Shown here: one piece after another, positions 1-23,165 of the stretch
Numbering within the stretch: position 1 is the first letter of the stretch
Layout of the letters: each line of letters begins with the position of its first letter
Virus record (IMG/VR): IMGVR_UViG_2585427789_000019
DNA: 23,165 nt
Reading direction: 5' to 3' (one strand)
DNA from: a virus
Lineage: Duplodnaviria > Heunggongvirae > Uroviricota > Caudoviricetes
Position numbers and translations under genes: made by a program
Notes under the pieces: generated by a model
The model's input: only the letters and a program-made list of their open reading frames with translations
The model's database searches: none
What the model was told of the DNA's origin: nothing

Positions 1-275
1 CAGCGTTTCCGCCATTTCTTCCTGAAGTGCGCTGATTCGCTCCTGTGCTTCCTGTATCTGCCGTTCGGTTTTAGCGCGAAGTTTTTCTGAGCTTTTACCG
101 AACTGCATGCGCTGCAGTTTCGCAACCAGCGCCTTCAGCCGGTTGATTTCGGAAGCATAAGCCGCCACCCGCTGTGAGAGCAGGCGGTTGTATTTCGCCA
201 TCTGGCGGATGGTGTCCTGTTGCGTCTGCAACAGTGCCCGCAGGCGGGCATTCTCATGAGCAAGTGAGGTGTCCA
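1..275 (-). CDS. tnpC: IS66-family transposase TnpC, N-terminal portion only (gene runs off window edge)
   Basis: Minus-strand translation from the ATG at 275..273 gives MDTSLAHENARLRALLQTQQDTIRQMAKYNRLLSQRVAAYASEINRLKALVAKLQRMQFGKSSEKLRAKTERQIQEAQE..., the leucine-zipper N-terminus typical of IS66 transposases; the frame is open to position 1. Confidence 0.75.
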
Positions 276-295
276 TATCCTCACTTTACAACGGG

Positions 296-643
296 TTATA
301 TGCGGATGCCAGCGCGTTCCGTTCGTTTCGGGTGCTTCCAGTCGATGCCTTCGAGAAGCATGGACAACTGAGCCGGAGTAAGGTGAACCTTTCCATCGCG
401 GGTGACCGGCCAGACGAAGCGGCCCCGCTCCAGGCGTTTGGTGAAGAGGCACAGTCCGTCACTGTCAGCCCACAGCACTTTTATCTGGTCACCCCGGCGT
501 CCGCGGAAGATGAACAGATGCCCGGAGAACGGGTCATCCTTCAGGACGTTCTGAACTTTTGAGGCCAGGCCGTTAAAGCCATTTCGCATATCGGTGATAC
601 CGGCAACCAGCCAGATACGCGAACCGGCAGGGAGAGATATCAT
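296..643 (-). CDS. tnpB: IS66-family TnpB (Orf2) accessory protein
   Basis: 115 aa (MISLPAGSRIWLVAGITDMRNGFNGLASKVQ...), the characteristic size and sequence of IS66 Orf2; its start overlaps the tnpA stop (ATGA). Confidence 0.8.
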   Translation of the reverse strand: MISLPAGSRIWLVAGITDMRNGFNGLASKVQNVLKDDPFSGHLFIFRGRRGDQIKVLWADSDGLCLFTKRLERGRFVWPVTRDGKVHLTPAQLSMLLEGIDWKHPKRTERAGIRI

Positions 644-1293
644 CAGTGGCTGCTCCCTTTCATTTCGCGGATAAGTGTCTGTAATAACGCCGGTGTCAGT
701 TCACCTTTCAGCCTGAGAGTTCCGGCCGGCAGAACCAGCTCGCAGCACAGACTGTCTGGCAGTGTATTTATCTGTTCAGGTATCTGCACTGGTGCCGGGA
801 TTTTATTATCCGGCTCCGGAGTTAACGTCACGGGAAGTAGCGATGTTTCATGTTCGCCGGGCGGTTGCAGGCCACCGTTACGCCAGAGATGCCGCCAGTT
901 AAAGAGCAGGTTATCGTTAATTCCATTCTCTCGAGCTATTTGTGCGACACAGGCACCGGGTAAAAGAGTTTGCTGAACCAGTCTCCATTTAAACTCCGGT
1001 GAAAATCGGTTCCGGCGGGGTTTCTCTGCTTTCACAGGCTGAGTCACGGTCGGGGCTGAAGGGTATCGCCCCGGGAAAAGAGCCCGGGCCAGTTGCCCGC
1101 AGGAATATTCACCGGAAAGAGGCCAGTCAGTGAATACCTGGTGAAATCGCCTCACCAGAGAAAAAATGGCGGTTTTGCTGACACCAGTCTGCGCAGAAAT
1201 GCGCGGGTACGACAGTGACTCGTCAAATCTCAGCTGTAGCACACGCAGGATCAATTCTGGATTATCTGCCAGTACCGCTTTTCGTGCATTCAT
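643..1293 (-). CDS. tnpA: IS66-family TnpA (helix-turn-helix accessory protein); true start may be internal
   Basis: 216-aa ORF with an IS3/IS66-type HTH segment (RFSPEFKWRLVQQTLLPGACVAQIARENGINDNLLFNWRHL) directly upstream of and coupled to tnpB. Confidence 0.65.
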   Translation of the reverse strand: MNARKAVLADNPELILRVLQLRFDESLSYPRISAQTGVSKTAIFSLVRRFHQVFTDWPLSGEYSCGQLARALFPGRYPSAPTVTQPVKAEKPRRNRFSPEFKWRLVQQTLLPGACVAQIARENGINDNLLFNWRHLWRNGGLQPPGEHETSLLPVTLTPEPDNKIPAPVQIPEQINTLPDSLCCELVLPAGTLRLKGELTPALLQTLIREMKGSSH

Positions 1294-1379
1294 CTTAAAT
1301 GTCCTTTTACTGCGAAAATGGACATTAGTATCGGAAACAGGAAAGGGAGGCGAAAGACGGTTTAAATGATGCGCTTACC

Positions 1380-2251
1380 ATCTTCCTGACCGCAGGCGTT
1401 GATGTTCCATCTGCTCGCTTAGCCGCCTTGGTATGTACAAACACCCATTTGTGATGCTTGCCTATTTGATCACGCAACACTTTACAGGCGGTATCGTTCA
1501 GCGCCACACCAATGGCGCGGTTTGATTTGCTCTCTTCTGGATTCACCCAGGCAACTCGTCGCTGCATGTCGATTTGTTGCCATTCCAGATTTATGATGTT
1601 CGACTTTCTCAGACCAGTTGCCAGCGCAAACTTGACGACAGATTTCAGTGGTTCGGGGCACTCATCAATAAGGCGTTTTGCTTCCTCCTTTTCCAGCCAT
1701 CTGACTCGCTTGTTTCTGACCGCTGGTATCTTGATGACAGGCGCTTTTTCCAGCCACTTCCAGTCGCGTTCTGCAGCACGGAGAATGGCCTTTCTCATGG
1801 CAAGATGCTTTGCCTTTGTCTGAGTTGGTACTGGCTTTGGTTCATAAACAGGCAGTTCTTTACCTTTCCTGATGGCGGCCTGAACTTTCTGTTTCCATAT
1901 TTCTTTCGTCTTTCTGTTATGCATTCTGCTTACAGCAGAGTAAATCTTTGCCTCCGAGATATCTTTAAGCCTTATACCCTCAAAATGTTCAAGCCAGAAC
2001 TCAATCCGGCTTTTATCTGAATCGAGAGATTTTTTATCAGCTTTTTCCTCAAGCCATCTTAGGCAGGCCTCTTCAAAAGTGACATCAGGTAAATCCCCTA
2101 GCTTTTCTACTCGCCAGAGTTCTGCTTTTCGCTTGTCGTGCAACTCCTGAGCTTGCCGCTTGTCCTTTGTGCCAAGAGATTCCTTAATTCGTTTCCCGCC
2201 CGGGAGCGAATACGAGGCATACCATATTTCATTTCTGCGGAAGAGTGACAT
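1380..2251 (-). pseudogene. intD: Lambdoid prophage tyrosine integrase, 3' end truncated by IS66-family insertion
   Basis: N-terminal about 290 codons read as a phage integrase ([46 protein letters not shown]...) including the box I arginine region ([18 protein letters not shown]). The C-terminal catalytic box II (H-x-x-R ... Y) is absent; beyond about codon 291 the frame reads IS-derived sequence. Confidence 0.8.
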
Positions 2252-2478
2252 TTTCTTTCCTCTGTTATGCCATCACCCGCGCTCACCTGGACAGTATGCA
2301 GCGGAGACTGAAGCGCCGCAATGCAGGCTTGCCGTGTTGTGAGGTAAGGAGATTTTGGCTTGGTTGGATCTTTACGTGTTGCCTGTAGGCGGCCTGTTCG
2401 TATCCAGTTGGTGGCGGTTGGTCTGGATATCTTAAGAAACTGACAGGCCTCATCGAGTGTGAGGCTGTATGATTCCAT
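2107..2478 (-). CDS. xis: Excisionase (AlpA/Xis-type HTH), 3' end overlapping the integrase start
   Basis: ATG at 2478 with upstream aggtaa; [57 protein letters not shown]... contains an excisionase-type HTH. The 123-codon length and long overlap with int are unusual, so the 3' end is uncertain. Confidence 0.55.
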
Positions 2479-2728
2479 GGTTACCTCTGCTTTTTGAACG
2501 CATGTCACGTAACTTCTTAATGTGTTCTGCCGTTTCGATCTCTTCTGCTATCCGATCTGCATCAGCTTTATTCACAGGTTCAAAGTCATGATTAAAGCGG
2601 AACATGCTGGCGATACATGTTCTGCCTTTTCGGATGTAGTGAACTTTGTTGTGGGTAGAACGCAGGATTTTGCAGGGAGTGCCGTGGTGGTCGACGTACC
2701 AGGTGTTAGGCAAAATGATTCTGAACAT
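2450..2728 (-). CDS. Hypothetical prophage early-left protein (92 aa)
   Basis: ATG at 2728 preceded by a GAGGTG Shine-Dalgarno; same orientation as the xis/int operon; no family recognised. Confidence 0.5.
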   Translation of the reverse strand: MFRIILPNTWYVDHHGTPCKILRSTHNKVHYIRKGRTCIASMFRFNHDFEPVNKADADRIAEEIETAEHIKKLRDMRSKSRGNHGIIQPHTR

Positions 2729-2775
2729 TTTTACACCTCAGTTGGACGATGTTGAAATTTGCTGCTTTGAGGCCA

Positions 2776-2994
2776 TCACAATCCCCATTGTTTGTTCTTA
2801 AGTTCGATCTCCTCCTGGCAGCTTGCACAAGTCCGACAACCCTGAACGGCCAGGCGTCTTCGTTCATCTATGGGATCGCCACACTCACAACAATGAGTGG
2901 CAGATATAACCTGGTGGTTCAGACGACGCATTTTTATTGCTGTATTGCGCTGTAATTCTTCGATTTCTGATGCTGAATCAATGATGTCTGCCAT
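2776..2994 (-). CDS. TraR/DksA-family C4 zinc-finger protein (72 aa)
   Basis: MADIIDSASEIEELQRNTAIKMRRLNHQVISATHCCECGDPIDERRRLAVQGCRTCASCQEEIE... has paired CxxC motifs and an acidic N-terminal helix as in phage TraR-like proteins. Confidence 0.6.
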   Translation of the reverse strand: MADIIDSASEIEELQRNTAIKMRRLNHQVISATHCCECGDPIDERRRLAVQGCRTCASCQEEIELKNKQWGL

Positions 2995-3043
2995 CTTCCA
3001 TTAATCCCTGAATTGTTGGTTAATACGCTTGAGGGTGAATGCG

Positions 3044-3070
3044 AATAATAAAAAAGGAGCCTGTAGCTCC
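3044..3070 (-). terminator. Candidate intrinsic terminator inside the early-left operon
   Basis: On the minus strand, stem ggagc/gctcc (3056..3070, loop ctgta) is followed by a U-run (complement of aataataaaaaa at 3044..3055), between the 71-aa ORF and the TraR-like gene. Confidence 0.4.
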
Positions 3071-3092
3071 CTGATGATTTTGCTTTTCATGT

Positions 3093-3308
3093 TCATCGCT
3101 CCTTAAAGACGCCGTTTAACATGCCGATCGCCAGGCTTAAATGAGTCGGTGTGAATCCCATCAGCGTTACCGTTTCGCGGTGCTTCTTCAGTACGCTACG
3201 GCAAATGTCATCGACGTTTTTATCCGGAAACTGCTGTCTGGCTTTTTTGATTTCAGAATTAGCCTGACGGGCTATGCTGCGAAGGGCGTTTTCCTGCTGA
3301 GGTGTCAT
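3093..3308 (-). CDS. Hypothetical protein (71 aa from ATG at 3308; the six-frame track extends it to a TTG at 3407)
   Basis: MTPQQENALRSIARQANSEIKKARQQFPDKNVDDICRSVLKKHRETVTLMGFTPTHLSLAIGMLNGVFKER; its ATG overlaps the stop of the upstream 27-codon ORF (ATGA). Confidence 0.45.
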   Translation of the reverse strand: MTPQQENALRSIARQANSEIKKARQQFPDKNVDDICRSVLKKHRETVTLMGFTPTHLSLAIGMLNGVFKER

Positions 3309-3388
3309 TGAACAAGTCCCATGTCGGCAAGCATAAGCACACAGAATATGAAGCCCGCTGCCAGAAAAATGCATTCCGTGGTTGTCAT
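3305..3388 (-). CDS. Candidate small hydrophobic peptide (27 aa), coupled between the methyltransferase remnant and the 71-aa ORF
   Basis: Minus strand atgacaaccacggaatgcatttttctggcagcgggcttcatattctgtgtgcttatgcttgccgacatgggacttgttcaatga translates to MTTTECIFLAAGFIFCVLMLADMGLVQ; ATGA overlaps at both ends. No Shine-Dalgarno of its own, so this is speculative. Confidence 0.3.
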   Translation of the reverse strand: MTTTECIFLAAGFIFCVLMLADMGLVQ

Positions 3389-3750
3389 GCAGCCTCCCGA
3401 CGGGCAAGAATCCTTGAGCCGAACGCCATCAACTCTCCACGATCAACGGTCGTAAAGTGGCAGTGTGTACGGGGGTATGGGTGCCAGATAATGAGCATCG
3501 AGCCTTTATTATTTCCACTGACGTGTTTCCCGGTGAGTGGGTTAATAAATGCCAGTCGTCCTGCCGTGATGAATCTGACCTCACTGGCGGTTTGTATCGC
3601 TTCATGAAACCATCCGACAGATGTGTCAGCAGGTAATAACATTACACATCCCACACTGCTGAATTTGTTTTCAGTGGCTGCCTTTTTCACAAAAGGGGAA
3701 ATATTGCTGTATGGTGGATTCAACCAGACATAACCAGAGGCATATCCCAT
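3385..3750 (-). CDS. Phage Dam-type N6-adenine DNA methyltransferase, N-terminally truncated remnant
   Basis: WLNPPYS (N6-adenine MTase motif IV) lies at residues 9 to 15, followed by VMLLPADTSVGWFHEAI and VRFITAGRLAFINP as in the phage Dam family; the expected N-terminal SAM-binding region is missing and there is no Shine-Dalgarno before the ATG at 3750. Confidence 0.55.
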   Translation of the reverse strand: MGYASGYVWLNPPYSNISPFVKKAATENKFSSVGCVMLLPADTSVGWFHEAIQTASEVRFITAGRLAFINPLTGKHVSGNNKGSMLIIWHPYPRTHCHFTTVDRGELMAFGSRILARREAA

Positions 3751-3997
3751 TGCTTACTGGTTGGTTACCAACTTGTACCAGAACATGCGGGCCAATGCGC
3801 TGACTGACGCGGAATTACGGCGCAAGGCTGCCGATGAACTGTCCTGTATGACCGCGCGAATTAACCGTGGTGAGGCGATACCTGAACCAGTAAAACAACT
3901 TCCTGTCATGGGCGGTAGACCTCTAAATCGTGCACAGGCTCTGGCGAAGATCGCAGAAATCAAAGCTAAGTTCGGACTGAAAGGATCAAGTGTATGA
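3751..3997 (+). pseudogene. peaD: Replication protein P, C-terminal fragment
   Basis: Frame reads ...LVTNLYQNMRANALTDAELRRKAADELSCMTARINRGEAIPEPVKQLPVMGGRPLNRAQALAKIAEIKAKFGLKGSSV, matching the C-terminus of lambda P as I recall it; no N-terminal part and no ATG start; stop overlaps the ren ATG as in lambda. Confidence 0.75.
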
Positions 3998-4296
3998 CGG
4001 GCAAAGAGGCAATTATTCATTACCTGGGGACGCATAAGAGCTTCTGTGCACAGGACGTTGCCGCGGTAACAGGTGCAACCGTAACCAGCATAAATCAGGC
4101 TGCGGCTAAAATGGCGCGGGCAGGAATCCTGGTCGTTGATGGTAAGGTCTGGCGAACGGTGTATTACCGGTTCGCTACCAGAGAAGAACGGGAAGGAAAG
4201 GTGAGCACGAATCTGATTTTTAAGGAGTGTCGCCAGAGTGCCGCGATGAAACGGGTACTGAGGGTATATAAAAGAACATCAATGGGAACACAATGA
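3994..4296 (+). CDS. renD: Ren-like protein
   Basis: MTGKEAIIHYLGTHKSFCAQDVAAVTGATVTSINQAAAKMARAGILVVDGKVWRTVYYRFATREEREGK... matches lambda Ren; ATG at 3994 overlaps the P stop (ATGA). Confidence 0.8.
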   Translation: MTGKEAIIHYLGTHKSFCAQDVAAVTGATVTSINQAAAKMARAGILVVDGKVWRTVYYRFATREEREGKVSTNLIFKECRQSAAMKRVLRVYKRTSMGTQ

Positions 4297-4363
4297 TGAA
4301 ACAGGTGAGTTGAGTTCAAACTGTAGTACAATTCTCTCCCGTTTGAACAGGAAAGAATATGCT

Positions 4364-4696
4364 ATGAACCCTTATATTTATCTTGGTGGTGCAATACTTG
4401 CAGAGGTCATTGGTACAACCTTAATGAAGTTTTCAGAAGGTTTTACACGGTTATGGCCATCTGTTGGTACAATTATTTGTTATTGTGCATCATTCTGGTT
4501 ATTAGCTCAGACGCTGGCTTATATTCCTACAGGGATTGCTTATGGTATCTGGTCAGGAGTCGGTATTGTCCTGATTAGCTTACTGTCATGGGGATTTTTC
4601 GGCCAACGGCTGGACCTGCCAGCCATTATAGGCATGATGTTGATTTGTGCCGGTGTGTTGGTTATTAATTTATTGTCACGAAGCACACCACATTAA
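4364..4696 (+). CDS. emrE: Small multidrug resistance (SMR) efflux transporter EmrE
   Basis: 110 aa from the ATG at 4364 (aggaaag Shine-Dalgarno upstream): MNPYIYLGGAILAEVIGTTLMKFSEGFTRLWPSVGTIICYCASFWLLAQTLAYIPTGIAYGIWSGVGIVLISLLSWGFFGQRLDLPAIIGMMLICAGVLVINLLSRSTPH, four TM helices including the conserved membrane Glu. Confidence 0.9.
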   Translation: MNPYIYLGGAILAEVIGTTLMKFSEGFTRLWPSVGTIICYCASFWLLAQTLAYIPTGIAYGIWSGVGIVLISLLSWGFFGQRLDLPAIIGMMLICAGVLVINLLSRSTPH

Positions 4697-4726
4697 AATA
4701 ATTTGTTTCTAAACGACTAAAATATG

Positions 4727-4769
4727 GAGGCTCTTATATTTATATGAGCCTCGTTTTATGCTTTTTGTT
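4727..4769 (+). terminator. Intrinsic terminator downstream of emrE
   Basis: Stem gaggctc (4728..4734) / gagcctc (4746..4752) with an AT loop, followed by gttttatgctttttgtt. Confidence 0.55.
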
Positions 4770-4950
4770 AATGTCTTTATTTTTTATGTATTCTTTTGTG
4801 CTTTCAAGATTATGGCGTAAGAAAATTGCAATACGATTATTGTTGTATATTCAAGATAATGTGACCTTAATTGTCTTTTTAAATAAAAATTAAACAAAAA
4901 TTATATCCCACCACTAAGGTTTATAAAAGCATACGTTAGCAGGTGTCACC

Positions 4951-6477
4951 ATGAAAAAAGCCATAGCATATATGCGATTTTCATCACCAGGTCAGATGTC
5001 TGGCGACTCATTAAACCGACAGAGAAGACTTATTGCTGAATGATTAAAGGTAAATAGTGATTATTATCTTGATACCATAACATATGAAGATTTAGGATTA
5101 AGTGCATTCAAAGGAAAGCATGCACAATCAGGAGCTTTTTCGGAATTTTTAGATGCTATAGAGCATGGTTATATATTGCCAGGAACTACATTGTTAGTTG
5201 AAAGTCTGGACAGACTTTCAAGAGAAAAAGTCGGTGAAGCGATTGAACGTCTGAAATTGATTTTGAATCACAGTATTGATGTTATAACTCTTTGCGACAA
5301 TACAGTCTATAATATTGACTCTTTGAATGAGCCATATTCATTAATAAAAGCCATACTTATAGCACAAAGGGCAAATGAAGAAAGCGAGATAAAGTCAAGT
5401 CGGGTTAAATTATCATGGAAGAAAAAACGGCAGGATGCACTGGAATCAGGTACGATTATGACGGCGTCTTGTCCGAGATGGCTCTCCTTAGATGACAAAA
5501 GAACGGCTTTTGTTCCAGACCCCGACAGGGTGAAAACTATTGAGCTAATTTTTAAACTCAGGATGGAAAGGCGCTCATTGAATGCAATAGCCAAGTATTT
5601 AAATGATCATGCTGTAAAGAATTTCTCAGGAAAAGAAAGTGCATGGGGACCTTCTGTAATTGAAAAATTATTAGCGAATAAAGCTCTGATAGGTATATGC
5701 GTACCTTCATATCGTGCAAGAGGGAAAGGGATAAGTGAAATCGCTGGCTATTATCCCAGAGTCATATCAGATGATTTGTTTTACGCTGTACAGGAAATTC
5801 GGTTGGCACCTTTTGGTATTAGCAATAGTAGCAAGAATCCTATGCTAATAAATCTACTTCGAACAGTTATGAAGTGTGAGGCTTGTGGTAATACCATGAT
5901 TGTTCATGCGGTATCTGGAAGTTTGCATGGCTATTATGTTTGTCCGATGAGAAGATTACATCGATGTGACAGGCCATCAATAAAAAGAGATTTGGTTGAT
6001 TATAATATCATTAATGAATTGCTTTTTAATTGTAGCAAAATTCAACCAGTTGAAAACAAGAAAGATGCTAATGAAACTTTAGAGTTAAAAATTATTGAGC
6101 TTCAGATGAAAATTAATAATTTAATCGTTGCATTGTCTGTCGCGCCTGAAGTTACCGCTATAGCAGAGAAAATAAGACTATTAGATAAGGAATTACGAAG
6201 GGCTTCGGTATCATTGAAAACTTTGAAGAGTAAAGGTGTAAATTCATTCAGTGATTTTTATGCTATTGACTTAACCAGTAAAAATGGACGAGAGTTATGC
6301 CGTACACTTGCCTATAAAACATTCGAAAAAATCATAATTAATACGGATAATAAAACCTGTGATATCTATTTTATGAATGGCATTGTTTTTAAACACTATC
6401 CTTTAATGAAAGTAATATCCGCCCAGCAGGCGATAAGTGCTCTCAAATATATGGTTGATGGTGAGATTTATTTCTAA
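4951..6477 (+). pseudogene. ybcK: Serine recombinase YbcK-like, interrupted by an in-frame TGA at codon 31 (5041..5043)
   Basis: ATG at 4951 with aggtg Shine-Dalgarno gives MKKAIAYMRFSSPGQMSGDSLNRQRRLIAE, then TGA, then the same frame continues LKVNSDYYLDTITYEDLGLSAFKGKHAQSGAFSEFLDAIEHGYILPGTTLLVESLDRLSREK... to 6477 (508 codons if read through). The N-terminal piece carries the resolvase-type catalytic serine motif (YMRFSS..Q). Confidence 0.75.
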
Positions 6478-6858
6478 ATAATGATCTCGGATTTTAAGTT
6501 ATGCTATGGTGATAAAGTGCAAGACAGAATTAATTATCTTTGACGAAACTTAATGGGTAATTACTTTGTTTGCTCCCACAAGCGAGTTTTGTACGGCTGT
6601 ATTGGGGTAGTAAATGAGCTATACAATCTTAATCATTTGTTAGGTGAGAACTCTTGGTCGCAGATTCAAATACTGAAAATACGTGACAAATTATTATGAG
6701 CAAAATGGTGTATGTCACGTATTTTGAATGGTAGGTTAAAAAATAACACCGACTTTCGTAGGTATTACTAATAATAAAGCAGAGTTTTTAGATAGTATCA
6801 ATGTGCTTTGTGTATATTGTGGCAAATAATTGGGTTGGGGGTACAATTGTGATTGCTT

Positions 6859-6888
6859 TTGCATGAACATTGCGCCTTTATGCATAAT
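6859..6888 (+). promoter_or_regulatory. Candidate sigma70 promoter for ybcL
   Basis: TTGCAT (6859..6864), 18-bp spacer, CATAAT (6883..6888) preceded by TG, about 55 bp upstream of the ybcL ATG; pattern match only. Confidence 0.3.
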
Positions 6889-6941
6889 GAGATAAAGGAA
6901 TATCAAATAAAATAACGATAGGTCATAACAAAGAGGTTTTT

Positions 6942-7493
6942 ATGAAAACACTTATCGTTTCAACTGTATTGGCATTCATAACATTTTCTGCGCAGGCTGC
7001 AGCATTTCAGGTCACTAGTAATGAAATAAAAACAGGAGAGCAACTTACAACGTCTCATGTCTTTTCTGGATTTGGGTGTGAAGGTGGTAATACATCGCCC
7101 TCATTAACCTGGTCTGGTGTTCCTGAAGGTACCAAAAGCTTTGCCGTAACTGTATATGATCCAGATGCACCTACAGGCAGTGGTTGGTGGCATTGGACTG
7201 TTGTTAATATTCCAGCAACAGTAACATATTTGCCCGTTGATGCAGGGAGACGTGATGGAACAAAACTGCCGACTGGTGCTGTTCAAGGCCGAAATGATTT
7301 TGGCTATGCTGGGTTTGGTGGCGCATGTCCTCCTAAAGGAGATAAACCACATCATTACCAGTTTAAAGTATGGGCTCTAAAAACTGAAAAGATTCCTGTA
7401 GATTCTAACTCCAGCGGAGCGTTAGTTGGTTATATGCTTAATGCTAATAAAATCGCAACCGCTGAGATAACACCAGTTTATGAGATAAAGTAG
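6942..7493 (+). CDS. ybcL: Secreted PEBP/RKIP-family (UPF0098) protein YbcL
   Basis: 183 aa with an N-terminal signal peptide (MKTLIVSTVLAFITFSAQA) and PEBP-like motifs (DPDAP, HHY); aagagg Shine-Dalgarno before the ATG at 6942. Confidence 0.9.
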   Translation: MKTLIVSTVLAFITFSAQAAAFQVTSNEIKTGEQLTTSHVFSGFGCEGGNTSPSLTWSGVPEGTKSFAVTVYDPDAPTGSGWWHWTVVNIPATVTYLPVDAGRRDGTKLPTGAVQGRNDFGYAGFGGACPPKGDKPHHYQFKVWALKTEKIPVDSNSSGALVGYMLNANKIATAEITPVYEIK

Positions 7494-7502
7494 GGTGAGA
7501 GT

Positions 7503-8300
7503 ATGCTGGCAAGAGGTAAGACTAACTTAAAGATCGAAGAAATACGGATGCATAAACATCATGAGATTCATAGGGTTAAGCCTCTTATGCCAGCTTTGTG
7601 TCGTATCCGTCAGGGAAAGAAAGTTATCAATTGGGAGACGCATACTTTAACTGTTGATAATAATCAAATAATATTATTTCCTTGTGGTTATGAATTTTAT
7701 ATTGAGAATTATCCTGAAGCAGGGCTTTATCTTGCAGAAATGCTTTACTTACCCATTGATTTAATTGAGAGTTTCCAAAAACTTTATACGGTAACTGATC
7801 AAATACGTAACAAAACAAGTTTCTTTTTACCTCAGAATCCTGAGTTAATATATTGTTGGGAGCAACTAAAAACATCTGTTTCCCGAGGCTTCTCAACTAA
7901 AATTCAGGAGCACTTAGCAATGGGCGTTCTACTTTCGTTAGGAGTGAATCATGTTAATCATTTACTTTTATCATATAGTAAACAATCATTGATAAGTCGT
8001 TGTTATAACCTGCTGCTATCCGAACCCGGCACAAAATGGACAGCAAACAAGGTTGCTCGATATCTCTACATTTCTGTTTCTACATTACATCGCCGTCTAG
8101 CAAGCGAGGGGGTAAGTTTCCAAAGTATACTGGACGATGTGAGGTTAAATAATGCGTTGTCTGCTATACAAACGACGGTAAAACCTATAAGCGAGATTGC
8201 CAGAGAAAATGGTTATAAGTGTCCTTCTCGTTTTACTGAAAGATTTCATAATCGTTTTAATATAACACCAAGAGAGATAAGAAAAGCTTCCAGAGAGTAA
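7503..8300 (+). CDS. ybcM: AraC/XylS-family transcriptional regulator YbcM
   Basis: 265 aa with a C-terminal AraC-type HTH ([45 protein letters not shown]...[31 protein letters not shown]). Confidence 0.85.
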
Positions 8301-8416
8301 AAGTGTTTTAAGAAGGAGCAATTCTATCGATTTTGATTTTGGGAAATCAACACGGCATAATTATGTCACCGGAGCCTGAACAACTCCGGTGACTTCTGCG
8401 CTAAACGGGGACGTTT

Positions 8417-8518
8417 ATGCGCACATACAATCCAAACTCTCTTCTCCCTTCACAGATGCAGAAATGCACCTGCAATTCTTTGCATCTAGCGTTTGACCTC
8501 TGCGGAGGTGAAGCGTGA
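8417..8518 (+). CDS. ylcH: Small nin-region protein YlcH (33 aa)
   Basis: ATG at 8417; [33 protein letters not shown]; stop overlaps the ybcN GTG start. Recognised from DLP12 gene order as I recall it. Confidence 0.55.
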
Positions 8519-8970
8519 ACCTCTCACAAGACGGCATCAAATTACATCGCGGCAACTTCACCGCTATCGGTCGGCAGATCCAGCCTTATCTGGAGGAGGG
8601 CAAATGCTTTCGCATGGTGCTTAAACCGTGGCGTGAGAAACGCAGTCTTTCCCAGAATGCACTCAGCCACATGTGGTACAGCGAAATCAGTGAATACCTC
8701 ATCAGCAGGGGTAAAACGTTCGCCACTCCAGCTTGGGTAAAAGATGCTCTCAAACACACATATCTCGGTTATGAAACCAAAGACCTGGTTGATGTCGTAA
8801 CCGGTGATATCACCACTATCCAGTCGTTACGCCATACCTCCGACCTTGATACCGGAGAGATGTATGTCTTCCTGTGTAAGGTTGAAGCCTGGGCGATGAA
8901 TATTGGCTGCCACCTGACTATTCCGCAGAGCTGCGAGTTCCAGCTGCTGCGTGATAAGCAGGAGGCGTAA
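8515..8970 (+). CDS. ybcN: YbcN (nin-region protein, reported DNA base-flipping activity)
   Basis: 151 aa from the GTG at 8515 ([61 protein letters not shown]...), in the expected position before ninE. Confidence 0.8.
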
Positions 8971-9140
8971 TGGCTACACCGCTTATTCGTGTCATGAACG
9001 GACACATCTACAAAGTACCAAATCGTCGTAAGCGTAAGCCTGAGCTGAAACCATCCGAAATACCAACACTGCTCGGATATACCGCCAGCCTGGTTGATAA
9101 AAAATGGTTGCGACTGGCAGCAAGGAGGAATCATGGCTGA
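8970..9140 (+). CDS. ninE: NinE
   Basis: 56 aa, [56 protein letters not shown]; ATG overlaps the ybcN stop. Confidence 0.85.
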   Translation: MATPLIRVMNGHIYKVPNRRKRKPELKPSEIPTLLGYTASLVDKKWLRLAARRNHG

Positions 9141-9423
9141 TTTGAGAAAAGCAGCGCGTGGTCGGGAATGCCAGGTAAGAATCCCTGGCGTATGTAATGG
9201 CAATCCTGAAACGTCTGTACTGGCACATATCCGGCTGGCTGGATTGTGCGGTACCGGTATCAAACCGCCAGACCTGATTGCCACCATTGCATGTTCTGCC
9301 TGTCACGACGAGATCGACCGTCGCACGCATTTTGTTGACGCTGGATATGCAAAAGAATGCGCGCTGGAAGGTATGGCGAGAACGCAGGTTATCTGGCTGA
9401 AAGAGGGGGTAATTAAGGCGTGA
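9133..9423 (+). CDS. ybcO: YbcO (nin-region putative nuclease, Cys/His-rich)
   Basis: 96 aa from the ATG at 9133 with ggagg Shine-Dalgarno: [67 protein letters not shown]... Confidence 0.8.
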
Positions 9424-9782
9424 ATACCTACAATATCACATTACCCTGGCCGCCGAGCAATAATCGCTATTACCGCCATAATCGCGGGCGCACGCACATC
9501 AGCGCAGAGGGGCAGGCATACCGCGAAAACGTCGCCCGAATCATTAAAAACGCAATGCTGGATATCGGCCTGGCTATGCCTGTGAAAATCCGCATTGAGT
9601 GTCACATGCCGGATCGCCGTCGCCGTGACCTGGATAATCTACAAAAGGCCGCTTTTGACGCACTCACCAAAGCAGGTTTCTGGCTGGATGATGCTCAGGT
9701 CGTTGATTACCGCGTTGTGAAGATGCCGGTTGTCAAAGGTGGAAAGCTGGAACTGACCATCACTGAACAGGGAGATGAATGA
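9420..9782 (+). CDS. rusA: Holliday-junction resolvase RusA
   Basis: 120 aa from the GTG at 9420 ([97 protein letters not shown]...) with RusA catalytic Asp residues. Confidence 0.9.
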
Positions 9783-9919
9783 TGTTTGAGTTTTATATGG
9801 CAGAACTTCTTCGCCACCGCTGGATGCGCCTGCGCTTATATCGTTTCCCCGGTTCTGTTTTGACCGATTACCGAATACTGAAGAATTACGCCAAAACACT
9901 GACAGGAGCAGGAGTATGA
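9779..9919 (+). CDS. ylcG: Small nin-region protein YlcG (46 aa)
   Basis: [46 protein letters not shown]; ATG overlaps the rusA stop. Confidence 0.55.
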
Positions 9920-10004
9920 AGTCAGAGATAACAATCAACTAATACTGTTTTGTTGATTTTTGCTTGTAATTGGCGTTCTGGTCTGAGTTTTGTGGAGTAA
10001 GTTG

Positions 10005-10388
10005 ATGCGTGATATTCAGATGGTTCTTGAGCGTTGGGGAGCGTGGGCGGCTAATAATCATGAAGATGTGACCTGGTCGTCCATTGCCGCCGGTTTTAAG
10101 GGATTAATTCCTTCAAAAGTAAAATCTCGCCCACAATGTTGTGACGATGACGCGATGATCATTTGCGGGTGCATGGCCCGTCTGAAAAAGAACAACAGCG
10201 ATTTGCATGATTTATTAGTAGATTATTATGTAGTCGGTATGACATTCATGTCACTGGCAGGTAAGCATTGCTGCTCTGATGGTTATATCGGGAAAAGGTT
10301 ACAGAAGGCTGAGGGCATAATTGAAGGGATGTTAATGGCATTAGATATCCGGTTAGAGATGGATATCGTTGTTAATAACTCTAATTAA
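10005..10388 (+). CDS. quuD: Q-like late-gene antiterminator
   Basis: 127 aa from the ATG at 10005 (ggag Shine-Dalgarno at 9994): [62 protein letters not shown]..., Cys-rich zinc-binding region typical of Q proteins, positioned after the nin region. Confidence 0.85.
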
Positions 10389-10421
10389 TATGCCAATTGT
10401 TTACTAAAAATTATTAAAAAT

Positions 10422-10450
10422 GGGGCGTTGAGACGCCCCCAAAAATAAAG
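10422..10450 (-). terminator. Intrinsic terminator for the minus strand (likely nmpC)
   Basis: Perfect 7-bp GC stem ggggcgt/acgcccc (10422..10439, loop tgag); on the minus strand it is followed by AUUUUUAAUAAUUUUU. Confidence 0.55.
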
Positions 10451-10527
10451 GGTAATATATAACAGAAGGTTTATATAGTTAGAAGCAAGGTTGTGCTTCT
10501 AAAGGAAGTGGCTTGAGGGAGCCACTT

Positions 10528-10567
10528 ATATGTTGGGGAGGCAAAGCCTCCCGCAACATATCTTTTT
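10528..10567 (+). terminator. Intrinsic terminator for the plus strand (candidate tR'-like terminator downstream of quuD)
   Basis: Long hairpin atatgttggggaggc-aaa-gcctcccgcaacatat (10528..10561) followed by cttttt. Confidence 0.55.
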
Positions 10568-10577
10568 CGTAATCAGA

Positions 10578-11660
10578 TTAGAACTGATACACCAGACCTA
10601 CAGCGACGATGTCGTCGGTATCAATACCAGCTGTTTTGGTAAACTTACTATCGTCAATTAAGTTGATTTTGTAATCAACAAAAGTGGACATGTTTTTATT
10701 AAAGTAGTAAGTAGCACCGACATCGACATACTTGACTAAGTCTCGGTCACCATGAACACCAAGGTCTTTACCTTTTGACTGAAGGTAAGCAACAGATGGT
10801 CGCAGACCGAAGTCAAACTGATATTGTGCTACTGCTTCAAAGTTTTGTGCTTTGTTTGCAATATGGTTATTACCAAAAACGGTCATATTCTGAGTTTCAG
10901 AATATGTGGTAGCCAGATAGATATTGTTCGCATCATATTTCAGGCCTGCAGCCCATACTTCCGCATTTTTGCCGGAGGCATTGAATTTGCTCTTACCATA
11001 GGCGACCTGACCGTCAGTGCGATCTGATTTAGCATAGGTTGCACCCACGCCGAATCCTTCATACTCATAAGTAGTGGAGAAACCGAAACCATCACCATTG
11101 GCTTCAGTTACGTCAGTGCGGTCATTTTTACCCTGATACTGAGCAGCAAAGTTCAGGCCATCGACCAGACCAAAGAAGTCGTTGTTACGATAGGTTGCAA
11201 CACCAGTGGTGCGACCAGTCATGAACACATCTGTTTGGGTCCAGGTATCGCCACCGAATTCTGGCAGAACGTCAGTCCACGCACCGATGTCGTATGCTAC
11301 ACCGTAGTTACGGCCGTAATCGATTGAGCCGTAGTCACCGAATTTCAGGCCTGCAAATGCAAGACGGGTTTTGTCTTTGGAGGAACCTTGAGATTCAGCG
11401 CGGTTGCCTTTGAATTCATATTCCCACTGACCGAAACCAGTCAGTTGATCGTTGATTTGGGTTTCACCTTTGAAGCCAAGACGGGCATAAGTAGTATCAC
11501 CATCATCTGCATCGTTAGAGGAAAAGTAGTGCTTGGCATTAACTTTCCCGTACAGATCCAGCTTGTTACTGTCTTTATTATAAATTTCAGCTGCCTGAGC
11601 AGACATCGCCATCAGTACTGATGCAGCTACAGCAGAAATTGCCACTGTTAATTTTTTCAT
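10578..11660 (-). CDS. nmpC: OmpC/OmpF-family outer-membrane porin (NmpC-type), apparently intact
   Basis: 360 aa with signal peptide ([23 protein letters not shown]), porin beta-strand pattern and C-terminal ...VGLVYQF; uninterrupted reading frame. Confidence 0.9.
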
Positions 11661-12248
11661 CGTGAGCCCTTTTTTTTGAACTATTATTAAAAAATGATGT
11701 CACTGCGCGATAAATATTCATCTAATCAATGTGATTATTTCAAGATGTAAGTTTTAGTTTCTCATTTAATTTGTGAAGTAGATCTCTATTTTTATCTGAA
11801 CTTTTTCTATCGAAACCTATTTATGGCTCTTATTTGAACAAAAATAAACCTATTAGCTAATTTATATTAATGGCTGTTATTTATGGGGGTTCTATAATTC
11901 AGTGGTTTAATTTAAATCAACCAAAAATAACGCCGGAAATTATTTATTGGTTATTTGTTGAGGTTTTCTTATATATTTGTGGTGGTGTTTTGAACACTCG
12001 GTAGCATTCTCATAAATATCATTCAGTGGTTTACGTACGTAAAAAATTGGTTATGCTGTTAAGAGTGGTTACTTCGTCACACAGCTTAAACCCGCCGTCG
12101 AGCTGGTTTTTCCATTTTTTGAGTCTCGATATTAGCTGATAACTCAATACCTGAGTTATTCACTGACTCCGAGTCTGTTACGTTTCTGCTTTTTTGCGAT
12201 ACGTTGTATTCCCTCAATTTACACCCGCTTTGTCTGCGAGGTGGGGTT

Positions 12249-12464
12249 ATGAAATCCATGGATAAGTTAACAACGGGTGTCGCCTATGGCACCTCAGCAG
12301 GTAGTGCCGGTTACTGGTTTTTACAGCTGCTCGATAAAGTCACGCCCTCACAGTGGGCAGCAATAGGTGTGCTGGGTAGCCTGGTATTTGGCCTGCTGAC
12401 GTACCTGACAAACCTTTATTTCAAGATTAAAGAAGATAAGCGCAAGGCTGCGAGAGGTGAATAA
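12249..12464 (+). CDS. essD: Holin (phage 21 S-type pinholin)
   Basis: 71 aa from the ATG at 12249: [71 protein letters not shown]; two TM segments, immediately before the endolysin. Confidence 0.85.
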
Positions 12465-12961
12465 TGCCTCCATCATTACGAAAAGCCGTTGCTGCTGCTA
12501 TTGGTGGCGGAGCAATTGCTATAGCATCAGTGTTAATCACTGGCCCAAGTGGTAACGATGGTCTGGAAGGTGTCAGCTACATACCATACAAAGATATTGT
12601 TGGTGTATGGACTGTATGTCACGGGCATACAGGAAAAGACATCATGCTCGGTAAAACGTATACCAAAGCAGAATGCAAAGCCCTCCTGAATAAAGACCTT
12701 GCCACGGTCGCCAGACAAATTAACCCGTACATAAAAGTTGATATACCGGAAACAACGCGCGGCGCTCTTTACTCGTTCGTTTACAACGTGGGCGCTGGCA
12801 ATTTCAGAACATCGACGCTTCTTCGCAAAATAAACCAGGGCGATATCAAAGGCGCATGTGATCAGCTACGTCGCTGGACATATGCTGGCGGTAAGCAATG
12901 GAAAGGTCTCATGACTCGTCGTGAGATTGAGCGTGAAATCTGTTTGTGGGGTCAGCAATGA
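12464..12961 (+). CDS. rrrD: SAR endolysin (T4-lysozyme-type, phage 21 R-like)
   Basis: 165 aa; N-terminal Gly/Ala-rich signal-anchor-release segment ([20 protein letters not shown]) followed by a lysozyme catalytic region. Confidence 0.9.
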
Positions 12962-13419
12962 ACAGAGTAACCGCGATTATCTCCGCTCTGGTTATCTGCA
13001 TCATCGTCTGCCTGTCATGGGCTGTTAATCATTACCGTGATAACGCCATTACCTACAAAGCCCAGCGCGACAAAAATGCCAGAGAACTGAAGCTGGCGAA
13101 CGCGGCAATTACTGACATGCAGATGCGCCAGCGTGATGTTGCTGCACTGGATGAAAAATACACGAAGGAGTTAGCTAATGCGAAAGCTGAAAATGATGCT
13201 CTGCGTGATGATGTTGCCGCTGGTCGTCGTCGGTTGCACATCAAAGCAGTCTGTCAGTCAGTGCGTGAAGCCACCACCGCCTCCGGCGTGGATAATGCAG
13301 CCTCCCCCCGACTGGCAGACACCGCTGAACGGGATTATTTCACCCTCAGAGAGAGGCTGATCACTATGCAAAAACAACTGGAAGGAACCCAGAAGTATAT
13401 TAATGAGCAGTGCAGATAG
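12958..13419 (+). CDS. rzpD: Spanin, inner-membrane subunit (Rz)
   Basis: 153 aa from the ATG at 12958 (overlaps the rrrD stop); N-terminal TM helix then a coiled-coil periplasmic domain. Confidence 0.85.
13178..13360 (+). CDS. rzoD: Spanin, outer-membrane lipoprotein subunit (Rz1), embedded in rzpD in the +1 frame
   Basis: 60 aa, [24 protein letters not shown]... lipobox LVVVGC and proline-rich C-terminus ([15 protein letters not shown]). Confidence 0.8.
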
Positions 13420-13450
13420 AGCTGCCCATATCGATGGGCAACTCATGCAA

Positions 13451-13744
13451 TTATTGTGAGCAATACACACGCGCTTCCAGCGGAGTATAAATGCCTAAAG
13501 TAATAAAACCGAGCAATCCATTTACGAATGTTTGCTGGGTTTCTGTTTTAACAACATTTTCTGCGCCGCCACAAATTTTGGCTGCATCAACAGTTTTCTC
13601 CTGTCCAATTCCCGAAACGAAGAAGTGATGGGTGATGGTTTCCTTTGGTGTTACTGCTGTCGGTTTGTTTCCAACAGTAAACGTCTGTTGAGCACATCCT
13701 GTAATAAGCATTGCCAGAGCGGCAGAAAACAACATTTTTTTCAT
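13451..13744 (-). CDS. borD: Bor lipoprotein (serum-resistance family)
   Basis: 97 aa from the ATG at 13744: MKKMLFSAALAMLITGCAQQTFTVGNKPTAVTPKETITHHFFVSGIGQEKTVDAAKICGGAENVVKTETQQTFVNGLLGFITLGIYTPLEARVYCSQ; lipobox ITGC. Confidence 0.9.
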   Translation of the reverse strand: MKKMLFSAALAMLITGCAQQTFTVGNKPTAVTPKETITHHFFVSGIGQEKTVDAAKICGGAENVVKTETQQTFVNGLLGFITLGIYTPLEARVYCSQ

Positions 13745-14105
13745 CTTATTATCCTGCATTGTTAAAAACGGCAGAATCCTATGTGACAAAAATTAAACGA
13801 TAGTTAAATGGATTGATGAAAATTAAAACTATATAGGTGGATGCTCAGCCTATTGGAGGAGGGGGGGGCACTCAGAATCCTGTGGAATGAAATAAACCGC
13901 TCTTTCTGTCCATTACCCTTTTAGCTGCGCTGTATCGTCGCCGTATTCCCGCATTAACCATGACCGTAGCCCGACGGGGAATTCCTTCTGCGTGAGTGTG
14001 CGGGAATAATCAAAAACGATGCACACCGGGTTTTACTGTGCTGACAGACGCAGGGTTACCCTCATAGTCGCTTTTCCGGTGCGATGGTGGAAGAAACCGG
14101 GATGT

Positions 14106-14300
14106 TTATTCATCATCACTCTGGATTGATGTATATGCTCTCTTTTCTGACGTTAGTCTCCGACGGCAGGCTTCAATGACCCAGGCTGAGAAATTCCCAG
14201 ACCCTTTTTGCTCAAGAGCGATGTTAATTTGTTCAATCATTTGGTTAGGAAAGCGGATGTTGCGGGTTGTTGTTCTGCGGGTTCTGTTCTTAGTTGACAT
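14106..14300 (-). CDS. ylcI: Small ribbon-helix-helix-like protein (YlcI-like, 64 aa)
   Basis: MSTKNRTRRTTTRNIRFPNQMIEQINIALEQKGSGNFSAWVIEACRRRLTSEKRAYTSIQSDDE; basic N-terminus and RHH-like pattern. Gene symbol assigned from position and size as I recall them. Confidence 0.55.
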   Translation of the reverse strand: MSTKNRTRRTTTRNIRFPNQMIEQINIALEQKGSGNFSAWVIEACRRRLTSEKRAYTSIQSDDE

Positions 14301-14464
14301 GAGGTTGCCCCGTATTCAGTGTCGCTGATTTGTATTGTCTGAAGTTGTTTTTACGTTAAGTTGATGCAGATCAATTAATACGATACCTGCGTCATAATTG
14401 ATTATTTGACGTGGTTTGATGGCGTAGATGCACGTTGTGACATGTAGATGATAATTATTATCAT

Positions 14465-14690
14465 TTTGCGGGTCCTTTCCGGCGATCCGACAGGTTACGG
14501 GGCGGCGACCTCGCGGGTTTTCGCTATTTATGAAAATTTTCCGGTTTAAGGCATTTCCGTTCTTCTTCGTCGTAACTTAATGTTTTTATTTAAAATACCC
14601 CCTGAAAAGAAAGGAAACGACAGGTGCTGAAAACGAGCTTTTGGGCCTCTGTCGTTTCCTTTCTCTGTTTTTGGCCGTGGAATGAACAAT
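14465..14690. other. Lambda-type cohesive end site (cosQ-cosN-cosB)
   Basis: cgatccgacaggttacg followed by GGGCGGCGACCT (cosN, 14499..14510) and cgcgggttttcgctatttatgaaaattttccggtttaagg..., near-identical to the lambda right-end/left-end junction as I recall it, running into the Nu1 start. Confidence 0.75.
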
Positions 14691-15264
14691 GGAAGTCAAC
14701 AAAAAGCAGCTGGCTGACATTTTCGGTGCGAGTATCCGTACCATTCAGAACTGGCAGGAACAGGGAATGCCCGTTCTGCGAGGCGGTGGCAAGGGTAATG
14801 AGGTGCTTTATGACTCTGCCGCCGTTATAAGATGGTATGCCGAAAGGGATGCTGAAATTGAGAACGAAAAGCTGCGCCGGGAAGTTGAAGAACTGCGGCA
14901 GGCCAGCGAGACAGATCTCCAGCCAGGGACTATTGAGTACGAACGCCATCGACTTACGCGTGCGCAGGCCGACGCACAGGAGCTGAAAAATGCCAGAGAC
15001 TCCGCTGAAGTGGTGGAAACCGCATTCTGTACTTTCGTGCTGTCGCGGATCGCAGGTGAAATTGCCAGTATTCTCGACGGGATCCCCCTGTCGGTGCAGC
15101 GGCGTTTTCCGGAACTGGAAAACCGACATGTTGATTTCCTGAAACGGGATATCATCAAAGCCATGAACAAAGCAGCCGCGCTGGATGAACTGATACCCGA
15201 ACACGGCACTGGTCGGCGTGCAGGTGGACTCGGAGCAGTTCGGCAGCCAGCAGGTGAGCCGTAA
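14689..15264 (+). CDS. nohD: Terminase small subunit (Nu1 homologue) with a non-native C-terminal tail from a deletion junction
   Basis: [71 protein letters not shown]... matches lambda Nu1 through ...[14 protein letters not shown], then diverges ([21 protein letters not shown]) as the frame runs into J-derived DNA. Confidence 0.8.
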
Positions 15265-18040
15265 TTATCATCTTCGCGGGCGCATTCTGCAGGTGCCGTC
15301 GAACTATAACCCGCAGACGCGGCAATACAGCGGTATCTGGGACGGAACGTTTAAGCCGGCATACAGCAACAACCCGGCCTGGTGTCTGTGGGATATGCTG
15401 ACCCACCCGCGCTACGGCATGGGGAAACGTCTTGGTGCGGCGGATGTGGATAAATGGGCGCTGTATGTCATCGGCCAGTACTGCGACCAGTCAGTGCCGG
15501 ACGGTTTTGGCGGCACGGAGCCGCGCATCACCTGTAATGCCTACCTGACCACGCAGCGTAAGGCGTGGGATGTGCTCAGTGATTTCTGCTCGGCGATGCG
15601 CTGTATGCCGGTATGGAACGGGCAGACGCTGACGTTCGTGCAGGACCGACCATCAGATAAGGTGTGGACCTATAACCGCAGTAATGTGGTGATGCCGGAT
15701 GATGGCGCGCCGTTCCGCTACAGCTTCAGCGCCCTGAAGGACCGCCATAATGCCGTTGAGGTGAACTGGATTGACCCGAATAACGGCTGGGAGACGGCGA
15801 CAGAGCTTGTTGAAGATACGCAGGCCATTCTCCGTTACGGTCGTAACGTCACGAAGATGGATGCCTTTGGCTGTACCAGCCGGGGGCAGGCACACCGCGC
15901 CGGGCTGTGGCTGATTAAAACGGAGCTGCTGGAAACGCAGACCGTGGACTTCAGCGTGGGTGCCGAAGGGCTTCGCCATGTACCGGGCGATGTCATTGAA
16001 ATCTGCGATGATGACTATGCCGGTATCCGCACCGGCGGGCGCGTGCTGGCGGTAAACAGCCAGACCCGGACGCTGACGCTCGACCGTGAAATCACGCTGC
16101 CATCTTCCGGCACCACGCTGATAAGCCTGGTTGACGGGCAGGGGAGTCCGGTCAGCGTGGAGGTTCAGTCCGTCACCGACGGCGTGAAGGTGAAAGTGAG
16201 CCGTGTTCCTGACGGCGTTGCTGAATACAGCGTATGGGGGCTGAAGCTGCCGACGTTGCGCCAGCGCCTGTTCCGCTGCGTGAGTATCCGTGAGAACGAC
16301 GACGGCACGTATGCCATCACCGCCGTGCAGCATGTACCGGAAAAAGAGGCCATCGTGGATAACGGGGCGCACTTTGACGGCGACCAGAGCGGCACGGTAA
16401 ATGGTGTCACGCCGCCAGCGGTGCAGCACCTGACCGCAGAAGTCACCGCAGACAGCGGGGAATACCAGGTGCTGGCCCGCTGGGATACGCCGAAGGTGGT
16501 GAAGGGCGTGAGCTTCCTGCTTCGCCTGACCGTGGCAGCGGATGACGGCCGTGAGCGACTGGTCAGCACGGCCCGGACGACGGAAACCACTTACCGCTTC
16601 ACACAACTGGCTCTGGGGAACTACAGGCTGACAGTCCGGGCAGTAAATGCGTGGGGGCAGCAGGGCGAGCCGGCGTCGGTATCGTTCCGGATTGCCGCAC
16701 CGGCAGCGCCGTCGCAGATTGAGCTGACACCGGGGTATTTTCAGATAACCGCCACGCCGCATCTTGCGGTTTATGATCCGACGGTACAGTTTGAGTTCTG
16801 GTTCTCGGAAAAGCGGATTGCGGATATCAGGCAGGTTGAAACCACAGCACGCTATCTTGGCACGGCGCTGTACTGGATAGCCGCCAGTATCAATATCAAA
16901 CCGGGCCATGATTATTATTTTTACATCCGCAGTGTGAACACCGTTGGCAAATCGGCATTCGTGGAGGCTGTTGGCCAGCCGAGTGATGATGCATCCGGCT
17001 ATCTGAATTTTTTCAAAGGAGAGATAGGGAAAACCCATCTGGCTCAGGAGTTGTGGACGCAGATTGATAACGGTCAGCTTGCGCCTGACCTGGCGGAAAT
17101 CAGAACGTCCATCACGGATGTCAGTAATGAAATCACGCAGACCGTCAATAAGAAACTGGAAGACCAGAGTGCGGCAATCCAGCAGATACAGAAGGTTCAG
17201 GTTGATACAAATAATAACCTGAACAGCATGTGGGCTGTGAAGCTGCAGCAGATGCAGGACGGACGCCTTTATATCGCGGGTATTGGTGCCGGTATTGAGA
17301 ATACCCCTGACGGTATGCAGAGTCAGGTGCTGCTGGCGGCGGACAGGATTGCGATGATTAATCCTGCGAATGGCAACACAAAGCCGATGTTTGTTGGTCA
17401 GGGCGATCAGATATTCATGAACGAAGTGTTCCTGAAATATCTGACGGCTCCCACCATTACCAGCGGCGGTAATCCTCCGGCATTTTCCCTGACACCGGAC
17501 GGGCGGCTGACGGCGAAAAATGCCGATATTAGCGGTAACGTGAATGCGAACTCCGGGACGCTCAACAACGTCACGATTAACGAGAACTGCCGGGTTCTGG
17601 GAAAACTGTCCGCGAACCAGATTGAAGGCGATCTCGTTAAAACAGTGGGCAAAGCTTTCCCCCGGGACTCCCGTGCACCGGAGCGGTGGCCATCAGGGAC
17701 CATTACCGTCAGGGTTTATGACGATCAGCCGTTTGACCGGCAAATTGTTATTCCGGCGGTGGCATTCAGTGGCGCTAAACATGAGCAAGATCATACTGAT
17801 ATCTACTCCTCATGCCGTCTGATAGTACGAAAAAACGGTGCTGAAATTTATAACCGAACGGCTCTGGATAATACGCTGATATATACGGGTGTTATTGATA
17901 TGCCTGCAGGCAGTGGTGTAATGACACTGGAATTTTCTGTATCGGCATGGCTGGTAAATGGCTGGTATCCCACAGCAAGTATCAGCGATTTGCTGGTTGT
18001 GGTGATGAAGAAAGCCACTGCAGGCATCATGATTAGCTGA
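15218..18040 (+). CDS. J: Tail-tip host-specificity protein J, N-terminally truncated fragment (about 940 codons); probably a non-functional remnant
   Basis: ...[108 protein letters not shown]... matches internal lambda J sequence as I recall it; no native N-terminus or Shine-Dalgarno, and the frame opens at the nohD junction. Confidence 0.85.
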
Positions 18041-18059
18041 ATTTTATAACCCAGATACG

Positions 18060-18084
18060 GGCGCCAGAAATGGCGCCTTTTTTA
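18060..18084 (+). terminator. Intrinsic terminator after J
   Basis: Stem ggcgcca/tggcgcc with loop gaaa (18060..18077) followed by tttttt. Confidence 0.6.
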
Positions 18085-18098
18085 TTTGTGGAGTGAAT

Positions 18099-20444
18099 AT
18101 GGCAGTACAGATTTCAGGTGTGCTGAAAGATGGTGCGGGAAAACCAATACAGAACTGCACTATTCAACTGAAGGCAAAGCGTAACAGCACCACGGTACTG
18201 GTGAACACGGTGGCCTCTGAAAATCCGGATGAAGCCGGGCGTTACAGCATGGATGTTGAGCATGGCCAGTACAGCGTCACCCTGCTGGTTGAAGGTTTTC
18301 CGCCTTCACATGCCGGAACCATTACCGTCTATGAAGGTTCCAGACCAGGTACGCTGAATGATTTTCTCGGTGCCATGACGGAAGATGATGTCATGCCGGA
18401 GGCATTGCGTCGTTTTGAGGCAATGGTGGAAGAAGCGGCACGCAACGCCGAAGCCGCCTCTCAGAGCGCAGCGGCGGCAAAGAAATCCGAAACTGCAGCG
18501 GCATCATCGAAGAACGCGGCGAAAACCTCAGAAACGAATGCAGCTAACAGCGCACAGGCGGCAGCGTCCTCGCAGACTGCATCGGCAAACTCCGCGACAG
18601 CAGCCAAAAAATCAGAAACCAACGCGAAAAACAGCGAGACAGCCGCAAAGACGAGCGAAACCAACGCAAAGTCCAGCCAGACGGCAGCGAAAACCAGCGA
18701 AACGAATGCCAAAGCCAGTGAAACTGCGGCGAAAAATAGCCAGAATGCAGCAGCCGAAAGCGAGAGCGCGGCAGCCGGTTCTGCGACTGCAGCAGCTGGA
18801 TCAGCAACTGCTGCGGCTAACAGCCAGAAAGCAGCGAAGACGAGCGAAACTAACGCAAAGTCCAGCCAGACGGCAGCGAAGACCAGCGAAACAAATGCCA
18901 AAGCCAGCGAAACTGCGGCGAAAAGCAGTCAGGATGCAGCAGCCGAAAGCGAGAGTGCTGCAGCTGGTTCTGCAAGTGCGGCGGCTGCTTCTGCCACTGC
19001 ATCAGCAAACAGTCAAAAAGCTGCAAAAACCAGTGAAACCAATGCAAAGACAAGCGAGACTGCAGCGGCGAACTCGGCGCAAGCATCGGCAGCAAGCCAG
19101 ACAGCAGCTAAAGCAAGTGAGGATGCAGCCAGAGAGTATGCAAGCCAGGCAGCAGAGCCGTATAAATATGTCTTACAGCCACTGCCTGATGTGTGGATAC
19201 CGTTTAACGATTCACTGGATATGCTTGCTGGCTTTTCGCCTGGTTATAAGCAAATAACCGTAGGTGATGATGTTATTAAAATGCCATCCGATAAGGTTGT
19301 TAGCTTCAAACGCGCATCAGGTGCAACATACATTAATAAATCAGGTGTATTAACCGTTGCTGAAGTTGACGAACCGCGATTTGAACGAGAAGGTTTGCTG
19401 ATTGAAGGACAGAGAACAAACTATTTCAGAAATTCAAATACACCAGAAGCATGGAATAACACGGGTAGTGTGTCTGTTGAGTCGTTCGACAGTGATAAGG
19501 GGTTTAACTATGGAAGGATAACTGTTATTAATGAAAATCCGACAGCACAAGGATATCAGGCAATTGCTGTAAACACGAATGATGCTTACACCTGCCCGGC
19601 AGGTTCTTATACGACGATATCGTGTCTGACGAAAAGTGATAATTCCCGGTGTCGTGCAAGGTTCGGAAAAATGTCTGATAATGGTGCGTTTGTTTTTCAT
19701 TCAGATGCAGTTCTGGATCCTGTTACGGGAAATGTTGTTCATGGAAATAATGTGACGGTGACGGCAGAAAGAGTCGGTGAATGGTGGTTGTTTACCGCCA
19801 CTCTTTTTGCAGATGCGGAAATGATAATCAGCTCAAGATTTGAAATCCTGGCGATGCCTGGAATCAGTATTATCCCCAATGGCTCTACGTTAGATATTGC
19901 GATGCCTCAGGCGGAGATTGGGTCGTACAGGACGTCATTTATCATTACTGAAGGGGCTCCTGGCACTCGCTCCAGCGACATGGTGACAATACCTGTAAGA
20001 AACAATATTCACCGATTACCATTCAGTGCTCTTGTTGAAGTTAATAAAAACTGGGATATCCCTCCCAGCAAATCACCATTAATCTTTAATGTTAAAGATT
20101 ATCAGGAAAATGGTCTGTTCACGCATGGATTCCGTGGTAATAATTTCTCTGATGCCGGTTCTCCTTTTATTTCTATGGGAGGGTGTAATAAATATGTGGC
20201 AACAACCCAGAGGAAAATCATTTCAGGCTTCCGTTGTGGCGCTGATGGAGATGTTCAGGCCGTATGTAATGGTGAATTATCTGTTGCGGCAAAAACAACA
20301 TGGACTTCAATTGTTCCACGGGCAGTATTGCGAATTGGAGGGCAGGGCACTAATGGGGAGTATCATCTTTTTGGTCATATCCGTAATCTGCGTATCTGGC
20401 ATAAAGAATTAACTGATGCGCAAATGGGGGAGAGTATTAAATGA
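18099..20444 (+). CDS. stf: Side tail fibre protein (lambda Stf-like N-terminus, Ala/Ser-rich repeat shaft, non-lambda C-terminal domain)
   Basis: ATG at 18099 with ggag Shine-Dalgarno; MAVQISGVLKDGAGKPIQNCTIQLKAKRNSTTVLVNTVASENPDEAGRYSMDVEHGQYSVTLLVEGFPPSHAGTITVYEGSRPGTLNDFLGAMTEDD... matches the Stf N-terminus; followed by AAKTSETNAK-type repeats. Confidence 0.85.
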   Translation: MAVQISGVLKDGAGKPIQNCTIQLKAKRNSTTVLVNTVASENPDEAGRYSMDVEHGQYSVTLLVEGFPPSHAGTITVYEGSRPGTLNDFLGAMTEDDVMPEALRRFEAMVEEAARNAEAASQSAAAAKKSETAAASSKNAAKTSETNAANSAQAAASSQTASANSATAAKKSETNAKNSETAAKTSETNAKSSQTAAKTSETNAKASETAAKNSQNAAAESESAAAGSATAAAGSATAAANSQKAAKTSETNAKSSQTAAKTSETNAKASETAAKSSQDAAAESESAAAGSASAAAASATASANSQKAAKTSETNAKTSETAAANSAQASAASQTAAKASEDAAREYASQAAEPYKYVLQPLPDVWIPFNDSLDMLAGFSPGYKQITVGDDVIKMPSDKVVSFKRASGATYINKSGVLTVAEVDEPRFEREGLLIEGQRTNYFRNSNTPEAWNNTGSVSVESFDSDKGFNYGRITVINENPTAQGYQAIAVNTNDAYTCPAGSYTTISCLTKSDNSRCRARFGKMSDNGAFVFHSDAVLDPVTGNVVHGNNVTVTAERVGEWWLFTATLFADAEMIISSRFEILAMPGISIIPNGSTLDIAMPQAEIGSYRTSFIITEGAPGTRSSDMVTIPVRNNIHRLPFSALVEVNKNWDIPPSKSPLIFNVKDYQENGLFTHGFRGNNFSDAGSPFISMGGCNKYVATTQRKIISGFRCGADGDVQAVCNGELSVAAKTTWTSIVPRAVLRIGGQGTNGEYHLFGHIRNLRIWHKELTDAQMGESIK
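18648..19026 (+). repeat. Imperfect 189-bp tandem duplication (63 codons x 2) inside stf, itself built from 21-bp Ala/Ser/Thr-rich sub-repeats
   Basis: Units beginning aagacgagcgaaac at 18648 and 18837 are near-identical for the first 120 bp or so (KTSETNAKSSQTAAKTSETNAKASETAAK.S...AAAESESAAAGSA...). Confidence 0.8.
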
Positions 20445-20722
20445 AAGATTTAACACTCAAATTTGCAGACAGGGCCGACTTTTCGGCCTTTATGGAGAGT
20501 ATTGGCTATTATGATGACGAGTCGATGCAGGATGATATTCTTATTGACGTGATAGGTAACGTGTACAAAGAAACCGGAGAACTGACTGAAGATGGCGAAC
20601 CGGTATGTGTTAAGGAAGACGGATATTTTGTAAACGTGCGCATCATTAATGATGTAAAAAAATCGTCAATATTCGATAAATACGCGGTTGTTGTTGAGCA
20701 TCAACTTCGTGGCTGGATGTGA
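20441..20722 (+). CDS. Hypothetical acidic protein (93 aa), translationally coupled to stf
   Basis: ATG at 20441 overlaps the stf stop (ATGA); MKDLTLKFADRADFSAFMESIGYYDDESMQDDILIDVIGNVYKETGELTEDGEPVCVKEDGYFVNV...; no family recognised. Confidence 0.5.
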   Translation: MKDLTLKFADRADFSAFMESIGYYDDESMQDDILIDVIGNVYKETGELTEDGEPVCVKEDGYFVNVRIINDVKKSSIFDKYAVVVEHQLRGWM

Positions 20723-20731
20723 GGGAGACAA

Positions 20732-21436
20732 ATGGCTACATCGACAGTAATTCCAGGAGATATCACCACGCTAAAGGGAGATGTCAGTAAAACTAAGGAA
20801 GATATTTCCTCAATTAACGGAAAAGTATCAACGCTTCAGACTGATATGACCAGTGCAAAGCAGGATATCAGCACCAGATACACAAAAACTGAAGTTGATA
20901 ATAAGCTGAAAAACAAACTGGAAGTGAACGATCTGGAAAGCGGTCGTTATGGTGGAGATTTTTACCCGTTGACTGGCCGTGAAGCGTTTTATATGTGGGG
21001 ATTGGGCACGACTACAGCGGCGGCAAACCTTTATCTTAATCCTGACCCTGCAATTTCGTCTGTACTGCGGTCAACATCGTCTATTCGCTATAAACATTCA
21101 GTAGAGACGATAGATTCAGAGCACGCCGATCTCATTTTCAGGATGCGCCCTGTGTGGTACAGGTCGCAATGCGAAAATGACAGGCGTGACTGGGGATTCT
21201 ACGGATTGATTGCCGAGGAAGTAGGAGAAATTGCCCCTCAGTTTGTACACTGGCGACCAGCTAACGAAGATGATGCTCCTGAAGCTATTTCCAGCAATGG
21301 CCTTGTTGCCGAAGGTGTAATGTACGAACGTCTGGTTGTTCCACTGATTCACCATATCCAGAAGCTGACTGAAAGAGTTGATGAACTTGAGTCAGAATTA
21401 AAGTTGTTATCCGTTTCCCGAAGCGATATCGGATAA
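20732..21436 (+). CDS. Short tail-fibre-like protein with a C-terminal intramolecular-chaperone (peptidase S74-like) domain
   Basis: ATG at 20732 with gagggag Shine-Dalgarno; C-terminus ...SSIRYKHSVETIDSEHADLIFRMRPVWYRSQ...WGFYGLIAEEVGEIAPQFV...GVMYERLVVPLIHHIQKLTERVDELESELK resembles the autoproteolytic chaperone domain of endosialidase and L-shaped tail fibres; N-terminus looks like a coiled coil. Confidence 0.55.
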   Translation: MATSTVIPGDITTLKGDVSKTKEDISSINGKVSTLQTDMTSAKQDISTRYTKTEVDNKLKNKLEVNDLESGRYGGDFYPLTGREAFYMWGLGTTTAAANLYLNPDPAISSVLRSTSSIRYKHSVETIDSEHADLIFRMRPVWYRSQCENDRRDWGFYGLIAEEVGEIAPQFVHWRPANEDDAPEAISSNGLVAEGVMYERLVVPLIHHIQKLTERVDELESELKLLSVSRSDIG

Positions 21437-21446
21437 AGGAGGAGTA

Positions 21447-21740
21447 ATGGATATAACACCTTTCCTTCATGCGCTTTGTGCTGTGGCTGCGCAGCTACTG
21501 ATTGGTCTTTTTACCGGGAACTGGGCTTACGGGGCGATAGCCGGTTGTACGTTCTTCATTGCGCGTGAACACACCCAGGCAGAATATCGCTGGATCGAAA
21601 TGTTCGGGCATGGCAAGCGAATGAATATGCCGTGGTGGGGCGGTTTTGATACACGTGCATGGGATGTGGCAAGCCTGATGGATTTTGCTGTGCCGGTGGT
21701 GGCGTGTCTGCTGGTCTGGCTGTTGGTTAATCGTGGGTGA
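21447..21740 (+). CDS. Hypothetical small membrane protein (97 aa)
   Basis: Strong aaggagg Shine-Dalgarno before the ATG at 21447; two or three hydrophobic segments (LHALCAVAAQLLIGLF, AYGAIAGCTFFIA, FAVPVVACLLVWLLV). Confidence 0.5.
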   Translation: MDITPFLHALCAVAAQLLIGLFTGNWAYGAIAGCTFFIAREHTQAEYRWIEMFGHGKRMNMPWWGGFDTRAWDVASLMDFAVPVVACLLVWLLVNRG

Positions 21741-22415
21741 AAAAAGGTGAGCTGTATATGCAACGGAGGAAGAAAACTCGTTGCTGGAAGCCTGGAAAAA
21801 GTATCGGGTGCTGCTAAACCGTGTGGACACTTCCGTAGCACCAGATATCGAGTGGCTTATTCAACCATAATAAACAGTATGTATATCATAGGTTATTAAT
21901 TGTGAGTTTTTTCGGTGTGTTATTTGTTTGTTTGATGTTATGCTTTTGCGCCCCAAAAGGTTGTTTAGATGTATTTTATCAATTGATTTTCAATGTCGTT
22001 TAATAAAGAAAAATTAAGCAAGCTGGATGTTGGTTTTTTGTTAATTGAATGGTTCTAATAATGTTTTTTTACTGTTGTTGAATGTGACTTGATAAGAAAT
22101 GCAAGTAAAAATGATACTCTTTTTATTTTAAATTCAAACGGTTGACATATATATAGCAAGAGGTTTCAGGTGCGTTGTAGTGAGTTTATGTTAATAAAAA
22201 GTATAGTAAGCGTTGAAAAATGTAACTTTGAAATACGTTAGAATAAAAAACAATATACATATAATAATTTAATCTTAAATGAAATTTATTAAAATTTGCA
22301 AACTATAATTTTGTGTATAAAAATATAAATGCACATCATCCTGATTATGATTGTGTATTTAATTGGTTGTTATTTGACTGCTATCAACTTGTTTTAATTT
22401 TATGATAGGTGCAAG

Positions 22416-23165
22416 ATGGATTATGTTTGCTCCGTAGTTTTCATCTGTCAATCATTTGATTTAATTATAAACAGGAGAGTTATCTCGTTCAAAAAAAATT
22501 CATTGTTTATTGTAAGCGACAAAATTAGAAGGGAGTTACCAGTATGCCCCTCTAAACTAAGAATTGTTGATATAGATAAGAAAACATGTTTATCCTTTTT
22601 TATCGACGTGAATAATGAGTTGCCTGGCAAATTTACTCTTGATAAGAATGGCTATATTGCTGAAGAGGAACCTCCATTATCGCTTGTTTTTTCTCTGTTT
22701 GAAGGGATTAAAATAGCAGACTCACACTCCCTTTGGTTAAAAGAAAGACTATGTATATCCTTACTTGCCATGTTCAAAAAACGCGAAAGTGTAAATTCAT
22801 TTATACTAACAAATATAAATACATTTACCTGTAAAATTACTGGAATAATCAGTTTTAATATTGAGCGGCAATGGCATTTAAAAGATATTGCGGAATTGAT
22901 TTATACGAGTGAAAGTTTAATAAAAAAAAGATTAAGGGATGAAGGAACGTCATTTACTGAAATATTGAGAGATACTAGGATGAGGTATGCAAAAAAACTC
23001 ATAACTTCAAACTCTTATTCTATCAATGTCGTAGCCCAGAAATGTGGCTATAACAGTACTTCATATTTCATATGTGCATTTAAAGATTATTATGGTGTCA
23101 CGCCATCTCATTATTTTGAGAAAATAATCGGCGTCACAGATGGAATAAACAAAACAATTGACTGA
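22416..23165 (+). CDS. appY: AraC-family transcriptional activator AppY
   Basis: 249 aa, [56 protein letters not shown]... with C-terminal AraC-type HTH ([37 protein letters not shown]...[27 protein letters not shown]); stop is at the window end. Confidence 0.9.

Follow-up and report, generated by a model that had tools for sequence, protein, structure and literature searches.

At one end of a stretch of prophage DNA, analysed over its full 23,165 nucleotides and referred to here as the window, the reading frame of a phage integrase runs directly into an insertion sequence. The locus raised two questions: what brought the integrase gene and the insertion sequence together, and what the event cost the prophage. 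The explanation that we regard as very likely is a simple insertion of IS679 into the intD gene of prophage DLP12 in the E. coli 2-222-05_S4_C2 lineage; the insertion would have split the gene and removed IntD-dependent excision, with small practical effect.

Identity of the insertion sequence and of the integrase

The insertion sequence was identified by megablast of positions 1-2700 against 5,426 complete E. coli genomes, in which the first ~1378 bases matched thousands of copies of the IS66-like element IS679. Positions 1-1378 (minus strand) corresponded, with 0 mismatches, to positions 1327-2704 of a complete 2704-bp IS679 in strain FDAARGOS_1059, and many further copies in E. coli genomes matched at 99-100%. 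The same 1378 bp, the tnpA-proximal part of the 2704-bp element, shared 100% identity with positions 5372-6749 of locus L002, where they form part of a complete 2704-bp IS679 with an 8-bp duplication on both flanks. The transposase of the identical copy is annotated as 'IS66-like element IS679 family transposase'. IS679 itself was reportedly first described by Han and colleagues in J Bacteriol in 2001, on plasmid pB171 of EPEC B171.

The three genes of the element lie on the minus strand. tnpA (643-1293) encodes a 216-aa IS66-like accessory protein (NF038385, 6e-85; HTH_Tnp_1, 7.5e-17), and tnpB (296-643) encodes a 115-aa IS66 accessory protein (PF05717, 2.8e-40; NF033819, 5e-38). The two genes overlap at TGATG (641-645), which holds the stop of tnpA and the start of tnpB. 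Position 1 falls within tnpC, and only the first 92 of the 523 codons of this DDE transposase gene (1-276, ATG at 276-274) are present; they carry the PF13007 LZ_Tnp_IS66 match (E=7e-7), whereas the DDE domain of TnpC lies beyond the window. The full-length TnpC homologue at L002 matched NF033517 at 2.7e-142. The hallmarks of the IS66 family found in the window were the order tnpA-tnpB-tnpC, the tnpA/tnpB overlap, a TnpB of the IS66 Orf2 type, and the N-terminal leucine zipper of TnpC, the last recognised in the 92 residues available. The terminus of the element is at 1378, where its reverse complement reads GTAAGCGCATCATTTAAACCG and the inverted repeat begins GTAAGCG. The left terminal inverted repeat (IRL, 1354-1378, minus strand; reverse complement beginning GTAAGCGCATCATTTAAACCGTC) was compared with the right repeat (IRR, GTAAGCGGCTCGCCAGAACCGTA) as observed in the identical complete L002 copy only, the position of the IRR here being outside the window. 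The two were identical at positions 1-7, 10-11, 17-22, and 24-25, and with the opposite end of the complete copy reading GTAAGCGGCTCGCCAGAACCG, the two ends compared, one from the window and one from that copy, are imperfect inverted repeats of the IS66 type.

On the integrase side, positions 2251-1379 (873 nt, minus strand) align without a mismatch to the intact 387-aa intD of strain AST19 and supply codons 1-291 of this DLP12 tyrosine integrase gene. The homology to intD ends exactly at the IS679 terminus. From there, the ORF map and the comparison with intact intD placed a tail of 17 codons plus stop read from the IS end (1325-1378, minus strand), giving a 308-aa ORF (1325-2251, minus strand) of 291 IntD residues and 17 IS-encoded residues. 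The arm-type and core-binding domains are kept in this fragment, and its residues 184-291 align to profile positions 1-117 of 172 in PF00589 (Phage_integrase). The positions of the catalytic residues come from an alignment with HP1 integrase and XerC/D structures. R215 (box I, ATGLR) and K242 are present in the retained ORF, and H314 and R317 (HDLRH), W340, and the nucleophile Y349 (RRYAHL) are missing from it, lying in the lost 96 residues. A member of the lambda Int family carries R, K, H-x-x-R, H/W, and Y together on a single chain; the retained ORF does not. A tyrosine recombinase that lacks the tyrosine nucleophile and other active-site residues cannot catalyse recombination. Because the catalytic His, Arg, Trp, and Tyr residues are absent, the retained fragment should be unable to recombine; loss of integrase activity can soundly be inferred, and we take the ORF to be a gene fragment of a tyrosine recombinase family member and not a functional member. 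The finding is useful for annotation, since the 308-aa product labelled 'phage integrase family protein' is an IntD-IS679 read-through chimera instead of a functional integrase.

An initial annotation of the window, made from the letters and ORFs, had described a prophage integrase cut by an IS66-family element, intact for about 290 codons up to about position 1379, with the box I arginine kept and the C-terminal catalytic region lost, next to a tnpA-tnpB-tnpC layout whose tnpC leaves the window. This description proved accurate in each detail open to checking: the codons number 291, the IS ends at 1378 with intD following from 1379, and both partners could be named without a mismatch. Megablast and the comparison with a complete copy also supplied the name of the element within 1..1379 and its inverted repeat, the GTAAGCG repeat at 1378.

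Origin and age of the junction

The right end of IS679, the second flank of the insertion and the rest of int all lie beyond the window, and the far side was approached through sibling copies. Three complete 2704-bp IS679 copies elsewhere, two of them in intD, were flanked by perfect 8-bp duplications (GTTCTTCC, CGCTTAGC, and GATAAAAG), CGCTTAGC being that of FDAARGOS_1059. By analogy with these copies, positions 1379-1386 (no strand assigned), which contain the intD M291 codon, are predicted to be one copy of the target-site duplication CATCTTCC, and a second CATCTTCC would flank the right end. A simple insertion further predicts the far junction GTCGATGCGCATCTTCC|GTAAGCGGCTCGCC (in its longer form GTCGATGCGCATCTTCC|GTAAGCGG) and a 97-aa remnant ORF. 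The 31-mer of the predicted far junction gave 0 matches in the genome, viral, and metagenome contig collections. The 97-aa ORF starting at M291 was found in the protein collection, in many unrelated truncation contexts, and was rejected as a marker of the junction.

The insertion site was also inspected for features of its own. It contains a perfect 10-bp palindrome, GATGCGCATC (window 1375-1392; L005 2994-3003), and the heptamer GCGCATC occurs both there and in the left inverted repeat of IS679 (GTAAGCGCATC); we make no claim on target choice from either. No target consensus for IS679 was found in the IRL flanks of 12 viral contigs and 4 genomes. In E. coli O111:H2 12A (L001, 4563-8540), IS679 has inactivated a second integrase: a different tyrosine integrase gene is interrupted close to its 3' end by an IS679 that is flanked by the duplication GTTCTTCC and adjoins a copy of ISEc8; the likeness of GTTCTTCC to CATCTTCC was treated as coincidence.

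IS679 and intD share their orientation, and a simple insertion would have split intD in two. Part one is the 291-residue N-terminal fragment, with arm-binding and core-binding domains, R215 and K242, fused to 17 IS residues. Part two would be a predicted 96-residue remnant beyond IS679, persisting beside argU, with H314, R317, W340, and Y349. Since neither piece would hold the full active site, IntD-dependent attL x attR excision is expected to be abolished. A related integrase acting in trans might nevertheless be able to excise the prophage.

The junction was rare. The exact 308-aa protein is on deposit as KDX84258.1 and KEO19457.1, both from E. coli 2-222-05_S4_C2 drafts, and the chimeric ORF and junction were also found on one ENA metagenome scaffold; every contig with the junction stops inside the repeated IS679. 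Among the 5,426 complete E. coli genomes, the IS679-intD junction was found in 0. The 21.8-kb flank (1379-23165) was 100% identical to DLP12 of AST19 and of other strains with an intact 387-aa intD. As both partners and the flank are 100% identical to uninterrupted copies elsewhere, the insertion appears to be recent, and the sequence data point to a strain- or lineage-limited event. The allele is already known from public draft genomes and is the product of an ordinary event, involving a known IS, a known gene, and a known cryptic prophage.

The main competing explanation is that IS679 marks a larger rearrangement, either an adjacent deletion or recombination with another copy, by which the 3' end of intD, and perhaps attL/argU, were displaced. 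We consider this unlikely. It would fit the fact that the window and all junction contigs stop inside IS679, and it has a parallel in O145 RM9154-C1, where an IS3-family element 2-3 nt from this site joins a truncated essD on its other side, an IS-associated deletion. Genomes that matched the 2.7-kb query (IS plus intD) did so at a median of 2 and a maximum of 22 places, which in some of them provides several IS copies as substrates for recombination. However, all three complete IS679 copies examined were simple insertions with 8-bp duplications, and the N-terminal part of intD is unchanged up to the IS terminus. Moreover, argU is the tRNA gene adjoining intD, and its loss would probably be costly.

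A simple insertion could also have been retained for a new use, with IntD 1-291 and its 17 IS residues serving a DNA-binding or regulatory role. The fragment does keep the arm-type and core-binding domains, and deletion of intD in K-12 was reported to affect early biofilm formation (PMC3105296). We nevertheless judge such a role to be improbable: the allele is both scarce and young, none of the complete genomes has it, neither partner has diverged, and intD has been truncated elsewhere in many unrelated ways, which is what neutral decay would produce. Copies of intD that are broken or cut short are widespread; among 2,886 genomes with a match to a 601-nt segment of the gene, 143 covered <80% of that segment. 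The same points weigh against the suggestion in the initial annotation that the insertion indicates a domesticated element, which we do not retain; the host benefit that it ascribed to the surviving genes comes from the established literature on DLP12 and is not demonstrated by the insertion. Finally, an assembly chimera created by the repeated IS at a contig end is very improbable. The contigs do terminate in a multicopy repeat, but the same junction and 308-aa ORF recur across separate NCBI entries and on an ENA metagenome scaffold unrelated to them, and the break point coincides exactly with GTAAGCG, the canonical end of the IS.

Break points in intD

The IS679 insertion in the window is one of a series of lesions in intD, a gene hit repeatedly by ISs, and we compared their positions, given here relative to the A of the M291 codon. 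Other insertions in intD at the argU locus were independent of the IS679 in the window, and their positions differed from it. IS679 was found in FDAARGOS_1059 (duplication -42 to -35) and, in the opposite orientation, in E100341 (-636). ISCro1 was found in A34 (duplication -125 to -118), an IS3-family element in G5 (-61) and at intD in O145 RM9154-C1 (-3), IS1 in locus L010 (-38), and IS5 in locus L112 (-720). Deletions without an IS ended at -112/-113 in L011 (partner in xis), the L013 type (partner a DUF1317 gene), and L145 (partner a DUF1382 gene), at -40 in L012 and L017, and at -2 to -4 in the L008 type, L014, and the L015 type; the last group lies ≤3 nt from the IS679 insertion in the window. 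The deletion junctions showed microhomologies of 1-4 nt.

Break points seemed to cluster at three points in intD, near -112, -40, and -3, where insertions (IS679, IS3-family, IS1) and deletions with different partners ended ≤5 nt apart. This comparison covered window 1379-1386 and intD -113 to +3 in loci L008-L017, L031, L088, L089, L145, and L154. For 17 distinct events between -240 and +20, 19 pairs fell within 4 nt, versus 4.7 expected (p ~1.5e-4). In the subset of events found independently of the 97-aa ORF look-up, the p value for clustering was 0.44, and the observation is therefore kept as suggestive only. That the IS679 site in the window is one of three narrow hot spots (~-112, -40, and -3) is accordingly a tentative proposal, which we think doubtful. 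The ISCro1 insertion in A34 was rejected as the source of the -112 cluster, as its duplication at -125 to -118 is 13 nt away.

At the O145 RM9154-C1 locus (L154, 3580-5320), the IS3-family element is situated between the truncated essD and intD from -3, and the DNA from the N-terminal part of intD to the lysis cassette is deleted. This arrangement is a possible IS-retaining intermediate of the deletions that lack an IS. For IS629, excision of the IS together with flanking DNA at microhomologies has been described for IEE (PMC9943667; bioRxiv 10.1101/2023.06.07.543989), which promotes such IS-excision-associated deletions (Kusumoto et al. 2011; PMC9943667). A mechanism of this type could explain why IS-less deletions in intD share endpoints with IS insertions. 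IEE-type deletions have been described for the IS3, IS1, and IS30 families; IS66 is not mentioned in bioRxiv 10.1101/2023.06.07.543989. If the clustering is true and not the result of ascertainment, there are two possibilities: local sequence may direct transposition to these points, or an IS may be lost again and again through deletions that also take flanking prophage DNA. The second possibility would make the deletion endpoints those of a 'ghost IS', and IEE-like excision-deletion would then reach sites that an IS66-family element uses as well. Under either, prophage integrase would be lost by a recurrent, quasi-directed route. The possible clustering bears on how IS activity shapes prophage decay, and it is the only lead from this locus with some novelty.

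Prior decay of DLP12 and comparison with known systems

Apart from IS679, the window belongs to DLP12, a cryptic lambdoid prophage located next to argU and fimZ in the matching strains. It carries the DLP12 gene set, and 1379-23165 is 100% identical to annotated DLP12 beside argU and fimZ. argU itself is outside the window, as is attR, a repeat of the argU 3' end located between ompT and envY. By identity to AST19 and annotation, the genes within 2252-23165 are DUF4222, traR-like, dam', P', ren, emrE, ylcJ, ybcK (with an internal stop), ybcLMN, ninE, ybcO, rusA, ylcG, quuD, an nmpC-like porin gene, essD-rrrD-rzpD, iss/bor, ylcI, a fusion of small terminase and tail tip, tail-fibre genes, and appY.

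Several of these genes were decayed in ways that bear on excision and growth. An excisionase (xis-like) ORF overlapping the start of int (2107-2508, minus strand) is degenerate, matching HTH_17 (1.5e-8) over profile positions 2-32 of 51. It scored 27.4 against TIGR01764 'excise' (positions 2-31 of 49), below the cutoff of 28.8, and in AST19, E100341, and G5 the annotation treats the ORF as an incomplete pseudogene. Replication protein P and dam are truncated. At 14689-18040 (plus strand), the ORF of a nohD-like small terminase continues straight into a TipJ/J-like tail-tip ORF without its N-terminus, and this fusion implies one large deletion that took the large terminase, the portal, the head genes, and most tail genes. 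The internal deletions mentioned in the initial annotation were thus borne out by the terminase/tail-tip fusion and the truncated P.

Other features of the prophage were noted in passing. The DLP12 serine recombinase gene ybcK (4951-6477, plus strand) has an in-frame TAA at codon 31 and is another inactivated recombinase in this prophage. Between 18501 and 19000 the AT skew is extreme (0.59), and this interval coincides with tandem repeats of 21/42/189 nt (18596-19067, plus strand). The repeats code for KTSETNA-like units, rich in Ala, Ser, and Thr, within the N-terminal domain of a side tail fibre, a protein that is truncated in relatives. The nmpC/ompC-like porin gene (10578-11660, minus strand) is an intact 360-aa ORF. 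The K-12 nmpC copy is interrupted by IS5, and in some relatives (E100341 and L010) an IS1 lies beside the porin gene.

The effect of the intD insertion has to be weighed against this background. The initial annotation held that the insertion left the prophage unable to excise by its own integrase. The first part of this argument stands, in that the retained fragment has no complete active site, but the decay of xis and large deletions had grounded DLP12 before it, and the insertion is a redundant extra lesion. With no functional excisionase, few of its replication genes and hardly any morphogenesis genes left, the prophage was defective beforehand, and the practical effect of the insertion would be small. 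Even with an intact intD, DLP12 of K-12 excises in <1 per 100,000 cells (PMC3105296). The finding adds a further IS insertion to those recorded in the integrase gene of this defective, well-studied prophage, and is of little importance alone; it illustrates the continued build-up of redundant grounding lesions in DLP12.

Compared with known systems, the insertion sequence does not differ from IS679 as described: the part in the window, the tnpA-proximal 1378 bp only, is identical to annotated 2704-bp copies and shares their tnpA-tnpB-tnpC order and, at the one end present, their GTAAGCG repeat. The integrase gene is that of DLP12 in E. coli K-12, for which PMC6379469 cites Lindsey, Mullin and Walker 1989. 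The two have the same argU locus and neighbours and are 99.8% identical over the 601-nt segment (100% for the AST19 copy), but the K-12 gene is uninterrupted, whereas the copy in the window is broken after codon 291, with the catalytic H, R, W, and Y separated from the rest. Among grounded prophages, Qin with its inactive intQ (PMC3105296) likewise has an inactivated recombination module, and the IS-disrupted Stx prophage of Shigella dysenteriae, as cited in PMC6379469, is likewise locked by integrase loss, which in DLP12 came by way of an IS. Unlike in Qin and the S. dysenteriae Stx prophage, DLP12 had been grounded beforehand, so that IS679 added a further, redundant lesion to a prophage already held in place.

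Follow-up and report, generated by a model that had tools for sequence, protein, structure and literature searches.

In the intact phage, the exo-xis segment of λ is transcribed from pL. The region is early, pL-transcribed and non-essential, and it influences the lysis-lysogeny decision (PMC8614690, PMC6213356). Its published gene list holds orf60a, orf63, orf61, orf73 and ea22, together with a 7-aa and a 31-aa ORF (PMC8614690); Orf73 is a TraR-type RNA-polymerase-binding protein (PMC9239242), and λ Orf61 looks truncated, according to the review (PMC8614690). That review credits translation of the 31-aa ORF to Liu et al. 2013 and names only the 7-aa and 31-aa ORFs as the extra ORFs that ribosome profiling of λ detected within the exo-xis block (PMC8614690).

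The cryptic prophage DLP12 is the second described system to which the present sequence belongs. In E. coli K-12 it has the order intD-xisD-exoD-peaD-renD-emrE and occupies the argU/intD site, with ren, emrE, ylcJ, ybcK, ybcL and ybcM downstream; its immunity region is deleted and its P gene is cut down to a C-terminal fragment. The site, the downstream genes and the reduced state are common to K-12 DLP12 and to the DNA described here.

We examined a 23,165-nucleotide stretch of DNA (the window, with all coordinates counted from its first letter), which holds the left arm of DLP12, a cryptic prophage, in the form found in E. coli B and C, with its centre lost. It contains a deletion junction and, within the retained early-left genes, a 27-codon ORF that from its sequence is a credible overlooked small gene of lambdoid phages, missing from the published exo-xis gene list. 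The ORF matters more than the deletion scar, since λ itself has it, as do 58% of the complete E. coli genomes.

Results

The small-ORF chain is the λ exo-xis block

Window positions 2799-3388 were 97% identical to λ between ea22 and orf63 (the exo-xis region), the DNA identity covering λ from about 30.4 kb to 31,008, and the order 27-aa ORF, orf61, 31-aa ORF, orf73 was the same in λ and in the window. The chain is the λ exo-xis block, which reads Dam or orf63, 27-aa ORF, orf61, 31-aa ORF and TraR/Orf73; orf63 stands upstream of the 27-aa ORF in most relatives, whereas Dam takes that place in the window and in PhiR30_1-type phages. Three consecutive ATGA overlaps link the chain, at 3385-3388 (Dam stop and 27-aa start), 3305-3308 (27-aa stop and start of a 71-aa ORF) and 3093-3096 (71-aa stop and 31-aa start). 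A preliminary description of this DNA had reported the two overlaps that flank the 27-codon ORF; both were read at the positions above, and the third extends the chain.

The 71-aa ORF (3093..3308, minus strand) is a full-length orf61 homologue (PHROG 303, E 4.7e-36) with a poor Shine-Dalgarno sequence and a start that overlaps the 27-aa stop. It is intact, whereas λ orf61 carries a 1-nt insertion in an A-run and is frameshifted and truncated. The 31-codon ORF that overlaps the orf61 stop (3001..3096, minus strand) corresponds to λ 30715-30620; it probably represents "orf2313", a 31-aa ORF to which ribosome profiling has pointed. It is followed by a TraR/DksA-type zinc-finger gene of 72 aa (2776..2994, minus strand; Pfam PF01258), the homologue of λ orf73 at 97% DNA identity, and by a DUF4222 gene (2450..2728, minus strand; Pfam PF13973, RefSeq), the last of the retained early-left block before xis/int. 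A terminator-like hairpin at 3072-3054 was considered as λ tL3, and this idea was dropped because tL3 presumably lies elsewhere, just downstream of exo as in descriptions of pKD46.

Anatomy, distribution and annotation of the 27-codon ORF

The 27-codon ORF, MTTTECIFLAAGFIFCVLMLADMGLVQ (3305..3388, minus strand), is hydrophobic (GRAVY 1.62) and bounded at both ends by the ATGA overlaps. It is 100% identical in λ (31008-30925, complement), where it lies unannotated beneath the N-terminus of the annotated orf61, in a different frame. Of 5,426 complete E. coli genomes, 3,142 contained the 27-aa segment, with 4,256 occurrences in all, each of at least 90% identity. An upstream stop codon overlapped its ATG in all 208 loci that had enough flanking sequence, the upstream gene being orf63 in 177 and the unrelated Dam in 31. 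The ORF is absent from the λ reference annotation, from the RefSeq genome annotation and from the hand-curated phage 21 record, and RefSeq genomes and the phage 21 record leave a 76-nt gap where it lies; a few automated GenBank annotations give it as a hypothetical protein.

The known copies are confined to E. coli lambdoid phages and are at least 90% identical in DNA throughout. An exhaustive HMMER search of 1.84 billion representative proteins for distant homologues of the peptide returned only matches that were at least 87% identical, a DNA search of phages set for distant matches returned nothing under 90% identity, and the peptide matched no family in Pfam, NCBIfam or PHROGs. Two sets of apparently wider matches were discarded: "diverged" orf61 sequences at about 51-52% identity proved to be frameshift-ridden, low-quality contigs, and the matches from a scan of GTDB genomes were mostly λ DNA contaminating unrelated assemblies.

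The best 19-residue window of the peptide had a hydropathy of 2.33, and its uninterrupted hydrophobic core runs from C6 to A21 (16 residues, or 21 counting D22-V26). There is no K or R and there are two acidic residues, so that the positive-inside rule is not followed; membrane insertion is, on this composition, plausible and not assured. Among the small hydrophobic proteins of the E. coli inner membrane and its type I toxins are ShoB, DinQ, TisB and Ibs. Like the 27-aa peptide, as it appears from its sequence, these are of about 20-30 aa with one hydrophobic helix, but unlike them the 27-aa ORF has neither a promoter of its own nor a partnering antisense RNA, it encodes no basic residues, and it sits inside a phage operon that is probably translationally coupled. 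A toxic or regulatory role, such as the preliminary description suggested for small membrane peptides of phage early regions, would be conjecture for this one. In keeping with that difference from type I toxin-antitoxin loci, neither a minus-strand promoter-like site, an Rfam family nor an unusual RNA structure was found for it.

A search for the peptide, as evidence of its translation, in full-text literature and in the supplements to two small-ORF surveys gave no match; the primary λ ribosome-profiling paper may have detected it earlier.

Substitution pattern of the 27-codon frame

We aligned 270 copies of the 27-aa ORF from viral contigs, genomes, metagenomes and phages. Conservation in relatives had been named in the preliminary description as a check upon this frame, and the frame was open in 269 of the 270 copies; the remaining copy had a stop at the last codon (one codon early), and a further sequence had a 1-nt deletion. 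The alignment held 20 distinct mutations at 17 sites, of which 12 were at third positions and all synonymous, and 8 were non-synonymous. The common variants were all synonymous; the replacements were rare and mostly conservative (T3A, F8L, V26I, A21V). The ratio of synonymous to non-synonymous changes was thus 12/8 in the frame of the ORF, against 5/15 and 4/16 in the other two sense frames, the latter being the frame of an upstream extension of orf61. When mutations were simulated with the transition/transversion ratio kept, the probability of that many synonymous changes in the 27-aa frame was 0.0035.

The same method gave 17/19 in frame for orf61 (71 aa; other sense frames 7/26 and 6/29), 27/25 for TraR/orf73 (15/37 and 11/41) and 5/15 for the 31-aa ORF (4/15 and 5/14). 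The in-frame signal of the 27-aa ORF was stronger than those of orf61 and TraR, both of them accepted genes; the 31-aa ORF had none. The hydrophobic 27-codon ORF noted from the sequence alone is, across these 270 copies, conserved with a coding type of substitution pattern, in a selection test that counts just 20 mutations among related sequences because the copies are all at least 90% identical and come only from E. coli lambdoid phages.

These counts bear upon the possibility that the 27-codon frame is no gene, and that positions 3305-3374 instead supply the first 22 residues of an Orf61 of 93 aa starting at the ATG at 3374, as the exo-xis literature assumes. A 93-aa Orf61 is widely annotated, PHROG 303 models positions 1-93, many database clusters are of 93 aa, and Orf61 of phi24B has been modelled at that length (PMC8614690). 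Yet the extension frame accumulated 4 synonymous versus 16 non-synonymous changes, with radical replacements among the common ones (G>R in 51 copies and H>Y in 13, besides T>A in 19), and published Orf61 models conflict over residues 1-23 (PMC8614690). Moreover, no usable Shine-Dalgarno sequence precedes the ATG at 3374, and both RefSeq and the curated phage 21 record use the 71-aa start. We regard the extension as improbable; structural models of the 93-aa Orf61 would then include 22 residues which, by their substitution pattern, are without selection at the protein level.

The excess of synonymous changes in the 27-codon frame could also be due to chance, or to selection on an antisense ORF (plus strand, 3321..3455, beginning MSASISTQNMKPAARK). 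One antisense frame shares the wobble positions of the 27-aa ORF and scored 11 synonymous to 9 non-synonymous changes, the antisense ORF stays open whether the neighbouring gene is Dam or orf63, and the sample of related sequences offered 20 mutations only. As to chance, the simulated probability of 0.0035 for the sense-frame result argues against it. As to the antisense ORF, its ATG was destroyed in 13 copies, its C-terminal half is wholly different by context (44 aa with Dam versus 61 aa with orf63), and it runs against the operon; promoter-like sites on the plus strand were no commoner than expected by chance. We would give this account very little credence in either version. As to an effect at the level of RNA, there was no Rfam match in the window and no stable fold, the z-score of the region being 0.01.

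Probable coupling of the 27-codon ORF to its neighbours

Within the 3' end of Dam, a Shine-Dalgarno-like GGGAGG (3393..3398, minus strand) precedes the 27-aa ATG by 4 nt, and the orf61 start in the window is without a Shine-Dalgarno sequence. In a variant module that has no 27-aa ORF, a GAGG belonging to orf61 itself stands 6 nt ahead of its start; the occurrence of orf61 in this other module without the 27-aa ORF indicates that the peptide is not indispensable to orf61. Stop/start overlaps, together with a ribosome-binding site that is weak or missing on the gene that follows, here orf61, make the arrangement one that would be expected of a translationally coupled operon. Ribosomes that end the upstream gene would restart on the 27-aa ORF, aided by GGGAGG in the Dam version, and those that end the 27-aa ORF would restart on orf61, itself without a good ribosome-binding site. 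Translation of the 27-aa ORF would then both yield a membrane peptide and, because orf61 lacks a good site of its own and would depend upon restarting from the 27-aa ORF, set the expression of orf61. Whereas the anatomy, conservation and substitution pattern of the ORF are direct readings, its translation and coupling, like the membrane insertion and any phenotype of its product, are what we infer from the sequence.

An arrangement of this kind might serve solely as a relay, handing ribosomes of the upstream gene on to orf61 and yielding a peptide without function. The ATGA at both ends of the ORF and the poor Shine-Dalgarno sequence of orf61 are what such a relay would look like; the peptide has no homologue outside the exo-xis module, and the neighbouring 31-aa ORF fits that pattern, being reported as translated in λ and yet without constraint at the amino-acid level (5/15). 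A pure relay would not be expected, however, to be constrained in its amino acids as the 27-aa frame is (12/8, with rare conservative replacements), nor to keep the length and hydrophobic character of its product invariant across 270 copies. On balance we think a functionless relay rather unlikely, and favour the reading that the 27-aa ORF is probably a real gene for a single-helix hydrophobic micropeptide that is translationally coupled to its neighbours.

In the window itself the block is probably silent. A scan of the minus strand from 2000 to 4700 gave no sigma-70-like promoter; with pL deleted and the Dam remnant lacking a start codon, this leaves the small ORFs with no evident route to expression, as judged from sequence.

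Bearing upon orf61 genetics

In the orf61 deletions that have been published, all of the annotated ORF was replaced (PMC6213356), and with it the 27-aa frame was removed too, so that the resulting phenotypes are not assignable to one product. As these deletions took out both frames, and as λ Orf61 is truncated, we tentatively raise a further possibility, one that we hold to be less probable than its opposite: that an unrecognised membrane micropeptide of 27 residues, alone or with Orf61, is behind the published lysis-lysogeny and host-survival phenotypes of "orf61" deletions, and that its gene is carried by λ and most E. coli lambdoid prophages. Should the peptide prove real, one entry would have to be added to the exo-xis gene map, and orf61 genetics would need frame-specific mutants.

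The Dam/P deletion junction

The upstream member of the chain is a Dam remnant (phage N6-adenine methyltransferase; 3385..3755, minus strand) that comprises residues 64-185 of 185 and lacks its own start codon. The minus-strand ORF within it (3385..3750, 121 aa) matched the Pfam Dam profile PF05869 over positions 60-168 of 169 (E 4.9e-35) and the NCBIfam profile TIGR01712 over positions 63-165 of 165, with 96.8 bits, just below the cut-off of 97.05; neither profile was matched over its full length. The catalytic NPPY, a (D/N)PPY motif, is at residues 11-14 of the 121-aa ORF, or 75-78 of the full Dam. As far as base 3755 the remnant was 98.9% identical in DNA to the gene of phage PhiR30_1 for an intact Dam of 185 aa, and residues 1-63 were absent from the window. 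Base-level alignment showed that the ATG at 3750 encodes Met65, inside the 185-aa protein, and is not a start codon; had intact homologues begun at this ATG, the gene would not have been truncated, but full-length ones begin 64 codons upstream. A Dam-type remnant on the minus strand with NPPY at residues 11-14 and its N-terminal part missing, as it had been described from the sequence alone, is therefore what both the sequence and the C-terminal coverage of the Pfam profile support. The lost N-terminal region presumably binds the methyl donor, S-adenosylmethionine, to judge from the order of motifs; a sequence search for a solved structure of the Dam family, with which the cofactor site could be confirmed, found none. 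RefSeq annotates 3385-3753 in REL606 as a pseudogene, "DNA N-6-adenine-methyltransferase, missing N-terminus".

On the plus strand, from about 3752, the sequence matched Pfam Phage_lambda_P (PF06992) over positions 117-162 of 162 only. This remnant of replication gene P (3756..3997, plus strand) retains residues 154-233 or so of 233, again without a start codon; from 3754/3755 on it was 93-97% identical in DNA to P of λ, of PhiR30_1 and to K-12 peaD. RefSeq gives 3752-3997 as a pseudogene, "replication protein P, missing N-terminus". The P stop overlaps, by an ATGA at 3994-3997, the start of an intact ren (3994..4296, plus strand; RefSeq "protein ren").

The junction was placed by base alignment of the window with Dam and P of PhiR30_1, with K-12 peaD and with λ P. 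Identity ends at 3755 on the Dam side and starts at 3754-3756 on the P side, so the junction is at 3754..3755, where "TT" (1-2 nt) is common to both sides. The fusion of Dam to P was correctly recognised in the preliminary description, which put the breakpoint at 3750/3751; base-level alignment moves the true junction 3-5 nt further right.

An intact relative is phage PhiR30_1, which shares the integrase and is 98.7% identical to the window over 2000-3755. Relative to it, 7,424 bp (about 7.4 kb) have been lost: the 5' end of Dam, orf60a, exo, bet, gam, kil, cI, cro, a cII-like gene, O, and P codons 1 to about 153. E. coli 720632 has a near-complete DLP12-type prophage at the same intD with all of the missing genes present. 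The interval that normally separates the left operon from P (immunity region, cro, cII, O) had been described as absent, and its presence in both PhiR30_1 and strain 720632 bears this out.

Having only "TT" in common, the two sides fit an illegitimate deletion with minimal microhomology, and the alignments support the reading of the junction as a deletion. A single illegitimate event at 1-2 nt of microhomology would have joined codon 64 of the leftward Dam to about codon 154 of the rightward P, and would have taken out the immunity region with pL and pR, cII, O with its origin, and two thirds of P. Dam and P would both be left as dead pseudogenes, and the surviving blocks would diverge from a point without promoters. 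The account as a whole, which combines a single-deletion junction, a coupled chain and a real 27-codon gene, we consider likely.

Comparison with DLP12 of other strains

Over positions 2700-4300 the window did not differ (100% identity) from E. coli B REL606, E. coli C, ATCC 8739 or about 60 further complete genomes. In REL606 this stretch adjoins tRNA-Arg (argU) and intD and continues into ren, emrE, ylcJ, ybcK, ybcL and ybcM (RefSeq), a neighbourhood that identifies it as DLP12. The junction is a known, ordinary and already annotated feature of a known cryptic prophage, and the scar documents only the route of decay taken by one lineage of it.

The K-12 form differs from the window in its junctions, which are xis'/'orf60a-exo and exo'/'P, in a P remnant that is 68 nt longer, and in an IS3 within ren. 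The window form, unlike K-12, keeps DUF4222, TraR, the 31-aa ORF, orf61, the 27-aa ORF and Dam', and has Dam joined straight to P. With these different breakpoints the orf61/27-aa block is gone from K-12 DLP12, which is thus without the 27-aa ORF. The Dam/P junction as in the window was found in 67 complete genomes and the exo'/'P junction of the K-12 type in 306, while the left junction of K-12 was found in 315. No intermediate between the K-12 and B junction types was seen among the complete genomes, the exo'/'P count (306) not exceeding the left-junction count (315). The two DLP12 forms may have had separate origins or may represent nested deletions. At the left end of the window the best match was to strain FDAARGOS_1059, and there intD is interrupted by IS679 (IS66 family).

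Orf61 in λ and in related prophages

Compared with the 71-aa orf61 homologue (window 3093-3308, minus strand), which is the form found in most relatives, orf61 of the phage λ reference (NC_001416, 30839-31024) is frameshifted by a 1-nt insertion in an A-run and is over-extended at its N-terminus. The λ-specific frameshift is present in contigs of λ DNA (L088-L109, from GTDB) that form part of assemblies filed under the names Shewanella, Pseudomonas, Bradyrhizobium, Paenibacillus and Kitasatospora, among others; these λ contigs in unrelated assemblies are almost certainly laboratory contamination.

Some prophages carry a variant module (L113, 1241-1993), where a 250-aa gene without a Pfam match stands in place of orf63 or the Dam gene, the 27-aa ORF and the beginning of the orf61 coding sequence. 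The orf61 beside this gene has a ribosome-binding site of its own and encodes another N-terminus (MTIEHNN...). NCBI lists the 71-aa homologue of Orf61 in many cases as "cell division protein ZapA"; NCBIfam and Pfam models give no support to this name for the product of window 3093-3308.

The 31-codon ORF

The 31-codon ORF overlapping the orf61 stop (window 3001-3096, minus strand) is probably λ "orf2313", the translation of which is reported in PMC8614690. Its own frame showed no excess of synonymous change (5 synonymous / 15 non-synonymous, vs 4/15 and 5/14 for the other sense frames). Translation of the ORF may thus occur with its peptide sequence unconstrained. Within it lies a terminator-like hairpin with a T-run after it (window 3054-3072, minus strand); terminator-like sites in the surrounding region were not more numerous than in shuffled sequence.

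Other features of the window

The DLP12 integrase gene intD (ORF at window 1325-2251) is broken by the IS66-family element IS679, whose TnpA, TnpB and partial transposase occupy window 1-1324. This arrangement was found in only two of the 5,426 complete E. coli genomes, the top match being FDAARGOS_1059. The DLP12 recombinase gene ybcK (window 4951-6477) carries, relative to the E. coli B strain REL606, a nonsense change at window 5041-5043 (TGG to TGA, W31*).

Follow-up and report, generated by a model that had tools for sequence, protein, structure and literature searches.

An AT-rich accessory-gene island between ren and the nin region of a DLP12-type prophage as a probable composite of three units

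The AT-rich stretch at ~4297–8330 of the window (the whole 23,165-nt stretch of Caudoviricetes DNA analysed here, IMG/VR record IMGVR_UViG_2585427789_000019) is most probably, with a probability that we put at roughly 0.8, a composite moron island in which three units of separate history share the slot between ren and ylcH/ybcN of a DLP12-type prophage at argU. The first unit would be emrE, encoding a small multidrug/quaternary-cation efflux pump; the second, a ~2-kb ylcJ-ybcK segment carrying a large serine recombinase gene, would have entered to the base at the stop codon of emrE; and the third, the ybcL-ybcM operon with its own putative promoter, coding for a PEBP protein and an AraC-type autoregulator, may have been captured from a pair that is chromosomal in other Enterobacterales. 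The stretch itself is already known as the accessory-gene island emrE-ybcK-ybcL-ybcM that DLP12-type lambdoid prophages carry in E. coli, and is textbook E. coli K-12/B sequence: positions 1379–23165 are 100% identical to E. coli AST19, whose locus is annotated, and to B-lineage REL606 (a rounded value for the latter). The main value of our analysis lies in re-reading the block as the layered outcome of modules exchanged within a lambdoid cargo slot, and not as a recombinase-delivered cassette. The features are as follows.

3994–4296, + strand: ren (RefSeq annotation of the identical AST19 locus; PHROG Ren-like exclusion protein; junction alignment)
4297–4690, + strand: emrE module; emrE coding sequence 4364–4696, SMR efflux pump, its stop codon falling in the next feature
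4691–4704, + strand: left junction of the ylcJ-ybcK insertion, CATTAAAATAATTT, holding the emrE stop codon (4694–4696)
4726–4752, + strand: hairpin resembling a terminator, with a U-rich tract after it (RNA fold −14 kcal/mol, z = −3.15)
4744–4893, + strand: ylcJ, 49-aa small protein of the ybcK element (annotation; PMC6001520)
4951–6477, + strand: ybcK, large serine recombinase gene, here a pseudogene (Pfam Resolvase, Recombinase and Zn_ribbon_recom)
6478–6550, + strand: tail of the ybcK element, common to O157-type and hydrolase-type elements
6551–6786, + strand: 236-bp segment restricted to full-block prophages
6787–8330, + strand: ybcL-ybcM module, with the promoter reported for K-12, GTGGCA-17-TACAAT, at 6819–6847 (PMC3946193)
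6942–7493, + strand: ybcL, periplasmic PEBP (Pfam PBP, 3e-42)
7503–8300, + strand: ybcM, AraC regulator (Pfam HTH_18/AraC)
8331–8393, + strand: right slot boundary (alignment; promoter scan; phage 82 annotation X92588)
8417–8518, + strand: ylcH (annotation; PHROG)
8515–8970, + strand: ybcN, NinB/Orf family (Pfam; annotation; PHROG)

The contrast in composition is observed directly. Across 4297–8330 the GC content is 0.363, the lowest among all 4034-bp stretches of the window, against ~0.48 on either side (0.481 at 1379–4296 and 0.483 at 8331–10388). Codon usage follows the same trend, with GC3 of 0.255–0.351 in the five block genes and 0.347–0.605 in the 21 other prophage genes (one-sided p ~3e-5 by exact rank calculation), borD/iss being the sole gene among the latter with GC3 below 0.41. 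The original prediction, which had described an AT-rich block of non-phage cargo between ren and the nin genes and would have been contradicted by a match to the flanks in GC and codon usage, was therefore right on composition, and also on its two long AT-rich spacers at 4697–4950 and 6478–6941 (GC 0.272 and 0.330). The first of these is AT-rich but not empty, as it holds ylcJ (4744–4893), the hairpin at 4726–4752, which sits in the inserted element just 3' of emrE, and a reported sigma-70 promoter at 4861–4889. Other AT-rich islands in the window are appY (22416–23165, GC 0.25–0.32) and the region upstream of nmpC (0.32).

The four gene identities that had been proposed hold by Pfam (for emrE, PF00893 Multi_Drug_Res at 3e-34), except that the serine recombinase is not a working gene here. 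PHROG places emrE in its moron category and YbcK under 'integrase' (4e-120); phmmer against solved structures gave no match for YbcK at E <= 1e-3, PADLOC at E <= 0.01 none for EmrE, YlcJ, YbcK, YbcL, YbcM or YlcH, and an Rfam scan of 3900–8700 at E <= 1 only a spurious lncRNA match, with no riboswitch upstream of emrE. Elsewhere all four genes are under purifying selection, with dN/dS of 0.02 for emrE (versus the copy at the fliE locus) and 0.075 for intact ybcK alleles. Regulatory statements on these genes derive from K-12 and not from the strain of the window. In K-12, emrE is expressed as a prophage moron, and sigma-70 promoters and H-NS binding have been found in both AT-rich spacers (PMC3946193, PMC8464067, PMC9928086, PMC6001520); furthermore, a sigma-70 promoter, GTGACC-17-TAAAAA, was reported for ybcK (PMC3946193), the 49-aa YlcJ was detected experimentally (PMC6001520), and YbcM binds upstream of ybcLM (PMC8464067). 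The K-12 genomic-SELEX promoter sequences are present here at 4861–4889 and 6819–6847; a consensus promoter scan overall did not exceed shuffles (17 found, 15.4 expected). The block genes would serve lysogenic conversion from their own promoters and not the phage itself.

Both borders of the slot emerge from alignment with related phages, on the left at ~4265–4297 and on the right at 8330. Backbone homology to phages with other cargo stops within the last ~10 codons of ren (~4265), the last conserved backbone gene on that side, and all phages compared converge at 8331–8393, where a promoter-like TTGATT-17-CATAAT (8333–8361) and an inverted repeat (8365–8393) precede ylcH and ybcN, the first conserved nin-region genes. 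All variants of the slot converge on these same two boundaries, and between the same ren and ybcN flanks we found seven other cargo states, besides complete phage genomes that carry the identical block:

PhiR26_1: PD-lambda-1 and Rha
PhiR30_1: acyltransferase and lipoprotein
PhiR5_1: Rha
O55:H7: 93-aa ORF
Perceval: emrE-ybcK-hydrolase (alpha/beta hydrolase)
O157: emrE-ybcK with a 280-bp remnant
other loci: emrE-hydrolase, without ybcK
PhiR68_2, PhiR34_1 and PhiR70_1 (complete 44–50 kb phage genomes): identical full block

That phages of the same backbone lack these genes, or have other cargo in their place, supports their accessory nature. In the literature searched, no paper identifies the interval between ren and ninB as a hotspot. 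The cargo sets would have been swapped between phages by homologous recombination in ren, in the promoter/hairpin ahead of ylcH, and within emrE.

The presence or absence of each unit was likewise observed directly. emrE occurs with three different right-hand partners; emrE-ybcL-ybcM without ybcK is found in ~2800 E. coli genomes, and emrE-ybcK also without ybcL-ybcM. The ybcL-ybcM pair, with the same 9-nt gap, recurs in other Enterobacterales and stands alone on the chromosome in Yersinia ruckeri and Cedecea. Such chromosomal pairs are what would be expected had the block been host DNA captured by aberrant prophage excision, as in specialised transduction; we regard this origin as scarcely credible, since the block lies mid early-right operon, distant from the att ends, its GC is well under the values for both E. 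coli and the orthologous pairs (ybcLM orthologues in other hosts have 48–57% GC), and in E. coli the copy at the fliE locus belongs to a prophage remnant, with an integrase fragment beside fliE, an nmpC-type porin after ybcM and the ylcH-region backbone kept.

The original prediction had further taken the recombinase to lie at the edge of the block and to have brought it as one mobile cassette. A recombinase gene inside an AT-rich block of non-phage genes does invite the view that YbcK inserted all of 4300–8300 between ren and nin, but we consider this highly improbable. ybcK is internal, being second among the four; for the three modules, each pairwise combination is found on its own; and direct or inverted repeats flanking 4300..8300 are not above chance (a fraction of 0.49–0.97 of shuffles reached the observed score), the best matches for terminal inverted repeats or a target-site duplication at 4300 and 8300 lying at or below shuffle expectation. 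The repeats that do exist flank ylcJ-ybcK only, in its own 2-kb nested insertion. Overall, the original prediction is partly supported, on the accessory cargo of foreign composition but not on the single cassette.

In hydrolase-type relatives, the junctions of this nested unit are exact: 2073 bp carrying ylcJ-ybcK interrupt the locus precisely where emrE has its stop codon. An imperfect direct repeat of 38 nt (score 46, against a shuffle maximum of 26) borders the insertion, and its 15-nt core, CATTAAAAATAATTT, is present at both element ends. The core-to-core distance is 2073 bp in all eight filled loci having both ends. A synthetic precise-excision junction was matched intact in two genomes and four IMG/VR contigs, and joining the left-junction left arm, the core and the right-junction right arm reproduces the empty site. 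The core lies within a short AT-only near-palindrome of ~10 nt per arm (by eye), with the best dyad centre in the core. An emrE pseudogene remnant to the right of this element was rejected, as only the last ~5 codons are duplicated there and no further coding similarity exists. Inverted repeats around the hydrolase gene, sought as a sign of an invertase role, were unconvincing save for the AT-rich core itself.

From these junctions we infer that ylcJ-ybcK may have entered by YbcK-catalysed site-specific recombination, and we give an even chance to the proposal that these ~2.07 kb are, or once were, a minimal element able to integrate itself, whose recombinase would specifically target a ~40–50-bp site across the stop codon of the phage-borne emrE. 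Instead, ordinary lambdoid module shuffling, in one illegitimate or short-homology event, could have placed the unit; YbcK would then be a resolvase, an invertase or some other accessory function for phage or host, and not its integrase, and the 38-nt repeat would be a by-product. We hold this alternative to be a serious, albeit tentative, possibility. Lambdoid prophages with short-homology junctions between them have been described (PMC9928086). The flanks of even the nearest filled and empty alleles differ by 1.3–4%, so that recent mobility was not seen, and as ybcK adjoins emrE in every E. coli locus inspected (a subset of 1427 genomes), only one insertion event can be inferred. Moreover, the 15-nt identical core with its extended similarity exceeds usual att cores, most of which are shorter than 15 nt in large serine recombinases. 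More distant YbcK homologues, which occupy several accessory prophage positions, show no clear flanking repeats, and one relative is flanked by a 181-nt duplication of the 5' end of the neighbouring gene, as is typical of homologous or unequal exchange. Against shuffling, the indel is base-exact, the unit encodes a complete recombinase with its catalytic motif under purifying selection, ybcK keeps its place beside emrE in the E. coli loci inspected, and the crossover core, itself part of a short near-palindrome, is centred in ~40–50 bp of similar arm sequence, a length expected for serine-integrase sites. The excised or circular attP junction was absent from IMG/VR and JGI metagenome contigs. 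A motif considered as att arms, GTCACG-N(4-20)-TTAAAA, occurs twice in the window (4675 and 6714); hydrolase-type loci have two copies of it and empty sites one. It was dropped, as true empty sites read TTCACG, its spacer differs in length (6, 12 or 16 nt), and the right site of the window has no significant similarity to its left site or to the hydrolase-type right site.

The copy in the window differs from this arrangement. Its left junction, CATTAAAATAATTT, is a copy of the core one base shorter, and its tail loses homology to the O157-type and hydrolase-type elements 66–75 nt past the ybcK stop codon (with none between window and hydrolase types past +80 nt). The 236-bp segment, in which a perfect 13-nt palindrome (6676–6688/6713–6725) is found, replaces the element's right end together with the repeat there, and the right junction has no repeat (a fraction of 0.89 of shuffles reached the score). 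Hence, with the left core at 4691–4704 only, this copy is not att-bounded, as hydrolase-type copies are. Segment 4704–6786, 99.8% identical to K-12, is a clean indel against the fliE-locus emrE-ybcL-ybcM copy. For the ybcLM context, no exact empty site was found; the nearest is the fliE-locus copy of strain HH45, which differs by a 34–38-nt indel. Furthermore, codon 31 of ybcK (5041–5043) has changed from TGG to TGA (W31*, next to a G108S substitution), splitting the catalytic YxRxSxxxQ motif (residues 7–15) from the remaining protein, and the longest ORF left (5176–6477) begins at Resolvase profile position 64; a one-polypeptide large serine recombinase is encoded by the K-12, O157 and phage alleles but not by this one. 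With its right end and the repeat there lost and a nonsense codon acquired, the unit is probably immobile here.

In the papers searched, the nested recombinase element appears undescribed, and none combined 'ybcK' with 'serine recombinase'. If the proposal of a self-integrating element holds, ylcJ-ybcK would be a mobile element nested in a moron inside a prophage, the long-uncharacterised K-12 ybcK would gain a function and a defined attP/attB pair, and its relatives in other Enterobacterales (40–61% identity) would form a family of recombinase elements colonising accessory slots of lambdoid prophages. The comparison gives an explicit candidate attB and attP, which makes the function of this orphan K-12 recombinase directly testable, and YbcK may prove to be one more compact serine integrase of use in genome engineering. 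If B/BL21(DE3) strains share the codon-31 stop, this bears on studies in which ybcK is taken as functional in BL21(DE3), e.g. PMC7181518.

The closest known system is DLP12 of K-12/B (renD-emrE-ylcJ-ybcK-ybcL-ybcM-ylcH-ybcN), located at argU with intD, which has the same locus, gene order and sequence; in contrast to the window, where ybcK carries W31*, the K-12-type allele is intact, and in the window intD is cut by IS679 while the porin gene is intact. The island resembles other lambdoid morons such as bor, lom, nmpC and the Perceval sitABCD in being AT-rich, presumably dispensable for phage growth, equipped with putative promoters of its own and variably present, but unlike these it stacks three units, and one is a recombinase insertion nested within it. 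Defence hotspots such as those of P2/P4 and PD-lambda are also comparable, as the homologous slot in a related phage has PD-lambda-1 and so can hold defence genes, whereas the genes carried here encode an efflux pump, a periplasmic protein and a regulator. Finally, YbcK shares with large serine recombinases (phiC31, Bxb1, SPbeta SprA, TnpX and TndX) the Resolvase, Recombinase and zinc-ribbon domains and the catalytic serine motif, and its unit in relatives, like theirs, is inserted precisely at a shared core, the empty site being known as well. It differs from their elements in being only ~2.07 kb (the recombinase and a 49-aa ORF), in having one known target and no evident recombination directionality factor, and in residing inside a prophage that itself uses a tyrosine integrase.

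E. coli AST19, EC0026B, MIN14 and the B-lineage strain REL606 carry an argU-linked, DLP12-type lambdoid prophage to which everything in the window from 1379 rightward is 100% identical. By this identity, and by the RefSeq annotation of the identical AST19 locus from which the gene coordinates below were taken, the emrE-ybcM block belongs to well-annotated E. coli K-12/B sequence.

intD, cut at 1379
3385-3753, minus strand: dam fragment, abutting the P fragment
3752-3997: fragment of replication gene P
3994-4296: ren
4364-4696: emrE
4744-4893: ylcJ
4951-6477: ybcK, flagged "internal stop"
6942-7493: ybcL
7503-8300: ybcM
8417-8518: ylcH
8515-8970: ybcN
right of ybcN, in order: ninE, ybcO, rusA, ylcG, quuD, porin, lysis genes, further genes

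Positions 1-1378 belong to the terminal part of an IS679 element (IS66 family) that has 99-100% identical copies on numerous E. coli chromosomes and plasmids. It interrupts intD, the DLP12 integrase gene, homology to which begins only at 1379, and the insertion is missing from the best-matching DLP12 genomes, AST19 and REL606. The remains of a dam-type methyltransferase gene (minus strand) and of P lie end to end at 3385-3997; both genes are truncated, and the whole exo-bet-gam-cI-cro-cII-O segment is deleted with regard to the intact relative PhiR68_2, so the prophage is defective.

The region was compared with E. coli and phage genomes, and the junctions were aligned. The backbone is common to all compared relatives up to the last ~10 codons of ren (~4265) and again from 8331 on, exactly at the -35 hexamer of a promoter-like TTGATT-17-CATAAT (8333-8361), which is followed by an inverted repeat (8365-8393); both elements are already annotated in the phage 82 record X92588. 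As related phages hold different cargo between these same two boundaries, the ren-ybcN interval is a recurrent cargo site, and the block was correctly described as inserted between ren and the nin region.

Cargo of the ren-ybcN slot in related prophages and phages
O55:H7 prophage: 93-aa ORF
PhiR5_1: Rha and small ORFs
PhiR30_1: acyltransferase and outer-membrane lipoprotein
PhiR26_1: PD-lambda-1 and Rha
Perceval, 4A7 and many prophages (hydrolase-type): emrE-ylcJ-ybcK and an oppositely oriented alpha/beta hydrolase
O157 prophage at icd (O157-type): emrE-ybcK and a 280-bp remnant
strains Rb-50 and F467: emrE and hydrolase only
PhiR68_2, PhiR34_1 and PhiR70_1 (complete 44-50 kb phage genomes): the same four-gene block, 99.7-99.9%

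Positions 1-49 of the phage 82 nin-region record (X92588) match window 8284-8332 (96% over the whole match), and the record starts inside sequence matching the ybcM 3' end; upstream of orf33, classical phage 82 therefore probably has ybcM and perhaps the entire block.

The AT-rich contrast with the flanks proved real and large. The block (4297-8330) has a GC content of 0.363 versus 0.481 and 0.483 in the two flanks and is the lowest-GC 4034-bp stretch of the window, while GC3 of its five genes is 0.255-0.351, as compared with 0.347 for borD/iss, a known moron, and 0.41-0.605 for the rest of the 21 other prophage genes. A Pfam search likewise agrees with the identities proposed for emrE, ybcK, ybcL and ybcM. 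The two long spacers are indeed AT-rich (GC 0.272 and 0.330), but the first is not empty: it holds ylcJ, encoding a 49-aa protein, a terminator-like hairpin at 4726-4752 (RNA fold, z = -3.15) and a sigma-70 promoter sequence, GTGACC-17-TAAAAA, at 4861-4889. A further promoter sequence, GTGGCA-17-TACAAT, lies at 6819-6847 in the second spacer. The ylcJ product was detected experimentally in K-12 (PMC6001520), and for the same strain genomic SELEX reported both promoters, in a paper that also marks both spacers as H-NS-bound (PMC3946193).

Other low-GC stretches exist in the window. An island even more AT-rich than the block (21750-23165, GC 0.25-0.32) at its right end comprises appY (22416-23165), the prophage's second AraC-family cargo regulator, and its upstream region. 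More lie at 9750-12250, around quuD and an oppositely oriented, intact nmpC/ompC-type porin gene (10578-11660) with an upstream region (11500-12250) of GC ~0.32. In addition, an inverted repeat with no Rfam match, GTTCAAAC...GTTTGAAC (4314-4348), sits just before the emrE start codon within the 67-nt gap that separates emrE from ren.

The original prediction viewed the block as one mobile cassette with the recombinase at its edge. Neither part held. In about 2800 E. coli genomes emrE-ybcL-ybcM is found, at ~90% identity and lacking ybcK, between fliE and yedK. The locus of this copy is itself a decayed DLP12-like prophage, with an integrase fragment beside fliE, an nmpC-type porin after ybcM, and backbone sequence kept to the ybcN start. 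Compared with it, window 4704-6786 (ylcJ and ybcK) is a clean indel in the emrE-ybcL spacer, the flanks of which are present in strain HH45 at 98-99% identity. Furthermore, Yersinia ruckeri and Cedecea have ybcL-ybcM, 9 nt apart as in the window, as a normal chromosomal gene pair, and in Salmonella the pair lies in a mobile region; neither emrE nor ybcK was found near it in these loci, where its GC content is 0.48-0.57 versus 0.38 in the window. A repeat search found no direct or inverted repeats above chance common to the ends of the whole block. Given the ybcK-less emrE-ybcL-ybcM, the stand-alone ybcL-ybcM and the lack of end repeats, ybcK, which lies internally, is neither edge nor vehicle of the block, whose modules are separable.

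The fliE-locus copy also keeps the 4314-4348 inverted repeat. Among four fliE-yedK loci (L003, L007, L008, L028), the copy is variously interrupted by IS200, IS1 or IS2. The fliE-locus emrE is ~91% identical to DLP12 emrE in most strains and 99.3% identical in HH45, the latter value suggesting gene conversion between the two copies.

In hydrolase-type prophages an imperfect direct repeat of 38 nt (identity 31/38) bounds the ylcJ-ybcK segment, which starts at the emrE stop codon and ends 290 bp after ybcK. The repeat has a 15-nt core without mismatches, CATTAAAAATAATTT, and its alignment scores 46, where 300 shuffles reached 26 at most. The "precise excision" junction predicted from this repeat was looked for in genomes and IMG/VR contigs and was found uninterrupted in 2 complete E. 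coli genomes and 4 contigs, the context in both genomes being ren-emrE-hydrolase-ylcH-ybcN. Base for base, with one G/T difference, this empty site consists of the left junction's left arm, the core and the right junction's right arm, and the core-to-core distance is exactly 2073 bp in all 8 filled loci holding both ends. Around the core the sequence is a short near-palindrome of A and T only, and in both deduced sites, the candidate attP (TTCATTAAGTATCTGAGCACCGAGAGGCTGGTCACGCCCCCATTAAAAATAATTTATTTTTAAACGACTAAAATATGGAGGTTCGTATATTTGTA) and attB (CGGTGTGTTGGTTATTAATTTATTTTCACGAAGCACACCACATTAAAAATAATTTCTTTTGAATCGAGTGAAATAGGTTAGCCCGCATAAGTGCG) for YbcK, the best dyad centre falls inside the core. 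The segment's only substantial gene encodes a large serine recombinase, as YbcK has Ser11 within a YxRxSxxxQ motif, along with Resolvase, Recombinase and zinc-ribbon domains; purifying selection on ybcK is strong (40 synonymous versus 12 non-synonymous differences between alleles, dN/dS 0.075), and the gene adjoins emrE in every E. coli locus opened, a subset of 1427 ybcK-holding genomes. The segment is built like a small site-specific integrative element. In principle, one recombination event at a short homology could give the same structure. Empty and filled alleles are distinct lineages (flank divergence 1.3-4%), so that only one old event can be inferred, and the excised attP junction was not found in public contigs. 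We give the site-specific model a probability of roughly 0.5-0.55.

In the window, the left junction is kept at 4691-4704, where one A of the 15-nt core is lacking, homology to the other types of element ends 66-75 nt past the ybcK stop codon, and no significant right-hand repeat was found for this copy. Moreover, ybcK is a pseudogene: codon 31 (5041-5043) is TGA but TGG in K-12-type, O157-type, hydrolase-type and phage alleles, and G108S is also present. Downstream of the stop an ORF of 433 aa (5176-6477) is left. With W31*, a lost right end and no right repeat, the element here is a fixed, dead remnant. The window matches REL606 at 100% (rounded); if the stop is also true of BL21(DE3) and other B strains, it bears on the phenotypes reported for ybcK over-expression and deletion in BL21(DE3) (PMC7181518). 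Next to the unit's tail, and before the ybcLM promoter, comes a segment of 236 bp (6551-6786) that only full-block prophages have. This segment contains a perfect 13-nt palindrome (6676-6725; AAAATACGTGACA-N24-TGTCACGTATTTT; RNA fold z = -2.9), missing from the fliE-locus copy, which retains the ybcLM promoter; the palindrome might serve as an operator or form a hairpin in the transcript.

The most economical history has three steps. First, emrE, with the hydrolase, would have occupied the slot; ylcJ-ybcK would then have inserted at the emrE stop codon; finally, the 236-bp segment and ybcLM would have replaced the element's right end and the hydrolase in the window type, with deletion instead of replacement in the O157 type, the order of these last steps being inferred.

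Most likely, the island genes act as lysogenic-conversion cargo. EmrE is a classic SMR multidrug/quaternary-cation exporter. PHROGs class its gene as a moron, and in the active prophage Perceval it was reported to be an inducible one (PMC9928086). Binding sites of YbcM lie upstream of ybcLM and at a dozen other places, and K-12 without YbcM shows an 8-fold drop in peroxide survival (PMC8464067); according to a meeting report, YbcM moves cells away from motility and towards biofilm (PMC9966839). YbcL is periplasmic and belongs to the PEBP/RKIP family. Wherever a comparison could be made, purifying selection acts on each of the four genes, and no island protein matched known defence families. 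Xenogeneic silencing of foreign AT-rich DNA would fit the promoter-bearing, H-NS-targeted spacers of K-12.

Full-length YbcK homologues (40-61% identity) occur across Enterobacterales. Among the 8 contexts inspected, window included, 4 are in the early-right/nin region of a lambdoid prophage (window, Atlantibacter, Pantoea and a metagenome contig), 3 directly follow tail-fibre and tail-fibre-assembly genes at or near a prophage end (Yersinia, Erwinia, Ewingella), and the Kluyvera locus has neighbours not clearly phage-like. The genes usually have lower GC than their neighbours, though not in every locus, and DNA similarity among them is limited to the gene itself. No flanking repeats were evident in these loci except a weak 17-nt pair (Atlantibacter and metagenome contig) and, in the metagenome contig, a 181-nt direct repeat (6671-6851, 9651-9831) that consists of a duplicated 5' end of the adjacent DUF1367 gene (97% identity over the first 60 residues) and encloses the YbcK homologue (59% identity) with KGG and DinI genes. 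Members of the YbcK family thus recur in the accessory slots of prophages.

Within the library searched, no paper contains both "ybcK" and "serine recombinase", and the only part that seems undescribed is the nested insertion of ylcJ-ybcK, together with the att sites deduced for it and its empty sites in other genomes. This makes the orphan K-12 recombinase YbcK directly testable, but on evidence that lies mostly outside the window, whose copy of the element is degenerate. The island and its genes were already known, and neither the comparison of the slot between phages nor the mosaic reading goes beyond ordinary lambdoid biology.

Follow-up and report, generated by a model that had tools for sequence, protein, structure and literature searches.

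A premature opal codon in the serine recombinase gene ybcK of a DLP12-type Escherichia coli prophage

The closest described counterpart of the gene studied here is ybcK (b0544, 'putative recombinase YbcK') of E. coli K-12 MG1655, which encodes an intact 508-aa protein and lies in the locus emrE-ylcJ-ybcK-ybcL-ybcM of the cryptic prophage DLP12, at argU. In K-12, a Rho-dependent terminator located in the leader holds expression of the gene low (PMC4150792), a situation consistent with weak selection. In BL21(DE3), overexpression of ybcK raises tolerance to sabinene and its deletion lowers it, according to one report (PMC7181518), so the intact gene may be of some use to its host. Beyond E. coli, the ancestral YbcK has the three-domain architecture of large serine recombinases such as PhiC31 Int, as well as residues of the serine-integrase type (R9, S11, D87-R88, R91 and four cysteines). 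Its sequence similarity to any solved structure is very low.

The window (the whole stretch of 23,165 nucleotides analysed here) has the same gene order as K-12 at this locus, and its ybcK is identical to that of K-12 at 1524 of 1527 nt, with the same start and stop. However, where K-12 has TGG (Trp31) and GGT (Gly108), the window has TGA and AGT. Unlike large serine recombinases such as PhiC31 Int, this copy is thus probably unable to make the enzyme. The sequence is not new in this respect: the ybcK of strain AST19 has the same W31* allele, is identical to the window across the whole gene and is already marked as a pseudogene in RefSeq. We conclude, with a probability of roughly 90%, that ybcK is here a recently inactivated gene, a W31* pseudogene in a decaying prophage. 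The features on which this reading bears are collected in Table 1.

Table 1. Positions, strands and supporting evidence for the features of the window.
Feature	Position	Strand	Evidence or remark
ybcK, large serine recombinase gene of a DLP12-type prophage, here probably a pseudogene	4951..6477	+	Translation; Pfam on the ancestral protein; PGAP
Ser11 codon, predicted catalytic nucleophile, Y7-x-R9-x-S11 motif	4981..4983	+	Family conservation; upstream of the stop
Premature stop TGA (W31*), G-to-A at 5043, next base T	5041..5043	+	TGG in K-12; genome probes
Longest residual in-frame ORF past the stop, from TTG codon 76, 433 aa	5176..6477	+	Lacks R9 and S11; no Shine-Dalgarno match
Codon 108 AGT (Ser) for GGT (Gly), second substitution, at a family-invariant residue	5272..5274	+	K-12 comparison; carrier comparison
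IS66-family element IS679	1..1378 (junction 1378/1379)	- for tnpA (643..1293) and tnpB (296..643)	
intD remnant (tyrosine integrase)	1379..2251	-	3' end removed by IS679

The ybcK frame and the protein it once encoded

Translated on the plus strand, the ybcK stretch gives 509 codons, with an ATG start, an in-frame TGA at codon 31 and a terminal TAA; from the ATG it reads MKKAIAYMRFSSPGQMSGDSLNRQRRLIAE*LKVNSDYY..., and the window holds no uninterrupted frame for the full enzyme. The same stretch has 54 and 56 internal stops in the other two frames, against one in the ybcK frame, and we therefore regard the latter as a real coding frame with one lesion and not as a chance ORF. The start codon and the coordinates agree with those of the annotated ybcK of K-12 MG1655. 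An ungapped, position-by-position comparison with the K-12 gene found 3 differences in 1527 nt: the G-to-A change that turns TGG (Trp) into TGA, the G-to-A change at 5272 that replaces Gly108 by Ser, and a synonymous change at 5697. A preliminary description of this DNA had read the gene as the serine recombinase ybcK, with a TGA at codon 31 in the context GCT GAA TGA TTA AAG, a YMRFSS motif upstream of it and a possible origin from TGG by one base change. All of these points agree with our results, including the position of the motif (residues 7-12) and the TGG of K-12; only its count of exactly 508 sense codons has to be corrected, since the frame contains 507 plus the TGA.

The identity of the ancestral protein was assessed on YbcK of K-12, which has Trp at the TGA codon of the window and whose only other difference from the window's translation is at residue 108. 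Pfam profiles identified a Resolvase domain (PF00239, residues 4-161, E = 5.5e-19, 69.1 bits for a cutoff of 23.3), a Recombinase domain (PF07508, residues 191-284, E = 2.3e-14) and a zinc ribbon (PF13408, Zn_ribbon_recom, residues 302-357, E = 7.9e-8). By this predicted three-domain architecture, the ancestral YbcK is a large serine recombinase. The Resolvase profile aligns from its own first position at residue 4 of YbcK, and from the established Y-x-R-x-S motif of serine recombinases we take S11 to be the nucleophile. A search of PDB sequences with YbcK as a single sequence gave nothing at E <= 1e-3, and the profile of 27 sequences gave only weak matches to structures, namely PhiC31 integrase (E = 2e-4) and one structure of the resolvase family. 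Given the lack of a close structure, the mapping of the catalytic residues relies on Pfam and on conservation within the family.

This conservation was studied in an alignment of 27 homologues from Escherichia, Atlantibacter, Yersinia, Pantoea, Erwinia, Kluyvera, Citrobacter, Rhizobium and others, with identities down to 28%. R9, S11 and Q15 are nearly invariant (at least 90% conserved), S12 varies, and D87, R88, R91 and G108 are invariant throughout, as are the zinc-ribbon cysteines C309, C312, C331 and C339. All the active-site residues are still encoded in the window, where the stop cuts R9 and S11 off from the rest. Position 31 is occupied by Trp in the whole enterobacterial clade, and by Tyr in the homologues that are most distant. 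An N-terminus of the MKKAIAY type is common to all full-length homologues, from which we conclude that the gene normally begins at the ATG of the window's frame. The orthologues thus lack the TGA and share the N-terminus, and this speaks against a case that had been considered beforehand, that of a TGA shared by the orthologues, with a conserved start downstream of it.

Distribution and age of the stop codon

The ybcK stretch has matches in 1427 of the 5426 complete E. coli genomes. Using 61-base probes centred on codon 31, which matched 1190 of the complete genomes, we found the exact TGG version in 1164 and the exact TGA version in 9. These nine genomes correspond to five independent isolates: H1827/12 (country unrecorded), E100341 (Gambia), AST19 and AST205 (both from Japan) and EC0026B (UK), the last of which accounts for five of the nine through its laboratory derivatives. 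In all five isolates, the PGAP annotation gives ybcK as a pseudogene and notes an 'internal stop' (in EC0026B, in the one of the five derivative assemblies that was checked). W31* is therefore a real and rare nonsense mutation, confined to a few strains, for which we infer a single origin, in an ancestor shared by a small set of E. coli strains. Over positions 1379..23165 of the window (21.8 kb), AST19 differs by only 2 bases, at 4340 and 11922; the former lies 24 nt upstream of the start codon of emrE (4364). The window differs from all five pseudogene strains in having IS679 additionally inserted in intD.

The frequency and the recurrence of the allele also bear on whether the stop might be a sequencing or assembly error in a genome that truly reads TGG, an option raised in the preliminary description. 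The allele does differ from the common one by a single base, as such an error would. However, the site lies outside any homopolymer and the identical TGA occurs in nine complete RefSeq assemblies, from isolates that were sequenced independently, in different countries and projects. We thus set the error aside as exceedingly unlikely.

The codon is a sense codon in intact orthologues, differs from theirs by a single base and is a stop in a minority lineage, as expected of a nonsense pseudogene. In the scenario we favour, one G-to-A transition would have turned Trp31 into an opal stop in the common ancestor of the small strain group. Translation from the ATG would then end after 30 residues, giving a peptide that has Ser11 and nothing else of the enzyme; the full-length recombinase would be absent beyond traces made by readthrough, and ybcK would be drifting as a pseudogene within a prophage that is already defective. 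We infer that YbcK function was lost and that this loss was neutral. G108S aside, the rest of the ORF is undamaged, as one would expect of a young pseudogene; by itself, this is no proof of lost function. W31* is, in our reading, a case of ordinary gene decay.

The comparison of the carriers gives some indication of what followed the stop. G108S is present in the window, in AST19 and in EC0026B. It is absent from H1827/12, E100341 and AST205, whose pseudogenes have W31* alone. Since only part of the TGA carriers have it, G108S must have arisen after the stop. EC0026B has in addition S322C, so that the later substitutions within the TGA group are two, both non-synonymous and one of them at the invariant Gly108. 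Two events are weak evidence, but they fit relaxed constraint rather than a product maintained by readthrough.

Other lesions of ybcK occur in E. coli. In strain B771 the gene is split by an insertion of IS2 (hit H10). Two E. coli clusters of 478 aa annotated as 'recombinase family protein' (P0002 and P0003) were considered as products of a downstream start; this was rejected, as their N-terminus is normal and their length reflects an in-frame deletion of 30 residues at the start of the Recombinase domain. W31* adds one more case of a cryptic prophage that loses genes by point mutation, beside IS insertions and deletions in the same element. In practical terms, the annotation of this genome should list ybcK as a pseudogene, the allele can be used to recognise a small E. 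coli group, and natural W31* strains could serve as ybcK knockouts in studies of the reported stress-tolerance phenotype.

Readthrough, reinitiation and recoding

Among the alternatives to a pseudogene, the one that survives best is a leaky stop, in which readthrough by Trp-tRNATrp would yield full-length YbcK in an amount that is small yet matters biologically, the allele being attenuated rather than dead. In E. coli, Trp-tRNATrp competes with RF2 at UGA, and readthrough is the outcome of this competition (PMC10570021); UGA is the leakiest stop codon of this species, with a basal readthrough of about 1e-3 to 1e-2 (PMC4989110). The residue inserted by this tRNA would be the ancestral Trp31. 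A trace of full-length YbcK with its ancestral Trp (~0.1-1%) is accordingly expected, so that W31* may fall short of a strict null. Very few copies can be enough for a site-specific recombinase to act, which also speaks for this alternative.

Several observations argue against it. The stop is absent from 1181 of the 1190 genomes, which is not what a conserved regulatory design would give, and the conservation of the stop codon expected of programmed readthrough is not seen, since all the aligned homologues have a sense codon there. The AT-rich RNA that follows the stop (5041..5110) folds no better than its shuffled versions (minimum free energy of -7.4 kcal/mol, against -8.1 +/- 2.4 for the shuffles), and an Rfam scan of the whole window returned no family at the gathering score; hence there is no sign of a stimulatory structure after the UGA. 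The base that follows the UGA is U. According to what Poole, Brown and Tate reportedly found in 1995, this is the strongest termination context in E. coli; our literature search on the fourth-base effect on UGA termination in E. coli retrieved mammalian work only. In the sub-group of the window, the substitution at the invariant Gly108 means that a readthrough product would probably be impaired as well. Finally, expression is already low, owing to the Rho-dependent termination in the leader (PMC4150792), and the early stop would expose 1.4 kb of untranslated RNA to further action of Rho.

Taken with the evidence on both sides, a leaky stop of biological consequence seems improbable to us. The preliminary description had listed a leaky stop among its options; as a designed feature this is not supported, the allele being rare and the structure missing, and what is left is the generic low-level misreading of UGA. 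One can go further and imagine W31* as a functional hypomorph, with readthrough restoring the ancestral protein to about 0.1-1% of its normal level. Readthrough is known to vary from cell to cell and with the metabolic state, and it could then produce rare, stochastic bursts of YbcK recombinase activity in these strains. We give this idea little credence.

Reinitiation downstream of the stop, either at the TTG of codon 76 or at the ATG of codon 170, would make a truncated, non-catalytic DNA-binding factor that keeps the Recombinase and zinc-ribbon domains. An uninterrupted ORF of 433 codons does follow the TTG, the ATG (5458) is in frame, and some homologues in the databases (P0025 and P0032) are called from around residues 28-34. 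However, the TTG, the first in-frame restart candidate, has no Shine-Dalgarno match before it, and the ATG, the first in frame, is preceded only by the four nucleotides AGGT at a spacing of 3. The first candidate is also 132 nt past the stop, which is too far for efficient coupled reinitiation. Any such product would lack R9 and S11, both upstream of the stop, so the earlier remark that a reinitiated protein would miss the active site was right. The short database entries may themselves be damaged genes. Altogether, we consider reinitiation very unlikely. P0025 and P0032 are both from outside E. coli and their calls start without the catalytic N-terminus; this may reflect N-terminal damage or artefacts of gene calling.

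The last alternative, that the UGA is programmed as selenocysteine, has nothing in its favour other than an in-frame UGA, and can be dismissed given that position 31 of the orthologues is Trp or Tyr rather than Cys or Sec, that the fold and the Rfam scan gave no SECIS-like hairpin, and that the allele is rare. A SECIS element or a readthrough stimulator 3' of the UGA was in fact sought as a candidate feature and rejected on the comparison with the shuffles.

The prophage and YbcK homologues elsewhere

The pseudogene lies in a prophage that is itself defective. From position 1379 to its end, the window is collinear and virtually identical with the DLP12-type prophage of AST19, EC0026B, REL606 (where the ybcK codon is TGG), C and ATCC 8739. 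In the annotation of the nearest genome, AST19, the genes for a methyltransferase, replication protein P, the tail tip, the tail fibre and tail-fibre assembly are truncated. The integrase gene intD is intact at the same position in the closest genomes (AST19, EC0026B and REL606), so IS679 must be confined, at this site, to the source strain or its very near relatives.

The diverged YbcK homologues that we examined in Yersinia, Erwinia and Pantoea are all borne by prophages, in two kinds of position. In Erwinia (L010), the ybcK-like gene directly follows a tail-fibre assembly gene near the edge of the prophage, a position that is integrase-like; host genes, from lepA onward, lie some 1.4 kb downstream of it. 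In Yersinia, it is also downstream of the tail-fibre assembly gene, with an autotransporter gene in between. In DLP12, ybcK is found in the early/nin region and not at the prophage edge, and IntD serves this prophage as a tyrosine integrase of its own. The Pantoea gene (L012) resembles it in position, with replication genes on one side and the Q antiterminator on the other, in the early region. The existence of two positions is a hint that the copy in DLP12 may have been left over from another role.

Within the window, ybcK belongs to a low-GC island (~4250..8300, GC of 0.31-0.43 against about 0.48-0.53 in the flanks) that holds emrE, ylcJ, ybcK, ybcL and ybcM between the phage gene ren and genes of the nin region, and looks like foreign cargo inside the prophage. 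A scan of 3900..8700 for att-like repeats flanking the island gave only short two-copy matches at chance level. Over 4250..7000 we found 14 promoter-like sites, for an expectation of 11.4 +/- 3.4, and 1 terminator-like site, on the minus strand, for an expectation of 1.4; these counts are uninformative.

Elsewhere in the prophage, what is left of a DNA adenine methyltransferase gene, a 3' fragment, is joined directly to a 3' fragment of replication gene P (3385..3997, following the annotation of AST19). The small terminase gene (14689..15264) runs straight into an N-terminally truncated tail-tip gene (TipJ), so that the head genes and most tail genes are missing, and the tail-fibre gene is truncated as well (15194..20088, AST19 annotation). 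The arrangements at 3385..3997 and 15194..20088 are signs of large deletions in the prophage. The nearest genome has the bor-family lipoprotein gene (13451..13744, minus strand) under the name 'increased serum survival lipoprotein Iss'. The porin gene of the prophage (10578..11660, minus strand), called nmpC in K-12 and ompC by PGAP, is intact in the window, unlike its K-12 MG1655 counterpart, which IS5 splits.

Follow-up and report, generated by a model that had tools for sequence, protein, structure and literature searches.

IpeX, an RNA of the DLP12/qsr' prophage and of phage PA-2, was reportedly described by Castillo-Keller, Vuong and Misra in 2006, and its expression is said to lower OmpC and OmpF, and not OmpA, at the post-transcriptional level. 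Like MalH, a small RNA derived from a 3'UTR, IpeX is the tail of an mRNA and shares the terminator of that mRNA; unlike 3'UTR-derived small RNAs such as MalH, it is phage-borne and has host genes as its targets. CpxQ and SroC are further 3'UTR-derived small RNAs that resemble IpeX in this origin as an mRNA tail with a shared terminator. IpeX itself is characterized as a 167-nt DLP12 RNA that is part of the porin transcript, is processed from a larger precursor and controls OmpC (PMC12197685). According to the secondary literature, it represses translation of ompC and ompF, and its effect on ompC has been reported to be independent of Hfq.

Two other groups of small RNAs are relevant for comparison. 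MicC and MicF are encoded by free-standing genes of the core genome, whereas IpeX is the 3'UTR of a prophage mRNA. IpeX has no overall sequence homology to either of them; all three RNAs end in an intrinsic terminator, and the seed, which is located at the 5' end of MicC and MicF, would be internal in IpeX, between hairpins. The leader RNAs that extend from PR' to tR', lambda 6S RNA and StxS, are, like ipeX, small structured RNAs encoded beside Q, and StxS is also a regulatory sRNA (PMC7547250). These leader RNAs are plus-strand products of the late promoter, whereas ipeX lies on the opposite strand and belongs to the porin gene.

The window, that is, the whole stretch of 23,165 nucleotides analysed here, is the DLP12 (qsr') prophage of E. 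coli and is 100% identical to several E. coli chromosomes over this stretch. As the sequence-only reading of the window had it, quuD on the plus strand converges on nmpC on the minus strand (Table 1). QuuD is 79-82% identical to the Q proteins of Stx phages and is a distant relative of Q21, the structure of which has been solved. The porin gene is broken in other strains, by IS5 in K-12 and by IS1 in REL606; in the window, where it is uninterrupted, ipeX can come from the porin promoter.

Table 1. Features of the quuD-nmpC region and of the late promoter region, in window coordinates
Feature	Position	Strand	Description
quuD	10005..10388	+	Q21/Q933W-family late antiterminator; Pfam PF06530, E 8.5e-54
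H1 with U-rich tail	10406..10439	-	nmpC/ipeX intrinsic terminator; terminator scan match
ipeX as annotated in E. coli K-12	10414..10580	-	167 nt; nmpC/lc 3'UTR, stop codon to U-run after H1
H1	10422-10439		GGGGCGT/ACGCCCC; 7 bp, loop 4; 6 G-C pairs; from the sequence
Linker	10442..10476	-	between H2 and H1; conserved, essentially unpaired; proposed antisense seed
Weak all-A/U hairpin in linker	10456-10477	unassigned (.)	marginal, -2 kcal/mol
H2	10481-10500	-	agaagca/tgcttct; extends to 9 bp at 10479-10502
H3	10506-10527	-	AAGTGGCT/AGCCACTT; 8 bp
H4	10528-10561	-	15 bp, one-base bulge, loop AAA; begins 17 nt past nmpC stop codon
nmpC	10578..11660	-	phage-borne OmpC/OmpD-like porin, intact; Pfam Porin_1, 1.9e-151
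Homologue of Stx-phage Q 3' end, PR' and initial transcribed region	12029..12111	+	76-77% identity, E 1e-11 to 1e-12

The interval between the two genes had previously been read as a cluster of four stem-loops and had not been recognised as the published ipeX RNA, the annotated K-12 coordinates of which map there. In MG1655, ipeX occupies positions 574365..574531 on the reverse strand, a length of 167 nt (supplement, PMC8313858). An offset of 563,951, derived from the quuD coordinates, carries this annotation over to the window, where it falls between the nmpC stop codon (10578-10580) and the rho-independent terminator H1, on the porin strand. Over 189 nt, K-12 and the window differ by one substitution (10545), and in PA-2 the DNA downstream of the porin gene lc (record J02580) is 99.5% identical to the spacer. 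The window element and the IpeX of DLP12/PA-2 have the same locus, the same strand and the same 167-nt extent, with no structural difference. We are confident that the cluster is the already known ipeX, the structured 3'UTR of nmpC (lc in PA-2), which is encoded on the minus strand and extends from the nmpC stop codon to H1. Rfam covariance models yielded no match with E <= 1 on either strand of positions 9800-11200, ipeX is not annotated in the MG1655 RefSeq record, and the 3'-end map of Adams 2021 mentions none of quuD, nmpC and ipeX in its supplements. RefSeq labels the phage porin adjoining ipeX as 'ompC'.

All four stem-loops lie where the sequence-only reading had located them, and when RNA from both strands is folded, each of them is stable and surpasses all 200 shuffled versions. 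Folded alone, H1 reaches -13.3 kcal/mol on the plus strand and -13.9 on the minus strand, H2 -10.4 and -10.2, H3 -13.5 and -10.9, and H4 -22.7 and -23.3 kcal/mol, with 0/200 dinucleotide shuffles as stable in each case. The same is true of the quuD-nmpC spacer as a whole (~192 nt), with z = -6.1 (plus strand) and z = -8.3 (minus strand), and with 0/200 shuffles as stable. The U-runs also agree with the earlier description: ATTTTTAATAATTTTT comes after H1 on the minus strand only, and CTTTTTCG after H4 on the plus strand only, with five T residues at 10563-10567.

The earlier reading had taken this arrangement for crossed terminators serving convergent transcription, of which the minus-strand half is borne out and the plus-strand half is plausible. 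By its sequence, H1 is a textbook intrinsic terminator of the minus-strand porin transcript, a G+C-rich stem-loop followed by AUUUUUAAUA, and the only match of the terminator scan in the spacer. The plus-strand site at H4 was not flagged in that scan, probably on account of the bulge. H4 followed by CTTTTT resembles a terminator on the plus strand, with a U-run that is short and variable (5 residues long, reduced to 4 in roughly half of the variants) and with no promoter upstream in the spacer; H4 itself is inside the minus-strand ipeX RNA. It is plausible that H4 with its T-run also acts as a terminator of plus-strand read-through from quuD, a candidate role in which it may keep such transcripts from continuing into antisense nmpC.

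The element is associated with the porin gene rather than with Q. The same spacer and porin are present in all 80 IMG/VR loci whose QuuD is at least 99% identical, and the 36 phage records matched by the 189-nt spacer carry the porin and Q too, except for the partial PA-2 record, which ends before the Q gene; since Q and the porin always occur together in these loci and records, the two sets cannot separate them. In E. albertii, the porin gene is followed by an 87% identical copy of the UTR that ends just after the U-run of H1, and there is no Q gene, and in strain Trh52, the porin and the spacer are present without quuD. Because of these copies without Q, the unit is the porin gene with its 3'UTR and the H1 terminator, and the element travels with the porin, not with Q. 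No ipeX-like 3'UTR was found behind the chromosomal OmpD/OmpC-type porins of Salmonella, Citrobacter, Enterobacter and others, the proteins of which are 61-81% identical. At one E. albertii locus (L106, 1364-2700), the porin and ipeX module sits beside ycgN/ycgM-like chromosomal genes, an unrelated setting with no prophage Q nearby.

The copy number and this linkage also bear on the possibility that the hairpins mark a recombination hotspot or are a dispersed palindromic repeat similar to REP/BIME elements. A clustering of palindromes between convergent genes is characteristic of REP elements, yet the 192-nt element, which 2510 of the 5426 complete E. coli genomes contain (46%) and which occurs twice on plasmids, has a median of 1 and a maximum of 3 copies per genome. 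Nearly all of the matches listed coincide with an annotated porin gene, either whole or, as in K-12, interrupted, and the core of H4 occurs once in the 23-kb window. A REP-like repeat was rejected on copy number and porin linkage, and we assign it next to no probability. One listed match, a 64-nt fragment, comes from a locus with an IS5-like element in place of the porin gene.

ipeX evolves approximately 3 times more slowly than the synonymous sites of nmpC. The UTRs of E. coli and E. albertii share 87% identity, compared with 62% for the third codon positions of nmpC. Within the IMG/VR set, diversity is 0.03 in the spacer vs 0.16-0.23 at nmpC third positions, a difference that may be explained in part by the choice of loci for near-identical QuuD, which biases the left side. 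Among the intergenic sub-segments, H3 has the lowest diversity (pi 0.0023) and the linker at 10442-10476 the second lowest (pi 0.0098). Most of the changes in the spacer fall in loops, are compatible with G.U pairing or are compensatory. The variation of H1 is limited to the loop, whereas H4 shows one compensatory change from C-G to U-A in E. albertii and migration of the bulge in two E. coli strains (L169/L170). The commonest wobble-type change, T>C at 10498 in H2 (12 of 30 variants), favours the minus strand: the A-U pair 10483/10498 becomes G.U on that strand and an A.C mismatch on the plus strand. Across H1-H4, wobble-type changes keep the pairing on the minus strand only at 7 sites and on the plus strand only at 3. 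Covariation analysis found one compensatory pair with a score that 43 of 500 shuffles reach, which is not significant in an underpowered set of sequences that are ~96% identical; because of this mean identity, covariation support for the stems is weak and is not used as proof of structure.

The A/U hairpin in the linker is probably not a functional helix, and in 7 of 30 variants, U>C changes disrupt its pairing on the minus strand. On the plus strand, both independent changes there would give G.U pairs, and pairing on that strand is 100%. This compatibility with the plus strand could be due to chance or could hint at a plus-strand constraint.

The conservation of the hairpins and the linker has to be set against a simpler interpretation, under which the cluster consists merely of back-to-back terminators that insulate the convergent genes, without any separate function for H2, H3 and the linker. 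A U-run stands on the fitting strand at both candidate terminators, the minus strand for H1 and the plus strand for H4, and a terminator-insertion study came to the conclusion that transcription from the quuD side stops short of the nmpC-borne IS5, 'most likely due to intrinsic terminators'. Insulation leaves unexplained, however, why H2, H3 and the linker are conserved relative to synonymous sites, as well as the published effect of ipeX in trans on OmpC and OmpF, reported for OmpC also with ipeX RNA made from a plasmid, and the plus-strand U-run on which it relies at H4 is the short, variable one. We consider insulation as the sole role of the cluster quite improbable.

The sequence-only reading had also expected the late promoter, a qut site and a short late transcript in this interval, downstream of the Q gene. 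This expectation fails: the promoter scan found no sigma-70-like site on the plus strand of 10389-10577, and the same interval has no PR'/qut homology to phages of the same Q family (Q933W/H-19B type) or to ev087. A PR'-qut-tR' region in the spacer was rejected for lack of a plus-strand promoter and of PR' homology there, the homologue being 1.6 kb away, beyond nmpC (Table 1).

This homologue was located by comparison with a mapped promoter. In Stx phages, dRNA-seq and Term-seq place the PR' start 258 nt upstream of the 3' end of tR' (PMC7547250). The corresponding +1 maps to ~2957 in locus L084, with the -10 element TATCAT and the -35 element TTTACG inside the end of Q. Positions 2922-3003 of L084 are homologous to 12029-12111 of the window, and the PR' segment of this locus has no homology anywhere in 10389-10577. 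The window homologue comprises a -35 element TTTACG (12030-12035), a -10 element TATGCT (12052-12057), an inferred start at ~12064, the block TAAGAGTGGTTAC and then a hairpin. The block is invariant, follows the start and occurs nowhere else in the window, and 12029-12042 is a remnant of the 3' end of a Stx-type Q, including the stop codon. From these similarities, the QuuD-dependent late promoter likely lies at 12030-12064, beyond nmpC; in the DLP12 literature, the Q-controlled promoter is placed upstream of essD. The hairpin AAACCCGC..GCGGGTTT that follows TAAGAGTGGTTAC is partly decayed in the window (GCTGG) and intact in K-12 and in locus L041.

The alternative placement, with the QuuD-dependent promoter, qut and a short plus-strand late transcript in the spacer and with H4 as tR', draws on the fact that in most lambdoid phages PR' directly follows Q. 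In phage ev087, which has an 89% identical Q, a promoter-like site and a terminator come directly after Q and before a reversed moron, and in the spacer itself, a weak candidate can be picked out by eye (TTGAGA at 10428-10433, 19 bp, TAATAT at 10453-10458), upstream of H4 with its plus-strand T5. This candidate has a spacing of 19 bp in a segment where the promoter scan is empty, and nothing in the spacer resembles the PR' regions of ev087 or of the Stx phages. Moreover, the homologue of the mapped Stx PR' is found at 12029-12111, together with a post-start motif present there only, and in E. albertii the segment corresponding to ~10413-10580 accompanies the porin without any Q gene. A late promoter in the spacer is highly improbable in our assessment.

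The DNA homology between quuD and the Stx Q genes stops at 10337, and the last ~16 codons of quuD (from ~10338) are non-homologous. Because the homology ends there, the stretch 10338-12028 looks inserted: approximately this segment, with a new C-terminus of Q, ipeX and nmpC with its promoter, looks like a moron insertion between Q and PR', as judged by comparison with the Stx phages. For the annotation of lambdoid prophages, this matters in that DLP12 and its many relatives have, separating Q from the late promoter, a porin moron complete with 3'UTR and terminator, so that 'downstream of Q' is not where PR'/qut lies. Phage 434B (L086, OL657227), a laboratory isolate of 434 and a 434 x DLP12 hybrid with a qsr'-type substitution, carries the K-12 block of Q, ipeX, nmpC::IS5 and lysis genes; because it carries the whole block, the arrangement supports lytic growth and late transcription works across the block. 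The IMG/VR locus L041 has all of these parts as far as 12111, beyond which it continues in the manner of a Stx phage.

Several additional observations concern the surroundings of this module. Diversity jumps ~4-fold at ~10600, inside the 3' end of nmpC, which suggests a recombination boundary at ~10600. In L041 (5100-5430), the same Q, ipeX and porin are accompanied by a 64-aa ORF in place of the essD lysis cassette. In phage Lambda_ev087 (L083, 2879-3560), the Q gene is followed by a promoter-like site with a -10-like repeat, a StxS-like terminator (GCCAGCC..GGCTGG T8) and then a reversed lipocalin (blc) gene in the position of nmpC.

With the cluster assigned to ipeX, the linker between H2 and H1 becomes the segment of main interest. 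It includes the stretches CCUUCUGUUAUAU, CCUUUAUUU and CUGUUAUAU within the proposed seed and is complementary to the K-12 ompC mRNA from -31 to -1, with 27 bp, 1 G.U among them, and with the Shine-Dalgarno sequence covered. The pairing comprises a block of 9 bp between CCUUUAUUU and AAAUAAAGG, a block of 15 bp with one G.U between AACCUUCUGUUAUAU and AUAUAACAGAGGGUU, which lies over the Shine-Dalgarno sequence, and 3 peripheral pairs. In 9 of 9 linker variants, the ompC pairing is kept.

A full-length duplexfold comparison of IpeX with 210-nt targets is meaningless, yielding whole-molecule duplexes, and was replaced by an analysis of the linker only, by opening energies and by local alignment of DNA. 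The linker-ompC hybrid has an energy of -26.7 kcal/mol, compared with -13.9 +- 2.9 for 1000 shuffled linkers, none of which is as strong (0/1000), although duplexfold discriminates poorly for an A/U-rich seed and the best unrelated background window reaches -26.3 kcal/mol. After the cost of opening both RNAs, the net energy is -16.1 kcal/mol. The validated MicC-ompC duplex, evaluated by the same method, comes to -26.5, and the linker-ompC hybrid is equally strong. At the DNA level, local alignment of the plus strand at 10443-10475 with the ompC leader gives a score of 32 over a background of 13.5 +- 2.6 with a maximum of 22 (868 chunks). The score is 23 for ompF, with the match AGGGTAATAtATAA (13/14) over the ribosome-binding site, 19 for the leader of nmpC itself and 13 for ompA. 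The predicted order, ompC > ompF >> ompA, is consistent with the reported target pattern of IpeX.

The location of this complementarity also fits a seed. The linker is unpaired, bar the -2 kcal/mol hairpin, and is complementary to the initiation regions of ompC and ompF, as in a base-pairing sRNA. A region of IpeX reported to be accessible, [128,142], maps to 10439-10453, that is, the CCUUUAUUU arm in the 3' half of the linker. The 5' end of MicC targets the same segment of the ompC leader as the IpeX seed would, with a similar predicted duplex energy, and the ompF-binding stretch of MicF, UUAUUUAUUACC, is resembled by UUAUAUAUUACC of IpeX (11/12).

These features suggest the following mechanism. 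H4, H3 and H2 would form a stabilising 5' body and H1 would be the terminator, with the unpaired linker between H2 and H1 as the antisense seed, directed at positions -31 to -1 of the ompC mRNA, including the Shine-Dalgarno sequence, and less extensively at the ompF ribosome-binding site. Pairing of IpeX would block the initiation of translation in a MicC/MicF-like manner, and the lysogen would swap the host porins, which are phage receptors, for the phage porin. Contrary to the reviews, we favour, with moderate confidence, the view that IpeX regulates its targets directly, as an antisense RNA with which the phage functionally mimics both MicC and MicF.

Alternatively, IpeX could act indirectly and without base pairing, through titration of a protein or RNase or through its structure, the likeness of the linker to ompC being a functionless relic of an inverted porin leader. 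Secondary sources indeed deny that IpeX is complementary to ompC or pairs with it (PMC3617542, PMC10690425), and its mechanism has been described as not reliant solely on complementarity (PMC12197685); the experiments of the 2006 study may already speak against pairing. Furthermore, the energy-based background is not cleanly separated from the linker-ompC hybrid, and the plus strand at 10443-10475 reads as a porin leader, which is compatible with a relic of recombination. A relic is harder to reconcile with a DNA-level match far over the background maximum, which covers exactly the Shine-Dalgarno sequences of both reported targets and not that of ompA, with a duplex equal in strength to that of MicC, and with a linker that is among the most conserved intergenic segments and coincides in part with the reported accessible region. 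As for the published denials of complementarity, the longest exact match between the linker and ompC is 10 nt, so that a default BLAST search would miss it, which may explain the discrepancy with the literature. Altogether, an indirect action of IpeX appears to us possible but somewhat unlikely. The antisense match to the ompC ribosome-binding site has apparently not been reported so far.

The element itself is ordinary, ipeX having been described in 2006, and the base-pairing mechanism is a new, testable proposal. For twenty years, the mechanism of IpeX has counted as unexplained or indirect, and the complementarity offers a simple hypothesis. If direct pairing is the correct reading, the long duplex with ompC would explain the Hfq-independent effect on this gene, and the shorter duplex with ompF would explain an Hfq-dependent effect on ompF. 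IpeX would then be a clear case of a phage copying the host logic of MicC and MicF, putting its own porin in place of the host porins, which are phage receptors. A porin leader, copied in inverted orientation, may be the origin of the seed.

A plus-strand RNA covering 10443-10475 would be a mimic of the leader of ompC that contains the target site of MicC and has an insertion of 4 nt. If read-through transcripts from quuD exist, this RNA could in principle act as a sponge of MicC or pair with IpeX.

Follow-up and report, generated by a model that had tools for sequence, protein, structure and literature searches.

The window, by which the whole analysed stretch of 23,165 nucleotides is meant, contains an outer membrane porin gene, nmpC, located within a DLP12-type prophage integrated at argU. 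The gene occupies the minus strand between two phage genes of the plus strand: quuD (10005..10388), encoding a Q-type late antiterminator of 127 amino acids (Pfam PF06530, E=8.5e-54), and essD (12249..12464), which opens the lysis cassette and encodes a phage 21-type holin (Pfam PF04971, E=2e-35). Both assignments are also those of the BL21 and K-12 annotations. QuuD is 78–80% identical to the Q proteins of the Stx-converting phages 06-3462 and Ss-VASD, with the homology ending at about position 10368 and the last ~22 residues of the phage proteins being absent from QuuD. The porin cassette (window ~10369..12028, roughly 1.66 kb) has limits that are sharp and conserved, one within this 3' end of Q and the other exactly at the -35 element of the late promoter pR'; it would replace the last ~22 codons of Q and place 1.66 kb between the antiterminator gene and its cognate promoter. 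The prophage is defective here, its integrase gene being split by IS679. The same IS679/integrase junction is found in FDAARGOS_1059, the prophage of which differs and carries a 365-aa porin.

Uninterrupted by stop codons from its initiating ATG onwards, the nmpC coding sequence (10578..11660, minus strand) specifies an Lc-type general porin of 360 amino acids. The Pfam Porin_1 profile (PF00267) covers the protein over profile positions 1–337 of 337 (E=1.9e-151, 504.7 bits against a cut-off of 23.7). It scores 521 bits with the NCBIfam OmpC model NF007841 (cut-off 484 bits), which is a subfamily model and not an equivalog, and does not reach the NCBIfam equivalog cut-offs for PhoE and OmpF. 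The signal peptide comprises residues 1–23, ending in SAQA and followed by AEIYNK; residue 1 of the mature OmpC crystal chains pairs with residue 24, and residues 24–360 align with these chains end to end (E ~6e-137). The C-terminus reads GLVYQF, where YQF with its terminal Phe represents the beta-barrel assembly signal. As counted by hand on the alignment with the OmpC chain 2xe2_A, in OmpC numbering, NmpC retains the basic constriction residues K16, R37, R74 and R124, the acidic residues D105 and E109 of loop L3 that lie opposite them, and the PEFGG motif of L3. Solved OmpC chains assemble as trimers of 16-stranded beta-barrels, and pores of the same build would be expected of NmpC in the outer membrane. 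For pore formation by NmpC, the reference list of PMC8144880 cites Hindahl 1984. This open reading frame is an intact prophage nmpC, encoding a general porin of the OmpC/OmpF class.

The original prediction held that this frame is uninterrupted and that the gene of E. coli K-12 is inactivated by IS5. Both statements were borne out by alignment to the K-12 locus: in MG1655 the IS5 element sits 58 nt before the gene end, while the copy in the window is full-length and without IS5. The IS5 target CTAA of K-12 (ACT AAA) reads ACC AAA in the window. In BL21(DE3) it is IS1A that interrupts the gene, at window position ~11082–11090, and the other top B-strain matches show the same split porin. This site (11082..11090), occupied in the B strains BL21 (by annotation) and REL606 (in the published study), is empty here; the inserted segment of 777 bp comprises the 768-bp element and a target duplication of 9 bp. 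Neither IS5 nor IS1 was found in the window nmpC upon alignment to the K-12 and BL21 loci. The window lacks the 777-bp IS1A and therefore matches the published 'reactivated' allele of REL606.

Downstream of the stop codon, in a part of the locus that the original prediction had missed, lies the nmpC 3' UTR, corresponding to ipeX (10411..10577, minus strand, 167 nt). It ends in a Rho-independent terminator, with the stem at 10422..10439, found by a terminator scan, and an adjoining U-tract; four more hairpins precede the terminator hairpin. The minimum free energy of the fold is -64 kcal/mol, compared with -31 for shuffled sequences (z=-9.1). A search of Rfam with E values up to 1 over 9900..12600 matched no family, the ipeX region included, and ipeX was identified here by K-12 homology and by its fold. 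The literature describes ipeX as a 167-nt element of DLP12 that is part of the porin transcript and represses OmpC and OmpF, and attributes it to both PA-2 and DLP12. A location of pR' directly after quuD (10389..10577), which would send late transcripts antisense through nmpC, was rejected, because this stretch is occupied by the nmpC 3' UTR and its terminator and the homology to Stx-phage pR' is found at 12029..12111.

On the other side of the gene, nmpC and essD are separated by 588 bp of non-coding DNA with 33.5% G+C; the window as a whole has 45.5%. As some 9% of all 588-bp segments of the sequence reach or exceed this AT content, the spacer is AT-rich but not extreme. The description of this gap as an AT-rich regulatory region of some 590 bp upstream of the porin is correct in length, in its non-coding character and in its extent up to the lysis gene essD. 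It applies, however, to the porin-side ~368 bp, which hold the nmpC promoter, PnmpC, and not to the right ~220 bp, which consist of pR', tR' and the essD leader. The boundary is visible in the base composition, with 28% G+C in the porin-side 368 bp (11661..12028) and 42–43% in the following 220 bp (12029..12248). On composition and homology, the spacer thus appears to be two separate control regions, a porin promoter and a phage late promoter. A 44-aa open reading frame (11870..12004) and the 'hypothetical proteins' annotated within the spacer in phage records are regarded as non-genes, with no Pfam match. One such 'hypothetical protein' of a phage record overlaps pR'/tR'.

The region comprising the nmpC 5' UTR and PnmpC (11661..11870, minus strand) has 25.7% G+C and is 94–100% identical to the corresponding sequences of K-12, Nissle, phage Turner and others. 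A consensus sigma-70 scan of 10300..12350 found no canonical promoters against 4.9 expected. Hexamers read by hand give a tentative -35 element TTGAAA (11743..11738) and a tentative -10 element GAATAT/AATATT (~11719..11713), with a candidate G near 11706–11708 where transcription may start. A CRP-like candidate site, AGAGATCTACTTCACA, may be present at 11787..11772 on the minus strand. For K-12, PMC11677980 reports that deletion of -199..-1 abolishes PnmpC activity, that the start mapped by 5'RACE is a G, and that PnmpC drives the IS5 transposase gene; it lists CRP as an activator with two sites and OmpR, IHF and MprA as repressors. Between the divergent promoters lies an AT-rich spacer (11871..12028; 31.6% G+C), where the intergenic DNA varies most, with 84–97% identity between alleles. 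It is probably part of an H-NS-bound tract, as judged from K-12, in which the nmpC/essD 'promoter island' was H-NS-bound in all compiled ChIP studies and belongs to a class of islands whose transcription is described as suppressed (PMC3661553). These ChIP data make the suggested H-NS binding plausible. The H-NS motif TCGATAAATT, with up to two mismatches allowed, is not enriched in the window (19 matches against 30 expected), and the spacer contains a single match, with two mismatches.

The right part of the spacer resembles phage late control regions. The putative pR' (12030..12057, plus strand) consists of a -35 element TTTACG, a 16-nt spacer and a -10 element TATGCT and is recognised by its Stx-phage homology. 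In a distant blastn search with 355 matching phage records, most had 12029..12111 (query 369–451) at their Q/pR' junction; the phage annotations underlying the assignment of pR' and tR' carry the labels 'putative' or 'possible' themselves ('Putative late promoter pR'' in OP797663 and KR781488). The late transcript would first meet a tR'-like terminator (12086..12112, plus strand), which was placed by alignment to an annotated 'possible rho-independent terminator'. In the window, T at 12104 breaks the canonical tR' stem that is present in K-12 and Stx phages: the K-12 sequence folds with -12.0 kcal/mol, whereas the window sequence gives an alternative fold of -6.5 kcal/mol. T12104 may weaken tR', and the lysis cassette might then be leaky. 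The remaining stretch before the essD start codon (12113..12248, plus strand) was assigned as the leader of the lysis operon by homology to Shigella phage SfII; the segment 12034..12243 (query 374–583) is 74% identical to the sequence upstream of the SfII holin gene. SfII has no porin at this position, and neither do the Stx phages with an annotated pR' beside Q.

The sequence itself shows that the frame is intact, that the pore residues, the promoter and the 3' UTR are conserved, and where the cassette begins and ends; for expression, its regulation, the binding of H-NS and the activity of IpeX, the statements made here draw on published studies of identical or near-identical DNA. In NCM3722, a K-12 strain with intact nmpC, NmpC makes up ~2% of the proteome, 200-fold above MG1655; it is the major porin of NCM3722 under carbon limitation, while OmpC is >10-fold higher in MG1655 (PMC8144880). 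REL606 clones from which the 777-bp IS1A has been excised express nmpC mRNA and behave as more cefotaxime-permeable (bioRxiv 10.64898/2026.08.19.745717). The nmpC homologues of CFT073 are induced at 37 °C at the RNA and protein level, and nmpC is preferentially expressed at 37 °C in K-12 MC4100 as well. By analogy, the window nmpC is very probably expressed, and the earlier suggestion that it may be is, on the published K-12 and B-strain data, a likely one. Expression could depend strongly on conditions, because the K-12 spacer is an H-NS-bound, suppressed 'promoter island'.

Taken together, these data make it very likely that the locus is a complete porin 'moron' cassette of a DLP12-type lambdoid prophage, transcribed from PnmpC and replacing the host porins with NmpC. 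The cassette would comprise PnmpC, the gene for the 360-aa NmpC and ipeX, set in reverse orientation between quuD and quuD's own late promoter pR'. A lysogen should transcribe nmpC-ipeX from PnmpC, because neither IS5 nor IS1 interrupts the gene, and expression should peak under carbon limitation, since PnmpC of K-12 is activated by CRP. After export, NmpC would enter the outer membrane as a major diffusion pore, and the ipeX portion of the transcript would lower OmpC and OmpF post-transcriptionally, the net effect being that the prophage would swap the host porins for its own. The pay-off might be the removal of OmpC as a receptor, that is superinfection exclusion, together with altered permeability.

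The most serious alternative is that nmpC is intact but quiescent, with H-NS on the AT-rich upstream region silencing it nearly always, so that the porin has no role in the outer membrane. The suppressed-type, H-NS-bound island at the K-12 nmpC/essD spacer (PMC3661553), the 28% G+C of the porin-side spacer and the lack of a canonical sigma-70 match all agree with this. However, PnmpC of K-12 yields a 5'RACE product and drives the IS5 transposase gene (PMC11677980), NmpC reaches ~2% of the NCM3722 proteome (PMC8144880), nmpC mRNA of REL606 appears upon loss of IS1 (bioRxiv 10.64898/2026.08.19.745717), and the CFT073 homologues are detected as protein. Lasting quiescence is thus improbable. It is highly improbable that the whole 588-bp spacer serves as a single long regulatory region of the porin. 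The spacer is indeed non-coding and AT-rich overall, and several regulators of PnmpC have been reported, but the AT-richness is limited to 11661..12028, and the remaining part aligns with other kinds of sequence: 12029..12111 with the putative pR' and terminator located by Q in porin-less Stx phages, and 12034..12243 with the DNA preceding the holin gene of SfII. Furthermore, deletion of -199..-1 alone is reported to abolish PnmpC activity in K-12 (PMC11677980).

The open reading frame could also be taken for host ompC or a chromosomal paralogue, since PGAP names intact copies 'ompC: porin OmpC' and the protein scores above the NCBIfam cut-off for the OmpC subfamily. That model is, however, not an equivalog, the exact protein is also named 'porin protein LC', and the 'ompC' label stems from an annotation rule and not from the locus. 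The position of the gene between quuD and essD within the argU-integrated DLP12, and the presence of the same gene in the same place in 45 phage genomes, leave this reading with hardly any probability.

The cassette is widespread. Among phage genomes, 45 have nmpC in this position, and the order Q, reversed porin, spacer and holin is the same in the 36 phage records with a query coverage of 80% or more. Public contigs with the exact NmpC protein number at least 1000, the names given being 'porin OmpC' or 'outer membrane porin protein LC', and the copy of Nissle 1917 has the identical protein sequence; in ~46% of complete E. coli genomes there is a match to 80% or more of the gene, and full-length nmpC alleles of E. 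coli number ~2500. The alleles appear to fall into two families, between which the 3' half of the gene shows 77–85% nucleotide identity and the 5' half 92–99%, while across the families the promoter is 94–100% and ipeX 94–99% identical; pR' is 99–100% conserved among the compared nmpC loci. The exchange in the 3' half, assigned to loops L4–L8, would point to recurrent recombination or to diversifying selection on the exposed face and, if true, could serve, for example, the evasion of other phages or of host antibody. A joint reading, in which the cassette splits Q from pR', allele exchange is restricted to the loops and lysis is leaky through T12104, is speculative and rather doubtful as a whole.

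The expression of NmpC is of interest since it alters the exposed pores of the cell, with consequences for antibiotic influx (cefotaxime, in the REL606 revertants) and for carbon-limited growth (NCM3722), and it also affects reported heat resistance and the receptors for phages and colicins. Through ipeX, nmpC expression lowers OmpC and OmpF as well. For annotation, the RefSeq name 'ompC' masks the prophage nmpC/Lc identity of such genes, and the spacer beside nmpC should be seen as carrying both a porin promoter and a phage late promoter, two distinct controls. The locus is a textbook lysogenic-conversion cassette, correctly identified as such, and nothing in it constitutes a new discovery.

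The solved structures of OmpC, OmpF, PhoE and OmpK36 align with NmpC over the full length (E=1e-137 to 1e-111), and the L4/L5 region of NmpC is shorter than that of the aligned OmpC, as indicated by alignment gaps; unlike these porins and OmpD of Salmonella, nmpC resides in a prophage and is served by a promoter of its own. The K-12 nmpC, b0553 of DLP12 (qsr'), occupies the same locus, with quuD and essD as neighbours. The K-12 protein is 365 amino acids long and 90.7% identical to the 360-aa protein of the window; the first 148 residues are identical, and the differences beyond them form discrete patches in the C-terminal half, including two indels, which are assigned here to loops L4–L8. At the DNA level the 3' half of the coding sequence is only ~79% identical to K-12, compared with ~94% for the 210 bp upstream of the gene (97–100% in the proximal ~90 bp) and 99.4% for ipeX over 173 nt, with a single mismatch at 10545. 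For E. coli B, the coding sequence of the top match, an IS1A-carrying strain with the B-type split-porin annotation, is 100% identical after removal of IS1A, REL606 matches window positions 1379..23165 at 100.0%, IS1 aside, and the BL21 spacer differs from that of the window at one position, 11922. The phages Turner, ev207, 4A7 and Lambda_4C10 share the same layout with 92–97% identity over 1.9 kb, the Turner spacer being 99.2% identical to that of the window; these phages are plaque-forming, whereas the cassette of the window lies in a defective prophage. The Lc porin of the lambdoid phage PA-2 is linked to this gene by the name 'porin protein LC' and by the attribution of ipeX. The intact nmpC cassette is an ordinary and already described element, common both in E. 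coli and in plaque-forming lambdoid phages.

The nmpC gene (10578..11660, minus strand) is an open reading frame of 360 codons with an ATG start and no internal stops, and three independent comparisons agree in showing that its product is a complete porin. The Pfam Porin_1 match spans the whole profile (1-337 of 337, E=1.9e-151), the score against the NCBIfam OmpC-subfamily model is 521 bits with a cut-off of 484 bits, and the protein aligns, from residue 24 through to its C-terminal end, with the complete mature OmpC, OmpK36, PhoE and OmpF crystal chains (E-values from 6e-137 to 3.5e-111). In the alignment to chain 2xe2_A, with residues numbered by counting along the printed alignment, the mature N-terminus AEIYNK, the basic residues K16, R37, R74 and R124, the acidic D105 and E109 of L3, the PEFGG motif and the C-terminal YQF are all kept. 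What the original prediction of an intact gene had named as its refutation, a frameshifted or truncated frame when set against functional porins, was not found, since the porin matches run full length with these residues kept. Its statement that IS5 interrupts the K-12 gene was also correct: nmpC of MG1655 (b0553) is an annotated pseudogene, with IS5 splitting it 58 nt short of the end. The corresponding site in the window (about 10636) is empty, as is the IS1 site of B strains (~11082-11090). The IS5 target tetranucleotide CTAA of K-12 (codons ACT AAA) is absent from the window allele, which reads ACC AAA at ~10633..10640; three other CTAA sites are left in the coding sequence.

The window is a DLP12-type prophage, with the same neighbours as in K-12 DLP12, namely ybcL, ybcM, ybcN, ninE, ybcO, rusA, ylcG and quuD upstream and essD, rrrD, rzpD and bor/iss downstream. 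For 10400..12300, the E. coli genomes that match best are those of B-lineage laboratory strains (BL21, REL606 and their derivatives, 99.9% identity), where the porin is split by IS1A among the top matches listed. Identity over 1379..23165 is 100.0% to REL606 (IS1 aside), AST19, EC0026B, MIN14 and strain C from cow's milk. Positions 1..1378 are part of the IS66-family element IS679 (tnpA, tnpB and the start of the transposase gene); the prophage integrase is split because this element inserted in its gene at junction 1378/1379, leaving a remnant reading frame at 1325..2251 (minus strand). This junction together with the window's version of DLP12 occurs in no complete E. coli genome of the collection searched; FDAARGOS_1059 has the same junction with a different prophage.

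Intact nmpC copies are very common. The exact window protein is present on at least 1000 public contigs, is identical to the porin of Nissle 1917, and heads a UniRef entry of 252 members; the protein goes by the name 'porin OmpC' or 'outer membrane porin protein LC'. The coding sequence (at least 80% of its 1083 nt) was matched in 2503 of the 5426 complete E. coli genomes, and nearly all full-coverage matches of a spread sample were in a single piece and annotated as an intact porin. RefSeq names the prophage copies 'ompC' on account of the subfamily model; their position is in the prophage and not at chromosomal ompC. Isolated phages are among the 45 phage records that show the order Q gene, reverse-oriented porin and holin gene.

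Results published for near-identical DNA indicate that such an intact gene would be expressed. In NCM3722, a K-12 strain with intact nmpC, NmpC makes up ~2% of the proteome, 200x its level in MG1655, and belongs to the 'C-sector' proteins of carbon limitation, the condition in which it is the major porin; OmpC is more abundant in MG1655 than in NCM3722, by a factor of more than 10 (PMC8144880). These data fit both activation by CRP and repression of OmpC of the IpeX type. When REL606 was selected with cefotaxime, the loss of its 777-bp IS1A reached fixation within seven transfers and turned on nmpC mRNA, with growth and resistance phenotypes that the authors credit to higher drug permeability (bioRxiv 10.64898/2026.08.19.745717); the resulting IS1A-free allele matches the window at 100.0%. 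The CFT073 homologues of nmpC show preferential expression at 37 C, in RNA as well as in protein.

The structured stretch 3' of the porin gene is ipeX, an RNA listed for DLP12 and PA-2 with a length of 167 nt. From the nmpC stop codon to the terminator, 167-173 nt form a chain of stable hairpins, with a minimum free energy of -64 kcal/mol vs -31 kcal/mol for shuffled sequences (z=-9.1), and end in an intrinsic terminator (stem 10422..10439 followed by a U-tract, minus strand). The K-12 stretch differs from the window by a single base, at 10545. In MG1655, IS5 sits within the nmpC reading frame and precedes ipeX on the porin transcript; because the transcript is continuous here, the porin and ipeX should be co-expressed.

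The gap between nmpC and the essD ATG (12249) is 588 bp long with 33.5% G+C, compared with 45.5% for the window. The original prediction of a long AT-rich regulatory region holds for composition, but not for a single porin region: the porin-side 368 bp (11661..12028) have 28.3% G+C and 12029..12248 have 42-43%, and the latter carry late-promoter homology. When the spacer was compared with phage genomes by distant blastn, 355 records matched, most of them only over 12029..12111 (query 369-451), which falls at the end of the Q gene in Stx-converting phages. Two annotated records place a 'putative late promoter pR'' on the aligned stretch, one also a 'possible rho-independent terminator', and the annotation of one Stx-phage Q gene calls it 'similar to Q protein of bacteriophage H19B and DLP12'. 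Alignment to these phages gives, on the plus strand, a putative pR' with -35 TTTACG (12030..12035) and -10 TATGCT (12052..12057), followed by the conserved initially transcribed TAAGAGTGGTTAC and a tR'-like terminator (~12086..12112). In Shigella phage SfII, the region 5' of the holin gene, where there is no porin, is 74% identical to 12034..12243. Because of both homologies, the right-hand ~220 bp are assigned to the lysis operon, as its control region and leader, rather than to porin regulation. The first terminator has T at 12104 where K-12 has G (GCTGG vs GCGGG); by folding, the canonical 8-bp hairpin of K-12 (-12.0 kcal/mol) is lost and only an alternative of -6.5 kcal/mol is left, which may make lysis-gene expression leakier and Q-independent. 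BL21 also has this T, as do phage Turner and an O103:H2 prophage, both 100% identical to the window over 12029..12112.

Porin regulation belongs to the left-hand part. In K-12, one study places the sigma-70 promoter PnmpC within 199-210 bp upstream of the nmpC ATG, with a G start mapped by 5'RACE, two activating CRP sites and repressing OmpR, IHF and MprA sites, and describes it as strong enough to drive the nested IS5 transposase gene (PMC11677980). The K-12 segment is 94% identical to the window (97-100% in the proximal ~90 bp), and that of phage Turner 100%. A consensus scan found no canonical promoter in 10300..12350; read by hand on the minus strand, we infer a candidate -35 TTGAAA (11743..11738), a -10 GAATAT/AATATT (~11719..11713), a G start near 11706-11708 and a CRP-like site (11787..11772) centred near -72.5. 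Codons 5-7 contain CAGTGGC (11647..11641, minus strand), which we take to be a 7-nt complement to the 5' seed of the sRNA RybB, in line with published accounts that name nmpC mRNA among the targets of RybB. The suggestion of H-NS binding is supported for the homologous K-12 spacer between nmpC(-) and essD(+), one of 78 'promoter islands' bound by H-NS 'according to all studies' (PMC3661553); the window itself adds composition only. An H-NS motif search gave no enrichment. Of all 588-bp stretches in the window, the one richest in A+T is not this spacer but 21882..22470 (25.5% G+C), ending just inside a 249-aa reading frame from 22416, presumably appY judging by K-12 gene order; the K-12 tfaX/appY and appY/ompT spacers are likewise listed as H-NS-bound promoter islands.

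The observation of an intact nmpC is confirmed and its earlier interpretation is right in essence, though incomplete on the spacer and with ipeX missed. Intact nmpC/Lc porins, their expression and regulation, H-NS occupancy and IpeX are already published; the residual points are modest, being the apparent cassette boundaries, a possible loop-restricted allele exchange and the predicted weakening of tR' by T at 12104. Among eight alleles compared, the porin is essentially invariant up to residue 148, and the variable patches (149-151, 182-187, 216-227, 263-267, 302-312 and 335-347) all lie in the C-terminal half, where we assign them to surface loops L4-L8. At the DNA level the alleles form a mosaic: nucleotide identity between the 360-aa and 365-aa allele families is 77-85% in the 3' half of the coding sequence (10578..11215), and among the loci compared, the 5' half (11216..11660) has 92-99%, ipeX 94-99%, PnmpC 94-100% and pR'/tR' 99-100%.

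Compared with Stx-converting phages, the DNA homology ends at ~10368 and restarts at 12029, a point that in those phages precedes the stop codon of Q by 13 nt and overlaps the pR' -35; the ancestral overlap of Q stop codon and -35 can still be made out at 12029..12042. Two such phages have Q proteins 78-80% identical to QuuD, which ends 17-22 residues early and whose last six residues show no relation to theirs. Because the homology breaks and resumes in this way, the porin unit (terminator-ipeX-nmpC-PnmpC, ~1.66 kb, 10369..12028) appears to be a reverse insert between the antiterminator gene and its own promoter pR'. SfII (L005) has a different, unannotated reverse reading frame of 340 aa without a Pfam domain (421..1443, minus strand), directly upstream of the pR'-through-leader homology ahead of the holin gene, which suggests that this position may be a recurrent cargo site.

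Follow-up and report, generated by a model that had tools for sequence, protein, structure and literature searches.

The cos site of phage lambda, one of the closest known counterparts of the locus analyzed here, is a composite of named subsites. Its cosN consists of the cohesive end and 2 bp on either side (Murialdo & Feiss 2022, PMC9026076), and its cosB contains three R sites. R3 spans bp 50-65, with NMR contacts at bp 55-63 and critical positions at bp 56, 58, and 59, and R2 and R1 have a 16-bp sequence in common (PMC9026076, PMC4669245); among these, R3 is the most critical (PMC9026076). A conserved 7-bp site, cosQ, plays a role in termination (Feiss et al. 2015, PMC4669245). Packaging by lambda terminase begins at cosN-cosB and proceeds rightward, and a downstream cosQ-cosN is required for its completion (PMC4669245).

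Sites of this type are also found in defective prophages, and the cos of DLP12, like noh-associated cos generally, is an already known feature. In Escherichia coli K-12, DLP12 has a 3.35-kb, 98%-identical region spanning cos in common with lambda, and recombinants between the two are about 100-fold commoner than those that lambda forms with Qin or Rac; of 19 such lambda x DLP12 junctions, 10 adjoin cos, and recombinants remain viable when their nu1 comes from DLP12 (De Paepe et al., PMC3945230). A "DLP12 cos junction" has served as a recombination site (Poteete et al., PMC545071), and the accepted view is that the K-12 DLP12 cos is a terminase-cut recombination hotspot (PMC3945230). In O157:H7 Sakai, the defective prophage Sp4 is packaged by the terminase of Sp14, the two having an identical cos (PMC2669165).

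We analyzed a 23,165-nucleotide stretch of DNA (IMG/VR record IMGVR_UViG_2585427789_000019), hereafter the window. Going by collinearity and gene order, the locus is the cryptic prophage DLP12 at argU, in the version present in E. coli B. From 1379 to 23165, the sequence matches the prophage linked to argU in E. coli AST19 at 99.99% identity and runs collinear with the DLP12 of K-12 MG1655, and the genes follow one another in the DLP12 order (intD ... emrE-ybcK-ybcLMN-ninE-rusA-quuD-nmpC-essD-rrrD-rzpD-bor-ylcI-noh ... appY-ompT). The cos-Nu1-J segment is 100% identical in REL606, B, ATCC 11303, ATCC 8739, NCTC10537, and about 30 other complete genomes. BL21, BL21(DE3), C41/C43, and T7Express keep an identical cos and truncated noh, with homology stopping at window position 15363, a break that presumably represents the ompT-region deletion of that lineage. 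Because the BL21 family keeps cos and noh, DE3 lysogens have this orphan site in addition to the cos and nu1 in their lambda DE3 prophage. The DLP12 cos locus is also present, at 99.9-100% identity, in the RefSeq genome NZ_CP029371, labeled "strain C (cow's milk)", a strain that we take to differ from classical E. coli C. The latter is said to be without lambda cosN (Feiss et al. 2015, PMC4669245).

Several other features of this copy of DLP12 can be recorded here. The prophage porin gene nmpC (10578-11660, minus strand; ompC in RefSeq) is intact in the window and split by IS5 in K-12. The genes ybcV and ybcW are absent, about 290 bp (13799-14088) replacing about 1.28 kb of K-12. The stf gene (18093-20444) contains an internal direct repeat (18630-19067) composed of 249-bp copies that are offset by 189 bp and 84% identical; its 783-codon frame is open in the window and in REL606 and is annotated as a pseudogene in AST19. 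Finally, the recombinase gene ybcK (5176-6477) is a 433-codon open reading frame in the window, compared with 508 codons in K-12; the AST19 annotation lists it as a pseudogene carrying an internal stop.

Window positions 14470-14688 form a complete lambda-type cos (cosQ, cosN, and cosB with R3-I1-R2-R1), which is followed from 14689 by a Nu1 homologue. We performed the base-level alignment that the initial annotation had called for, using as reference the circularized lambda junction (NC_001416, 48092-48502 joined to 1-699). Window 14089-15197 follows this reference without rearrangement and differs from it by 32 mismatches and a single 1-bp gap; the subsites cosQ, cosN, R2, and R1 are unchanged. 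A chance resemblance to lambda cos is ruled out by this colinear alignment of 1.1 kb at 97% identity. Over 14465-14690, there are eight substitutions and a 1-bp deletion (A48471G, T48486C, G54A, A73G, T102C, G134A, bp 138 deleted, T145G, and T176G in lambda numbering), which amounts to about 96% identity and bears out the near-identity to lambda that had originally been noted.

As for the packaging-termination subsite, cosQ (GGGTCCT) lies at 14470-14476 on the plus strand, with the same sequence and the same distance to cosN as in lambda; we take its lambda equivalent to be 48473-48479, which agrees with the alignment. The 16-bp cosN (14498-14513) is identical to lambda 48501-48502 plus 1-14 at 16 of 16 bp, and is made up of the 12-bp cohesive-end sequence with two flanking bp on each side. 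This cohesive-end sequence, GGGCGGCGACCT, is found once in the whole window, at 14500-14511 on the plus strand (0.03 chance matches expected). The initial annotation had thus been right about its presence, and only its coordinates, given as 14499..14510, lay one base too far left. The cosN nicks are predicted at 14499/14500 on the top strand and at 14511/14512 on the bottom strand.

The first element of cosB, the small-terminase-subunit binding site R3 (14549-14564, plus strand), corresponds to lambda bp 50-65 and matches it at 15 of 16 positions, reading AGGCATTTCCGTTCTT in the window vs. AGGCGTTTCCGTTCTT in lambda. The difference, G54A at 14553, is the sole change within any named cos subsite. 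The contact segment of R3 (lambda bp 55-63, window 14554-14562) is unchanged, including the critical bp 56, 58, and 59, the spacing between cosN and R3 is as in lambda, and there is no indel from cosN to R2. The spacer between R3 and R2 (14565-14607), which holds the putative IHF site I1, contains two substitutions relative to lambda, A73G and T102C. Two IHF-consensus-like cores, with the same bases as in lambda, are found on the minus strand at 14573-14585 and 14578-14590; we infer the exact position of I1 from a WATCAANNNNTTR scan. Both substitutions fall outside these cores, A73G flanking them and T102C lying about 10 bp off, next to R2. The inverted R2 (14608-14623, minus strand) and R1 (14649-14664, plus strand) are identical at 16 of 16 bp to lambda 109-124 and 151-166, respectively, and the 1-bp deletion (lambda bp 138) falls between them. 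The start of the Nu1 homologue (14689) lies about 190 bp to the right of cosN and corresponds to lambda bp 191 shifted by the 1-bp deletion.

Are these differences compatible with a functional site? We compared the window with four laboratory-propagated temperate phages, PhiR42_1, PhiR34_1, Kati, and 2H10. The cos of PhiR42_1 (PV340562) is that of the window base for base, from lambda-equivalent position 48449 to the Nu1 start and including G54A, and the Nu1 residues 1-170 encoded in the window are those of PhiR42_1. PhiR42_1 is one of the PhiR ECOR-derived temperate phages, used in plaquing assays (PMC13190303, citing Brenes & Laub 2025); its GenBank record gives ECOR13 as propagation host. 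All the remaining differences from lambda are also present in at least one of PhiR34_1, Kati, and 2H10. Among the four viable phages compared, A73G is found in all, T102C in three, and the deletion of bp 138 in all, as well as in K-12 DLP12. Since the deletion is present in every phage compared, it is lambda that is the outlier at this position. To judge from these alignments, the functional bases of the orphan cos are those that live phages keep. We also looked for mutations in cosN and the R sites of the kind known to abolish cleavage, the finding that would have spoken against an intact site. None was found at positions known to matter, and cosQ is unchanged as well; because the one subsite change, G54A, occurs in a viable phage and is not at a critical position, the view that the site is intact stands. 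A helper terminase of lambda specificity could probably cut the cos in the window. For G54A, we infer the effect on R3 solely from its occurrence in PhiR42_1.

The surroundings of this site are those of a heavily deleted prophage. A deletion of approximately 15.4 kb fuses nu1 codon 171 to J codon 212. Homology to lambda stops in nu1 at bp 699 (window 15197) and restarts at bp 16135, inside J, the two sides being joined at a TACC microhomology (15194-15197). The deletion takes out A through I and J codons 1-211, and the genes lost are those for the terminase large subunit (A), portal, protease/scaffold, decoration, capsid, head completion, tail shaft, and tail tip up to J codon 211. When 19 lambda morphogenesis proteins and O, P, Int, and Xis were used as tblastn queries against the window, matches were confined to parts of three proteins, namely residues 1-170 of Nu1, 212-1131 of J, and 144-233 of P. 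No terminase large subunit or head gene was found elsewhere in the window by tblastn of lambda proteins, and, together with the RefSeq annotation, this upholds the earlier observation that both are absent. The loss is best explained by one illegitimate deletion event at the TACC microhomology, which would have spanned nu1 codon 171 to J codon 212; with its left endpoint about 700 bp rightward of cosN, it left cos untouched.

On the right of cos, the truncated nohD (14689-15264, plus strand) encodes a 191-residue protein, in which residues 1-170 of Nu1 are followed by 21 unrelated residues that represent an out-of-frame reading of J. The Nu1 portion differs from lambda Nu1 by K48R, A75T, and L132I. 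The winged helix-turn-helix is unchanged except for K48R, with the recognition helix and the wing intact, and the last 11 residues of the large-terminase-subunit-binding domain are missing. TerS without its last 30 residues binds TerL poorly (PMC9026076). Directly downstream in the packaging direction lies J-prime (15194-18040, plus strand), a tail-tip remnant corresponding by tblastn to J residues 212-1131, which RefSeq calls a pseudogene without N terminus.

At the other end of the window, positions 1-1378 are the end of a copy of IS679 (IS66 family), 100% identical to other IS679 copies, inserted in intD. The 5' portion of intD occupies 1379-2251 on the minus strand, and collinearity with AST19 starts at 1379. 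An intact intD of 1164 bp would cover 1088-2251, and the insertion separates its final 291 bp. In the best-matching complete genomes, AST19 and REL606, intD is uninterrupted. The xis-like gene is a remnant according to the RefSeq annotation, also in strains without the IS679 insertion. Of the replication module there is a remnant of P, residues 144-233 (3737-3994, plus strand; tblastn and RefSeq annotation); neither gene O nor a replication origin was found in the window (tblastn with lambda O, and annotation), and no replication gene is annotated.

How common is such a site, and how has it been kept? Of 5426 complete E. coli genomes, 3982 contain a match that covers 80% or more of the 226-bp cos, with a median of two places per genome, mostly beside genes annotated as nohA or nohD. 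Compared with lambda, cos in the window has diverged by about 4%, the non-coding stretch on the left of cos by about 4.5%, and nu1 by 1.6%. The first two values give no sign of a special conservation of cos relative to its flanks. Identity to the DLP12 of K-12 is mosaic, being highest over 4083-10613 (99.0%), lower across the porin and lysis genes at 10653-13798 (91.1%), and intermediate in the cos-noh block at 14089-15197 (97.9%), and window 14300-15197 is 99.8% identical to PhiR42_1. This pattern suggests that the cos-noh block reflects recent or repeated exchange with passing live phages. The cos of K-12 DLP12 (16585-16835 of the K-12 locus compared) has C48472T adjoining cosQ and C53T in R3, the latter also present in 2H10. 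The two DLP12 lineages thus have different R3 alleles, each found in a live phage (G54A in PhiR42_1 and C53T in 2H10).

Taking these results together, we consider the orphan cos to be a passive relic of DLP12, intact in sequence and a plausible substrate for a helper terminase, and not the mobilizing site of a satellite, a reading to which we assign a probability of about 80%. Its directly observed basis is the sequence identity, the gene content with its lack of replication genes, the occurrence of only one cos, and an integrase gene that is broken. The steps after that can be outlined as expectations. With a phage of lambda specificity in the cell, terminase and IHF would bind R3-I1-R2-R1 and nick cosN, which would leave a terminase-bound right-hand end. 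Candidate cutting phages are lambda, 434-type phages, PhiR42_1-like phages, and N15, the last according to PMC4669245. Cleavage would be expected to have two consequences. One is a double-strand break that would boost recombination between phage and prophage, an outcome documented for K-12 DLP12. The other is rightward packaging into the truncated nohD, J-prime, stf, appY, ompT, envY, nfrAB, cus, and ent/fep; on the gene map, a first headful rightward from cos would reach about entF. Since there is no downstream cos, such packaging cannot terminate, and would at best yield rare particles with a single cohesive end. These would be similar to the docL particles of lambda, which derive from non-excised prophages and illustrate that packaging can start at cos and enter host DNA.

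The foremost alternative, which we hold to be unlikely, is that the site is dead, that is, an inert fossil no longer cut in vivo because of G54A or its chromosomal context. The substitution lies inside nominal R3 (bp 50-65), the R site that matters most (PMC9026076), and this counts against full certainty that the cos is functional. Yet, bp 54 falls outside the segment contacted by the small subunit (bp 55-63) and does not belong to the critical positions 56, 58, and 59 (PMC9026076), and the same R3 allele, within the same entire cos, is used by the plaque-forming PhiR42_1. In purified lambda particles from an induced lysogen, host coverage was "almost exclusively" lambda and about 25 kb on each side, and DLP12 goes unmentioned in that report (PMC7667829). 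If the host in question carried DLP12, this suggests that little stably encapsidated DNA starts at the DLP12 cos. Cleavage of a chromosomal cos may also be rare as a result of its context, e.g., bound nucleoid proteins or the absence of local amplification. The clustering at cos of recombinant junctions in K-12 (PMC3945230) argues for a site that is cut, though cutting of the phage's own cos could explain it.

Conversely, growth of a lambda-type phage might let the site drive one-directional transduction, lateral-like and on a biologically meaningful scale, of the right-hand flank with ompT, the cus operon, and the ent/fep genes, which we view as highly improbable. The orientation is suitable, since cos faces rightward into host DNA and a first headful would extend from the truncated nohD as far as about entF, and the docL particles offer a precedent. 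However, docL heads are rare and need nuclease trimming before tails join. Moreover, no cosQ-cosN lies downstream for proper termination, the template would not be amplified by in situ replication (O and the origin are absent), and no signal of this kind is reported in PMC7667829.

Less probable again is that the element is a satellite, with a superinfecting lambdoid helper packaging and transferring the whole of DLP12 via its cos. Such packaging in trans had been raised in the initial annotation, and the sequence of cos is indeed intact. Furthermore, O157 Sakai has defective lambdoid prophages whose cos makes them packageable by the terminase of another prophage (PMC2669165), and a 24-kb element would fit a lambda head as a dimer. 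The rest of the locus does not support the proposal. Two cos in the same orientation on one molecule would be needed, which requires excision and replication or multimerization. For excision, however, the locus offers only an intD disrupted by IS679 291 bp short of its 3' end and a remnant of the xis-like gene; for replication, it has a fragment of P and no O. Multimers, which need both processes, are therefore not expected. There is one matching cos place per genome in B-type strains with the identical junction, and no second cosQ-cosN within 50 kb downstream in REL606, where only chance-level partial matches were found. The element itself, at about 24-26 kb, is about half a lambda headful, lambda packaging roughly 38-51 kb. 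The RefSeq annotation names no genes for helper interference, packaging redirection (e.g., Rpp), or capsid remodeling. Among IMG/VR contigs, three contain the Nu1-J junction, and in the one that can be judged, the junction, hence cos, is well inside the contig, which looks like a predicted provirus and not a packaged end. On the strength of its gene content and single cos, then, DLP12 is not made a mobilizable satellite by this site.

Least credible of all, in our view, is that selection has kept the site as a decoy or interference module, cos and the truncated NohD titrating or poisoning the terminase of incoming lambda-type phages: cos and noh relics are present in 3982 of 5426 genomes, and NohD has an unchanged recognition helix and wing and has lost the last 11 residues of a large-subunit-binding domain whose shortening by 30 residues impairs TerL binding (PMC9026076), but lambda and many of its relatives plate well on E. 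coli B and K-12 strains with these loci, cos, with a substitution density of roughly 4%, shows no deficit of substitutions compared with the non-coding stretch on its left, a high prevalence is expected anyway from ubiquitous lambdoid prophages, and the nohD of K-12 is full length. Taken more broadly, the idea that cos and the truncated NohD are not neutral, whether as a terminase decoy or poison or as a start site preferentially loading ompT, cus, and ent/fep into helper capsids (the equivalent, for cos phages, of lateral transduction), has in our estimation only a slim chance of being right. If it were true, the common noh/cos relics would form a functional class, for which there is no positive support here.

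For the passive relic that we favor, the implications are mostly practical. The DLP12 cos is a textbook relic that has been used and discussed for decades, and the present finding mainly confirms annotation. Nevertheless, B-lineage laboratory strains such as REL606, BL21, and their relatives, as well as K-12, carry a cos that is putatively cleavable by lambda terminase. Recombination with lambda vectors or phages grown in them can create hybrids and rescue cos or nu1 mutants. In principle, such sites could also seed one-directional encapsidation of neighboring host DNA.

Comparison with named systems places the locus as follows. With the cos of lambda (NC_001416, 48473-48502 plus 1-190), it shares the order and orientation of all subsites, and the Nu1 gene follows in both. 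In contrast to that of lambda, the cos in the window is chromosomal and single copy, and the large-subunit gene A does not follow. A close relative is the cos/nohD of K-12 MG1655 (b0560 region), which is in the same prophage at the same argU site, with cos followed by noh as here. The two cos regions are 97.9% identical over 1.1 kb, with C53T in K-12 vs. G54A in the window. In K-12, however, a full-length nohD precedes an A-prime fragment (aaaD) and then tfaD, whereas in the window nu1 is fused to J-prime by a different deletion. The cos/nohA of the cryptic prophage Qin and other noh loci of E. coli are likewise orphan lambda-type cos sites beside a Nu1 homologue, and many genomes have noh loci that are 99-100% identical to the 226-bp cos of the window; these differ in chromosomal site and in deletion endpoints.

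The systems in which such sites do mobilize DNA resemble this locus in part. Like DLP12 in the window, Sp4 is a defective lambdoid prophage that lacks a working terminase and has kept its cos, but Sp4 excises, is amplified by neighboring replication, and is near phage size (PMC2669165), none of which applies here. The cos-type phage-inducible chromosomal islands of E. coli also have a lambda-like cosN and rely on a helper terminase (PMC6739421, PMC9026076). Those islands, however, have their own cosB, an Rpp that redirects the helper small subunit, an integrase, replication genes, and a capsid-tuned size, none of which, judging by gene content and annotation, is found in this copy of DLP12. 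Lambda docL and lateral transduction likewise involve one-way packaging from a chromosomal cos or pac into host DNA. Lateral transduction needs in situ replication and headful termination, whereas lambda terminase needs a second cos, and any docL-like products from the cos described here would be rare and defective.

Follow-up and report, generated by a model that had tools for sequence, protein, structure and literature searches.

Organization of the Locus

The window (the whole stretch of 23,165 nucleotides that was analyzed) has the gene order of a DLP12-type prophage, intD ... ybcK-ybcN-ninE-rusA-quuD-porin-essD-rrrD-rzpD-bor/iss-ylcI-nohD ... appY-ompT, which is likewise that of REL606. 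The features around the junction between nohD and the tail gene J are collected in Table 1.

Table 1. Features Retained at the nohD–J Locus (Window Coordinates)
Feature	Positions	Strand	Size or correspondence	Basis
cos region upstream of the junction	14500–14688	+	window 14500 = lambda base 1	
Truncated nohD/Nu1 ORF	14689–15264	+	191 codons	ORF list; RefSeq WP_000453609.1, terminase small subunit
Junction microhomology TACC	15194–15197	+	present in both parents	base-by-base comparison with K-12 nohD, lambda Nu1, lambda J and PhiR46_1 J
J remnant, open frame	15194–18040	+	948 codons, equivalent to lambda J codons 212–1132	translation matches lambda J from 212 onward
Terminator-like hairpin GGGCGCCAGAAATGGCGCC and T run, J/stf interval	18059–18088	+		terminator scan
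stf ORF, side tail fiber, uninterrupted	18099–20444	+	781 codons from ATG	ORF list; RefSeq WP_000290529.1

The cosN left cohesive end, GGGCGGCGACCT, begins at 14500 and cosB comes next. The nohD ORF that follows is composed of 170 native Nu1 codons and, as the earlier note had proposed, a non-native tail of 21 codons, which is translated out of frame from J DNA and ends at the stop codon at 15262–15264. Residues 1–164 of the product align with positions 1–164 of the 164-position Pfam profile Phage_Nu1 (PF07471; E = 2.9e-101), so that the full profile is covered, including the N-terminal DNA-binding and the self-association regions. The native C-terminal tail (...IPGLLSEYIEQSG) is replaced by the 21 foreign residues after residue 170, and the overlapping A gene is absent. 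The fusion protein is a truncated relic rather than a functional terminase subunit.

The J remnant carries the Pfam domains Phage-tail_3, Ig_J, Ig_J_second, Phage_Tail_Tip, and Ig_GpJ_C in one open frame. Every J domain 3' of the break, the C-terminal/receptor-binding domain included, is thus kept, while the complete N-terminus, the gene's own start, and the partner tail genes (I, K, L, M, H, and others) are missing. Candidate starts are the in-frame GTG codons at 15218 and 15224, and PGAP calls the remnant a pseudogene without N-terminus. The entire J part is 96.5% identical to J of phage PhiR46_1. The remnant is promoterless but wholly open, and has no virion role.

That an intact terminator and an intact stf lie 3' of the J fragment, as previously noted, is borne out by the present analysis. 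The terminator scan returned one site, against 0.2 expected in shuffled sequences, with the hairpin itself at 18059–18078; phage 21 has an annotated terminator at the equivalent J–stf position. The stf frame could alternatively start at a GTG at 18093, giving 783 codons. Residues 1–131 of its product match Pfam phage_tail_N (E = 5.8e-67), and the 5' end of the ORF shares 84% identity with lambda stf.

The Nu1–J Junction

Alignment to lambda places two blocks at the junction, both with BLAST E-values of 0, which rules out chance similarity. The cos–Nu1 block pairs window 14500–15197 with lambda 1–699 at 97.9% identity, and its final 108 bases are 100% identical to K-12 nohD. The J block pairs window 15191–17057 with lambda 16135–18002 at 94.2% identity, the onset of J homology proper being at window 15194, equivalent to lambda 16138. 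The breakpoint is thereby mapped to the base: the two parents share the tetranucleotide TACC (lambda 696–699 in Nu1 and 16138–16141 in J), the crossover point falls within it, and no filler bases are present. With the flanks of TACC included, 9 of 12 positions match between the Nu1 and J parents.

The earlier note had the two blocks meeting within about 15 bp and in different frames. The difference in frame is correct, with a Nu1 codon starting at 15193 and a J codon at 15194, while the gap is in fact the 4-bp overlap. The proline of ...ALDELIP is retained only through the third base supplied by J (CCC, not CCG). The same note had Nu1 fused to the middle of J; the fusion holds, but the break lies at codon 212 of 1132, that is, at 19% and in the first fifth of the gene, leaving the C-terminal 81%.

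The missing interval amounts to 15,442 bp in lambda coordinates, in line with the loss of more than 15 kb, including the terminase large subunit, portal, head, and most tail genes, that had been proposed. Absent at the locus are A, W, B, C, Nu3, D, E, FI, FII, Z, U, V, G, T, H, M, L, K, and I, together with J codons 1–211. The parental blocks are collinear, overlap by a few bases, and have neither an insert nor long homology between them, as expected for a microhomology-mediated (illegitimate) deletion. Inspection of the sequence revealed no IS or IS footprint at the junction, the mark of an IS-mediated deletion.

Distribution and Relation to Known Prophages

The junction occurs base-identically in 65 of the 5,426 complete E. 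coli genomes, among them REL606, B, BL21 derivatives, strain C, and ATCC 8739; in the BL21 derivatives the homology stops 7 bases short of the end of the junction probe, at about window 15363. The DLP12 prophage of REL606, as well as those of BL21, strain C, and ATCC 8739, resembles the window in carrying the WP_000453609.1 nohD fusion and the WP_000290529.1 Stf. Compared with the annotated RefSeq region of strain C, the window is 99.95% identical, although the source strain of the window has an IS66-family element in the integrase gene that the strain C reference lacks.

The J remnant corresponds to ECB_00512 of REL606. Lambda J has been reported to recombine with this relic in REL606 with a gain in fitness, the published tract pairing lambda J 1545–2796 with ECB_00512 882–2217. 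Our own alignment, counted from the ORF start at 15218, gives 1539 and 2790; the offsets agree with the published tract except for a constant 6 nt, which is explained by the second GTG at 15224. The J remnant thus serves as a sequence reservoir for lambda. Since the junction is found in these 65 genomes and the remnant matches the published ECB_00512, the Nu1–J scar itself is already known and represents ordinary prophage decay. It records the difference between the K-12 DLP12 relic and its counterpart in the B, C, and ATCC 8739 lineages, and explains the presence of a large open J fragment that is recombinable with lambda, which is relevant to work on phage evolution in REL606 and BL21.

The DLP12 prophage of K-12 belongs to the same family and has the same neighborhood (quuD, essD, and rrrD to appY and ompT), and has also lost its morphogenetic genes. 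In contrast to the window, however, it has an intact nohD (181 codons) followed by 103 codons of A that run into a tfa fragment, and contains neither J nor stf. Its breakpoints differ from those of the window on both sides. Because neither arrangement can be derived from the other, the comparison with the nohD–tfaD junction that had been suggested shows the two deletions to be independent.

The nohA–stfQ region of K-12 Qin is closer in design, the near-3' end of Nu1 being fused to a tail-fiber fragment with a left break about 22 nt away from that of the window. It differs in having this break at codon 3 of A, near lambda 720, and stf instead of J as its right partner; the stfQ fragment begins approximately at the position of the A start codon. 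A metagenomic Qin-type contig differs from K-12 Qin solely by an extra 22-bp deletion, which moves the left end to the position directly after GATA.

Proposed Origin of the Deletion

The best explanation, and in our judgment a very probable one, is a single illegitimate deletion within a DLP12-type prophage, from Nu1 to J at TACC, at a site that is probably favored locally. The starting point would be a DLP12-type lambdoid prophage between argU and appY, from which one illegitimate recombination event would have removed the packaging, head, and tail-shaft genes, joining the 3' end of Nu1 to J codon 212 through the 4-bp TACC. In the Nu1 protein left by such an event, 21 nonsense-derived residues would stand in place of the last 11; the terminase large subunit would be lost, and J would remain as a promoterless open remnant followed by the terminator and the intact stf module. 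The breakpoint, the microhomology, the missing interval, the sharing of one junction by the B, C, and ATCC 8739 lineages, and the independence from K-12 are established; we infer a single intra-prophage event, brought about by template switching or by microhomology-mediated joining. An undeleted ancestor carrying these alleles to the left and right of the junction was not found, and the size of the deletion and the choice between one prophage and two adjacent ones are therefore deduced from lambda.

We have also considered illegitimate recombination between two different lambdoid prophages, such as two lying in tandem at argU. The nearest relatives of the two sides do differ, the left arm being closest to K-12 DLP12 and lambda, while distal J and stf have phage 21 and PhiR46-type phages as their nearest relatives and depart from lambda after window 17057. 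However, mosaicism is routine in lambdoid genomes, so differing nearest relatives do not call for a second element, and the order and orientation of the genes are exactly those of one lambda-like genome with an internal gap, which makes this origin very unlikely. An assembly chimera, or one conserved gene misread as two blocks, can be dismissed, as nothing was found in its support, the junction is identical in the 65 independently finished genomes (REL606 and several BL21 assemblies among them), and the halves are unrelated collinear blocks, one matching Phage_Nu1 and the other the J domains of Pfam, that are read in separate frames.

Recurrence of the Left Breakpoint

The left breakpoint (lambda about 697–703, ...CTGATA/CC/GGGG) recurs in dozens of distinct Nu1 fusions, whose right ends are spread from A to tfa and always lie rightward. 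The partners are all in direct orientation, with microhomologies of 2–4 nt. Among the best 120 Nu1 homologues, a protein survey, which is censored for fusions before about residue 165 and over-represents long in-frame tails, gave 50 different non-native tails, with divergence at residues 168–171 in 36 of them and at residue 169 itself in 24 (binomial p = 2e-15 for tail divergence against a uniform spread over residues 165–181). At the nucleotide level, 7 of the 8 junctions found after the Nu1 anchor in IMG/VR fall directly after CTGATA or CTGATACC, and the mirror-image class at this site is represented by 0 of 138 loci. Most matches of a 19-nt pattern in metagenomes were due to chance and lay in unrelated organisms, and only hits with upstream Nu1 homology were kept.

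In an unbiased sample of 80 loci anchored at the Nu1 start, the density of breaks is 2.4 per kb at lambda 691–710, compared with 0.20 per kb across the remainder of Nu1 and 0.07 per kb within A, the fold-enrichment being imprecise with only 3 events at the hot spot. Copies on the two sides of the site number 5,962 versus 5,275 in complete E. coli genomes, a difference that is probably dominated by the many sequenced K-12 and B laboratory strains and is no count of events. The literature searched contained nothing relevant on a deletion hot spot in Nu1.

On these data, the last dozen codons of lambda-type Nu1, just upstream of the A start, may constitute a sequence-specific, strictly rightward hot spot for microhomology deletions, which would repeatedly and independently strip lambdoid elements of their packaging and morphogenetic genes through some nick, pause, or nuclease acting at the site. 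Elements of the DLP12, Qin, and lambda-integrase types would be affected in Escherichia, with a hint from divergent Nu1 alleles that other enterobacteria are concerned as well. Under this reading the junction in the window would be no random accident, but one outcome of a route by which prophages are generally disarmed. Since its left break sits in the stretch where Nu1 deletions recurrently start, the event in the window was probably favored by a local property of this site.

Mutation versus Selection

The clustering could be mutational in origin, a site-specific nick, a break, or a pause of the nascent strand at the site (GATACCGGGG) leaving a 3' end that re-pairs with partly similar downstream sequences and generates rightward deletions of any length. 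A sharp peak at residues 169–170 and the strict polarity, with the reverse class absent from the 138 loci, are consistent with this, as is the range of deletion sizes from the same start point (22 bp, about 50 bp, and up to >20 kb). The partners often resemble the deleted Nu1 flank past the crossover, as in J GGATAACGGGG versus Nu1 TGATACCGGGG, and in the Qin-type contig described above the further deletion returns the left end to the same position. On the other hand, no candidate enzyme or barrier was found, the site has no significant hairpin and, by inspection, no convincing Ter-like, cosN-like, or invertase-like sequence, CCGGGG is present 10 times in lambda 1–23000, with late-region copies at 8204, 16824, and 19230 among others, and cosN is no deletion endpoint. 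We therefore regard a mutational origin as possible but tentative. It would refine the single-deletion explanation without excluding it, the window junction being one of its products, and would imply a defined DNA site and a process that steer the decay of lambdoid prophages into cryptic elements.

Selection instead of mutation bias could contribute to the clustering if the host gains from a Nu1 that retains cosB binding and self-association without the gpA-binding C-terminus and the A start signals, for instance as a decoy against incoming lambda-like phages or through the disarming of terminase; deletions with exactly this start would then be the ones kept. Every junction indeed removes the last 8–13 residues of Nu1 together with the ribosome-binding site and GTG of A (lambda 711), and secondary trimming from residue 173 or 176 back to 169 is seen. 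Also in favor of selection, De Paepe et al. report DLP12 nu1 to be functional upon transfer into lambda. However, any truncation past the self-association domain should serve and a broad window would be expected, whereas the peak spans only 1–2 codons, with none at 166–167. In addition, K-12 DLP12 retains the full Nu1 and 103 codons of A, and the 120 proteins read include no simple nonsense alleles at the hot-spot codons. Selection thus appears an unlikely cause.

A number of specific causes of the recurrent left breakpoint were weighed, and none found support. Terminase mis-cutting or a cos-driven deletion should leave endpoints at cosN, the true terminase cut site, as well, but no IMG/VR locus has a non-native continuation after ...GTTACG, and each of the 3 loci with an altered continuation after ...GACCT is merely a single-base variant. 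For IS insertion followed by IS-linked deletion, no IS is present at the site; the sole documented nu1::ISEc8 allele, in Sakai Sp4, lies about 276 nt into the gene, away from the hot spot. A hairpin or palindrome was likewise not borne out, since the site folds no better than shuffled sequences (z = 0.11) and has no notable inverted repeat. Restriction at CCNGG, CCSGG, or CCGG would cut directly after GATA or GATACC, but such sites are also present at lambda 379, 425, 760, and beyond, and that at 698 is not the first from cos. Helper-embedded satellites integrate into late genes, but the 14 sites published for them lie in A, B, C, E, V, T, H, L, and J and none in Nu1. Comparison by eye with consensus sequences gave no convincing match to a Hin/Gin/Pin-type quasi-site, Ter, Chi, the lambda att core, dif, or a CRISPR PAM.

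Two known systems may serve as analogies for how such a hot spot could work, not as evidence that it belongs with them. Replication forks arrested at terB give rise to deletion hot spots in which one endpoint is fixed, the partner varies, and the homologies are short or imperfect. Phage T4 likewise recombines through short homologies at its pac site; this fixed site is located, as is the Nu1 hot spot, at the 3' end of a small-terminase gene, in this case gene 16. Unlike in both systems, neither a Ter-like sequence nor a terminase-binding site was found at lambda about 700, and we know of none there.

A second, small cluster of breaks is seen in the 80-locus sample at lambda 425–427, where it coincides with a CCAGG site.

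Structure of the Deletion Junction

The alignment of the junction to K-12 nohD, lambda Nu1, lambda J and the J gene of phage PhiR46_1 maps the breakpoint to the base. The Nu1 identity extends to position 15197 (...GAACTGATACC), being 100% relative to K-12 across the last 108 bases and 97.9% relative to lambda 1-699, and the J identity reaches left to 15194 without mismatch and to 15191 with one mismatch. The tetranucleotide TACC (15194-15197) therefore belongs to both parents, and 9 of the 12 positions around it match. In lambda coordinates, the crossover lies within 696-699 (Nu1) and 16138-16141 (J), such that 15,442 bp are missing, namely A, W, B, C, Nu3, D, E, FI, FII, Z, U, V, G, T, H, M, L, K, I and J codons 1-211. 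The Nu1 codons start at 15193 and the J codons at 15194, so that the two frames differ.

These results are in agreement with the earlier note, which had described a Nu1-J deletion junction in two different frames, the absence of the terminase large subunit, portal, head and most tail genes (over 15 kb in lambda), a 21-codon non-native tail on the nohD ORF, and a J fragment still followed by a terminator and an intact stf. That description is correct except for two details: instead of a gap of about 15 bp between the Nu1 and J homologies, the two blocks overlap by TACC, and the break lies at 19% of J rather than in its middle.

Features of the window and junctions at the recurrent Nu1 breakpoint
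Feature	Coordinates	Strand	Remarks
IS66-family transposition ORFs	296-643, 643-1293	minus	in place of strain C reference sequence
DLP12 integrase ORF	1325-2251		C-terminus truncated by the IS66-family insertion
nohD ORF	14689-15264		170 native residues, then 21 non-native residues
Recurrent break	15190-15200		also in compared loci L006, L007, L008, L018, L055, L092, L106, L161, L162, L171, L178, L197, L203, L231, L234, L237
J open frame	15194-18040		948 codons
Hairpin and T run	18059-18078		3' of J remnant; terminator-like
stf ORF	18099-20444		uninterrupted; starts with tail-fibre N-terminal domain
Three ORFs 3' of stf	20441-21740		93 codons, no family match; 234 codons, endosialidase-chaperone (Peptidase_S74) domain; 97 codons, hydrophobic
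Qin-type prophage, strain 17MR471			...CTGATA, then TCTCCGG; fused to J near codon 61
DLP12 variant, strain VTB96935v			...CTGATACCGGA, then GTCGG; joined to tail fibre fragment

Recurrence of the Left Breakpoint

The 3' end of Nu1 (lambda ~697-703, CTGATA/CC/GGGG) is a recurrent start of deletions that run only rightward, giving dozens of distinct fusions with right ends from A to tfa. Two further junctions in the first BLAST tables, those of strains 17MR471 and VTB96935v, break Nu1 at most 5 bases from the window's junction. Searching proteins with the 191-residue fusion as query gave 440 Nu1 homologues; of the best 120, 47 carry the native C-terminus, and the same set contains 50 distinct foreign tails. 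Among these 50, the native Nu1 sequence ends at residue 169 in 24 cases, 170 in 7, 171 in 3 and 168 in 2, and none of the tails begins after residues 166-167, 174-175 or 177-181 (binomial p = 2e-15 for the clustering under an even distribution across residues 165-181). The tails derive from pieces of A, B, C/Nu3, E, FI, Z/U, V, K, I, J, lom, stf and tfa, read in frame or out of frame, and in one case each from an integrase and an MFS transporter; those mappable to lambda fall at positions 751-22390, all in direct orientation.

With a 20-nt anchor immediately to the left of the site, IMG/VR yielded 119 usable loci, 111 with the native continuation and 8 with junctions, seven of the latter falling directly after CTGATA or CTGATACC. 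With the anchor placed immediately to the right instead, none of 138 IMG/VR loci has a junction at the site, which shows that the deletions always run rightward. A scan of all IMG/VR for non-native bases gave 11 real junction loci 3' of CTGATA and 7 3' of CTGATACC, and a metagenome scan, in which only hits with upstream Nu1 homology were kept, added further junctions at the site. Where lambda supplies the undeleted partner, the junctions have 2-4 nt of microhomology (TA, ATA, GATA, ACC or TACC), and in several cases the partner remains similar to the deleted Nu1 flank beyond the crossover, e.g., J GGATAACGGGG compared with Nu1 TGATACCGGGG.

For an unbiased view of the enrichment, breaks of collinearity across Nu1 and A were counted in 80 loci anchored at the Nu1 start. 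The 17 breaks are distributed as 7 in lambda 214-690 (0.20/kb), 3 in 691-710 (2.4/kb), one at 720 and 6 elsewhere in A (0.07/kb); the enrichment at 691-710 is real but is based on only three events in this sample.

The events appear to be independent, as evidenced by three different Nu1-lom junctions in three prophage families (a DLP12-type, a Qin-type and a third whose integrase is lambda-like) and by a small deletion in a gut-metagenome Qin contig (L197). Over its full length, this contig shares 98.4% identity with K-12 Qin and has only one gap, a 22-bp deletion, GATA[CCGGGGTTGCTGAGTGAATATA]ACC. The deletion shifts the left end back to the hot-spot position and brings the stf fragment into the reading frame of Nu1 residues 1-169.

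The right endpoints also cluster, at lambda 2986-3028 (B), 5295-5336 (C), 14995-15019 (I) and 17157-17308 (J), and four different Nu1-lom junctions (L241, L244, L247 and L158), of which three belong to three different prophage families, lie at most ~70 nt apart in lom.

Origin of the Recurrent Breakpoint

We favor a mutational origin, in which a nick, a break or a nascent-strand pause at GATACCGGGG would set the left end, over a selective one, in which Nu1 would be kept without its gpA-binding tail and without the A start signals, because the breakpoint peak spans no more than one or two codons and deletions of 22 bp as well as 20 kb start from a single point. With a mutational origin, the site would lose activity after deletion of the motif that follows GATA on its right, which would explain the accumulation of junctions directly after GATA. 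At the hot spot, neither an IS nor significant secondary structure was found, and cosN, tested as a deletion endpoint, is not one. The motifs CCNGG, CCGG and CCGGGG are present elsewhere too, and the targets of helper-embedded satellites do not include Nu1. A literature search for a Nu1 deletion hot spot found no description of the phenomenon.

A second small Nu1 cluster, at the equivalents of lambda 425-427 (L254, L258 and L263), lies within a CCAGG (Dcm-type) site, as the main cluster does on CCGGG. None of the other CCNGG sites in A coincides with a break, and the location of both clusters on CCNGG-type sites may be a coincidence.

Comparison with K-12 and Distribution of the Scar

In K-12 DLP12, nohD is intact (546 bp) and is followed by 309 bp of A joined to a tail fibre assembly fragment, whereas J and stf, both kept in the window, are absent. 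Each strain thus retains DNA lost by the other, and the comparison with the K-12 nohD-tfaD junction that the earlier note had proposed indicates two independent deletions, descended from a fuller ancestor. In K-12 Qin, the break lies 22 bases beyond the window's junction, at A codon 3. This codon is joined there to an stf fragment (nohA/stfQ, L008 5799-6368), and the annotated stfQ consequently starts approximately where the A start codon lies.

A 281-base junction probe, with matches covering at least 80% of its length, is present in 65 of the 5,426 complete E. coli genomes searched. Identity is 100% in strains such as REL606, E. coli B, ATCC 11303, ATCC 8739 and C, and in BL21 derivatives the match extends through 274 of 281 bases; in REL606, both the fusion protein and Stf are the same as in the window. 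The scar is already in reference genomes, annotated as a pseudogene junction, and the J relic is known from the lambda coevolution literature. The scar alone is of low interest, and it is the recurrent polar left breakpoint that deserves follow-up.

J Remnant and Tail Fibre Module

The J remnant encodes Phage-tail_3, Ig_J, Ig_J_second, Phage_Tail_Tip and C-terminal receptor-binding domains. Measured in blocks of 200 bases, its identity to lambda J is 89-98% as far as window ~17017 and 58-78% beyond that point, and its identity to PhiR46_1 J is 96.5% over the whole length. Lambda J positions 1545-2796 have been reported to recombine with positions 882-2217 of REL606 ECB_00512, which raised phage fitness twofold on the tested host that was hardest to infect (Borin et al., bioRxiv 10.1101/2020.11.02.365361). 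When the window's J ORF is aligned to lambda J and counted from the GTG at 15218, the published ORF positions fall at 1539 and 2790; the 6-nt offset is constant and vanishes if ECB_00512 starts at the next GTG, 15224. Judging from this correspondence, the J remnant is very likely ECB_00512, and the published recombination gives it a documented role as recombination donor.

Phage 21 has an annotated terminator between J and stf at a position equal to that of the window's hairpin. Downstream of stf, three ORFs replace the usual single tfa gene, which makes the tail-fibre module atypical. The central Ala/Ser/Thr-rich part of stf (18630-19067) contains two ~249-bp internal repeats, ~84% identical, seen as off-diagonal hits in the BLAST comparison with the strain C locus.

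Source Prophage

Starting at base 1379, the window matches the DLP12-type prophage region of E. coli strain C (NZ_CP029371) with 99.95% identity, and the annotated order in that region is intD, ybcK, ybcL-ybcN, ninE, rusA, quuD, ompC-like porin, essD, rrrD, rzpD, iss/bor, ylcI, 'terminase small subunit', J pseudogene, tail fibre gene, three small ORFs, appY and ompT. Bases 1-1378 are unlike strain C and hold the IS66-family genes inserted in the integrase gene, so the source strain is not the strain C reference itself. The prophage porin gene (nmpC/ompC-like; L001 11490-12572, window ~10580-11660) is annotated as intact in strain C, whereas it is adjoined by an IS5 copy in K-12 and split by IS1 in REL606. 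Beside the truncated Nu1, the cos region is retained (14500-14688), with the cosN cohesive-end sequence and a lambda-like cosB, 97.9% identical to lambda; the terminase of a helper lambdoid phage could in principle still recognize this relic.

Follow-up and report, generated by a model that had tools for sequence, protein, structure and literature searches.

Between the side tail fibre gene stf and appY, an otherwise decayed prophage carries three same-strand genes, here called orfA, orfB and orfC, which raises the question of what they encode and whether they form one system. The window analyzed (the whole stretch of DNA, 23,165 nucleotides) is the DLP12 prophage end of E. coli B, with 100% identity to DLP12 of REL606. 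The three open reading frames of 93, 234 and 97 aa, described as intact in the initial annotation, are all present in the PGAP annotation of REL606. They are real genes rather than chance reading frames, with PHROG matches at E-values of 2e-46 for orfA and 2e-140 for orfB (to the C-terminus of PHROG 3299), besides that of orfC in Table 1. Additionally, dN/dS against functional phages ranged from 0.07 to 0.28 in six of seven comparisons covering the three genes, a sign of purifying selection, the exception being orfA against Tritos (0.83, from 13 substitutions). The initial annotation had regarded the trio as a single module outside any described system. Instead, the module is likely to be a composite, in which stf, orfA and orfB encode a two-piece side tail fibre and orfC is a separately mobile addition.

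Table 1. Features of the stf to appY region, with coordinates in the window.
Feature	Position	Strand	Basis
Terminator-like hairpin between J remnant and stf	18059..18078	+	8-bp stem, 6 GC pairs, T run
stf, proximal side tail fibre	18099..20444	+	PF08400 residues 3-133, PHROG 1419, NCBIfam GTA_spike_fiber
Hypervariable cassette inside stf (~aa 370-766)	19200..20390	+	DNA identity profile
orfA, acidic protein of 93 aa (alpha/beta), its translation coupled to stf	20441..20722	+	
orfB, putative minimal distal fibre subunit, 234 aa	20732..21436	+	PHROG 3299 C-terminus, T5-type fibre PHROGs
orfB residues 1-32, conserved N-terminal segment	20732..20827	+	pattern M[AV]T.T[VI]IP.DIT.LK
orfB residues 116-234, Peptidase_S74 intramolecular chaperone domain	21077..21433	+	PF13884 at 116-172
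orfC, 97-aa three-helix inner-membrane protein, phage family PHROG 1443	21447..21740	+	E 3e-58
tfa C-terminus remnant, pseudogene	21760..21870	+	PGAP 'tail fiber assembly protein, missing N-terminus'

The intact frames had been taken as a sign of selection for function. They are no evidence of selection in E. coli B, because many unrelated strains carry the 2-kb region at 100% identity and the orfA-orfB-orfC block (20441-21740) is 94.5% identical to that of the inducible live phage PhiR49_1; the intactness of the trio reflects recent origin and not demonstrated selection. The same identities favor the reading that the trio has no function in E. coli B and has stayed intact only through the recency of prophage decay. 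The dN/dS values record evolution in phages, not in E. coli B, and the REL606 prophage lacks head and tail genes, its terminase small subunit gene abutting a truncated J; the fibre therefore cannot be carried by any virion. However, orfC could still act in the cell alone. Furthermore, lambda J has been reported to recombine with the J remnant ECB_00512, adjacent to the stf region, which gives the region value as a reservoir even without expression. We regard absence of function in E. coli B as a serious contender that we stop just short of favoring. The fibre genes of E. coli B would represent a recently stranded copy and a potential DNA donor to incoming lambdoid phages. On the upstream side of stf, the position of the hairpin is occupied in phage 21 by an annotated terminator. 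On the downstream side, the three genes were initially noted to stand where lambda and Rac carry tfa; the genes are indeed there, but tfa is not absent, as its C-terminal remnant lies between orfC and appY and the Tfa position thus holds a fragment instead of being empty.

The orfC product is of the membrane type, and its gene has the strong ribosome-binding site noted at the outset, with AAGGAGGAG 2 nt upstream of the ATG and the AGGAGG core 5 nt upstream. The protein is hydrophobic, and AlphaFold2 predicts helices at residues 4-23, 26-52 and 74-96 (pLDDT 90.5). Alignments revealed a near-invariant loop (REHTQAEYRWI...GKR.NMPWWGGFD) with 5.3 lysine and arginine residues per sequence against 0-0.6 elsewhere, which by the positive-inside rule probably places the loop in the cytoplasm. 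The family contains 428 representative clusters, and the best 150 of these are all stand-alone proteins of 63-146 aa. Searches of Pfam, PDB and PADLOC with orfC returned no match.

Among complete E. coli genomes, 1,900 of 5,426 (35%) carry orfC, and in lambdoid, P22-like and P2-like prophages it follows receptor-binding genes. It stands after stf-orfA without orfB in phage 21, ev243 and PhiR41_1, after the tailspike and its terminator in a P22-like phage, after tfa in phiHAP-1 (the slot where P2 carries fun(Z)), after a P2-type fibre in an Aeromonas prophage and after J-like genes in Comamonas and enterobacterial prophages; distant homologs occur in non-fibre contexts in virulent Aeromonas phages. 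Between phages with only 35-45% identity in their fibre cassettes, orfC keeps at least 92% identity and so does not follow receptor specificity. This distribution suggests that orfC is a separately mobile gene for a small inner-membrane protein. Its place at the 3' end of receptor-binding gene clusters is a classic one for phage 'morons' (add-on cargo). Our leading guess, a tentative one, is that orfC excludes incoming phages; its target may be a conserved host component of the inner membrane, for instance to keep out the DNA of superinfecting phages. To our knowledge, no exclusion phenotype is known for the family, and loop conservation as extreme as this is unusual for exclusion proteins, which counts against the guess.

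A late function of orfC in the lytic cycle, such as lysis timing, egress or late protection of the producer cell and its progeny, was also considered as an alternative to lysogenic conversion. orfC begins 10 nt after orfB with its strong ribosome-binding site, and no promoter-like site was found on the + strand within 20441-21740. In phiHAP-1 and the Aeromonas prophage, the orfC start overlaps the upstream late gene and tail genes follow. One homolog has a tailspike gene on either side, on a Salmonella contig of 160 kb, and others occur in virulent Aeromonas jumbo phages. The Comamonas prophage copy directly precedes likely holin, endolysin and spanin genes, as read from their translations, and one of 48 family members gave a weak Phage_holin_8 match. 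However, in the P22-like phage orfC forms a unit of its own beside int, set apart from the late operon by its terminator and 190 nt of AT-rich spacer, and the E. coli phages bearing orfC have their lysis cassette elsewhere. The protein also ends three residues after its last helix, without the charged C-terminal tail that holins typically have, and is absent from virulent phages with the same fibre module. On balance, a late function seems rather unlikely.

The other part of the proposed composite, stf-orfA-orfB, is the two-piece lateral fibre locus also seen in Drexlerviridae, Dhillonvirus, Nonagvirus and T5-like phages, a type of which the BASEL papers already give an outline. Stf is 781 aa long if counted from the ATG and 783 aa if counted from a GTG at 18093. 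Its lambda-type N-terminal attachment domain (PF08400, E 6e-67) leads into a shaft of Ala-rich repeats, followed by ~400-420 aa of C-terminal region; PHROG 1419 matches over the full length and GTA_spike_fiber at residues 436-627. The C-terminal 420 aa are common to every fibre preceding an orfA homolog, and this C-terminus (205 phage records) and orfA (183 records) show the same taxon profile. Identity profiles revealed two swappable cassettes, one within stf and the other the orfB body, and around them conserved blocks made up of the stf 3' end, orfA and the orfB 5' end, and then of orfC. Within the stf cassette, DNA identity to PhiR49_1 and Tritos is 30-60%, against 85-100% in the flanks, and the last 214 aa of Stf are less than 60% identical to all 205 matching phage records. 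The C-terminal ~400 aa of Stf end in the conserved motif HLFGHxRNxRIWHKxLTD. Stf would be the proximal fibre with this region as a swappable receptor-binding cassette, presumably the first receptor-binding region.

As initially described, the orfA protein is acidic (pI 4.31) and its start overlaps the stf stop: the ATG (20441-20443) and the TGA (20442-20444) together read ATGA. Upstream lies GGGGGAGAG. In all 10 phage loci inspected, which represent five lineages including virulent phages, a gene for a lateral or side tail fibre ends at a stop codon that an orfA homolog overlaps or abuts, and these fibres all share the Stf-type C-terminal ~420 aa. The orfA-linked fibres came from lambdoid, Drexlerviridae, Dhillonvirus, Nonagvirus, T5-like and rV5-like phages. 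Profile searches found no membership of orfA in the known Tfa families. Because orfA is ~90% identical where the Stf cassette is only ~42% identical, it is not a cassette-specific chaperone, and its retention in phages without a distal fibre weakens a pure adaptor role. orfA, translationally coupled to Stf, is most likely a fibre accessory that serves the conserved fibre end as a chaperone (assembly factor) or as an adaptor. In the literature we found, no role is discussed for the 92-aa orfA-type protein.

orfB starts at an ATG with GGGAG 4 nt upstream. Its N-terminal pattern is common to proteins of Tritos (346 aa), JenP1 (351 aa), IrisVonRoten (Gp24, 574 aa) and KarlBarth (98 aa), which share an orfB-like N-terminus of 27-32 aa and have unrelated bodies. 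The segment also matches the N-termini of PHROG 4563 and 19752, and it is kept where the orfB body is swapped. We presume it to be a docking peptide onto Stf or orfA. In BASEL-2, Gp24 is modelled as a fibre attached to the proximal Gp22, whose C-terminus is a galectin-like domain; this attachment between homologs of orfB and Stf is an AlphaFold-Multimer prediction.

Both domains foreseen for orfB in the initial annotation were recovered. The N-terminal heptad region weakly matches the P22 gp26 coiled coil and differs among orthologs by whole-heptad indels, and the C-terminal Peptidase_S74 match scores 27.1 bits against a Pfam cutoff of 22. The S74 region carries an intact Ser116/Lys121 pair, and S116, S117, R119, Y120 and K121 are invariant in four aligned orthologs; self-cleavage is predicted at Ser116. 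Alignments were also obtained to the DT57C LtfA C-terminus (8hqz_d) and to the LtfA repeat region. orfB is no leftover of a deletion, as orthologs of 224-234 aa occur in the functional phages PhiR49_1, PeterMerian and swan01; tblastn matches covering at least 80% of orfB were found in ~47 phage records, and ~40 virulent Drexlerviridae have an ortholog without orfC. orfB appears to be the shortest known form of distal fibre, which fits the earlier suggestion of an alternative fibre tip. Its N-terminal 30 residues would dock onto the Stf end and be followed by the coiled coil and a small T5-pb1-like tip. The S74 chaperone would fold the orfB trimer and then be cut off at Ser116 to leave a mature subunit of ~115 aa, a scheme of folding and self-cleavage that follows the S74 family.

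Alternatively, orfB could act with orfA as a trans-acting folding factor for Stf that replaces the missing Tfa, the S74 part aiding trimerisation of the Stf C-terminus before being discarded. Consistent with this, the S74 domain and C-terminal helix occupy 119 of the 234 residues, orthologs are annotated as 'putative lateral tail fiber chaperone' (BASEL) or 'chaperone of endosialidase', the resident tfa is only a fragment, and the shallow virion proteome of mar004NP2 detected the proximal fibre but neither the orfA homolog nor the distal fibre. However, phage 21, ev243, 4A7 and PhiR41_1 have Stf and orfA with no orfB-like gene, so Stf does not need orfB; the N-terminal 30 aa are common to clearly fibre-like proteins of 346-574 aa, and whole-heptad indels are typical of fibre shafts. 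Known S74 domains, moreover, act in cis on the upstream polypeptide. The folding factor is thus improbable, and we retain orfB as the distal fibre.

A synteny survey confirmed that the trio travels together: it forms a contiguous block in 723 of the 5,426 E. coli genomes (orfB is present in 746) and is complete in 97% of the genomes with the orfB allele of the window. Nevertheless, strictly virulent Drexlerviridae, Nonagvirus, Dhillonvirus, T5-like and rV5-like phages carry orfA and orfB without orfC, phage 21 and ev243 have orfA and orfC without orfB, and P22-like and P2-like contexts contain orfC without either. That the three genes are one dedicated receptor-blocking or superinfection-exclusion system benefiting the lysogen, as initially suggested and as co-occurrence, purifying selection and a membrane protein in a moron hot spot might imply, is very unlikely in view of these separate distributions, the independence of orfC from receptor specificity, the lack of a PADLOC match and the lack of a promoter-like site within the block.

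Among described systems, the nearest are the two-piece lateral tail fibres of small siphoviruses and T5-like phages. IrisVonRoten (Bas32) Gp22-Gp23-Gp24 and PeterMerian (Bas05) gp31-gp30-gp29 have the gene order of the window, with a fibre gene, a 92-aa gene overlapping the fibre stop and a distal gene ~10 nt on. Their fibres are 42-43% identical to the Stf C-terminal region over 536-750 aa, their orfA counterparts are 38-47% identical, and their distal proteins share the N-terminal motif and the terminal S74 chaperone of orfB. In contrast, the fibre of the window belongs to a temperate phage and starts with a lambda-type Stf N-terminus (PF08400), the minimal orfB has no counterpart of the Gp12-like first binding domain found in the T-shaped Gp24, and the additional gene orfC lies downstream. 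In the branched L-shaped fibres of the T5-like phage DT57C (LtfA/LtfB, PDB 8HQZ), the second fibre attaches via a short conserved N-terminus, as proposed here, and C-terminal S74 domains are likewise present. However, the LtfB N-terminus resembles phiEco32 gp15, S74 takes the place of the galectin-like domain at the end of the proximal protein, and no orfA-like gene has been described. The L-shaped fibre tip of T5 (pb1) and the K1F endosialidase (PF13884) share with orfB the S-x4-K at the S74 start (S116/K121) and the location of S74 at the C-terminal end of a trimeric fibre, although theirs ends a polypeptide of more than 1,000 aa, whereas orfB has ~115 aa before the cleavage site. orfA occupies the position of lambda Tfa, Mu gpU and T4 gp38 (PF02413), directly downstream of the fibre gene.

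Finally, orfC sits in the same kind of receptor-binding-gene slot as the morons P2 fun(Z), P22 gtrABC and HK97 gp15, either after tfa and before the sheath gene (phiHAP-1) or between tailspike and int (P22-like phage). In lambdoid phages it differs from these morons in having no separate promoter-like site, and P2 fun(Z) is a protein of 528 aa encoded on the opposite strand. Although orfC has no homology to the inner-membrane exclusion protein HK97 gp15 (hhalign probability 0.7%), both are small inner-membrane proteins encoded among tail genes.

Positions 20000-22000 of the window match E. coli B REL606 (NC_012967, 556617-558617) at 100% identity, as they do many other strains. In the REL606 annotation, the DLP12 prophage runs from intD through regulatory and lysis genes to the gene for the terminase small subunit, which abuts a truncated J annotated as a pseudogene of a 'phage tail tip protein'; next come an intact stf encoding the proximal side tail fibre, three CDS labelled 'hypothetical', 'tail fiber domain-containing' and 'hypothetical', a tfa pseudogene fragment, and appY, ompT and envY. 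The three CDS, here called orfA, orfB and orfC, lie at exactly the coordinates claimed by the initial annotation, and the features read from them were borne out. The ATG of orfA overlaps the stf stop as ATGA, a GGGAG box stands 4 nt 5' of the orfB ATG, and the strong ribosome-binding site of orfC (AAGGAGGAG) ends 2 nt 5' of its ATG. OrfA is acidic (pI 4.31), OrfB combines coiled-coil-like N-terminal matches with a Peptidase_S74 domain above the Pfam cutoff, and OrfC is modelled as three helices (pLDDT 90.5). Strong matches were obtained to PHROG families 1361 (orfA), 3299/37852 (orfB) and 1443 (orfC). Locus-tag literature searches returned only the paper on recombination at the J remnant, ECB_00512, and nothing on orfA, orfB or orfC.

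Coordinates of the features discussed, with the identity of window segments (per 100-nt bin) to phages PhiR49_1 and Tritos
Feature	Sequence	Position	Strand	Length	Identity to PhiR49_1	Identity to Tritos
Terminase small-subunit gene	window	~14689-15264				
Truncated J (ECB_00512)	window	15194-18040				
Terminator-like hairpin	window	18059-18078				
stf, 5' part	window	18093-19190			85-99%	88-100%
Stf shaft (residues ~110-350)	window	~18400-19150				
stf, 3' part	window	19200-20390			30-81%	43-74%
Last ~50 nt of stf, orfA and first ~60-90 nt of orfB	window				88-99%	85-97%
orfA	window	20441-20722	+	93 aa		
orfB	window	20732-21436	+	234 aa		
orfB body	window				93-100%	39-65%
orfC	window	21447-21740	+	97 aa	92-98%	95-100%
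DLP12 end - appY - ompT - envY	window	21741-23165				
tfa C-terminal fragment (PGAP pseudogene)	window	21760-21870				
Cargo genes downstream of orfC	PhiR49_1 (L002)	7494-11325				
Cargo genes downstream of orfC	ev243 (L012)	4775-8276				
orfC homolog	Salmonella contig (L016)	5001-5297				
orfC homolog followed by four small genes	Comamonas prophage (L009)	6300-8033				

The combination of genes had been considered unassignable to any described system. That view did not survive comparison with live phages, where stf, orfA and orfB are best read as encoding a known and common kind of side tail fibre, built of two pieces with two cassettes; lateral fibre loci of two or more proteins are already described in outline in the literature. 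A distal gene lies directly 3' of the proximal fibre gene in PhiR49_1, Tritos, PeterMerian (Bas05), swan01, JenP1, KarlBarth, IrisVonRoten (Bas32) and mar004NP2. The BASEL-2 paper presents an AlphaFold-Multimer model in which Gp24 of IrisVonRoten is a T-shaped fibre that combines a T5-like binding domain with an intramolecular chaperone and is attached to the proximal fibre Gp22, whose C-terminus carries a galectin-like domain. The predictions made here were of monomers, and the model of fibre-fibre attachment is that of BASEL-2, on the Gp22/Gp24 homologs. The virion proteomes of mar004NP2 and swan01 are shallow with regard to the presence of orfA and the distal fibre in the virion.

The identity profile of the window places two low-identity cassettes, the 3' part of stf and the orfB body, between blocks of 85-100%, a pattern characteristic of independently exchangeable receptor-binding parts. 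Lambdoid side tail fibres would thereby gain a second, swappable receptor-binding tip in orfB. The linkers, conserved across the 3' end of stf, orfA and the 5' end of orfB, are possible natural splice points useful to host-range engineering of lambda-based delivery particles. The Eligo preprint on lambda Stf engineering does not mention the accessory genes. A long series of imperfect repeats rich in Ala, Ser and Thr (AAKTSETNAKSSQTAAKTSETNAKASETAAK...) makes up the shaft of Stf and yields long spurious open reading frames on both strands. A terminator-like hairpin separates the J remnant from stf, at the position of an annotated terminator in phage 21, and the fibre genes may therefore depend on antitermination.

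OrfB has the layout of a minimal distal fibre, as judged from its sequence: an N-terminal segment, a heptad region, a tip of ~50 aa and the S74 domain. The PF13884 match scored 27.1 bits against a gathering cutoff of 22 and aligned residues 116-172 with profile positions 1-57 of 58. Four orthologs all keep the Ser-x4-Lys motif (S116-S-I-R-Y-K121) unchanged, and we take S116/K121 to be equivalent to S911/K916 of endosialidase. The S116-K121 segment also aligns with TSGIEYK in the C-terminal part of DT57C LtfA (PDB 8HQZ). From what is known of the domain family, the S74 chaperone would fold the OrfB trimer and then cleave itself off at Ser116, leaving a mature subunit of ~115 aa. The heptad region preceding the S74 domain weakly resembles the coiled coil of P22 gp26 (E 0.005), and indels of 14-21 residues in the coiled coil distinguish lambdoid from Drexlerviridae versions. 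Among the PHROGs of long fibres, 3299, 454 and 1699 match OrfB with their C-termini. Its first 27-32 residues (MATSTVIPGDITTLKGD...) are common to distal proteins with unrelated bodies, namely those of Tritos (346 aa), JenP1 (351 aa), KarlBarth (98 aa) and IrisVonRoten (Gp24, 574 aa); identity in this segment is 63-66% over 27-32 aa for Tritos and JenP1 and 43% over 28 aa for Gp24. Beyond it, the comparison of OrfB with the Tritos, JenP1 and Gp24 proteins revealed no similarity except in the S74 region. This reading corrects the frequent labelling of orfB as a mere 'chaperone'.

OrfA is a fibre-linked protein. Profile searches placed it in none of the Pfam families at E ≤ 1, nor in any NCBIfam family at E ≤ 0.1, PF02413 (Caudo_TAP, the Tfa/gpU/gp38 assembly proteins) and its equivalents included. 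Ten fibre loci were extracted from lambdoid, Drexlerviridae, Dhillonvirus, Nonagvirus, T5-like and rV5-like phages, and in 10/10 the orfA homolog overlaps the stop codon of the fibre gene or directly adjoins it, a Tfa-like position directly 3' of the fibre. The C-terminal ~420 aa of Stf, with the conserved ending HLFGHxRNxRIWHKxLTD, are common to every one of these fibres regardless of the N-terminus. Phage records containing the Stf C-terminus (205) and orfA (183) have an identical taxon profile. OrfA is ~90% identical where the Stf cassette is ~42% identical, and this lack of co-variation indicates that it serves the conserved fibre end rather than a particular binding domain. A first homolog search gave relatives of 85-97% identity only, among 120 matches listed; a second search, started from a profile built on phage homologs, gave enough diversity for modelling. 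The predicted fold bore no likeness to a solved fibre chaperone, and the sequence had only chance matches in the PDB. Present in at least five phage lineages, OrfA may represent a new partner protein that universally accompanies the galectin-type end of lateral fibres; the literature on lateral fibre loci found here does not address its role.

The trio does travel together, in that it is contiguous (at least 80% coverage) in 723 of 5,426 complete E. coli genomes; it is, however, no obligate unit, because live phages carry the genes in pieces. The same sample contained the orfA allele in 988 genomes, the orfB allele in 746 and orfC in 1,900 (35%; median 2 copies, up to 7). The whole 1.3 kb is 94.5% identical to the inducible lambdoid PhiR49_1, with gene order J-lom-stf-A-B-C, and IdasGreatGrand matches 98% of this query at 94.8% identity. 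Tritos, 2G7b and HannyBb keep orfA and orfC with an unrelated 346-aa protein in place of the orfB body. About 40 virulent Drexlerviridae have a lateral fibre followed by orfA and orfB without orfC, among them swan01 and PeterMerian (homologs of 92 aa and 231 aa), and stf-A-C without orfB was found in phage 21, ev243, 4A7 and the phage-plasmid PhiR41_1. Several 'Campylobacter phage' records (~59-138 kb) and 'Listeria phage' fragments (1.6-1.8 kb) also carry E. coli-type fibre and orfA genes, both rV5-like or T5-like; these records look mislabelled or contaminated. Three 'hypothetical proteins' of hundreds to thousands of E. coli genomes thus become testable parts.

Intact frames in a decayed prophage had been taken as a sign of selection for function. 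They are better explained by recent origin, because the trio is 100% identical across strains and 94.5% identical to a live phage; against functional phages dN/dS was 0.07-0.28, except for orfA against Tritos (0.83, 13 substitutions). Nothing separates the terminase small-subunit gene from the truncated J: their PGAP features overlap. This junction marks the deletion that took all head and most tail genes, and without them the fibre genes cannot act in the E. coli B prophage. During coevolution with REL606, lambda J recombined with ECB_00512, which doubled lambda fitness (Borin et al., bioRxiv 10.1101/2020.11.02.365361). A reservoir role is therefore documented for REL606 DLP12, and the locus is another decayed prophage storing tail-gene alleles for incoming phages. 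A C-terminal tfa fragment between orfC and appY, overlooked in the initial annotation, suggests that an older stf-tfa pair was replaced by the stf-A-B-C block through recombination. In the functional DLP12-like phages PhiR49_1 and ev243, the cargo genes downstream of orfC include a ybcY-like methyltransferase, a tfa fragment, an alpha/beta hydrolase and ompT, so that the appY-ompT-envY end in K-12 and B may correspond to the cargo-bearing end of a phage of this type.

OrfC is a separate mobile gene riding at the end of receptor-binding gene clusters, and its homologs may constitute an unrecognised, very widespread family of phage proteins. The family comprises 428 representative clusters, and the best 150 listed were all stand-alone proteins of 63-146 aa with no informative fusions; members also occur in Salmonella, Aeromonas, Comamonas and Halomonas phages. 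Pfam searches with 48 diverse members gave scattered chance matches only (PhoR N-terminal region 4, Phage_holin_8 1), and a profile search of the PDB gave none. The loop REHTQAEYRWI...GKR.NMPWWGGFD is nearly invariant in close members, and R40, E41 and W72 are invariant even in those only ~30-50% identical. The loop averages 5.3 Lys and Arg per sequence against 0-0.6 elsewhere, which by the positive-inside rule places it and the N-terminus in the cytoplasm. The orfC gene is tiny and extremely well conserved, and few accessory genes of E. coli prophages are commoner; as an experimental target it is cheap and attractive.

Its position in classic moron slots suggests a function in the envelope, with expression either in the lysogen or late. 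Our leading guess, though a weak one, is exclusion at the inner membrane. Loop residues R40-E41, Q44, E46 and W72 may engage a conserved host inner-membrane component, a contact that would bring about superinfection exclusion or some other reprogramming of the envelope; this reading is less likely than not. A late lytic function is a serious rival, because orfC is packed translationally behind late genes and the lambdoid gene has no promoter-like site of its own: a scan of the window found none for orfC and no enrichment over shuffled sequence. Near the homolog in the P22-like phage Gally, promoter-like sites were likewise no commoner than in shuffled sequence. A holin was rejected, as essD, rrrD and rzpD lie ~8 kb upstream and the C-terminus after the last helix is just NRG, with no charged tail. 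A Cor/Llp-type lipoprotein found no support in the N-terminus (MDITPFLHALCAV), which has no basic n-region and failed the lipobox test, with Leu at -1 to a Cys11 that is unconserved in the family. Kinship with HK97 gp15 (hhalign probability 0.7% with the family alignment A2) was dismissed. PADLOC-DB 2.0 gave no match at E ≤ 0.1 for orfA or orfC and only a chance-level CorA-like match for orfB (E 0.015), and Tai tail-assembly-interference systems, located upstream of packaging genes, are unrelated.

The contexts of orfC homologs vary. In the P22-like phage Gally, the homolog adjoins int and is set off from the tailspike gene by a strong terminator followed by 190 nt of AT-rich spacer. In an Aeromonas prophage it overlaps a P2-type fibre gene at the end of that gene, in Comamonas and enterobacterial prophages it follows J-like genes, and virulent Aeromonas phages carry distant homologs in other contexts. 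The Comamonas homolog is followed directly by four small genes, which from their translations are likely a holin, a second membrane protein, a lysozyme-like protein and an Rz-like spanin; this is the only orfC context abutting a likely lysis cassette. On a Salmonella contig of 160,376 bp, the homolog lies between two pectate-lyase-type tailspike genes that adjoin baseplate-wedge genes. This contig may be a virulent phage carrying orfC, in which case it bears on whether the role is lysogenic or lytic. Finally, in Halomonas phage phiHAP-1 the homolog stands after tfa and before the sheath gene. The equivalent slot in P2 is occupied by the lysogenic-conversion gene fun(Z), an analogue of orfC by position only.

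Follow-up and report, generated by a model that had tools for sequence, protein, structure and literature searches.

The side tail fiber gene (stf) of the virus record IMGVR_UViG_2585427789_000019 contains nested tandem repeats, raising the question of what these repeats encode and whether changes in their number alter the length of the fiber. The window, i.e., the whole stretch of DNA analyzed here, spans 23,165 nucleotides, and a sequence-only reading of it had placed the repeats in the shaft of the fiber and proposed that the array can expand or contract.

Identity and prophage context of the stf gene

The gene, its domains and its neighbors are located in the window as follows.

15218..18040, + strand: tail tip gene J, N-terminally truncated, directly upstream of stf (Pfam J domains)
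18099..20444, + strand: stf, side tail fiber gene, 781 aa, with the ATG at 18099 coinciding with the RefSeq start
18099..18380, + strand: N-terminal collar/anchor domain for fiber-to-tail attachment (PF08400; PDB 9e7m/9mgh)
19149..20441, + strand: variable C-terminal receptor-binding region, with its core at 19398..19973
19398..19973, + strand: receptor-binding core, a "phage head spike fiber" domain (NCBIfam NF048003, residues 436-627)
20441..20722, + strand: 93-aa gene with its start overlapping the stop of stf (phrog_1361)

The stf product is RefSeq WP_000290529, annotated as "prophage tail fiber N-terminal domain-containing protein", and it matches phrog_1419 over its full length; an in-frame GTG is present at 18093, ahead of the ATG. 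Residues 3-133 match PF08400, the prophage tail-fiber N-terminal domain (E 5.9e-67; 224 bits, cut-off 26.6), and residues 1-94 match the tail fiber N-terminal collar domain of PDB 9e7m/9mgh (E 4.6e-48), the chain sequence of which is identical to residues 1-94 of lambda orf-401. At the distal end, the NF048003 match has an E-value of 3.5e-18. In 119 E. coli records, the best place for stf reaches at least 99% identity, and 113 genomes harbor at least 80% of the gene.

Upstream, the truncated J, a RefSeq pseudogene "missing N-terminus" that adjoins the terminase small subunit, ends at 18040, and stf begins at 18099; this J remnant places stf in the late tail module and is a sign that the prophage is defective. 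The order J-(lom)-stf is common to related phages, with lom located between J and stf in IdasGreatGrand, PhiR46_1, PhiR47_1 and AVS0655 but absent from the window. Downstream, the 93-aa gene always follows stf of the window type, as in IdasGreatGrand, PhiR46_1, Lambda_2E9 and the AVS0655 prophage. Judged by these domain matches and this gene order, the gene at 18099..20444 is a lambda-type side tail fiber (Stf) gene of a DLP12-type prophage, and the host element is a defective DLP12-type prophage of E. coli B/C that lacks tail genes. The placement of the repeats in an stf shaft is thus borne out by the position of the reading frame behind the truncated J, by PF08400 and by a heptad register like that of lambda Stf.

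A 189-bp duplication nested in an array of 21-bp units

The repeats are organized at two levels, as listed below.

18414..19148, + strand: 35 unbroken heptads (21-bp units), a predicted alpha-helical trimeric coiled-coil shaft (heptad layout)
18648..18836, + strand: unit 1, 189 bp, 9 heptads, 63 aa (Tandem Repeats Finder and direct comparison)
18837..19025, + strand: unit 2, 189 bp, 9 heptads, 63 aa (Tandem Repeats Finder and direct comparison)
19026..19067, + strand: two extra heptads, KTSETNA KTSETAA, equal to the 0.3 partial third copy of Tandem Repeats Finder

Tandem Repeats Finder recovered both periods that had been proposed, reporting 189 bp at 18629..19067 (2.3 copies, 83% matches, no indels, score 612), with 21-bp and 42-bp arrays nested in it, several of them between 18596 and 18994. 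Self-alignment agreed with this result, since a lag scan of 18400..19200 ranked lag 189 first (60% identity) and the next 18 lags (ranks 2-19) were all multiples of 21 (43-50% identity), while the best lag other than a multiple of 21 reached 36%. In a direct comparison, units 1 and 2 are identical at 162 of 189 positions (85.7%), and perfect-identity runs between them extend to at most 29 nt. The initial estimate of about 90% identity over the first two-thirds is close to the measured 116/126 (92%), and identity over the last 63 nt is 46/63 (73%). As a control, the order of the 35 heptads was shuffled 300 times and the best in-phase 189-nt pair identity was recorded (mean 62%, maximum 69%); the 189-bp duplication therefore exceeds heptad-level similarity, with 85.7% observed against at most 69% in the shuffles.

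Each 189-bp unit consists of nine seven-codon sub-repeats, in which Asn and Gln occur in addition to the Ala, Ser, Thr, Lys and Glu described at first. The heptad array extends slightly past the interval originally drawn around the repeats, 18450-19120. The repeats are genuine, and the kind of feature that they represent is ordinary and well understood.

The heptad array as a predicted coiled-coil shaft

The array follows the heptad consensus A-[K/A]-x-S-[E/A/Q]-T-[A/N]. In a table of 36 heptads starting at residue 101, position a, which is small and apolar, is Ala in 31, and position d is Ser in 32 and hence polar, not the canonical Leu/Ile/Val core. A Viterbi phase path detected no phase jumps before the last heptad in shafts of the window type. 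An AF2 model predicts helix at residues 105-281 and 293-350, with pLDDT of 50-82 in the helix and a mean of 51 overall; as a monomer run, it supports the helix and is silent on trimerization. In Ur-lambda Stf, residues 102-393 form a "proximal coiled-coil domain" according to cryo-EM/cryo-ET and an AlphaFold3 model, the shaft model being an AlphaFold3 prediction fitted to low-resolution tomograms (PMC12617516). Residues 111-330 of lambda Stf, which fall within this domain, described as trimeric (PMC12617516), contain about 32 heptads with Ala at a and Ser at d and no phase shift.

A stretch of 245 low-complexity residues, mostly Ala, Ser, Thr, Lys and Glu, with a polar position d and no more than moderate AF2 confidence, might also be read not as a rigid coiled coil but as a linker that is flexible, low in complexity or disordered. 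Such a linker is hardly probable, however, because 35 heptads in unbroken register with positions a and d about 90% conserved are unexpected for disorder, most natural indels are multiples of 7, the array is free of Pro and has Gly only at position c of 3 heptads, AF2 predicts helix throughout, and tomograms show the homologous segment of lambda as a straight proximal rod (PMC12617516). No solved structure covers the heptad residues.

The preferred explanation, to which a probability of roughly 0.85 is given as a whole, is that the repeats would encode the proximal Stf shaft, with the collar domain at its N-terminal end and a variable receptor-binding domain at its C-terminal end. Judging from the homologous Ur-lambda Stf, the shaft would be a thin, parallel, alpha-helical coiled coil of three chains, forming a rod approximately 36 nm long (245 residues at 0.148 nm each). 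A block of nine heptads (63 aa, 189 bp) was probably duplicated in tandem long ago within the array, and unequal homologous crossover between the units could lose or gain one copy. As the block comprises complete heptads only, such a loss or gain would leave translation in frame and the coiled coil in register, with a difference in rod length of about 9 nm per copy. What the analysis demonstrates is the periodicity, the unbroken register, the homology and the natural alleles with one, two or, once, three units, and what is inferred is the assembly of three chains into a coiled coil and the effect of the units on length.

Small-residue cores in parallel trimers are known from alanine-zipper three-stranded coiled coils such as E. 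coli Lpp-56. In addition, repeat-built rods with copy-number variation include adenovirus fiber shafts, streptococcal M proteins and trimeric autotransporter stalks, in which the count of repeat modules determines length. All of these rods are unrelated to Stf, and the likeness is one of mechanism, not of family.

Unit number and shaft length among related alleles

Comparison of related strains, which had been suggested as a check on copy number, yielded natural alleles with one, two and, once, three units, which supports the proposal that the array can expand or contract. Two-unit alleles are the norm, although the best 80 IMG/VR loci were ranked by likeness to a two-unit query and are not an unbiased census of copy number. 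IdasGreatGrand and the E. coli AVS0655 prophage are each shorter by exactly 63 aa (189 nt), i.e., one unit, and a further locus (L089) has 35 aa (5 heptads) fewer still. The crossovers in IdasGreatGrand and AVS0655 lie at differing points (unit positions 97-118 and 57-70, respectively), and the one-unit alleles are accordingly best read, from their sequences, as products of two independent in-register crossovers. At least five complete E. coli genomes matched a synthetic one-unit query in one piece. The three-unit allele (L086; record IMGVR_UViG_2541047862_000009) is a sole observation on one 8-kb draft-derived contig. A synthetic U1-U1-U2 query against 5,426 complete E. coli genomes, and the real three-unit sequence against E. 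coli genomes and GenBank phages, retrieved only two-unit alleles, each in two pieces, and an exact three-marker pattern scan of GTDB species representatives found no three-unit allele. A protein search with the three-unit shaft returned no second three-unit protein among the clusters listed, which is weak evidence of absence, as nearly all of these clusters are "partial" fragments and even full-length proteins are missing from the list.

At a finer scale, nine shaft length classes differ by multiples of 7 (255, 248, 241, 227, 199, 192, 178, 157 and 150 aa). In the remaining 7 of 16 classes, the distance from the window allele is not a multiple of 7; most of them represent singletons, "partial" draft proteins or alleles whose distal module differs (e.g., PhiR47_1).

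Head-to-tail copies and alleles differing by whole units, the three-unit one seen once, amount to a copy-number polymorphism, and the events look like unequal homologous crossovers. The same tandem head-to-tail structure and the known in-frame length variants could instead indicate a hypermutable contingency locus with frequent switching of fiber length by slipped-strand mispairing, but this is very improbable: the best 60 E. coli matches are all equal in length, no length change occurs among alleles at least 99% identical (119 records), synthetic one- and three-unit queries revealed no whole-unit gain or loss among near-identical alleles in the 5,426 complete genomes, and the units are just 86% identical, with short perfect runs. 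Corresponding units across phages are 93-98% alike, closer than the two units within one gene, and homogenization is therefore not ongoing. Changes in unit number are therefore rare, not rapid, and the array is not hypervariable. Literature searches retrieved no description of the 63-residue block or of its copy-number variation.

Anchor, shaft and tip in related fibers

PhiR46_1, 2G7b, Tritos, ev207, IdasGreatGrand and E. coli prophages have an N-terminus and shaft 91-99% identical to those of the window, and most of these active lambdoid phages and prophages also share the two-unit arrangement. Their receptor-binding ends differ from that of the window (37-66% identity). This pattern, with N-terminus and shaft 95-99% identical between alleles, is a point for another account, in which the repeats matter mainly as conserved repetitive DNA that gives lambdoid phages homology for swapping receptor-binding modules onto a common anchor, with rod length being incidental. 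The likeness to other stf alleles also stops at discrete positions of the gene, namely about 356-359 (the heptad start), 579-585 (within unit 1), 894 (within the tail of unit 2) and 1331-1365, a conserved junction beyond the shaft. However, the commonest break is the last of these, outside the heptads, and the strict heptad phase and the residues at a and d reflect selection on the protein, not DNA homology alone, making this account possible but somewhat unlikely. It is compatible with the shaft explanation, and the two are not exclusive. A more elaborate proposal, also unlikely, is that the nine-heptad block is a length-tuning cassette, in which recurrent in-register crossovers would change reach in steps of about 9 nm (one to three blocks) and selection would match reach to the thickness of O-antigen or capsule, whatever the tip.

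Lambda Stf resembles the window protein in its homologous N-terminal collar domain (the E 4.6e-48 match above), in the placement of its gene after J, and in its Ala(a)/Ser(d) register over about 32 heptads, compared with 35 in the window, with shared motifs such as AAKTSETNA. In contrast, lambda Stf is without a 189-bp tandem duplication of this kind, and its distal half is T4 gp37-like and Tfa-dependent, whereas the window protein ends in a "head spike fiber"-type domain followed by the 93-aa gene; the window copy, unlike that of lambda, also resides in a defective prophage. The same KTSE-NAKSSE-AAKNSE heptads as in the window occur in residues 130-175 of the Klebsiella depolymerase DpK2, whose N-terminus was observed as an "extended triple helical bundle", the bundle itself not being modelled (PMC8552709). 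DpK2 and gp17 are trimeric fiber or spike proteins in which an N-terminal anchor precedes an alpha-helical bundle, as proposed here for the window Stf, but their sequence relation to it is weak (E 0.003 for DpK2 and 0.46 for gp17) and their bundles are much shorter.

Long reading frames overlapping the array

Long spurious reading frames, both antisense to stf and out of frame with it, had been anticipated, and four are present.

18385..19257, + strand: 290-aa ORF in another frame, by-product (ORF list)
18461..18901, - strand: 146-aa antisense ORF, by-product (ORF list)
18544..18807, - strand: 87-aa antisense ORF, by-product (ORF list)
18850..19095, - strand: 81-aa antisense ORF, by-product (ORF list)

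The T content is 9% in the array against 27% across the window, and stop codons are consequently scarce in every frame on both strands. That one of these ORFs is a genuine overlapping gene might be argued from their length, up to 290 aa, and from annotated counterparts, namely lambda orf206b and a hypothetical protein on the minus strand of strain EFF60 (L088, 2512..2868). It is nevertheless extremely improbable, as the T content already accounts for the scarcity of stops, the plus-strand ORF lengthens with unit number as a by-product should, reaching 342 aa in the three-unit allele, and translation yields monotonous repeats of Arg/Gln/Pro/Lys or Ala/Phe/Leu.

Implications

The value of these repeats lies chiefly in annotation and engineering, and the feature opens no new biological question. 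They account for the long false ORFs of stf, and the annotations of lambda and RefSeq already include some of these. They may also help to account for the predominance of partial entries among stf homologues in the protein database, possibly through draft-assembly breaks in or near the gene. Length changes permissible without breaking the fiber are whole heptads and, in nature, nine-heptad blocks, and this heptad-step rule is useful for designing chimeric Stf proteins in phage-based delivery. Because the prophage lacks tail genes, fiber length matters only if stf recombines into a live lambdoid phage; in the tail-less DLP12 the repeats are without effect on any fiber, and stf could matter solely as recombination stock for incoming lambdoid phages.

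Identity and setting of the repeat-bearing gene

The repeats sit in a 2.35-kb ORF (18093/18099..20444). Pfam recognises a 'prophage tail fibre N-terminal' domain in its 781-aa product (E 5.9e-67), and phrog_1419 'tail protein' matches that product from end to end. Residues 1-94 match the tail fibre chain of PDB 9e7m/9mgh (E 4.6e-48), which has the sequence of the start of lambda orf-401, and the NCBIfam 'phage head spike fiber' domain covers residues 436-627 (E 3.5e-18). Together, these matches identify the gene as a side tail fibre gene (stf), whose product combines a lambda-type anchor with a non-lambda receptor-binding end. Membership in the lambdoid Stf family was tested on collar domain, gene position and heptad register, all of which fit, in line with the sequence-only reading of the repeats as part of the stf shaft.

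From 1379 to its end, the window is 100% identical to the argU-located DLP12-type defective prophage of E. coli B REL606, MIN14, AST19 and others; for stf by itself, 100% identity extends to E. coli C, ATCC 8739 and many others. The genes run in the order intD ... quuD, porin, lysis genes, terminase small subunit, truncated J, stf, three small ORFs (93, 234 and 97 aa), tfa fragment and appY. The left end (1..1378) is not DLP12: an IS66-family element is inserted in the integrase gene intD, every 100% match starts at 1379, and the IS66/intD junction is absent from the complete E. coli genomes searched. The porin gene is intact and occupies the place that nmpC has in DLP12; in K-12, nmpC is interrupted.

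Features flanking stf
299..643, minus strand: TnpB_IS66 ORF
646..1293, minus strand: transposase HTH ORF
10578..11660, minus strand: 360-aa OmpC-like porin gene
15218..18040: J, an N-terminally truncated tail tip gene directly upstream of stf
20441 (start, overlapping the stf stop): 93-aa gene, phrog_1361, a family with no known function
Second gene after stf: 234-aa protein with an S74 intramolecular-chaperone domain
Third gene after stf: 97-aa ORF, no family

The three genes after stf form a conserved set (20441..21740). The 93-aa gene also lies directly 3' of stf in IdasGreatGrand, PhiR46_1 and the AVS0655 prophage, none of which was seen to have tfa directly after stf, and it is followed by a 705-bp second gene in IdasGreatGrand and AVS0655. 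Its product may be an assembly factor for this type of stf tip. The 234-aa protein resembles in sequence the C-terminus of a far longer fibre (phrog_3299 positions 1147-1384).

Nested repeats and the predicted coiled-coil shaft

Tandem Repeats Finder, applied to 17500..20500, detects a 189-bp period at 18629..19067 (2.3 copies, 83% matches, no indels, score 612) and several overlapping 21-bp and 42-bp arrays from 18596 to 18994. In a lag scan of 18400..19200, lag 189 ranks top, followed by 18 lags that are without exception multiples of 21, so that both methods recover the nested repeats noticed in the sequence and the periodicity expected on self-alignment. Unit 1 (U1, 18648..18836) and unit 2 (U2, 18837..19025) are identical at 162/189 positions (85.7%), with 116/126 in the first two-thirds, close to the 90 percent originally estimated there, and 46/63 in the last third. 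Each unit comprises exactly nine of the proposed 7-codon sub-repeats (heptads), KTSETNA KSSQTAA KTSETNA KASETAA K[N/S]SQ[N/D]AA AESESAA AGSA[T/S]AA A[G/A]SATA[A/S] ANSQKAA, and the 42-bp period is the N/A alternation at heptad position g. When the order of the 35 heptads was shuffled 300 times, the best in-phase 189-nt pair identity averaged 62% and never exceeded 69%, indicating that the small repeats do not account for the 189-bp duplication. The whole heptad array (18414..19148) is slightly wider than first delimited.

Residues 108-352 form 35 heptads with zero phase breaks. Of the 36 heptads counted from residue 101 onward, 31 have Ala at position a and 32 have Ser at position d, with Ala or Asn at g, Lys or Ala at b, Glu, Ala or Gln at e, and mostly Thr at f; the array contains no Pro, and Gly in only three heptads, at position c. 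An AlphaFold2 monomer run (shallow alignment, mean pLDDT 51) predicts helix at 105-281 and 293-350 (pLDDT 50-82), supporting a helical array while carrying no information on the oligomer. The same phase analysis of lambda orf-401 yields ~32 heptads (a=Ala/Val, d=Ser) with no phase shift across residues 111-330, which fall within the 'proximal coiled-coil domain' (102-393) of the trimeric gpStf of Ur-lambda, described by cryo-EM/cryo-ET and AlphaFold3 (PMC12617516). A short segment with the same heptads occurs in the Klebsiella depolymerase DpK2, where it lies within a portion observed as an 'extended triple helical bundle' that is absent from the model (PMC8552709). Based on the heptad register, the helix prediction and these two parallels, we identify the array as the proximal coiled-coil shaft of Stf, presumably as a trimeric coiled coil. 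At the standard coiled-coil rise of 0.148 nm per residue, the shaft would measure ~36 nm, with ~9 nm contributed by each 63-residue unit, and it would work like other repeat-built fibre rods.

Age, copy number and stability of the units

Between U1 and U2 there are 27 nucleotide differences and just 5 amino acid differences, and their last third is far more diverged at silent sites. Same-numbered units across phages (U1-U1, U2-U2) are 93-98% identical, whereas U1 and U2 inside one gene share 90-92% in the head and 71-73% in the tail, indicating that the duplication predates the split of these alleles and that the units are not being homogenised.

Comparison among relatives revealed alleles of differing copy number. 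The Stf of IdasGreatGrand has one unit and is exactly 63 residues (189 nt) shorter, its single unit being unit-1-like to position ~96 and unit-2-like from 119. The E. coli AVS0655 prophage (complete genome) also has one unit, with the U1-to-U2 switch between positions 57 and 70, and this different switch point marks an independent contraction event; in at least four further complete genomes, a synthetic one-unit query aligns as one unbroken piece. When three AESES markers 189 nt apart were scanned for, a sole IMG/VR contig (L086, 8 kb, draft-derived) was recovered, encoding an 857-aa Stf with 3.3 copies by Tandem Repeats Finder in the order U1-U1'-U2, the extra unit differing from its neighbour at 11 positions. 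Support for a three-unit allele is thin, coming from this one contig, and searches of complete E. coli genomes, GenBank phages, GTDB representatives and, among the matches listed, protein clusters turned up no other case. Other natural variants likewise keep the heptad register: a shorter-shaft allele (L089) lacks a further 35 residues, equal to 5 heptads. The 128 distinct shafts fall into 16 length classes, nine of which, the commonest (255 aa) among them, are spaced by multiples of 7; the classes off this series consist mainly of singletons, 'partial' proteins from drafts or alleles whose distal module differs.

Within this lineage, gene length is identical in all of the best 60 E. coli matches, and synthetic one-unit and three-unit versions of the window allele, searched against 5,426 complete genomes, retrieved no contracted or expanded near-copy. 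Perfect identity runs between the units are at most 29 nt. A contingency locus is ruled out by the constant length, the lack of such near-copies in the complete genomes and the short identity runs; the variants seen look like occasional unequal homologous crossovers. The proposal that the array expands or contracts by recombination or slippage thus holds in that one-unit, two-unit and possibly three-unit alleles exist, but change is rare, and slippage is not demonstrated.

The array contains 9% T, compared with 27% in the window, and therefore has few stop codons in any frame on either strand, giving the long by-product ORFs that had been anticipated (290 aa on the plus strand; 146, 87 and 81 aa on the minus strand). 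The plus-strand ORF grows to 342 aa in the three-unit allele. Lambda orf206b, annotated antisense inside orf-401 (L090, the lambda sequence, 648..1268), and a minus-strand 'hypothetical protein' annotated inside the Stf heptad array of E. coli EFF60 (L088, 2512..2868) most likely reflect annotation artefacts caused by the repeat's low T content.

Possible module exchange and the defective prophage

In active phages such as PhiR46_1, 2G7b, Tritos, ev207 and IdasGreatGrand, the N-terminal and shaft parts are nearly identical to those of the window stf. Between alleles, the N-terminus and shaft are 95-99% conserved and the adjoining tips 37-66%, and similarity to other stf alleles stops at gene positions ~356-359, 579-585, 894 and 1331-1365 (window 18448..19457). 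These break points suggest preferred recombination junctions at the heptad start, inside both units and in the conserved PLPDVW...LLIEGQRTN segment. Among the protein matches listed, nearly all Stf homologues are entries marked 'partial', 400-613 aa in length and derived from short contigs, and the full-length 781-aa Stf itself is missing, suggesting that draft assemblies may routinely break inside this repetitive, multi-copy gene or shortly past its end.

The prophage lacks everything between the terminase small subunit and mid-J, including all head and tail-tube genes; within 14689..18040, the truncated J touches or overlaps the gene for the terminase small subunit. The stf ORF is intact despite this loss, and its best match is at least 99% identical in 119 E. 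coli records. Since the deletion leaves this prophage's fibre no tail to join, unit number would affect fibre length only if stf were recombined into a live lambdoid phage, an exchange made plausible by the conserved N-terminus and shaft beside variable tips and by the discrete break points. No description of the 63-residue block or of its one-, two- and possibly three-copy alleles was found in the literature searched; the block and its alleles extend a familiar theme in a small way.
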